Assembly: GCA_044356215.1 (NCBI GenBank)
Contig: JBIKWQ010000040.1
Coordinates: forward strand, 1 to 30,824
DNA from: Bdellovibrionota bacterium
Lineage (GTDB): Bacteria > Bdellovibrionota_C > UBA2361 > OMII01
Length of the DNA: 30,824 bases
Direction of reading: 5' to 3'
The position numbers and the translations under genes are program-made. The notes beneath the pieces were generated by a model. That model saw only the letters and a program-made list of their open reading frames with translations, was not told the origin of the DNA and made no database searches. This document shows, one piece after another, positions 1-30,824 of this stretch. Position 1 is the first letter of the stretch, and each line of letters opens with the position of its first letter.

Positions 1-257
1 CTGAGCTAAGCGCCCGAAATCTTGTTCGTCATTCAACCCATTCGGGAGAGCTGAATGTCGTTTTGGTCTCAATGCTCGCTAGCTCGCATTGAGCGTTTGT
101 TAGGCGGCTACTACGGACCTTCGCTTCGCTACGTACCGTCTAAGCCACCTCATTCAGGTTGTAAGGCTGACGCCCCTCACACCCCAAAACACGGGCAACT
201 GAGCTAAGCGCCCGAAATCTTGTTCGTCATTCAACCCATTCGGGAGAGCTGAATGTC
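1..257. repeat. 59-bp exact direct repeat (1-59 and 199-257, period 198 bp) with a hairpin-rich spacer
   Basis: CTGAGCTAAGCGCCCGAAATCTTGTTCGTCATTCAACCCATTCGGGAGAGCTGAATGTC occurs twice. The unit contains a CATTCA..TGAATG stem and the spacer contains the hairpin CTCAATGC..GCATTGAG (68-93). The first copy may be truncated by the window edge. Confidence 0.9.
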
Positions 258-339
258 ATTTTCGTTTTCAGAAGCTAACTATTTTAGCTTCAGAAGTCAA
301 CACCGGCAAACCTGCCATAGGGCGTCATAGTTCTTTATC

Positions 340-425
340 ACCACAGAGGACGCAGAGGACACAGAGAACGGCCATTTTACGGGCAATTATGGAGTTTTCA
401 CTGTGTCCTCTGCGTCCTCCGTGGT
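340..425. repeat. 25-bp inverted repeat, MITE/REP-like palindromic element
   Basis: ACCACAGAGGACGCAGAGGACACAG (340-364) pairs with CTGTGTCCTCTGCGTCCTCCGTGGT (401-425) with one mismatch and a 36-nt loop. The arms are built from 9-nt CAGAGGAC(A/G) sub-repeats. Confidence 0.85.
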
Positions 426-507
426 AGAAATATTTCACTAATTATCCCAGTAGGTTGCCAAAAACACGGCGACGCCCTGAAATTGTTAATATTCTCGCAG
501 AACAAAG

Positions 508-608
508 TGCACCTACTCGTCCACGGCATCGCATAACGTCCAAATTTACACGTTTAACGTTTTCGTGCACGAGCAGTAGCAGGAGCAGCACAGGCCTTTA
601 CGTGCACG
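508..608. repeat. Degenerate palindromic element with CGTGCACG and GAGCAG sub-repeats
   Basis: 508-525 and 564-581 are inverted (14/18 match). The palindrome CGTGCACG occurs at 564-571 and 601-608, flanking GAGCAGTAGCAGGAGCAGCA. Confidence 0.45.
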
Positions 609-652
609 CCTGCCACATGCAAAGCCTATTTAGGGATTGATCCCACTCTTGC

Positions 653-3112
653 CTAGTGCGCTACAATCCCGGTGTTCTGCTTCTCTTCGCGAGCTTCTCC
701 GTCACCACGCTCCTCTTTCTTTTTCTCGTCAGCGTAGAGCAATTCATCGCGGACCTTCTTGTTATCGAGCATGATAGAGAAATCATTCACGCTACGACAA
801 CGCAGAGCCTCAAAGAGCACCTCGTCTACGTGCGACACAGGAACCAGCTCTAGCTCGTTACGAACTGTAGCTGGGATCTCCTCAATATCGTTCTCATTAT
901 CTTTCGGGAAGAGCACGCGCTTAATTCCGCCTCGGTGAGCGGCCAAAGCTTTCTCTTTCAAGCCACCGATCGGAAGCACGTTACCACGGAGAGTGATCTC
1001 TCCCGTCATCGCGATATGCTTATCGATCGGAATACCCGTCAAAGCGGATACGATCGATGTTGCCATCGTGATACCCGCGGAAGGACCATCCTTCGGGATA
1101 GCGCCCTCTGGAACGTGCACGTGGATATCAACTTTATCGTAAAAGTATCGCGGCAATCCAAACACAGATGCCCTAGAACGTACGTAGCTGAGCGCCGCCC
1201 TAGCGGACTCCTGCATCACGTCACCGAGCTTACCAGTGATCTGCAAACGACCTCTTCCGGGCAGAACTGTGGTCTCTATCACCAGCAACTCTCCACCCTT
1301 GTCAGTCCATGCCAACCCTGTTGCGAGTCCAACCTGATCAAGGTCCTCTGACTTTCCGAATCTAAACTTTGGTTGTCCGAGGAACTTCGGCAGATTATCC
1401 GCCGTGATATGCACCAATGTCTCTTGCCCCTTCTCCACCACCTCAATAGCCGCTTTACGACAAAGAGTGGCGATATTTCGCTCAAGATTACGAACACCTG
1501 CCTCGCGTGTGTAGCGATTAATGATATCAGAGTAAACTATATCATCTACCTTTACGTTCTCCGGCTTTAGTCCGTTCTCGCCGAGCTGTTTCTCTAGGAG
1601 ATACTTCTTACAGATAGCTATCTTCTCAAGCTCTGTGTAACCAGAGAGCCTGATGATCTCCATACGATCCATCAACGGTCCAGGGATCGTGTGCAACGAG
1701 TTAGCTGTGGTAATGAACATCACCTTAGATAGATCGTAATCGCAATCAAGGTAGTGATCATTGAAGCTATCGTTCTGCTCTGGATCTAGAACTTCAAGGA
1801 GAGCCGAAGATGGGTCACCTCTAAAGTCAGTAGACATCTTGTCAACCTCATCGAGCAGGAACACTGGATTGCTAGTTCCAGCCTTCTTGAGGGACTGGAT
1901 TATCTTACCAGGTAATGCTCCGATGTATGTTCTTCTGTGACCGCGAATCTCTGCCTCGTCACGCACTCCTCCGAGAGCTACCCGGACAAACTCTCGCCCT
2001 GTCGACTTGGCAATAGACTTGCCAAGAGAGGTCTTTCCTACTCCTGGGGGTCCCACTAGACACAGGATCGGTCCGCGCATCTTGCCGACTAATTTCTGCA
2101 CCGCCAGATACTCAAGGATACGCTCTTTAACCTTCTCAAGGCCGTAGTGATCCTCATCTAAAACATCGCGCGCCTTATCGATCTCAATTCCTTCCTTCGA
2201 ACATTCGTTCCACGGAAGAGCCAGCATCCAATCTACGTAGTTACGGACTACTGTAGCTTCCGCCGACATCGGCGACATCATCTTTAGCTTGCGAATCTCC
2301 TTCTCGGTCTTCTCGCGAGCATCCTCAGGCATATCTTTAGCCTTAAACTTATCTTCAAGCTCCTGGATCTCATTTCTGAAGTCGTCCTTCTCTCCAAGCT
2401 CTTTCTGAATCGCGCGCATCTGCTCGTTTAGATAGTACTCTTTCTGAGTCTTCTCCATCTGCTTCTTCACGCGGCTGCGAATTCTCTTCTCTACTTGAAG
2501 GATCTCGATCTCAGACTTCATGTGTCCCAAGATCTTCTCAAGCCTCTCATGCGGCTCGATCGTCTCCAATATCTCTTGCTTATCCTCAAGCTTGATATTT
2601 AGCTGCACCACGATAGCGTCAGCTAGTCTTGAAGGATCCTCGATCGCGTTGACCTGCATGATCATCTCAGGATTAACCTTCTTCCCGAGCTTCACGTAGT
2701 TCTCGAATGTCATATTTACCGAGCGCATAAGAGCTTTTAGCTCTGTGGATACCTCTAGATTAGGAAGTATCTCCTCGACATCGACCAACATGAAATCATC
2801 TTCGCGCACGAATTTCTTTACGCGCGCGCGACATTTTCCCTCCACGAGAACTTTGATTGGCCCATCAGCCAATCTAATTAACTGAACGACCTCACCTAAA
2901 GTTCCGGTAGTATAAATATCCTTAGGTCCTGGATTGCTCGTGCGCGCGTCCTTCTGCGCCGCTAGGAATATGTATTTACCTTCGCGTTGAGATTCCTCAA
3001 TCGCTCGAACACTCTTCTCGCGACCAACGAACAGGGGCACAACCTGCTGCGGGAAAACTACTAATTCACGGAGTGGGAGAAGTGGAATTGGGTTTGTAAT
3101 AGGTGGCTTCAT
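653..3112 (-). CDS. lon: ATP-dependent Lon protease (endopeptidase La)
   Basis: N-terminal [12 protein letters not shown], Walker [10 protein letters not shown], Walker [19 protein letters not shown], catalytic PKDGPSAG and GLKEK; lies downstream of clpX. Confidence 0.98.
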
Positions 3113-3237
3113 TATCTTGTTTCTTTAGATTCTCTTAATTAGGTACCCAGATTTAAGCCCGCCTTACGGCGAACTTAACCATTTGTATTTACTACGTTGA
3201 TAGTAACACTCAATGCGGTGGGACACACCACATCTTT

Positions 3238-3259
3238 CAGCGAATTTTTTGATTCGCTG
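3238..3259. other. Hairpin in the clpX-lon intergenic region
   Basis: CAGCGAAT-tttttg-ATTCGCTG forms a perfect 8-bp stem; function unknown. Confidence 0.35.
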
Positions 3260-3407
3260 GGTACTACTACAATCTTACGTTTATGATGCTAACAGGCTAG
3301 GAAAAAAACCGGGAAAAAGCGGAGATCTATCAAGTATATTGAGAATTTGGTTTAAAGATCCGGCGCAAAACGCCGTTCTTATACGGTGTGGTAGATGAGT
3401 AATACGC

Positions 3408-4673
3408 TTACGCCGATTCAGCGTGCTGATAAACTATTAGCGGTTTCTCACCCTTTACGACTGTATCCTCAGATACTATCACCTCTTTAATATCAGGCTC
3501 AGATGGAACCTCATACATCACGTCTAGCATAATCGATTCCAAAATCGCCCGCAGACCTCTGGCACCAGCTTTACGCTCAATAGCCTGCTTCGCCACAGCC
3601 AACAAAGCCCCCTCTGAGAAGCGCAACTGAACGTTCTCCATATCGAAGAGTTTCTTGTACTGCTTCGTAAGGGCGTTCCTAGGCTCAACAAGAATCTTGA
3701 TTAGAGCTCCCTCATCTAGATCATCGAGAACAGCTATCATCGGCAAGCGACCTATAAACTCAGGTATTAGGCCGAACTTTAAGAGATCCTCAGGCTGAAC
3801 CTTGCTTAGCAAAGATCTCTTCTCTTCTTTTTTGAGTCTCTCCGCGTCGATATTCTTCGCGTGAGCTCCGAAGCCCAATTTCTTCTCTCCCACGCGGCGT
3901 CTAATGATATCCTCAAGTCCTACGAACGCTCCTCCGCAGACAAACAAGATATTGCTCGTATTAACCTGCAAGAACTCCTGCTGCGGATGCTTCCTGCCGC
4001 CTTTTGGTGGAACACTAGCGACTGTTCCCTCTAGCATCTTTAACAACGCCTGCTGAACACCCTCTCCTGATACATCGCGAGTGATTGATGGGTTCTCCGC
4101 CTTGCGCGATATCTTATCTATCTCATCGATATAAACGATTCCACGCTGCGCCTTTTCGACGTCGTAATCAGCGTTCTGGAGTAGATTAAGGATTATATTT
4201 TCAACGTCCTCTCCTACGTATCCAGCCTCAGTAAGGGTTGTAGCGTCTGTGATTGTAAACGGAACCTGTAGAATACGCGCCAACGTCTGCGCTAGTAGCG
4301 TCTTTCCAGTTCCTGTTGGCCCGATCAAAAGGATATTTGACTTAGAAAGCTCCACATCTCCGCCAAGAGTGCGAGCCTCGAGCCTCTTATAGTGATTGTG
4401 AACCGCTACTGATAGGGCGCGTTTGGCGAAATCCTGACCAACGACATACTGGTCCAAAAATGTTTTAATCTCCTTAGGCTTTGGGACTTTTGATGATGTC
4501 GGGGCCACAACATCTGTATCGACCTCCTCGCGAATGATCTCGTTGCAGAGCTCTATGCACTCGTCACAGATATAAACTGAGGGTCCAGCGATTAACTTGC
4601 GAACTTCCTCCTGGGAGCGGTTACAGAAAGAACAAACGAGTGTGCTCTTGTTTTTATCGCCAGTTTTGCTCAC
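3408..4673 (-). CDS. clpX: ATP-dependent Clp protease ATP-binding subunit ClpX
   Basis: C4 zinc finger CSFC..CDEC, Walker [13 protein letters not shown] pore loop, RKH loop, LGF docking loop; GTG start with AAGGGAG RBS. Confidence 0.98.
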
Positions 4674-4785
4674 TTTACTTACTCCCTTTATTTAGAAATC
4701 TACAATTCTTACACACTCATTGTTCACGAGCACCAATCCGAGGCTCTCAGCCAAGCTGTTTCTATCTGAGGTTATGCTGTTTCTC

Positions 4786-4800
4786 GCGACAAATGTGCCA
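4786..4800 (-). promoter_or_regulatory. Putative sigma-54 (-24/-12) promoter for clpX
   Basis: Minus strand reads TGGCAC-ATTTG-TCGC versus consensus TGGCAC-N5-TTGC, with exact GG-N10-GC spacing, about 110 nt upstream of clpX. Confidence 0.5.
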
Positions 4801-4981
4801 CACCGGACACGAATAGTTATCCCTTAATCAGCGCGTCTATGCAACTTAACTTAAGCTCATAAATTGCGGCCATGGCGTTAGGCCGTGAATGCAACTTTTA
4901 GCGCTCTAATCAAATGGTTAGGGCAAAGGTGAAGACTCTCGTTGGCAAGGCTTTACTCCTCGCCCCCTAAGGCCCGCCTAA

Positions 4982-5587
4982 CTACTCCTTCTTAGCCTCT
5001 CCAGCCTCTCGGCGCTCAAAAACATCATCAATCAGACCATACTCCTTGGCCTGCGCGGATGTCATGAAGAAATCGCGATCACTATCCGCCTCTACCTGCT
5101 TTAGAGGCTTACCAGCGTGGTGCGCTAAAATCCGAGTTAGCTCCTGTTTAACTCGCAACATTTCCTTGGCGTGTATCTCAACGTCTGAAGCTTGGCCGCT
5201 GAAACCTCCTAGCGGTTGATGGATCATAATTCGCGAGTGAGGCAGCGCCGAGCGCTTACCTTTGGCTCCTCCAGCTAACAACACCGCCCCCATACTGGCT
5301 GCCTGCCCAACGCATACGGTCGCCACATCAGGCCGGATGTATTGCATCGTGTCGTAAATCGCCATACCCGCTGTCACTACTCCACCCGGGCTATTTATAT
5401 AGAGGTAGATATCCTTCTCTGGATCTTCGCTCTCGAGAAAAAGAAGCTGTGCGATAATGAGGTTAGCGACAACATCGTTTACATCAGTACCGAGAAATAT
5501 GATGCGCTCCTTTAATAGACGCGAATAAATATCGTACGAGCGCTCACCACGACCTGTCTGCTCAATTACAAATGGGATGTAAGCCAT
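4982..5587 (-). CDS. clpP: ATP-dependent Clp protease proteolytic subunit ClpP
   Basis: [32 protein letters not shown] (catalytic Ser), IMIHQP, DRDFFM. Start moved from the TTG at 5620 to the ATG at 5587, which follows GAAGGAA. Confidence 0.98.
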
Positions 5588-5620
5588 AACCGATTCCTTC
5601 CGAAATAGTTCTATAAACAA

Positions 5621-6916
5621 TTACTTCTTAGCTTCTTTCGCGGCGACCTGCTTAACCTTCGTCCTGGCCATCAGCATGTCCATGATCTTAGTCCTTCGCA
5701 CCTCAGCTAGGAATCCTCCAACTCTGGATCGATCAAGAAGCGCCTTTGTAGCTACTTCAACTGTAACGTTGTGCTCCGCGGCTACCTTGGCGATCATTGC
5801 CTTGGTATCAGCTTCCTCAACTTTAACATCTTCTTGGGCTCCAATCCGATCAACGATGATCGCTGTTCTGATCCTCTTTACCGCTGATTCCTCAAAGAAT
5901 TTCCTAAACGGCTCAACATCGATATTCTCAGCTGATACATCTTTGCCAGCGAAGCCCATGCGTGCGATCATCTCGCGCATCTCATCATCTACTAGGCTAG
6001 GTGGTAGCTTGAACTCGTTCTCTTTGACTAACAGGTCCAACAGGGCCATCTGGGATGCTGATTTGAAGTCAGCCTCGGCGCGCTCAACTAGCTGATTCTT
6101 TAACTTTTCGCGCAGCGCGGCGAGAGATTCGACTTCCATCCCTACAGACTTAGCGAACTCGTCGTCTAACGTTGGCAACTGCTTTGAGTAGATCCCGTGG
6201 AGTACGACCTTATATGTAGCCTTCTTCCCTCGCATACCCTCGATCGGGTGCTCATCATCCGCGACGATCTCTATCTCCTTCTCCGCTTTTGTCTCGAGTC
6301 CCACTAACTGAGCCTCTACCTGCTTCGACAATCGACCAGAACCCACCTGGTCAACAAAAGGCTCAGCCTGAGAAAACTCTCCATCCTCAACCTTAATTGA
6401 CACAGACAATGCCGTGACATCACCTTCCTCTAGCTTGGTACGACCCTCAATAGGGTTAAGCTGAGCACGAGATTCAGCCAACTGGGTTAAGGCCTCTTCA
6501 ACATCCTTATCTCCAATATCCTTTTTCTCAACCTCAACTTCGCGATCAAAATATGAAGAGATCTTTGGCTCAGGAATGAGCTCAACAGTCGCGGCGAACT
6601 CTAGGTCACTCTGCGTAACCATCTCCTTAAGATCTATCTGCGGCTGACCAATCGTATTAAGCTTGAACTCATCGAAGGCGGATTGAAGACCCTCATTGAT
6701 CAACTTATTGGTTATATCAAATTTGATCCGGTCACCGAACAGCCTCTCCACCATCTGACGTGGCACTTTTCCCTGCCTGAAACCATCAACTCGCGCGGTG
6801 CGACCTAACTGCTTTACTGAGCTCTCGTACTCCTTGGTAACGCGCTCCTTGCCAACCACTACCGTGATCTTCTTGGTTACCTCGTCTATATCCTGAACTG
6901 ATGATTGAAAATCCAT
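5621..6916 (-). CDS. tig: Trigger factor
   Basis: Ribosome-binding signature GFRQGKVP, LPTLDDEFAK, 431 aa, canonical tig-clpP-clpX-lon synteny. Confidence 0.95.
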   Translation of the reverse strand: MDFQSSVQDIDEVTKKITVVVGKERVTKEYESSVKQLGRTARVDGFRQGKVPRQMVERLFGDRIKFDITNKLINEGLQSAFDEFKLNTIGQPQIDLKEMVTQSDLEFAATVELIPEPKISSYFDREVEVEKKDIGDKDVEEALTQLAESRAQLNPIEGRTKLEEGDVTALSVSIKVEDGEFSQAEPFVDQVGSGRLSKQVEAQLVGLETKAEKEIEIVADDEHPIEGMRGKKATYKVVLHGIYSKQLPTLDDEFAKSVGMEVESLAALREKLKNQLVERAEADFKSASQMALLDLLVKENEFKLPPSLVDDEMREMIARMGFAGKDVSAENIDVEPFRKFFEESAVKRIRTAIIVDRIGAQEDVKVEEADTKAMIAKVAAEHNVTVEVATKALLDRSRVGGFLAEVRRTKIMDMLMARTKVKQVAAKEAKK

Positions 6917-7080
6917 TCACTACTCCGTAATACAGGGCAAAATCCCATAAGGCCTAAGAGAATACGCTCAAATGCCCCCAAATGCCAACATCCAGAGTTA
7001 TAGGAAGTCGAAACTTTAGCCAGCTTCTTGCCCTGCGGCCAAGGATTATATATCCTGCCCCCTCTATTCGCAGACCCTAC

Positions 7081-7162
7081 GCGGGGGTGGTGGAATTGGC
7101 AGACACGCCAGACTTAGGATCTGGTGCCGCAAGGTTTGGGGGTTCAAGTCCCCCCTCCCGCA
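7081..7162 (+). tRNA. tRNA-Leu (anticodon TAG)
   Basis: Acceptor stem GCGGGGG/CTCCCGC plus discriminator A, D-loop TGGAATTGGCAGAC, anticodon arm CCAGA-CTTAGGA-TCTGG, long variable arm, T-loop GGTTCAAGTCC; CCA not encoded. Confidence 0.97.
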
Positions 7163-7259
7163 TTACTACTCATGGATTCTACGTATTCTTGCCCGCGTGG
7201 CGTGACTGTGATCTGCCTTGACCGTGATCTGGTTTGACTGCGACCTAGCTTAACCGGGA

Positions 7260-7826
7260 TTAGCGATACCTCATGGCTAGAAAATCCTCCAGCCCGCCAA
7301 CTCCCAGCCCCACATATTGAATAACAGAGCGGCCATCCATAAAAACCGCATAAGGGACATGTTTTCCCCTTAACGCTAGGAATGCTTCATCTTGTGTATC
7401 ATTGCCCGAAAAAACGTGGATTACCGTCGTCAGATCCTGTTCCCGAATTCTCTCCTTCACCACAGGAAGATCCTCGTTTCGGTCCAAGTTAACCGCGTAA
7501 AAATCTGTATCTCCACGGCTAGCGTAAGTTCTAGCGAGGTCCTCAAAATCAGCGATCACCCCACGTGAATGCGCGCACCAGGTTGCCCAGAATAAGACAA
7601 CCTGATTTCTACCGGACGGGTTCTTTAACGCCACATCCTCTCCGCTCAACAACATAAGCCGCCCATCGGGAACGGGTTGTCCCAATAGCTCCTGAGTATC
7701 AGGAGCGATAGTCGAGCATGAAACAAAGAGCGCCAAAAGCGGCACCGCCGCTAGCTTACCAAGGATTAATTGAGCGTCGAATTTCAAAATGGCTTGATTA
7801 ATCTTGAATAGACAGCCGGTAAACAT
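7260..7826 (-). CDS. TlpA/ResA-like thioredoxin-fold protein, probable lipoprotein, CxxS active site
   Basis: VVLFWATWCAHS motif, YAVNLD, cis-Pro region HVPYAVFMD, lipobox-like LFVSC. The true start may be further downstream. Confidence 0.8.
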   Translation of the reverse strand: MFTGCLFKINQAILKFDAQLILGKLAAVPLLALFVSCSTIAPDTQELLGQPVPDGRLMLLSGEDVALKNPSGRNQVVLFWATWCAHSRGVIADFEDLARTYASRGDTDFYAVNLDRNEDLPVVKERIREQDLTTVIHVFSGNDTQDEAFLALRGKHVPYAVFMDGRSVIQYVGLGVGGLEDFLAMRYR

Positions 7827-7865
7827 AACGAGACCCTCTTAAGCCAAAAAGAGTATCGGCCCTAT

Positions 7866-10196
7866 TCAATGATCAATCAAGCCCGCTTTGTTGATGGCAC
7901 TACTGCTCGAATCCGCCGAGAGCCACGCGGTGACACCAAGTCGCCCCTGAAAAAGCTCCTTTTCATAGACCTCTCGAACCTCCGGATCCTGCTCATTATC
8001 GTACATATCCCTAATCTTCTCCTTTGACGAAGTAATTCTTACTTGTTTCAGGAATGGCAACACTTCACGCCTCACCGCTGGATCGGAATGACTCAGGAGC
8101 TTAATCAGACGATCCGGATGAGTAACACCTCCATACACCCTCAGAAGAGCTCTAACAGCGCGGGGAGATCCATGGTCTATTAGGGTGGTGACTATCGTGC
8201 CGAATGACGGCTCTTCTCTCAGGTCGCGCAATCCATCGGCGATGAAGGGGTCCGTCTCGGCTGAGTTCAGGCCGAGTCCACCCACAATCTTAGCGTATCT
8301 CCAGAGCTCTTCATCCTGGGCACTCCTTAGGTATTCCAGAATAGGTCGCGGAGGAGCGTCGAAGACGGGCTGTAATATTAGTCCCTGAACAGCTCTGCTC
8401 ATTACCGCATGATCCGATGTCGCTAGAGATACCGCGTACAGGCACCGAAGAGCCAACGGGTCGTTCCATCCGACTATCGCGTTTACATCAGAGATTGAAG
8501 CCCCTTCCTTAGCCGCCTTAAAAAGAGCTTCGTAAGGTGGTGAACTCTCAGTTCTGGCTTCAGTCATCGTTTGGATAAAAATATCCTTGGGCCATGAAAC
8601 CAATTTTCGATCATAGATTGACTTCGCTAAGTATGGAATCACAGGGGTCCGTTTCCGCGAATGGGCCTGAAGCAACCACCATAGGCGGTCACTGGAGATC
8701 ATATCCTCCCTTCCCCAGAAGTGCGCGGCTTCAGTAGATAGACGCGTCTCAGCCGCTAAAAATAGGACCTCCGTATTTAAAGATTCTAAGTACGATCGTT
8801 CAGCTAAACCTGACGATACGATGTTAGAGATAAGCTGCTCTCGATACCTTTTCTCCCACTCTCCCCCGGCCTCGATAAATCCAGCTGATAGCACTGCTCG
8901 AGATTCATCATCACCCTTAGTGTAAACTTTAAATGTTAGCTCTCCACTCTCTTCATTAGCGTTCCTGTTGGCTAGATATTTGAGCAATCCAGCTAGCTCT
9001 CCACTGAGATGGCCGATAGTCTTCGCTGATTCCCTCAAACTATCAATTGTGCTCCCACCAACAGGGACATATTTTTCCCGTGCCTCTTTTAATTGATTGA
9101 GGATGTCGACCAATTCCTTAGAAGCGTCCTCAACCGACTGACGCTCGCGTTCATCTTGAATATTGTCCACCACCTCTCGTTCTGGATTTGATTTTCCTGA
9201 ATTGAGAACCTGCTCCAATATAAATGGCATCATCAGCACCAACGCTAACGTGAACAGGATCCCTTTTACAATCTTAGACTCCGCTATCTGATCGAACTGT
9301 CGTCTAAGTCTCTCTGCGGCCGAGAGCTGCAGCTCGCGTAGTTGATCAAAGGTGAGTGGTCGTTCCTCTCCTGGACCCAGAACCGCACCTCGCTTAGCTG
9401 ATCTCTGTTGTAACAGCCACTCACCCTCACCAACCTCAATCGACTTAAGCAACTCTTTAGCGTCGCGGCAAAGGGTGTGATTCGGGTCCTTGGCGATCGT
9501 CGCGAGCACTGAAAAAACCCACGGGGGAGAATCATCCGGTATCTGCTCAATGCATTCCTCAATTTGATCAGCTTGCACTTCACTCGAGCCAAACTTCGCG
9601 CCGAATAGCTCTAACCCTAAAATCGCTAACGCGAAAACGTCCGCGGCCGCCGAGGGCTTTCCTGGGTGCTTATCACCTCCGCGGATATACCGCCTAGATT
9701 CCTGCGAAATATTCATAAGGGAGGAACTCTCAAATCCTCCGAGAAATCCAACGAACTCCACCTCCCCAGACTCAGCTAAAACAAAAGACGCGGTGGATAT
9801 ATTACCACAAGATACTGACTTGCTGTGTAGACGTGAGATGAGCGCGAGGCACCTTAAGTATCTATTTCTAAGAATGACCGGCGAAGAACGATCAGAAGCG
9901 ATGCTTTTTCCGACAGTGTCCGGAAGGGCAACAAAAGCGTACCCCTCTGAATCGACGCCAAAATCGGCGTCCTGTATTTTAATAATCTTTAAGAGTCGCT
10001 CAGAGTGCTCGTGAAATCGCCTCCGTTGCTCTTCAGATAGCCGTTCACGCGAGAGCCACACTAAGGCTTCGTCCTTTTCATCCGAGCTCTTTGAATGGTA
10101 GCTGCCACCTTGAATGACAGACCCAATATCCCAGGCGCGCGGCCACGCCTCTCGAGTTGGCCCAACAGATTTCACTATCTTCGCCGCTCGAGCCAT
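7866..10196 (-). CDS. Membrane protein with N-terminal degenerate protein-kinase-like domain, central TM helix and C-terminal HEAT-like helical repeats
   Basis: LHSKSVSCGNISTASFVL aligns with the LH...HRDLKPxN region and AADVFALAIL with subdomain IX. TM segment GILFTLALVLMMPFIL; HEAT-like LIKLLSHSDPAVRREVL and EQDPEVRE. Confidence 0.65.
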   Translation of the reverse strand: MARAAKIVKSVGPTREAWPRAWDIGSVIQGGSYHSKSSDEKDEALVWLSRERLSEEQRRRFHEHSERLLKIIKIQDADFGVDSEGYAFVALPDTVGKSIASDRSSPVILRNRYLRCLALISRLHSKSVSCGNISTASFVLAESGEVEFVGFLGGFESSSLMNISQESRRYIRGGDKHPGKPSAAADVFALAILGLELFGAKFGSSEVQADQIEECIEQIPDDSPPWVFSVLATIAKDPNHTLCRDAKELLKSIEVGEGEWLLQQRSAKRGAVLGPGEERPLTFDQLRELQLSAAERLRRQFDQIAESKIVKGILFTLALVLMMPFILEQVLNSGKSNPEREVVDNIQDERERQSVEDASKELVDILNQLKEAREKYVPVGGSTIDSLRESAKTIGHLSGELAGLLKYLANRNANEESGELTFKVYTKGDDESRAVLSAGFIEAGGEWEKRYREQLISNIVSSGLAERSYLESLNTEVLFLAAETRLSTEAAHFWGREDMISSDRLWWLLQAHSRKRTPVIPYLAKSIYDRKLVSWPKDIFIQTMTEARTESSPPYEALFKAAKEGASISDVNAIVGWNDPLALRCLYAVSLATSDHAVMSRAVQGLILQPVFDAPPRPILEYLRSAQDEELWRYAKIVGGLGLNSAETDPFIADGLRDLREEPSFGTIVTTLIDHGSPRAVRALLRVYGGVTHPDRLIKLLSHSDPAVRREVLPFLKQVRITSSKEKIRDMYDNEQDPEVREVYEKELFQGRLGVTAWLSADSSSSAINKAGLIDH

Positions 10197-10248
10197 TTTT
10201 GGTACGTTACCGCCCTCCTAATCCGAAATCCCTTACAACGACTACGAT

Positions 10249-12354
10249 CTACGCCCTCGCGTTCCATACCCCTATCTGAGTCACAGGAAAGGCCGGATCA
10301 ATCTCCTCCAGCGTGGTCACGAACACTCGAAGCCCACTCATCCGAACGAAGGATATGACCTTCTCCTTTATCTCCCTACTGCACAGCAGGGCGACCGAGA
10401 GACTCCCCGACTGCAAGGTCGGTTTAACCACTTCATATAAACCCTGCAGCAGGGTGTCATATAAATCGGGGGCCATAGCCAAAGATGTTGTCCAGCGATC
10501 CGCTGAAGCCTCTTCAAAATTTCGCTCTACATCAGGTGATAGCGTCAGGACCGGCAATGCAACTCCAGAGGAGACGAATCTTCTCACTACTTGTCTTCTT
10601 CTCGAGGCCCTCACAAAATGAACCACTTCCGCCAAGTCTACCGGTGATTCAGAGCCTAGGGTGACCCCTGCGGAGGCACAATACGCGGCGACACACTCCA
10701 TAATTGAGCGAAAATCCCGAATACTCACCCCCTGCCTGACTAACTCTTGCAGAATCTCCGCCAATTTAGGGACGGAAACAAACTCCTTCCCGAATCCATC
10801 CGCGACAAGTCCAGGAAACTTCTTCTCAATCTGACGCAGTAATGAGTGAGTATAAGTGACCGACACTACATCCTCGGGATGCTCTTTAATTGATTGGGCG
10901 ATTCTGATGGCGATAAATCCCAGAAATTCATAACGCGGGATTCGCGCCGCGCTTAAAGACGCTAGAGTTACACCTGTTCTCGGGGTCCAAAAGAGTCGAT
11001 GACCAGAAGCCGGATGCTCCTCCTCTCTTAACACCTTTAATCCAAACACCCCAGCTTGGGAGCTCGACATCTCAACTAAAATCGCGTCTTCAGGAAGACT
11101 ACCAGATAGCATCTCAATCCCCATCGATCTGACCGAGTATGAATTGGGAGCTAATAGGTCGTCGGCTACAACTCTTAGGCCGGGGAGAGCTACACCTACA
11201 TCCTCAAAGAAGTCATCTCGAAAGGCGCGCCACTCGCTCGAGTATTCAGCCGCGCGGGAGCGATACACTTTGTACAAACTATTGCGATCAAGAGCTAGTA
11301 CTAAAGTACTATCCGGCCCTTCTCCATCCTGCCCCACGCCCATGGCATCGCCGCTCTCCACCGCGCTTTTGGACTCCATACTTAGAAGCGCGTTGGCGTC
11401 TCGACGGCTCCATAACCCAGCTAGAACCAGCCCAACCGCCGCGAGTAAAAACGGTATCATCGGCACTCCTGGCATTAGTGACATGACCGCCATAACCCCC
11501 GCAGTTACCATTAAAGTAACAGGGTGGGCGAATAGTTGAGCGCGTAGGTCCGCGCTTAAACTAGAACGCTCCGAGCTTGATACACGAGTCACTATAATAC
11601 CGGCGCATATCGCCGTGAGCAGACTAGGGATCTGAGTTACGAGACCATCTCCAACAGTTAGAACCGTATACGTCTGGAGGGCTTCCGTAATTCCCATTCC
11701 TGACGCCAATCCCATGTATATTCCGCCAAAAATGTTGGTGAGTATTATCAATATTCCAGCTATGGCATCTCCTCGCACAAACTTCATCGCTCCATCCATC
11801 GAGCCGTAGAGCTGCGATTCGCGCCTTAGTTCATCTCTCTTGCGACTAGCCTCATCCGCTGATATCACCCCTGTGCGTGCATCGGAGTCGATCATTAGCT
11901 GCCTTCCGGGCAACGCGTCCAAAGCGAATCTCGCCGCGACCTCAGAGACACGGGCGGCGCCGTTTGAGATAACGATAAAGTTCACTACTGTCACTATCGC
12001 GAATATGATAAGCCCAACTACTAACTCCCCGCGGATCAGGAATGTGCCGAAGGCCTCAATAACCCGACCGGCCTCTCCCTGACTAAGTATCAACCGCGAA
12101 GACGCCACGTTTAGGCCGAGCCTAAAGAGAGTGCTCAACAGAAGTATCGTCGGAAAGGTAAACAAAGCTGTGGAGCTTCCCACGTATAAGCCAACCAGAA
12201 GCAGCAGAACAGAAAACGCCAAATTCATCACTAACAACCCGTCTAGCACAGGTGTCGGAAGAGGAATAATTAGCATCGCCGCGATGGCTATGACTAGAAA
12301 CATCAGAACAAAGTCAGCGGCCCGTATTCTAAATGTCATCTCTGCTTTCCCCAA
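10249..12354 (-). CDS. FHIPEP-family type III export gate protein (SctV/FlhA)
   Basis: FPTILLLSTLFRLGLNVASSRLIL, RVSEVAARFALDALPGRQ, YGSMDGAMKFVRGDAIAG, TVGDGLVTQIP, and cytoplasmic LQELVRQGVSIRDFRSI. Alternative ATG at 12339. Confidence 0.93.
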   Translation of the reverse strand: MGKAEMTFRIRAADFVLMFLVIAIAAMLIIPLPTPVLDGLLVMNLAFSVLLLLVGLYVGSSTALFTFPTILLLSTLFRLGLNVASSRLILSQGEAGRVIEAFGTFLIRGELVVGLIIFAIVTVVNFIVISNGAARVSEVAARFALDALPGRQLMIDSDARTGVISADEASRKRDELRRESQLYGSMDGAMKFVRGDAIAGILIILTNIFGGIYMGLASGMGITEALQTYTVLTVGDGLVTQIPSLLTAICAGIIVTRVSSSERSSLSADLRAQLFAHPVTLMVTAGVMAVMSLMPGVPMIPFLLAAVGLVLAGLWSRRDANALLSMESKSAVESGDAMGVGQDGEGPDSTLVLALDRNSLYKVYRSRAAEYSSEWRAFRDDFFEDVGVALPGLRVVADDLLAPNSYSVRSMGIEMLSGSLPEDAILVEMSSSQAGVFGLKVLREEEHPASGHRLFWTPRTGVTLASLSAARIPRYEFLGFIAIRIAQSIKEHPEDVVSVTYTHSLLRQIEKKFPGLVADGFGKEFVSVPKLAEILQELVRQGVSIRDFRSIMECVAAYCASAGVTLGSESPVDLAEVVHFVRASRRRQVVRRFVSSGVALPVLTLSPDVERNFEEASADRWTTSLAMAPDLYDTLLQGLYEVVKPTLQSGSLSVALLCSREIKEKVISFVRMSGLRVFVTTLEEIDPAFPVTQIGVWNARA

Positions 12355-12369
12355 ATCTAACTAAGTCAA

Positions 12370-13290
12370 TTAATCGATCCCTGTCTTCACTTGGCCCGCT
12401 ATACCTAAACCCAACAGCAGCATGTAAGCTAAAAAGATCATCGCAACCGGTCCCGACGCTTTTACTTCCATTTTTCTTATATCAGACTCTATCTTGCTCT
12501 CGCGTTGGCTAGTGACGGCGTCAGCCAGCTCTTGGAGCTGCTTCGATACCTCACCTCCAAATTTGGCTACCTGCGATAAAGCCAGTAAGGCGTGCTTAAA
12601 TTCCGGCTGTCCGGATGTTCGCCCTATTTCGACTAGGGCTTGCTCTAGATTTACGCCAGACTTCACATACGAAAGCGCGTGCTTCAATAGACGGGTTGCC
12701 GCGTTGTGGCAGTTACGATCGTCGGCCATCTCAATTAACTGCGATATACAGGGGCCTATGTCTAGTGAGCTACTCACCCCGATCGATATCTGCTCAATCA
12801 GAAGCGGCAGGTAATATGATAGCTCTTCGTGCTGCTTTTTCACCCAGCCACGAAGAATCATCATTGGCAAATACAGTCCAGCGAGTACGCCGACCGCTAC
12901 GATCATCAATGCTGTATTTACATCACCAGAGATCAGTCCAAGTATTCCACCACCGAATCCAAACACTAGCGGCGCGAGCTTCCTACGACGATGAAAATCC
13001 TCACGCTCCGCCGTCGACACTCGTCCAGCCATTATTAGGAGTTCTTCTACGGTTGGCTCTTTGGACGCCTTCTTCTTTTTCTTGCTACCAGTATCTTGTT
13101 CATCATCGCTCTGATAGTCCTCGTCCTCGTCTGCACCCTCTGACTCATCCAGATAGCGCCCTATTTCTCTTAGGTTTCTCGCTCTTTTTATGCCACTTCG
13201 CGAAGAGCTCCGAAACTTAAACCATAGAAGCAGTATTACTCCCAAGAAGATGGCGGTAACAATCATCATCTGATTAGTACTAGGTTCCAT
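12370..13290 (-). CDS. tadC: Tad pilus inner-membrane platform protein TadC (T2SS F family)
   Basis: Three hydrophobic regions and T2SSF-type LEQALVEIG..LSQVAKFGGEVSKQLQELA; follows tadB. Confidence 0.85.
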   Translation of the reverse strand: MEPSTNQMMIVTAIFLGVILLLWFKFRSSSRSGIKRARNLREIGRYLDESEGADEDEDYQSDDEQDTGSKKKKKASKEPTVEELLIMAGRVSTAEREDFHRRRKLAPLVFGFGGGILGLISGDVNTALMIVAVGVLAGLYLPMMILRGWVKKQHEELSYYLPLLIEQISIGVSSSLDIGPCISQLIEMADDRNCHNAATRLLKHALSYVKSGVNLEQALVEIGRTSGQPEFKHALLALSQVAKFGGEVSKQLQELADAVTSQRESKIESDIRKMEVKASGPVAMIFLAYMLLLGLGIAGQVKTGID

Positions 13291-13294
13291 ACTC

Positions 13295-14299
13295 CTACAC
13301 CTTTATATTTGTTACCTTCTTCATAGCTAAAACCGCGACAAAAACAAGGACTATTGAGCACTGAGCGTAACCCGCTAAATCGGGATGCGTCCACGCCCCT
13401 ACCACCATTTTAGGAGCTATGAAATACATGTAGGTTTGAACAGCCATAACTATTCCAATGATTACCCAGATGGACCCGCTCTGCTGGGCGACAGCCGCGC
13501 TCGCTGCGCGCTTGAAAGTCTGTCTCTTCCTGACCTGTTTCGCTAATCTGTCCAGCGTATCCGAAAGAGTTCCTCCAAGACGTCTACTTAGAATGAGGGC
13601 TTGAACAAATAGCTCGATCTCCGGCTGATAAACGCTCTCTCCGAACGCGCCGATCGAGCTATCCTCGGGGACTCCCATCCTGACTCTCTCAAGCATCAAC
13701 TCTATCTCGTGCCTTACAAGGGAATCCTCATCTAAACCCTCTGACGCTGCCTGCAGTGACTGAACGGTATTTAATCCCGTTTTCAACATTCCTACAGTGG
13801 CCAGTAGGAACTGAGCGAAATCAGCATCAAACTTAGCTGAGCGCTTGCGCATTCGCCTATTAATCCATCCGTTTACAAGCAGCGGCCCCATCAGAATCGC
13901 GAAGATCTGGAGAACAAGTCGGAGATATACATATGCTATAGCGAACAATATTAAACTCACGAGAATCTGCAGCAAGCTCACGACAAATGGTGGCATCCAA
14001 GCTAAATTGGCGTATTTAAGTCTCGCTTGCAGATTTAATTCTTGGCTTCCTCCGCCATCTTCTTCCTCTGGATCCGCTTCCTCTAGTTCTTCATCACTGT
14101 CGGTATCAGACTGTCCTGACTCCGGCTCATCGTCGTCTCCGCTAACCCGCACACGATATTGCTCCAATCCACCTCTTAGCCCAGACCTATGACTCCGAAC
14201 TCCATCTTTAGAGCTCTTGAGCATGCGCCAAACAATCACCGCCGCTATCAGAACGATCGCTACTCCGACAGAGACAAGTACGAGTGGTTGAGTTCTCAT
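13295..14299 (-). CDS. tadB: Tad pilus inner-membrane platform protein TadB
   Basis: FDADFAQFL..LKTGLN, ILSRRLGGTLSDTLDRLAKQVRKR; follows tadA. ATG at 14299 preferred over the GTG at 14323, which overlaps tadA. Confidence 0.85.
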   Translation of the reverse strand: MRTQPLVLVSVGVAIVLIAAVIVWRMLKSSKDGVRSHRSGLRGGLEQYRVRVSGDDDEPESGQSDTDSDEELEEADPEEEDGGGSQELNLQARLKYANLAWMPPFVVSLLQILVSLILFAIAYVYLRLVLQIFAILMGPLLVNGWINRRMRKRSAKFDADFAQFLLATVGMLKTGLNTVQSLQAASEGLDEDSLVRHEIELMLERVRMGVPEDSSIGAFGESVYQPEIELFVQALILSRRLGGTLSDTLDRLAKQVRKRQTFKRAASAAVAQQSGSIWVIIGIVMAVQTYMYFIAPKMVVGAWTHPDLAGYAQCSIVLVFVAVLAMKKVTNIKV

Positions 14300-14309
14300 A
14301 ACTGGGTAA

Positions 14310-15797
14310 TTATTTCTTCCCACCCTCTAGCTCAGGAAAAGTGATCTCCGATGGAGACTCCTCTAGCTTAACGCCATCTTTTTTAAGCTGCTCAGAGAAA
14401 TTACTATCAAATGAATCGACGCGCCAAATCGGCTTTACACCCTGCTTGATCTGCGTAAACATCGGGCGAACCTGAATCTGACCCTCTACGTAGTGTCCAA
14501 CTTCAATGACTTCCGCTACTCTAGGCCTTCCTGTACCTTTCTCACGAATTAACCAAACAACGGAATCAACGGCGAGAGCAATCTGCTGACGGATAATCTC
14601 CACTGATACTGATTTCTGAGCTCGACCAAGAAGGCTTTCAAGACGAACTAGAGTCTCTCGCGCGTTTCTGGCGTGCACAGTTGACATACCAACGTGCCCC
14701 GTCTGAGCGCTCTCAAGAAACGCCTCCGCCGAGAATGGACTACGCATCTCTCCCAGAAGCACTCTAGTTGGGGTCATTCGAAGCGTAGTTTTTATATGCT
14801 CCTGAAGGGTAACCTCTCCAACTCCCTCAGAGTTAGGAGGTCTTGATACCAAAGATCTGAAATACGGGTGCTGAAAATTAAGTTCCGGAGTGTCTTCTAC
14901 CGCGACGATCGACTCATCAGGCCCAAATTGCGTCGCCAAACATTTAATCAATGTTGTCTTTCCGGTTCCTGTCTCTCCGGCCACCATCATTGTAGCTAGT
15001 CCACTACGAATAAGACTCGCTAAGTAGTCCACAACTAAGGGGGGCGCCACCTGAAATTTTACCAGATTTTCCAGCGCCACTTCTGATATTCGCGGCACAC
15101 GGATACAGAGAAGCGGACCCCGTTGACCACAAACACTCTCGTGCACAGCGCAGAGCCTTATTCCATTTGAGAAGGACGCGTCGACCGTATGCTGCTGCGT
15201 AGTAAGAGACTTGCCCAACCGGAGTAAAAGACGATCTATGAAAGTCGTGTAGGCTTGGTGCGATGGCCACGACAGACCTGTAGTCTCACTAACTTTTCCT
15301 CTTTGGAGTACGACTGTCTTGTAGTCGTACACGTGGATATCAGTAACTTCTCTATTTTCAATCAGCGGCTGTAATACTCCCCATCCAATCAGATCCTTCT
15401 GAAGAGTTATAATCAGATTGGCTCGCTCAATATCATCAAGGCTAGTTGACTTCTTCTTTAGAACCTTATCTACAGCCTGACTTATCACCGCCTCGGCTTT
15501 ACCGGGGATTACCAGCTGTTGCTGCATCAAGCTGTCGCTTCCGATCTCCCTCCGAGCTTCCTGCATTGCCGCCACAGCAGCGGCAGATAGTGCCACGGTC
15601 TTGGCCACCTGCCTCTGCTGCTTGGGCTGAGGATTGGGCTTAGGCGCTTCTGCCTCTGTCGATGACAACGCTTGAGATGGCCGTGGATTTGATGTTGACC
15701 CAGGCGCGCCTGAAGCTCCCGCGCGCTGCGCGCGTGTCGAGAACATCCCCTTTAAAGCTACCGTATCGCTACGCTCTCTTTCCTTCATAGACCCCAC
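14310..15797 (-). CDS. cpaF: Tad pilus motor ATPase TadA/CpaF
   Basis: GWGVLQPLI..VTDI, Walker A AGETGTGKTT, Asp box VEDTPEL, Walker B RVLLGEMR, His box TGHVGMSTVHA. Alternative ATG at 15788. Confidence 0.93.
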   Translation of the reverse strand: MGSMKERERSDTVALKGMFSTRAQRAGASGAPGSTSNPRPSQALSSTEAEAPKPNPQPKQQRQVAKTVALSAAAVAAMQEARREIGSDSLMQQQLVIPGKAEAVISQAVDKVLKKKSTSLDDIERANLIITLQKDLIGWGVLQPLIENREVTDIHVYDYKTVVLQRGKVSETTGLSWPSHQAYTTFIDRLLLRLGKSLTTQQHTVDASFSNGIRLCAVHESVCGQRGPLLCIRVPRISEVALENLVKFQVAPPLVVDYLASLIRSGLATMMVAGETGTGKTTLIKCLATQFGPDESIVAVEDTPELNFQHPYFRSLVSRPPNSEGVGEVTLQEHIKTTLRMTPTRVLLGEMRSPFSAEAFLESAQTGHVGMSTVHARNARETLVRLESLLGRAQKSVSVEIIRQQIALAVDSVVWLIREKGTGRPRVAEVIEVGHYVEGQIQVRPMFTQIKQGVKPIWRVDSFDSNFSEQLKKDGVKLEESPSEITFPELEGGKK

Positions 15798-15963
15798 CCA
15801 TAAAACCTACACATATCAGGTCTAGATATTACGATTCATTTTAGCCGCTTAGCGGAGCAGCTCCTTTTAGGCTTGAAGGGGAGATCGGCTTTTTAGTCAA
15901 AAAAGATGAGTAAAATGAGGCCAAATAAGGTCTGCAATAATCAGAACGGCGTATCTACACGGA

Positions 15964-16833
15964 CTACCCCGGTATCAGCTGGCTCCCTATCACCCTGTAC
16001 TTTCTGCCATCGATGATAACCCAGCCGTGATCTGGTTCTCCTCCTTTTGACCCCTCATTAGGAGGAACTATTATACCTTCTACTGAAACCTGTGTCCGAT
16101 CCTGAAGCTCTCCCGCATCCTCATCACCACGGAGCAAGAGACGTAGCTCGCCTTTTCCAGAAGCCAACTTTAGCCGCTTCTGATCCTCGGTTGAGACCTC
16201 CAAAGTTACTGTCGACTCGCCATTCATTATGGTCTTAGACTCTCCGCCGAACTCCGAAGAGACACTAGTGCCGCTAGATAGCACCTTTAGATTCTGGGCT
16301 ATTATAGTGGCCTGCGTTGTGTTTCCACTTTTAGCCACAAGAACCACATCGACTCTGACACCTGCCCTAGCCCATCCTTCATTGGTTGTTTGTCGATCCA
16401 GACGGATTGTAATAGCTCGGTAACCTAATCTGATCTGCGGAACAACGCTATTAACCGGGGCTCTGAAAGTTAAATGCTCTGACAGTAAGGGCTGGCCCGC
16501 GGCTATAAAGGTCTTGGCGTATACACCTGTCAATTGATCAAATCCACCAACAACCCCAGCGGATATGAAATCAGCCGCCGGCTTACTTTCTTTGCGGAAT
16601 AATTCGGGCTTTAACTCACTACCCTCATCTATATTTTTTATGGATATCAGAACGTCAACCGACGAGGGAGCGACAGGAGATAGTGGCTGCGGCGCAATCG
16701 GCTGACTTGTGGGGGATTCTTTTGGGGCCGATACCAAAAAGAAAACCGCGGCAACTCCCACGGCCAGAGCCGCTACTGTCAAAACAATCGGCTTTGATAC
16801 AGCGGCTTTCCCCGTGCCCCTGTTTTTTTTCAC
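15964..16833 (-). CDS. cpaB: Flp pilus assembly protein CpaB/RcpC
   Basis: N-terminal TM anchor, SAF domain, GYRAITI..GWARAGVRVDVV, IAQNLKVL, VTLEVS..LKLA..GELRLLLR. Confidence 0.9.
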   Translation of the reverse strand: MKKNRGTGKAAVSKPIVLTVAALAVGVAAVFFLVSAPKESPTSQPIAPQPLSPVAPSSVDVLISIKNIDEGSELKPELFRKESKPAADFISAGVVGGFDQLTGVYAKTFIAAGQPLLSEHLTFRAPVNSVVPQIRLGYRAITIRLDRQTTNEGWARAGVRVDVVLVAKSGNTTQATIIAQNLKVLSSGTSVSSEFGGESKTIMNGESTVTLEVSTEDQKRLKLASGKGELRLLLRGDEDAGELQDRTQVSVEGIIVPPNEGSKGGEPDHGWVIIDGRKYRVIGSQLIPG

Positions 16834-16916
16834 CTTACATCCCCTTCAAGCTGCCTACTATGCGAGCTATTATTGCCGACTCGCTTTGCTTTATGCCCAC
16901 ACTTCAGGCCTAAAGC

Positions 16917-16942
16917 CAGGCGGGGCTAAAAAGCCCCGCCTG
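16917..16942 (-). terminator. Strong stem-loop downstream of flp (partial terminator or mRNA stabiliser)
   Basis: CAGGCGGGGCT-AAAA-AGCCCCGCCTG, a perfect 11-bp GC-rich stem about 30 nt after the flp stop, with only a weak U-tract on the minus strand. Confidence 0.7.
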
Positions 16943-16973
16943 ATGAAACTAACATTAAGACAAAAACCTAATG

Positions 16974-17165
16974 TTAATTAGTACTAATCTGGCTAGCAGC
17001 CTTACTCATCTCTGTACTCACGTTACTTCCAAGTACACGCACTCCAGCGATTACCACTACAGCTAGAAGCGCTACAAGGATCGCGTACTCCACCATCGAA
17101 GCTCCGCGCTCGTTCTTGCTATCACGCTTCTCATTATTGATCTGGCTCTCATTTACACTATTCAT
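16974..17165 (-). CDS. flp: Flp family (Tad) major pilin
   Basis: Class III signal NERG/ASMVEY followed by hydrophobic AILVALLAVVVIAGV; ATG at 17165 after a GGAG RBS. Confidence 0.93.
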   Translation of the reverse strand: MNSVNESQINNEKRDSKNERGASMVEYAILVALLAVVVIAGVRVLGSNVSTEMSKAASQISTN

Positions 17166-17545
17166 AATTTCTCCATTCAGTAACAATTAGTCCGCGCCTT
17201 TTTATCAGCACGAAATTTCTTATCTCTGTAGAACAAAGATGCGAATTACCTCGATTTGGACGCACCTAAAATCCACAGATTTTTCTAAGATGAGGCAAAC
17301 AGCGTTGGACTGCGACTCACCTTGGGGTCAGAATGTCCTATCGGTAGGAGTTTGGAAATATATTAATATTTATACAGTGTTTTATTGATAATTTTTTCTG
17401 CGTTCACCTTTTTGCGGTCTGCGCCTAGTGGAAACACAGAACTGAATGCGGATTACTGTTAATGTAACTACTCAGCCAATTACGCCGCGATGGCGTTAGG
17501 CCCTATCAAGGCGCGCTTTTGCGGAGCAAGGCGGGCTGGAGATAA

Positions 17546-18793
17546 TCACCGTCTAAGAATTCGTCGCAACAAGCCGCGCCTCTCCTGCTTATCGCTTTCC
17601 TCTCCTTCTACCACCCCCGCTCCCGAACTATCCACGGGCAACAACCCTAGCGAAGCAGCTATCTCCTTAAAAACCCTATTGAGCTCTTCGTTACCGGCGC
17701 TAAAGAGGGTATTTCCACTTCCTGGCCAGGAAGAGACCTCTGGGTCAAAAGGAACCGCCGGCAAACTCCAACACATATCACTCAGCTCGTGAGTTGAATC
17801 AAGGTCACCCGCTATCTGTTTAAGGTCTATCTTCCGATCAGATAACGCCCTTATCAGAAATCTAATCCGATCCGTTCCACCTATCAAAGGCTTTACCGAG
17901 GACAACAATAAGTCCATCGCAGTTAATCCCAACTCAGAGTCATCACTGGCCACCAAAACTAGATCGGCATTTCGTAGAATTCCACCGACCGCTGGTCCCA
18001 TCCTACCAGCAGTGTCGACTATAACAACATCAAACATAACCTTGGCCAGCTCGATGATCCGCTGCGATATCTCCATACCATCCGCATGACATACGAGATC
18101 CATCGACTCGGCGAATCTATCAGGCGCCGTTAGTACCGATACATCACCCGCGATCGGAATCAGCGCGTCTCTGAATGTCTCGCGAGATATATCCCTACTC
18201 CCATTGACCCAACCGCTTACTACTTTAGCTTCCGGCCCAGCGGCCGCGAGACATCGACTCAGATCTTTAGTTTCAACGTCGAGATCCCAGAGTAGCGTGC
18301 GGCGCTCGTTGACACTACACACTTCGCCTATAGCGGCCGCCGCCGAAGTAGCGCCGACTCCTCCCTTTCCATGAATGATCACCACCACTCGTCCATCGAC
18401 AGATCGGCCCTCTTTGCGAAAATCGGTGCTGATAGCCACCAACTCCTGCAACAGATCCAATGAGCTAGATCCATCAGGAAAAACTTTTCGTACTCCTACT
18501 GAGTGCGCGGATCGAAACGCTCCGCCTCCATACTCCTCGTCGCTTACAAACATGACGATCTGTAGCCATGAGGCCTGCGTTCTCGCTTGCCTCGCTATCG
18601 ATACCGCCTCACCGGAGAGCCCGGAACCAATGATTAGAACATCCGCCTCTCCTACCCGATCCAACACCTCTCTCTCAGAAACGAGACGCACTTTGAGATC
18701 AAGCATCTCCTTGTCGCTTTTCGAGAAAGACTCCACCTTCCTGGCGCAGAAAGCCTGTGTCTCAGTTGTCCGATCTACTATCAGAACCTTCAT
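17546..18793 (-). CDS. cpaE: CpaE/TadZ-like protein (atypical receiver domain plus MinD/ParA-like ATPase)
   Basis: MKVLIVD..ADVLIIG receiver-like N-terminus, deviant Walker A GKGGVGATS, LLWDLD, FDVVIVDT. Confidence 0.85.
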   Translation of the reverse strand: MKVLIVDRTTETQAFCARKVESFSKSDKEMLDLKVRLVSEREVLDRVGEADVLIIGSGLSGEAVSIARQARTQASWLQIVMFVSDEEYGGGAFRSAHSVGVRKVFPDGSSSLDLLQELVAISTDFRKEGRSVDGRVVVIIHGKGGVGATSAAAAIGEVCSVNERRTLLWDLDVETKDLSRCLAAAGPEAKVVSGWVNGSRDISRETFRDALIPIAGDVSVLTAPDRFAESMDLVCHADGMEISQRIIELAKVMFDVVIVDTAGRMGPAVGGILRNADLVLVASDDSELGLTAMDLLLSSVKPLIGGTDRIRFLIRALSDRKIDLKQIAGDLDSTHELSDMCWSLPAVPFDPEVSSWPGSGNTLFSAGNEELNRVFKEIAASLGLLPVDSSGAGVVEGEESDKQERRGLLRRILRR

Positions 18794-20256
18794 GACCCAA
18801 AACTCAAAAGCGTAAGTTTATCTAAAAAAGATGGCGCGAAAATTTTTAAAAACAGGTAGCCGACCCCAATACCACTTAGGGCTGCGAATACCATAATAGT
18901 CAAATCCAAGGTGCGGCCTCCCAGCGCATACCTATTAGCTCGATCTGTCCTCGCTCCTTTGGCCGAATTCGCCTTTAATTGGCCGCCATTCCTCGATGCC
19001 TTAAAGGTTCCTTGCCCCTCTAATTTTCCACGAGCGGCTGGTGAAGCTACCTTGCCCGAAACAGCCGCGTTTCCGTCACGACCAAATTTTCTATTTGAAT
19101 AGTTAAAAGCAGTTGCCGGGTCCAAGTAGTCGGTTGGCTGTCGCGCGCGAGGATCATCGACATCCGCAACGCTATTAGTTTCGATCTGCTCTTTCGCGGA
19201 ATCTTGCTGGGGGCTATCCCATCGATCGTAGGTCTCTCTTACAGCTCCTCCGTAATCGATCGAACCACCAGTAGTTAAGAGTCGCGTCTCGGCCGCCTTA
19301 CCCTGAACATCAGCCGGACCGCTGAGCGTAGGACCCACATATCTTTTACTGGTGAATACTGCCTCAGGCGGAATCAATATTCCTGAATCGATCTCCCCAG
19401 CCACTCCTAGACTAATCGCTACTCTCTGCAAGTCGTAAAACATCTCTCCCGCCGATTGATATCTCTCATCTGGATCTCTCTTGAGAGCCTTTAACACGAT
19501 TCGATCGAGCTCAGGTGGACATTCAATTCTATAAGTGCTTGGGGCCTCAGGATCGTTTTGTAAACGTTTACTGATTGAGGCGTACGGACTATCTCCCTTA
19601 AGCGGCGCTTCCCCGGCAATCAGCTCAAACGCCAAAATACCCATGGCGTATATATCTGACCTCCAGTCCACCTGAGACTTCAACATATACTCAGGGGAAA
19701 CGTATTCAAGAGTGCCTACAACGCCGCCATGCTCAGTAAGTTTAGGACCATCGGTCTTTCTGGCTATGCCGAAGTCAGCTATCTTGACCATCCCCTCGTT
19801 AGTTAGAAGGATGTTTTCGGGCTTAAGATCCCTGTGCACGATGCCCGCATCGTGTATCGCCTGGACTCCCGCCGTCATTTGACACAGAAAACGCAAACAC
19901 TCGGAGATACTAGTTAGCTCCGAGCGACTCATACGATCAGCTAGGTCACCGCCGCCAACAAACTCCATCGTGTACGCGGTAATATCTCCATCTTTGATGA
20001 ATTCATAAGCTCTAACTACACTAGGATGAGATATCCCATACGAAGCGAGGATCTCATTTTTGAAGCGCGCCGCCGCTATAGAATCACTAGCTACGTCATC
20101 AAAAAGAACTTTAGCCGCGACTAGCTGACCCTGGAGATCCCTATGCCGGCACGCGTAGACCATCCCCATACTTCCAGCGCCGAGGCATTTAACCACCTCA
20201 TATTTTCCGCCGATCACCGTTCCCGGCTGTAAGGTCACTGAGTGCTGGTCAGACAT
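18790..20256 (-). CDS. Hanks-type Ser/Thr protein kinase with C-terminal membrane anchor
   Basis: LGAGSMGMVY, VAAK, HRDLKPEN, KIADFG, GTLEYVSPE and SDIYAMG are all intact; C-terminal TM; ATGA overlap with cpaE. Confidence 0.96.
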   Translation of the reverse strand: MSDQHSVTLQPGTVIGGKYEVVKCLGAGSMGMVYACRHRDLQGQLVAAKVLFDDVASDSIAAARFKNEILASYGISHPSVVRAYEFIKDGDITAYTMEFVGGGDLADRMSRSELTSISECLRFLCQMTAGVQAIHDAGIVHRDLKPENILLTNEGMVKIADFGIARKTDGPKLTEHGGVVGTLEYVSPEYMLKSQVDWRSDIYAMGILAFELIAGEAPLKGDSPYASISKRLQNDPEAPSTYRIECPPELDRIVLKALKRDPDERYQSAGEMFYDLQRVAISLGVAGEIDSGILIPPEAVFTSKRYVGPTLSGPADVQGKAAETRLLTTGGSIDYGGAVRETYDRWDSPQQDSAKEQIETNSVADVDDPRARQPTDYLDPATAFNYSNRKFGRDGNAAVSGKVASPAARGKLEGQGTFKASRNGGQLKANSAKGARTDRANRYALGGRTLDLTIMVFAALSGIGVGYLFLKIFAPSFLDKLTLLSFGS

Positions 20257-20291
20257 TTTATACTTTTACCTACTCCGCTTAGATTAAAACC

Positions 20292-21185
20292 TTATCTCCT
20301 TAAGGCCGCGGCTCCTAACAAAGCCACATGATACTCACACTCACCAAATATCACCACATCGCCGTGCCGAAGCGCGCTTTTATCTCCCATCAGGCTATCC
20401 TCTCTCTGGTCTTCCGCGCGCTTAATTCGAGTCCCGTGCTCCGATAGTTGGTCCAAAATCAGGACATCACCATCACCAGATATCCGCATGATCGCGTGCA
20501 TCGGTGACACCGACTCATGATGTATAACGAGACAGCTATCACTTAAACTTCTCTCACTTGAAACTAACAAGCGCCCCTCTCTCAGCTCCACGTAGGAGCC
20601 CAGAGAATCAGAAGTGAAGGAAACTAGGAACCCGACTAACTTGGTCGGCTTTTTCCATTCAACGCGCGCCTCGTCCCCACGCTCCTTCCTGGTGCCTCTT
20701 GTGATTGGATCAGACACGGCCACATCCAAAGCCCGCGCTGGCCGCTCAACCTCCTCATCCGCCCGAGCCAACGGAGCAGCGAATATATCGTCTTTTTTAC
20801 CGCTTACCGCGGGCTCAAATATCGAGGAATGGACCGCGATGTTTTCAACTTTTACATCACCATCTAGCCGGGAAAGCGAATCCCCTCCGAGACTAGCCTC
20901 TATCTCCAAGCCGGCAAGTGGCTCATCATTCAAGATCGATTCAGCGAGAAATTCGCTAGGGCCGAGGTCCATCTCCTTCTCTTGACCAGCGACGTCTTTA
21001 ACGCCTTCTTGATCAAAATCATCCTCGAATAAATCATCGACATCGAGCGCGCTAAATCCGTCATCTTTTTCCCCAACCTGAAAGTCAGCTACATCCGCCG
21101 GCTGAATCATCATGGTCTTGTTGCGTGCTCGCAGAGATGATCTTGGAAATTTTGATTGTACTTTCTCGTTCGTGTCCTCTGACAT
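20292..21185 (-). CDS. FHA domain protein with acidic disordered N-terminus
   Basis: C-terminal LVGFLV..SVSPMHA..ILDQLSEHGTRI..LRHGDVVIFG matches the FHA pattern; sits between phosphatase and kinase. Confidence 0.85.
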   Translation of the reverse strand: MSEDTNEKVQSKFPRSSLRARNKTMMIQPADVADFQVGEKDDGFSALDVDDLFEDDFDQEGVKDVAGQEKEMDLGPSEFLAESILNDEPLAGLEIEASLGGDSLSRLDGDVKVENIAVHSSIFEPAVSGKKDDIFAAPLARADEEVERPARALDVAVSDPITRGTRKERGDEARVEWKKPTKLVGFLVSFTSDSLGSYVELREGRLLVSSERSLSDSCLVIHHESVSPMHAIMRISGDGDVLILDQLSEHGTRIKRAEDQREDSLMGDKSALRHGDVVIFGECEYHVALLGAAALRR

Positions 21186-21186
21186 A

Positions 21187-22215
21187 TTATCCCCATCTCA
21201 TATTAAAAAAAATATAACTACAGACCGCGCATATCGCGGATATAGCGGCGACTAAAAAAACTCTCCAGATGTGCCCCTTAAGAGTTATAGCCGAGTATCG
21301 TGCGTGAACCTGCTGGCCCTCTGTAATGACGCCAAGCAAAGGATCCTCGTTTAACTCACCTTGCCACCTTGGTCCCTTATCTCTCACATCTAATTCAGAT
21401 ACGGGTTCTAAACTCCCTCGCAGCGGAATGACCAGAGCTGTGATGTTATCAAAGCCGCCTCTATCTCGAGCTATATCGATCAATTTAGTGGTGGCGTCTT
21501 GAGCGCTAAAATTAGTCACCAAGGCGGCCATCTCCTCCTCGGAAACCAATCCATACAGGCCGTCAGAGCAGAGCAGAATCCACTCAGTCGGCTCTAGCTC
21601 TGATTCGCGTTGTCTCAATTTAAATTTACGCGCATCCACTTCGAACCCTAGCTCAGAACCTAAACAGCGGGTCAGTATATGAGATTGAGGATGAATCATC
21701 GCGTCGCTAGGAGAGATCTTTCCAGCGTCAACCAACTGTTGCACAAGGGTGTGGTCGTTGGTCATCTGTGTGATAGAGCCAACTTTAATATGATAAGCGC
21801 GGGAATCTCCCACAGCACCTAGAGCGACCTCAGTTTCACTCACCAGAACACCAACGGCCGTTGTTCCCATACCGCTCAGACTTGCGTCGCTAGTCTTTAA
21901 GAGAAGAGTTCGCTGAGCCTCCTCTATAGCCTTAACTACAACCCTCAGGGGCTCGGTTAGAGAGGTTTCATGTAGGTACTTGCTGATAGTCTCCGCTGAA
22001 ATCAACGCCGCCGTTTCTCCCGCCGGCTGCCCTCCCATTCCATCAAATACAAAGTAGCCCGCAAGCGATCCTGCGTTAGCGATTAAGAAGCAATCCTCGT
22101 TAGATGTGCGCTCGCATCCTTGGTCGGTTTGGCCGTAAGCTCGTAGCCGATCATCAACGATAGATCGCTTGACGATCTTGCCAGATCCCATCCTTGGCTC
22201 GTTATATGATCCCAT
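21187..22215 (-). CDS. PP2C/PPM-family Ser/Thr phosphatase with C-terminal TM helix
   Basis: RTSNED, VFDGMGG, MGTT, VGDSRAY, TNDHT, LCSDGL, GGFDNIT; C-terminal hydrophobic segment. Confidence 0.96.
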   Translation of the reverse strand: MGSYNEPRMGSGKIVKRSIVDDRLRAYGQTDQGCERTSNEDCFLIANAGSLAGYFVFDGMGGQPAGETAALISAETISKYLHETSLTEPLRVVVKAIEEAQRTLLLKTSDASLSGMGTTAVGVLVSETEVALGAVGDSRAYHIKVGSITQMTNDHTLVQQLVDAGKISPSDAMIHPQSHILTRCLGSELGFEVDARKFKLRQRESELEPTEWILLCSDGLYGLVSEEEMAALVTNFSAQDATTKLIDIARDRGGFDNITALVIPLRGSLEPVSELDVRDKGPRWQGELNEDPLLGVITEGQQVHARYSAITLKGHIWRVFLVAAISAICAVCSYIFFNMRWG

Positions 22216-22485
22216 CTCTACTATTCCCGTCGCCGCGCGAAATGATCCGCCTAGCCCTCAAAAGCATTGCAGACGGCCATCCCTCCCACCCCTAGGTGGT
22301 CGGCCATTTGATCCGTGTCCTTTAGATTAAATAGATGTTTGATGGCTCAAATAATGTGCGAGAATCCTTCAGTAAAAGATCTCAATAGAACAGGCTTACG
22401 CCCTATCGGAAATAGTGTATAGTTGCGAAAAGTTTGGCTAAGCTCCCGATATGACTATACTGAAGTCCTAAACAAACAAGGTTTT

Positions 22486-22728
22486 GTGAAAAACGAGAGT
22501 AAGAATAGTGTTATCTCCGTACTGACAATTGCCCTAGCAACAGCCTTGATGGCGCCCTATTTTGGTTGCCATGTAGTCACTTCTCCTCCACAGGCAGAGC
22601 GGAATCGCGAAACGAAGCTAGATAACACCGACCTTTCGACTTCTCATACCGGCGCGACCCGAGCCCGACTTAGTGACTATAATAACCGCGATGAATTAGA
22701 GGAGATTCAGAATATGCTCGCTGAGTAG
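22486..22728 (+). CDS. Small putative lipoprotein/exported hypothetical protein
   Basis: GTG start at 22486 gives a basic N-region, a hydrophobic stretch and YFGC; 34 nt upstream of and co-oriented with pduO. Confidence 0.5.
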   Translation: MKNESKNSVISVLTIALATALMAPYFGCHVVTSPPQAERNRETKLDNTDLSTSHTGATRARLSDYNNRDELEEIQNMLAE

Positions 22729-22762
22729 CGAATAATCTGAACTAATTAGTTGGAGTACAGAG

Positions 22763-23353
22763 ATGGTAAACCTAAATAAAATATACACGAGGACAGGTGA
22801 CTCTGGATCTACTGGTCTCGTAGGAGGCGCTCGAATTGATAAGGATGCAATTAAGGTTTCGGCTTACGGAGATATAGACGAGCTCAACAGTCAGCTGGGA
22901 GTTTGCAAGGAATTGGCGCAGTCTGGACCAACGGCGGGTCTTCTAGTTGATATGCTAATCACTATACAGAATGAGCTCTTTGACATAGGAGCTGAATTGG
23001 CCACACCCGCGGAGTCACATTGGGAGGGTATGCTAAAAGCTGGAACTGAGCATGTAGTGCGTCTTGAAACATGGATTGACAAACTAAACGATCAGCTATC
23101 TCCGCTTAAATCTTTTATTCTGCCAGGCGGCTCAATTCTATGCGCCCATATTCACGTCGCGCGAACAGTTTGTAGGCGTGCCGAGAGGCAGATCTGTTCG
23201 CTGAATAAGATCGAACCTGTATCCAGCAGCATCCTCCAGTACATTAATCGATTGAGCGATCTCCTATTCGTCATGGCGAGAGCAGCCGCAAGAAGCGAAG
23301 GAAAGACCGAATATCTGTGGGTCCCCGGAGCATCTAGACCGATCCCAGCCTAG
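22763..23353 (+). CDS. pduO: PduO-type ATP:cob(I)alamin adenosyltransferase
   Basis: KIYTRTGDSGSTGL, AYGDIDELNS, IQNELFDIGAELA, FILPGG, ARTVCRRAER, YINRLSDLLF; GGAG RBS. Confidence 0.96.
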   Translation: MVNLNKIYTRTGDSGSTGLVGGARIDKDAIKVSAYGDIDELNSQLGVCKELAQSGPTAGLLVDMLITIQNELFDIGAELATPAESHWEGMLKAGTEHVVRLETWIDKLNDQLSPLKSFILPGGSILCAHIHVARTVCRRAERQICSLNKIEPVSSSILQYINRLSDLLFVMARAAARSEGKTEYLWVPGASRPIPA

Positions 23354-23355
23354 CC

Positions 23356-24177
23356 TCAGTTGACGTCAAAAGACTCAATCCTAACCACCGGCTGGTACGC
23401 TACGGTATCTGAGGCAGGAAGTAGCTTCTCCAGGGTCAATCGAAAAGGTTTAACACCCTGCGGCGCGAGGTCCATGCCGCGCACTTGAATCCGTTTCTCA
23501 TTCTCCAACGGAGGATTCGGCAAGCCTAATTTACTAGCGGGAGTGAAGCCAGCTACCAAAACTACATCATTAATAACAGCCTTCCCTGAATTAAAAAACT
23601 CGCCCTTGATCGAGAAAGAAACCAAACACTCCTCCGGGGACGAGCAGCTACCATCTGGCACTCGGTGAACCTCAAGATTACGGAGAGCTAAAAAATCAGA
23701 CTCCGCTTTATTGGATTTAAGAGAGGCGCGCGTGGAACCTATGTATGGCTCAGCGTCTCTACCCCACAAAACTTCTAACTGATAGTTCGATAAGCCATCA
23801 GCAGGCAGCGCTAATGAAAACCGTGTCGGGATTGATGGGTTAAGATCCTCTCCGCTCTTTATAAGATCCACCACCTTGTGCGAGACCACTCTCTCTTCTC
23901 CCTGGGAGTCGACGCCTTTAAGTCTCACGATAACATCTTTCGCTGCGCGGCGCTCCTTTGACACCAACTGCCCCTGAATGTTTAGCGTCTTACCGTCATT
24001 GGATTCTTTGAGTACATCTAACCTAAAAGGGGTTACCGAAGGATCTCCTCCTAGCGCTGAGCCAACGACACTTATATCCCCCCCTCCAGTCGCCGAGCGA
24101 TTAAACCAGCTACATCCCGACAACCCAACAACGGAGATAATCGCGAATAAAGTAACAGCTCTTACTGACACCATCAT
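23356..24177 (-). CDS. Lipoprotein with two tandem beta-sandwich (FxLYD/DUF3426-like) domains
   Basis: Lipobox LSGC; two copies of the pattern IxG...DV.V/L....L.P....F.L.L. Confidence 0.6.
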   Translation of the reverse strand: MMVSVRAVTLFAIISVVGLSGCSWFNRSATGGGDISVVGSALGGDPSVTPFRLDVLKESNDGKTLNIQGQLVSKERRAAKDVIVRLKGVDSQGEERVVSHKVVDLIKSGEDLNPSIPTRFSLALPADGLSNYQLEVLWGRDAEPYIGSTRASLKSNKAESDFLALRNLEVHRVPDGSCSSPEECLVSFSIKGEFFNSGKAVINDVVLVAGFTPASKLGLPNPPLENEKRIQVRGMDLAPQGVKPFRLTLEKLLPASDTVAYQPVVRIESFDVN

Positions 24178-24180
24178 AAA

Positions 24181-24645
24181 CTATCCCTCAATTGTTTGTT
24201 CCCTGCTGGTCATGAGCCATCCAGTGCCTGGCGAGAATTCCCAATTCTGCTCCTCACGTTTAGAACTCACAACCAGGTGCGAGACTTTAAATGAATCAAC
24301 CTTAACTACAACTCTAGCCTTACGAGCCCCATCAATCCACTCGATCTCATCGATCTGTGATTTAACGATACGCTCCTGTTCATTATTATCCTGGAGCTGT
24401 TTTGATATGTCAGCTTGCGCCTCAGGAGCGACGAGCGCCATAGCCTGAGATTTATTCCCGAAGATTCTCGCCTCCGAGAACTTTTTCAACTGTGGCGGGA
24501 GAAGCTCCATACGGTCTCCCTCGGTTAACCCAGTCTCTTTGAATGCCTGAACAAATGGAACAAGTACGCAACCTGTAGCGCTAAATGCGACCACTAGCGC
24601 GAAGCACAACACAGAGAAACGCCCGATAAACCAAAACATTACCAC
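24181..24645 (-). CDS. Hypothetical lipoprotein
   Basis: Lipobox ATGC; helix-then-beta pattern; 3 and 9 nt gaps to its neighbours. Confidence 0.65.
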   Translation of the reverse strand: MVMFWFIGRFSVLCFALVVAFSATGCVLVPFVQAFKETGLTEGDRMELLPPQLKKFSEARIFGNKSQAMALVAPEAQADISKQLQDNNEQERIVKSQIDEIEWIDGARKARVVVKVDSFKVSHLVVSSKREEQNWEFSPGTGWLMTSREQTIEG

Positions 24646-24654
24646 CCCACAAAT

Positions 24655-24996
24655 CTACTTACTATCAGAATCCGATGCCGCTGCTGGCTCTTCAGCACCT
24701 TCGCTTCCAACGCCACCTATTAAATTCGAGAGAAATCTCTTGATCTTGGCTATATCGTAATCCGGCAACACGCTACCGGGCTGACGATTAGGCTTTTGGT
24801 GCTCCTGATCGTACTTAGCCTCTATTTTAAAAAGCTCATCGCCCCTTAGCTGTTGGATTAACTGCTTAGCCTGCTCAGTCTGCGCATCTGATGGGGATTT
24901 AAGACCCCTCAAGAGATCTCTAGCTCCGAGCATCACCATGGCGCTAGAGAATGCCACCACTACTGTAAATAATCCGAGCCTGTTTATAGCTGACAT
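24655..24996 (-). CDS. Small membrane-anchored hypothetical protein
   Basis: N-terminal hydrophobic segment; co-oriented with fliD and the two lipoprotein genes. Confidence 0.6.
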   Translation of the reverse strand: MSAINRLGLFTVVVAFSSAMVMLGARDLLRGLKSPSDAQTEQAKQLIQQLRGDELFKIEAKYDQEHQKPNRQPGSVLPDYDIAKIKRFLSNLIGGVGSEGAEEPAAASDSDSK

Positions 24997-25117
24997 AAGA
25001 AGTTGCGACTTAGAAGAGAGCCAGCAAAACGCCGTATGTCTCTTTACTCAACTAATAAACTACCCCAGTCATGTCCTGCTGAAAAGGTTATTTCCACTCT
25101 GGATTAAAGGGCCGTGA

Positions 25118-26521
25118 TTAGCCAAGTCCGGCCAGAGCTGATGTCAGAGATGCCTGCTGATTCTGAAGCCTACCCATCAGGGACTCCAATCGGGCATACC
25201 TGGCTCGCAACTGCTCCGTTTGCCGCTCGATCTGGGCTTCTGCGTCAGCGATACGCTGATTAAGATCGTCGATTGTCGTCTTATTGGCGTTAATTGAAAG
25301 GTCGAGTAATCCATTAAATTTTGTGAACTGGTTTATTATACCACTCGTAGTAGCGGTCGCATCAGCTAAGACGGAGAGCACACTAGAAACACTCGATACC
25401 TCCGATGATATCGCCTCCTGGAGCTTACTGCTATCTAATTTCAAAGTCCCATCGCGCTGGGTAGTGATCCCCAGATCTGCCAAGACTCTTACAGAGACAC
25501 CGCCCGACGCCACAGCTTCAGATATCTTAGAACGAATAGCGAAAAGAACGTTATCATCGATTCTTGAGCTAGATAGCGGCGAAAAAACATTAACAGTCTC
25601 GCGACCACGCTGTTCCTCGGTAACCTTATTGTTCTCGCTTACAAAAGCGACCAGATCGTTATAGGCGTCGACAAACTGCTGTACCTTAGTTGTTGTGGCC
25701 GGGGCGTCCTCGGATATCTTGACAGTTGACGTCCCTGTCGAGCTCAATGATAGCGTCACTCCTGGAACTATATCAGATATGTTGTTAGTCGAGCGGGTAA
25801 TCGTCCCGATACCAGTGATCGTCACTGATGAATTAGCGGCTGCGCTCTCCGAGAAGGCGCTTAGGTTCGTAAGTGAGCCCCCCAAAGCGGATCGAGTGAT
25901 CGTTCCCTTATCTGTACCTTCATAAAGCGAGGTAATAACGAGCTTATAAGATGGACTGGCTACTGTTCCAATATTTACTAGCGACGCTCGTCCTTTGTTA
26001 CTGGCTGAATTAAAAGCATCTATGAAATTCTGCGCTGTGTATGAACCGTCTGGCACCACGACACTAATCGTTTCTTGTTCAGTTCCCGTTCCGATAGTGA
26101 ACGTTAACGTACGATCCGCTTCACTCTCAGCTCCAGTTAGATCGCTCTGAAGAGGGGTATTCGAGCTAGCGAACACCTGATTAAAGCTGTACGTGTGATT
26201 GCTAGCCAAACTATTTACGGTGACCGAATATGAACCATTACTCGCCGCCGTTGTCGCTGTAGCTGATACAACGGACTCTTTGCTACTGGTTCCTGTTTTA
26301 CTAACTCCCCCTCCCTGTAAAGTTGTGAACGGAACAAGAGCATCCTGCAGGGTAGTTAATTTCTTCGTTAGGTCTTCAAAAGCGGTGTTAGTGCCTTCCA
26401 GTTCAGTGACTCTATCTTGATTGGGTTTAACACGGGTCTGGCGCGTCGCATTGATCGTCGCGTCTATTAAAGCTTGCGTATCGAGCCCTGACGCTATTCC
26501 ACCGAAGCTTGTAGTAGCCAT
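25118..26521 (-). CDS. fliD: Flagellar filament cap protein FliD (HAP2)
   Basis: FGGIASGLDTQALID, GSYSVTVNSLA, TRSTNNISDIVPGVTL, VQQFVDAYN, LADLGITTQRDGTLKLD, C-terminal coiled coil RARYARLE. Confidence 0.93.
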   Translation of the reverse strand: MATTSFGGIASGLDTQALIDATINATRQTRVKPNQDRVTELEGTNTAFEDLTKKLTTLQDALVPFTTLQGGGVSKTGTSSKESVVSATATTAASNGSYSVTVNSLASNHTYSFNQVFASSNTPLQSDLTGAESEADRTLTFTIGTGTEQETISVVVPDGSYTAQNFIDAFNSASNKGRASLVNIGTVASPSYKLVITSLYEGTDKGTITRSALGGSLTNLSAFSESAAANSSVTITGIGTITRSTNNISDIVPGVTLSLSSTGTSTVKISEDAPATTTKVQQFVDAYNDLVAFVSENNKVTEEQRGRETVNVFSPLSSSRIDDNVLFAIRSKISEAVASGGVSVRVLADLGITTQRDGTLKLDSSKLQEAISSEVSSVSSVLSVLADATATTSGIINQFTKFNGLLDLSINANKTTIDDLNQRIADAEAQIERQTEQLRARYARLESLMGRLQNQQASLTSALAGLG

Positions 26522-26648
26522 AAAGATAACTCGTTTTAGCTAGGTCACTTCTTGCCATCTCTAAAGCGCGGCAACAAATACCTGCCCTAGACGTCTGATA
26601 AATCGCCATGCTTTCAGTGGCTTAGAGAGTAGGCAGGTAACAATCTGC

Positions 26649-27950
26649 CTATCTTTTGCCCCTACTTATAATACTGTGCAAGAAAGGATCCAAGGACGCT
26701 AACTGCGTTTTTCGGGGGCTTTTGGCGCTCCTCTCAAGCAGTTTCTGGTCCAAAGTCCAAAATCCGGAGATAACACGCCCTCGGATTCTTACCGGTTTCG
26801 CTAACAGACCACGGGCGATAAGTGTAGCGATAGCGCGCTTATAAGAGCTTACGGGTAAGTCCGAGCCGAACACAGCCTTGGCGATTAAATCCACTTTAGC
26901 GCCAGGGCTCTTTAAAAGAGCTAGAGATAATTCAAGCGCTCCAGCTGAAAGACCATCGTTAATAATTTTTGAGAGTATACTACGCTCGTGTCGATCCAGA
27001 TCTCCGCCAAGAAGGATCTCAACGCACCGGCTTGGCGAGAAGCAGGCCAGAAATTTAGTCGCTATAGGATCCCCTATTTGAAGCTCCGCTTCATCTACAC
27101 AACTCGCGTTAATTGATTCCCATATAGCCAGCGCCTCAACTGACGCGCCGATCTCCGCGGGAATCTCTGTGATCACTTTTCTCTGAGTCGCCTCTGGCTG
27201 TTCACGTGAACGCTCCCTTTGATTCTCGGCTACCGGTGCTCTCGGATCTGTTCCCTCTTCTGTCGAGCTTGATCTCTCACCTAAAAACTCAAGCACACGA
27301 TTAAGCGCCCTTAATATACTCTGTACCCGAGTATCCGTTACCATACGCTTTTTAAATAGAGTCGCGAGATCGAGTCCAGCTAATTGCTCAATTGTTATCG
27401 CTTCCTCAAATGGCGCCGGGGTCCATTTCGGATCCCAGAAATCTCCTATGCGCCTCTGCCTGACCTGATTGTATCTATCATGCGTGGTAATCTTCGCCAG
27501 ATTAGCTCGAAGAGCCAGCTCAAGTGGCACACTTCCGATAGGTACATCGGTCGGTGGCTCATCATCGCTTGTAATCTCGGATAATTTCTTTAAATCCTCA
27601 TCGAGCGTTGGGATATCGATACTTGTGAAGCTATCCGGTACAACCACTGAGATATCCTCTTCCGGCGCGAGAGGTGAAGACTCCCCGCTATCCTCACTTA
27701 AGGCGGAAAGCAGATGCAGAAGAGCTTGCTCGCTCTCCTGAGTTATTGAAACCGTAGTGTCGCTCGCTAATGTAATTCTCTCAATTAGCTGTTCAAAGGT
27801 GAGCTCCGCTAGATCTCCTAATGGCTCGCCCCCTTCTGGCATAAGGCGCCCTACCTGAACGGTCTTCAGAAGTGGAAAACGTGGAGAGTGGCTGAATAGG
27901 CTAAGAGCCTCTTGAAGCTGCTTATTGAGTGGTGAGGTCTGTTCCGACAT
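26649..27950 (-). CDS. Hypothetical protein with internal duplicated domain, possibly RNA polymerase alpha-CTD-like
   Basis: 433-aa ORF with GAGAG RBS; residues 24-55 and 159-190 align without gaps. Confidence 0.65.
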   Translation of the reverse strand: MSEQTSPLNKQLQEALSLFSHSPRFPLLKTVQVGRLMPEGGEPLGDLAELTFEQLIERITLASDTTVSITQESEQALLHLLSALSEDSGESSPLAPEEDISVVVPDSFTSIDIPTLDEDLKKLSEITSDDEPPTDVPIGSVPLELALRANLAKITTHDRYNQVRQRRIGDFWDPKWTPAPFEEAITIEQLAGLDLATLFKKRMVTDTRVQSILRALNRVLEFLGERSSSTEEGTDPRAPVAENQRERSREQPEATQRKVITEIPAEIGASVEALAIWESINASCVDEAELQIGDPIATKFLACFSPSRCVEILLGGDLDRHERSILSKIINDGLSAGALELSLALLKSPGAKVDLIAKAVFGSDLPVSSYKRAIATLIARGLLAKPVRIRGRVISGFWTLDQKLLERSAKSPRKTQLASLDPFLHSIISRGKR

Positions 27951-28108
27951 ATGCTCTCGCGTAGATTACATCCCGTTAGATGCGAACACCCTCTAAAAGG
28001 ATCCACCGAGTTTCTCCATTTTAAACAAAGAGGTCAAAGCTATTGCGGCAAAATGTGCGGAGTAGTTACAATATTTCTTAACTCAAAAAAGACATCCCCG
28101 ACTGGGGG

Positions 28109-29821
28109 ATGGTAAAAACGAAGATGCGCCCTAAGAAAACAACCGCTGATGAGATCCTCTCTGAGATCAAGCGAACTCTTCCAATAGGAATAGAGCTGCA
28201 CCGCTCTTACCACTACGTCGTACCTCTGGGTAAACGTCACAAGCTAACCCTAATAGTCCTTAAGCTCCACTGCCCCGATGAATTAACACTTAAGTTAAAC
28301 GCGTGGCGCGATGAGATGGCGTACTCTCTCGACATGGTGACGATCTTAGTACGCCAAGTGAAGAGCGAACAAAACATACGCGGCAACCTGCTCGCTGAGT
28401 TTCGGGGAACTGAGATCCTAACGGAACAGGCCCGCCCGAAACTTGAGCAGATGCTTGAATCACTGTGTGGGACACCCCCTGAATACCGTGAAATCGAATC
28501 AAAGGCCGCTGAAAGACGCGAAGACCTGACGGCCATCCCCTTTATCGCCATAGATCGCGCTGATACACGCGACATAGAGGACCTGATACACGCCGAGAAA
28601 AAGGCCAATAAAACTCTCGTCTGGCGCGCAGCTTTTGTCAGCGCCACCGATCACGTTCAACCGGGGGGCCCGATCGATAAATACGCTTTACGTGTTGCCT
28701 CAACTATTTACGGTAGGCACCGCACTGTAACCACGCTGGGGCCGCGACTATCTCACGACGTCGTTTCCTTTCTGCCAGGCGCGAGGCGCGCCGCCTGGAT
28801 CGTTGAGGGGTGGCTGATACCGAGGGACGCTGTCTCGATCAAGGGAAAGAAAGCATTCACTAATTATCAACTTCAATACAAGATTCGACACGCGGACGTA
28901 GTTAATCACCGAAGTATCGATCCAACAAATACGGCGCTAAACGAGAGTGACCCATTGATCGCGAGTTCTATAGCGTGTCTCGCTGAAGTCGCGCGGGTTT
29001 TGCAGCAGAATAGATCCTCTAAGCCGTCTCTTCTGCGCGTTGATGGCGAGAGAGCTATCGAGCTTATCCTAGCCGAGATCATGATCGAGTCTAAGCGGCT
29101 CTTAAGCGATTATCTCGGAAGAGCGAAAGAGCTGCCGATGATCTACCGTGTACATCAGAAGCCATCGCGTGAGGTAATTGAACAATTCCATCTTGCTCTA
29201 GATAATCTGCGAATTCCTCATGAATTAAGCGATTTTGAGACCCCTAGCCAGTTCACTGGTATTTTGCAGACTCTTGGTAATCGCCGTGATCCAGAGAGTC
29301 AGGCACTACTTAACAACCTTTTAGATACCTTCCTCCTCCGCACCCTTTATTCGCCAGATAACTTTGGCCATTACGGATTGCGGGTAGATTCATACGCTGA
29401 GTTTAAACCCCGCGATGCGTCAGGACTAGCTAACCAGTATCAGCTCGCCGCCGCCTTTAATGCATCTCCTCCTATCGGCTATGAGGAGATGCTCGAGCGA
29501 GCTAATATTTTAAATGACAAAAGATGGCGACGAGATGAGAGAGCGTTTCGCCTGATATTTCTTGAGATGCTCTATGACAAATTAGGACTTGTTGGTTCAG
29601 CGTGTTTGGCGACAGTTGCCGAAGTCAGGCCAGATAAAGTCTATATCGAGGTTCAAGGTTTCTCAAAATGGGGAACTCTTCAGGTTGAGGACCCCGAGAT
29701 AACTTTTGAAGTTGGCGCGCCAGTGGTGGTGACGCTGATTGGATTTAGCTTGGAGCAGATGAGGTTTGTATTCAATCTGCCGATTACCCCACAGTATACT
29801 CCCGAGATCTCCCACGCTTAA
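28109..29821 (+). CDS. RNB-domain (RNase II/R family) protein with C-terminal S1-like domain, degenerate motifs
   Basis: FIAIDRADTRDIEDLI, IDKYALRVASTIY, LSHDVVSF, ILAEIMI, IYRVHQKP, YSPDNFGHYGL, and a terminal OB/S1-like beta region. Confidence 0.85.
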   Translation: MVKTKMRPKKTTADEILSEIKRTLPIGIELHRSYHYVVPLGKRHKLTLIVLKLHCPDELTLKLNAWRDEMAYSLDMVTILVRQVKSEQNIRGNLLAEFRGTEILTEQARPKLEQMLESLCGTPPEYREIESKAAERREDLTAIPFIAIDRADTRDIEDLIHAEKKANKTLVWRAAFVSATDHVQPGGPIDKYALRVASTIYGRHRTVTTLGPRLSHDVVSFLPGARRAAWIVEGWLIPRDAVSIKGKKAFTNYQLQYKIRHADVVNHRSIDPTNTALNESDPLIASSIACLAEVARVLQQNRSSKPSLLRVDGERAIELILAEIMIESKRLLSDYLGRAKELPMIYRVHQKPSREVIEQFHLALDNLRIPHELSDFETPSQFTGILQTLGNRRDPESQALLNNLLDTFLLRTLYSPDNFGHYGLRVDSYAEFKPRDASGLANQYQLAAAFNASPPIGYEEMLERANILNDKRWRRDERAFRLIFLEMLYDKLGLVGSACLATVAEVRPDKVYIEVQGFSKWGTLQVEDPEITFEVGAPVVVTLIGFSLEQMRFVFNLPITPQYTPEISHA

Positions 29822-30629
29822 CCAGCGGTATCGATCTCCCAGCGATAAACGCCTCCGCTAAATCGAGCGCATCATCGTTCCACATACTTCCGCGGCGCTC
29901 TCCATTTACATAAACATCAACCTTGCCGGGTCTTTTATATGATAACTCAATCTGCTGCTTGGCTCCGTTTACGGAGCGCTCTAATACGATCCGTCCATCA
30001 CCTCGGGGTAGCTCCCTTACGAAATTGGGGTCTGACCTCCTAGCGTCGATAGTTATCTTCAACGCGTCGAAGCTTAAAAATTTATCGAGCTTTTCACTAG
30101 GCACAGAAACCATTAAGAGCGCCTTCGGCGTTTTATCATCCCTTACAAAGGTACGCCCTCTAAATTCCTCACGTACTTCAGAGAGCGCCGGCACGACAAC
30201 GTGTTCGGTAATCCTTTTAAGCTCTCCTATACTCTCTGAGATCGACCGCTCAACTTGATTTATCCTCTCTGCTGGCGAGTATGTCGGCGTCCTCATCGCC
30301 CAACCGATCCACGAGAGCGCTCTATTCCAGAGCCCCAACACTGAATACTTTCCAAGTGCCTGCTTTAAGAGTCGTTGGTCGTTGATTCCATCTTGCTGCC
30401 GCTCAAGACACGAAAGCGCCGGAGCGATATGCACGGTGGCAAGCTGAATCCGCTCTAATTCTTGAGGCAACAGCTCAAAGGTGCCGCGTGTAGGTGTTGT
30501 TAAAATCTCTCCGGATTGCTCCTCAACACTAACTCGTGAATCCCTGCTAACCATCTTTGGCGGGGCACCCTTCGTGGTAGCCAATCCGAGCGCTTCAGTA
30601 ATCGGGAATGGTATTGATAATGACGTCAC
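29784..30629 (-). CDS. Hypothetical protein
   Basis: 281-aa ORF with a GTG start preceded by a strong AAGGAG RBS; no motif recognised. Confidence 0.65.
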   Translation of the reverse strand: MTSLSIPFPITEALGLATTKGAPPKMVSRDSRVSVEEQSGEILTTPTRGTFELLPQELERIQLATVHIAPALSCLERQQDGINDQRLLKQALGKYSVLGLWNRALSWIGWAMRTPTYSPAERINQVERSISESIGELKRITEHVVVPALSEVREEFRGRTFVRDDKTPKALLMVSVPSEKLDKFLSFDALKITIDARRSDPNFVRELPRGDGRIVLERSVNGAKQQIELSYKRPGKVDVYVNGERRGSMWNDDALDLAEAFIAGRSIPLVKRGRSREYTVG

Positions 30630-30760
30630 TTTTTACTCCTTATATTTTCTCTCAATCGTCGCCAGAAACGTAATGTCTTAGGGAAGGCCGGCAAAACCTA
30701 CCCGTAACGAGAAAGTGGAAGTTGAGTTGATATTCGATTTTCGAGGTGGGAAAAAACCGC

Positions 30761-30824
30761 ACCAGACTACGCCAAGGCTACGTCTGGTCCTACACTATCT
30801 CGCCGACCGTAGCTTTAGCGAAGG
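30761..30824. repeat. REP-like inverted doublet, truncated by the window end
   Basis: CTACGCCAAGGCTACG (30767-30782) and CGTAGCTTTAGCGAAG (30808-30823) are inverted (13/16 match); ACCAGAC/GTCTGGT stem at 30761-30788. Confidence 0.55.

Follow-up and report, generated by a model that had tools for sequence, protein, structure and literature searches.

Gene content and transcription of the locus

The window, the whole 30,824-nucleotide stretch that was analysed, comes from an uncultured lineage of the Bdellovibrionota. Twelve consecutive minus-strand open reading frames occupy 7260..22215, in the order PP2C>FHA>kinase>cpaE>flp>cpaB>tadA>tadB>tadC>gate>pseudokinase-HEAT>TlpA. An earlier note on this DNA had described twelve such genes; their positions and order match the open reading frames, and families were assigned by profile search, as follows.

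21187..22215, minus strand: PP2C-type Ser/Thr phosphatase with a predicted C-terminal membrane anchor (NF033484, Stp1 model, 202 bits; hydrophobic helix 319-337)
20292..21185, minus strand: soluble FHA-domain protein with a long acidic N-terminal region (PF00498)
18790..20256, minus strand: Hanks-type Ser/Thr kinase with a predicted C-terminal membrane anchor (PF00069, 171 bits; helix 452-470)
17546..18793, minus strand: CpaE/TadZ-like ParA/MinD ATPase (AAA_31; TIGR03815 weak)
16974..17186, minus strand: Flp major pilin, 63 aa from the likely start ATG 17165 (PF04964, above cut-off)
16919..16940, minus strand: 9-bp GC-rich hairpin 3' of flp, seen in the sequence; a possible attenuator or stabiliser
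15964..16833, minus strand: CpaB/RcpC (TIGR03177, 127 bits, above cut-off)
14310..15797, minus strand: TadA/CpaF motor ATPase of a lineage-specific clade, without FHA fusion (Walker A GETGTGKT)
13295..14323, minus strand: TadB-like platform protein (PF00482, T2SSF)
12370..13290, minus strand: TadC-like platform protein (PF00482, T2SSF)
10249..12354, minus strand: non-flagellar SctV-type export gate, full length, likely start ATG 12339 (PF00771, FHIPEP, 581 bits)
7866..10196, minus strand: single-pass membrane pseudokinase with a C-terminal HEAT-like solenoid (motif loss, topology, structure model)
7260..7826, minus strand: TlpA-like thioredoxin with CxxS, the order-specific last gene (profile match; motif)

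The Tad components TadA, TadB, TadC, RcpC and TadZ are thus all present in the run, together with Flp. The kinase and cpaE genes overlap by 4 nt (18790-18793), as had been reported. The 15-nt gap described between tadC and the gate holds if the gate starts at TTG 12354; since a purine-rich stretch lies 8 nt upstream of ATG 12339, that start is equally likely and would leave 30 nt. Around flp and cpaB the intergenic distances are 359-380, 140 and 166 nt, and a GC hairpin follows flp, so the run need not be one transcript, and flp may have a promoter of its own. A promoter scan was uninformative (9 sites against 14.9 expected). One 452-nt RNA-library contig is identical to 16863-17314, in the flp region; among 8 listed of 13 RNA contig pieces, for which DNA carry-over is possible, none spans the tadC-gate or gate-pseudokinase junction. 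In one lake-water metatranscriptome, 0.05 of the words were present.

The tadC-gate adjacency is conserved across the phylum

Synteny of tadC, sctV and the pseudokinase, proposed in the earlier note as a check on related genomes, is conserved. Among 60 fetched relative loci, tadC is followed by the gate in 40/40 from the same order and 19/20 from other orders (59/60 overall, the 60th being a contig edge), with a median gap of 31.5 nt. The pseudokinase follows the gate in 37/40 and 18/20 loci, respectively, and the full PP2C-to-pseudokinase run is found in 25/40 and 13/20, most misses being contig ends. Outside the phylum, tadC>gate occurred in 0/77 loci, in a sample of 80 from more than 600 matching stretches that covers genomes other than those of Bdellovibrio and Oligoflexia. 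The adjacency is not due to chance. A literature search found no published description of such an operon.

What the window shows is the first half of a conserved run, which in other orders goes on into FHA-FHA-sctJ-sctO-sctQ(-sctRSTU-TPR): all 11 other-order genomes read downstream reach SctJ and SctQ, and 4/11 continue through sctRSTU-TPR, as does 1/5 genomes of the order. In the window's genome, a double-FHA gene lies at the end of contig C78 and the remaining core genes begin contig C111. In most of the order, the type III core has parted from the Tad genes and, in others, it is further split at sctQ|sctR; where the run breaks, the gate stays beside tadC and not beside sctJQRSTU in 39/40 loci of the order. 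The earlier proposal that the operon may hard-wire two machines stands as a statement about genetic linkage, which is real and extends beyond the window because the gate is not flhA (see below), the adjacency is phylum-wide and a needle-less export core lies downstream in deeper relatives.

Identity of the export gate

The gate scores 556 bits against the SctV model and 520 bits against the FlhA model, both NCBIfam models remaining below cut-off, and its best solved relative is YscV (7alw). Trees place it among basal non-flagellar SctV proteins, with 99-100 SH-aLRT for the split between FlhA and all others, and a clade uniting it with the genome's own FlhA is rejected (p-AU 0.021). Being the sole flhA of a complete flagellar system, with a promoter of its own, had been named as fatal to the earlier idea; the genome has a separate flagellar flhB-flhA operon and a third gate paralog elsewhere. 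Judged from its sequence, the gate is non-flagellar and not the flagellar flhA. The AU test rejects neither a position basal to all other SctV (p-AU 0.256) nor one clade with Myxococcota SctV (p-AU 0.497), from which the gate is separate in the FastTree tree and unresolved in the mixture tree. The FastTree placement beside the third paralog may reflect long-branch attraction.

Charged residues R78, R87, R135, E138, D187, D196 and D236, which have a role in FlhA, are retained in 39/39 gates of the order. Divergence of the gate tracks that of TadA (rho 0.64) more than divergence of the third gate does (0.28), the kin compared not being independent. One family (f27) has a degenerate gate (FHIPEP 28-58 bits) that has lost the membrane charges and kept the loop residues; TadA is still conserved there, so the pilus can persist where the gate no longer works. 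Outright loss in this family was considered and rejected for both the gate, which is present but degenerate, and SctRSTU, whose sctRSTU-TPR block is retained.

Type III core, Tad components and secretins

Core genes of the relatives match FliP, Bac_export_1/2/3, YscJ and FliMN_C, and their SctU lacks the cytoplasmic domain. In the window's genome, where SctRSTU is very divergent, SctJ, SctQ, SctR and SctS were assigned by weak matches and SctT and SctU by position alone, with no family match. The sctRSTU-TPR block is kept in 8/8 order genomes examined and in the degenerate-gate family; one genome (G060) keeps the gate and has no sctRSTU in the run. By a quick ATPase tree, SctN clade X is missing from 73/73 genomes of the order; of those examined, 8/8 have an SctO-like stalk that is truncated or missing, and both non-flagellar sctL-sctN pairs are orphans outside the cluster. 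The system's own SctN has probably been lost in the order.

A 74-aa core gene was dropped as a candidate SctO; the gene next to it is SctO. Searches of solved structures with three small core families gave coiled-coil or chance matches only, and profile and structure searches found no match to the needle SctF or a translocon among the small core genes. Needle and translocon proteins diverge fast. The genome also carries a second non-flagellar T3SS with its own gate and, elsewhere, a second Tad set; partners could therefore be crossed.

The Flp cleavage and pilin motif is conserved in relatives. In the tree, TadA groups with the phylum's second Tad, away from KilF (reference proteins taken from Archangium loci on the basis of gene context), and it has no FHA match; the suspected kinship with Kil was thus not borne out. 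KilF-like ATPases occur at other loci in some relatives. The TadA clade was matched in 0/251 Myxococcota genomes at E<=1e-70 (6 candidates scored per genome), and TadA shares ~30% identity with plasmid-borne CpaF proteins. A single A24 peptidase was found in each of 5/5 genomes. TadE/TadG-like genes, which may belong to either Tad set, lie on C70 and C79 of the window's genome; TadE-like matches in 5 genomes number 34, 12, 7, 2 and 1, an expansion in some.

No Tad or T3SS secretin was found for either half, the window's genome yielding only GspD- and PilQ-type secretins; its PilQ/T4aP and T2SS loci are separate. A secretin model detected two secretins in each of 5 genomes, none of them RcpA/CpaC, and the RcpA/CpaC N-domain model PF13629 was above cut-off in 0/96 genomes, with a positive control in Caulobacter. 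SctC was not found in the window's genome or the 5 genomes, nor was a KilC-type secretin. KilC is described as essential in Myxococcus (PMC8460266), whereas no secretin was found here for either half, which leaves the outer-membrane route unexplained and counts against the coupled machine proposed below.

Kinase, phosphatase, FHA and pseudokinase

The kinase has intact catalytic motifs (HRDLKPEN, DFG), and the FHA protein has non-canonical FHA motifs that are conserved in relatives. The pseudokinase assignment made earlier is upheld by motif loss: W replaces the beta3 Lys in 36/42 proteins, and G replaces the Asp of DFG in 40/42. The predicted structure matches kinase folds (best bacterial match 3uqc, Z 17.0, rmsd 3.4, 220 aligned), and the predicted topology is bitopic, with a cytoplasmic dead kinase, one membrane helix and an outer domain. 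The latter is a 350-residue HEAT-like solenoid with generic structural matches only (best Z 7.6) and no specific fold match. An FHA gene comes next after the pseudokinase in 17/20 other-order loci. A word-index search with the pseudokinase alignment gave 9 matches, swamped by kinases, and a structure atlas look-up gave generic kinase/HEAT clusters only.

The same arrangement of dead cytoplasmic kinase, single membrane helix and outer domain, known here from genes and models, is described for EssB/YukC and the Rv3910 kinase-homology domain (PDB 3uqc), and the T7SSb secretion pseudokinase EssB/YukC is reported to bind FHA domains (PMC9600267). Unlike in EssB/YukC, the outer domain here is HEAT-like, and EssB is not among the 50 structural matches listed; the likeness would be one of analogy rather than demonstrated homology.

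Comparison with known systems

In Myxococcus xanthus, the Tad-like Kil pilus is reported to act with a needle-less T3SS* (MXAN_2434-2464) (PMC8460266, PMC12075869, PMC10433427, PMC12428579), which it recruits and which is described as needed for Tip toxicity (PMC12075869). As described in these reports, Kil/T3SS* has in common with our system Flp, TadA/B/C, CpaB, FHA proteins and probably TadE/TadG-type tips, together with a type III apparatus that lacks secretin and needle there and for which neither was found here; in the trees, the gate and Myxococcota SctV share a basal grade. Unlike Kil and T3SS*, reported as separate clusters, the genes here form one run with kinase, PP2C and pseudokinase built in. 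TadA belongs to another clade than in Kil and lacks the FHA fusion, CpaE is present and no KilC-type secretin was found; unlike in T3SS*, sctL-sctN lies outside the cluster and is probably lost in the order, and SctU consists of the membrane part only.

The basal 'Myxo' non-flagellar T3SS, as characterised by Abby and Rocha (2012, PMC3459982), likewise has SctJ, SctQ, SctRSTUV and FHA/TPR accessories and conserved, apparently vertical inheritance; it lacks secretin, needle and translocon, none of which was found here. It was described there from Cystobacterineae only, whereas the present system lies in a different phylum, apparently in its own clade, and inside a Tad operon; in the account of a 2025 review, the T3SS*-Kil pairing also appears restricted to Cystobacterineae (PMC12428579). 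With the canonical Tad/Cpa pilus, as presented for Caulobacter and Bdellovibrio (bioRxiv 10.64898/2026.07.08.737194), the run shares Flp, TadZ/CpaE, RcpC/CpaB, TadA, TadB and TadC; unlike it, the run contains sctV, and no RcpA/CpaC secretin was found.

In Myxococcus, it is not settled how a T3SS that has neither needle nor secretin cooperates with a Tad pilus, and a mixed complex has been put forward there as a hypothesis only. The prey-killing apparatus of Myxococcus, encoded at separate loci, has so far been the one known case of a coupled pilus-plus-export machine; a phylum-wide joint run that involves another Tad lineage suggests that the pairing arose a second time. The run names candidates for the linker (pseudokinase-HEAT, FHA proteins, gate). 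The losses that have occurred in it naturally, of ATPase, stalk, gate charges and SctRSTU, provide a test set for the parts that a type III gate needs, and a deep branch is added to the flagellum-to-injectisome history.

Proposed function and alternatives

With moderate confidence, we propose that in the conserved run the Tad motor, the non-flagellar SctV gate and the membrane kinase, PP2C, FHA protein and pseudokinase jointly make up a needle-less type III exporter coupled to an Flp pilus, for contact delivery of proteins. The best reading of the locus would then be a phospho-regulated Tad pilus with a coupled needle-less exporter that has converged on Myxococcus Kil/T3SS*. The kinase/PP2C balance would shift in response to contact or to a cue from the envelope, and phospho-threonine on the pseudokinase or gate would attract FHA proteins, which, in place of SctD, would nucleate SctJ/SctQ around SctV-SctRSTU. 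The proton-driven gate would transfer substrates into the periplasm; in the order, the system would probably be driven by proton motive force, by an SctN that it shares, or by TadA. TadA/B/C, CpaE and the CpaB conduit would polymerise Flp into a pilus whose tip complexes, TadE/TadG, have their genes elsewhere; this machinery would carry or push substrates outward, probably via a borrowed PilQ or GspD pore.

A possible, more tentative reading is that a Tad pilus for adhesion or surface sensing and a periplasmic exporter serve the same life stage under a common kinase switch and are mechanically separate. The detachment of the core in most of the order and its second split at sctQ|sctR in others are consistent with this, the gaps and hairpin around flp permit separate units, and two axial machines presumably cannot share one axis; mere co-regulation, however, does not predict a gate that stays with tadC when the core leaves. 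Rather doubtful is a hybrid nanomachine that evolved independently of Myxococcus, in which the Tad motor and platform would sit on the SctV ring via pseudokinase-HEAT, Flp would replace the needle, neither half would have its own secretin, and TadA would succeed the lost SctN/SctO as export ATPase in the order.

We consider it unlikely that the gate now serves the Tad machine as a structural or signalling ring and exports nothing while the type III core decays. Such a role would suit the missing SctN clade X, the cut stalk, the very divergent SctRSTU, the family that loses membrane charges and keeps loop residues, and G060; the membrane charges kept in all 39 gates of the order, and an sctRSTU-TPR block that persists even in the degenerate-gate family, argue against it. 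Quite improbable is a coupled machine for non-predatory contact, whether protist or host-cell attachment or DNA uptake via the Tad pilus: no translocon or SctC was found, PilQ/T4aP and T2SS have their own loci and the run has no DNA-handling gene, although the ATPase is not KilF-like and Tad pili are credited with adhesion and DNA uptake (PMC12428579). That a stray flagellar flhA, or the gate of the other non-flagellar T3SS, lies beside tadC by chance is hardly credible and is refuted for all the close SctV and FlhA scores and the unrejected basal position, since flagellum and second T3SS both come with a gate of their own, union with FlhA is rejected, and the adjacency is conserved, including in three genomes where no flagellar flhA was found (G042, G046, G056).

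The last gene in the window's run has a narrower distribution, TlpA being present in 28/40 loci of the order versus 0/20 in other orders. It is an order-specific passenger gene, and the CxxS motif ascribed to it earlier is found in 28/29 TlpA-like proteins.

Organization of the gene run and its predicted products

The earlier note had placed twelve ORFs on the minus strand, and inspection of the sequence bore out both their presence and their order:

7260–22215, minus strand: PP2C, FHA, kinase, cpaE, flp, cpaB, tadA, tadB, tadC, gate (FHIPEP, SctV-type), pseudokinase-HEAT, TlpA

The run adjoins tig-clpP-clpX-lon and has the same G+C content as its flanks. Pfam and NCBIfam searches assigned its products to the PP2C, FHA, Hanks kinase, CpaE-like ATPase, Flp, CpaB, TadA, T2SSF (two), FHIPEP, HEAT and thioredoxin-like families, and the motifs of the kinase and of TadA are intact. 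The CxxS motif noted in the TlpA-like thioredoxin recurs in 28/29 sequences, and in the 776-aa HEAT protein both the beta3 Lys and the DFG Asp are missing, as expected of a pseudokinase. This protein has a single hydrophobic helix (309–327), and its predicted fold consists of a kinase domain, with kinase structural matches, and a helical solenoid (pLDDT 82.9); the solenoid reached pLDDT 92.3 and gave generic structure matches only. A HEAT domain profile retrieved 264 clusters at 1e-30, and the 10 that were looked up had no named function beyond kinase or hypothetical protein. C-terminal hydrophobic helices were predicted in PP2C, the kinase and the downstream double-FHA protein.

The tadC–gate gap had been put at 15 nt; ATG 12339 is another possible start of the gate, which would make it 30 nt. 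An AT-rich gap precedes flp, and the gene is followed by a hairpin. Contigs from RNA libraries, identical in sequence to the window, match flp (16863–17314) and the tadA–tadB junction (14223–14373), showing presence and nothing more. At 23356–27950 of the window, fliD is separated from the other flagellar genes and flanked on one side by a 433-aa ORF and on the other by three small ones of 113, 154 and 273 aa, with no family match of note in Pfam or NCBIfam.

Conservation across the phylum

Loci were fetched from 40 members of the order (24 of the same genus, 16 of other families) and from 20 of the 23 genomes of other orders. Adjacency of tadC and the gate was confirmed in 40/40 and 19/20 of these, respectively, the single miss being a contig end. 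The gate is followed by the pseudokinase in 37/40 and 18/20, and the complete run from PP2C to the pseudokinase is found in 25/40 and 13/20. True breaks occur at three loci: L023, where no pseudokinase follows the gate, and L024 and L065, where the kinase module is at another site. The next gene after the pseudokinase is TlpA in 28/40 genomes of the order and 0/20 of other orders, and a double-FHA gene in 1/40 and 17/20. The flp–cpaB position varies: cpaB is duplicated in G037, G045 has four flp copies and G046 an insertion (L019:10763–12693, L063:12230–13054 and L057:12179–14952).

Among 80 FHIPEP loci sampled from all genomes (of more than 600 matching stretches), three carried Tad genes, all of this operon type, and no Tad genes were found beside FHIPEP at the other 77.

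The gate is distinct from flagellar FlhA

The window's genome (3.24 Mb, 96.5% complete), in which the window is contig C131, has three FHIPEP genes, namely the Tad-linked gate, a flagellar flhA and a 638-aa gate belonging to a second non-flagellar set (set B). The flhA gene sits in motAB-fliLMN-fliPQR-flhB-flhA-fleN-fliA, with fliEFGHIJ at other sites; set B comprises a sigma factor, SctJ, the gate and a TPR gene on contig C70 and SctRSTU on C99. At least three FHIPEP matches were present in 40/41 close genomes.

Among solved structures, the best match to the Tad-linked gate is YscV (2e-111), with FlhA behind (7e-93). In a FastTree of 102 gates, the Tad-linked gates (A) form one side of a branch, separate from FlhA, the set B gates (B) and other SctV. 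In a tree of the membrane domain under a mixture model (41 of the 102 rows, long branches excluded, FlhA root), A (97) fell with the non-flagellar gates (99), where Myxococcota gates share its unresolved basal grade; the clade of secretin-bearing SctV (98) does not include it. With 24 rows, A as the earliest branch (p-AU 0.256) and A with Myxococcota (0.497) were both retained, and a clade of A with the genome's own FlhA was rejected (p-AU 0.021). Together with the separate flagellar operon, this disposes of the possibility that the gate is the genome's sole flhA.

Seven charged positions (R78, R87, R135, E138, D187, D196 and D236; FlhA numbering, read from the structure-search alignment), which have a functional role in FlhA, are conserved in 39/39 gates of the order; K191 is variable in nine of these. 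In one family of relatives, f27, the gate is degenerate (28–58 bits) and has lost its membrane charges, with TadA unchanged, and loop residues R135, E138, R142 and D146 are retained (L062, L065, L066, L069). The gates of G055, G059 and G060 are likewise divergent.

TadA, Kil and secretins

Kinship with the Myxococcus Tad-like Kil pilus, with which the earlier note compared the run, was not borne out. As KilF-like references we used FHA-fused ATPases of two Archangium genomes, identified by secretin and FHA neighbours; they cluster with the FHA-TadA proteins that three other-order genomes carry at separate loci. In this quick tree, whose outgroup was not clean, the window's TadA, which is without an FHA domain, falls outside that group and forms a clade of its own (99) adjacent to the second Tad of the phylum. 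The window's TadA is ∼30% identical to plasmid CpaF proteins and 58–83% identical within the phylum, and 0/251 Myxococcota genomes matched it at E ≤ 1e-70 (six candidates scored per genome). The KilF-like loci (L271, L272, L277) carry cpaB, tadB, tadC and flp, and no secretin matched within the fetched stretches.

A search of five genomes for a Tad or type III secretin was negative: each has two secretins (5/5), which in the window's genome are GspD and PilQ, judged from their domains and gene context. A KilC-like query found no further secretin, and the CpaC N-domain exceeded the cut-off in 0/96 genomes of the phylum sample, all in one class, UBA2361 in GTDB. There is one A24 peptidase per genome (5/5); in Bdellovibrio, PilD processes Flp (bioRxiv 10.64898/2026.07.08.737194).

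TadE-like matches number 1, 7, 34, 12 and 2 in five genomes; some of the 34, in G047, lie within open frames of >1000 aa. A triplet of TadE-, TadE- and TadG-like genes, the third of 858 aa (L007:6385–10168, C70 of the window's genome), resembles Myxococcus Tip clusters. The second Tad set (L011:343–2024 and L010:12720–17865; C11 and C79) comprises cpaE, flp, cpaB, tadA, tadB, tadC, TadG-like and TadE-like genes, also without a secretin; TadA of this kind occurs in 23/23 other-order genomes.

Continuation into a type III core and a candidate ATPase

In 11/11 other-order genomes read downstream, the run goes on through double-FHA, FHA, SctJ, a 75-aa gene, SctO-like and SctQ, and in four of them it also takes in SctR, S and T, only the membrane part of SctU, a 90-aa gene and then a TPR protein, whose best match, under the cut-off, is the SctY chaperone. 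Within the order, the run is continuous into the core in 1/5 genomes. C78 of the window's genome ends with the double-FHA gene and C111 opens with the remainder of the core; six further genomes of the order have the block intact at a second site. Where the run is broken in the order, the break point lies after the pseudokinase, so that the gate remains with Tad, parted from its own export partners.

FliI/SctN proteins of the phylum form three clades, flagellar, X and Y. Clade X is present in 0/73 genomes of the order and 20/23 others. The gene 5′ of sctQ is a FliJ/YscO-like stalk gene, of 143–172 aa in 11/11 X-bearing genomes, absent from G060 (no X) and three genomes of the order, and of 98–127 aa in the other five. 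In similarity correlations referenced to G047, among kin that are not independent, X varies with gate A (rho 0.87; 0.70 with f27 removed) and also with gate B (0.79; 0.59), and Y varies with gate B (0.83; 0.53), not with gate A (0.44; −0.30). In G036, Y lies ∼9 kb from set B. These sequence patterns, resting on about two events, are suggestive of X having once served the Tad-linked gate and then been lost in this order. An orphan sctL–sctN pair of clade Y (L178:7378–10702, C9 of the window's genome; L200, G033) converges on an extra flgE-like gene.

Relation to known systems

We conclude that the run is real and ancient and, by its predicted products, joins a Tad motor that lacks a secretin to a type III exporter that lacks a needle, with Ser/Thr control. 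Compared with Kil, canonical Tad, FlhA and the injectisome, it belongs to none of them. It is apparently undescribed; the literature searched, with most subscription papers outside its coverage, yielded no description of a Tad operon with sctV. In the literature consulted, Kil and the needle-less T3SS* of Myxococcus are encoded at separate loci and a mixed complex is a hypothesis (PMC12075869, PMC11509652, PMC10196010, PMC3459982, PMC8460266, bioRxiv 10.64898/2026.07.08.737194, PMC13200544, PMC12428579, PMC10433427, PMC9600267).

By analogy, we infer that the run would work like the Kil/T3SS* pair. Functional coupling of the Tad pilus and the exporter is probable, and contact-dependent delivery is a plausible, slightly favoured purpose of such coupling. 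Against a coupled machine, the second Tad and second T3SS in the genome allow other pairings, the f27 gate has degenerated while its TadA is conserved, and passage across the outer membrane has no explanation. That the two form a full physical hybrid, with TadA in place of SctN, seems unlikely.

Second type III set and Myxococcota loci

Set B is conserved in the phylum (L006:16411–20000, L007:1–2320, C70 of the window's genome; L179:9922–13560, C99; L214–L233). It comprises a FliA-like sigma factor, SctJ, SctQ-like, two ∼95-aa genes, a 620–716-aa gate and TPR, with SctRSTU at another site and SctU encoded in two genes, one for its membrane part and one for its cytoplasmic part. The two ∼95-aa genes appear needle- or rod-like by eye and have no family match. 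FHA, kinase or PP2C genes lie within 10 kb of Myxococcota-type SctV at L095, L100, L102, L107, L125 and L147, and the phospho-module may therefore be an old feature of this T3SS grade.
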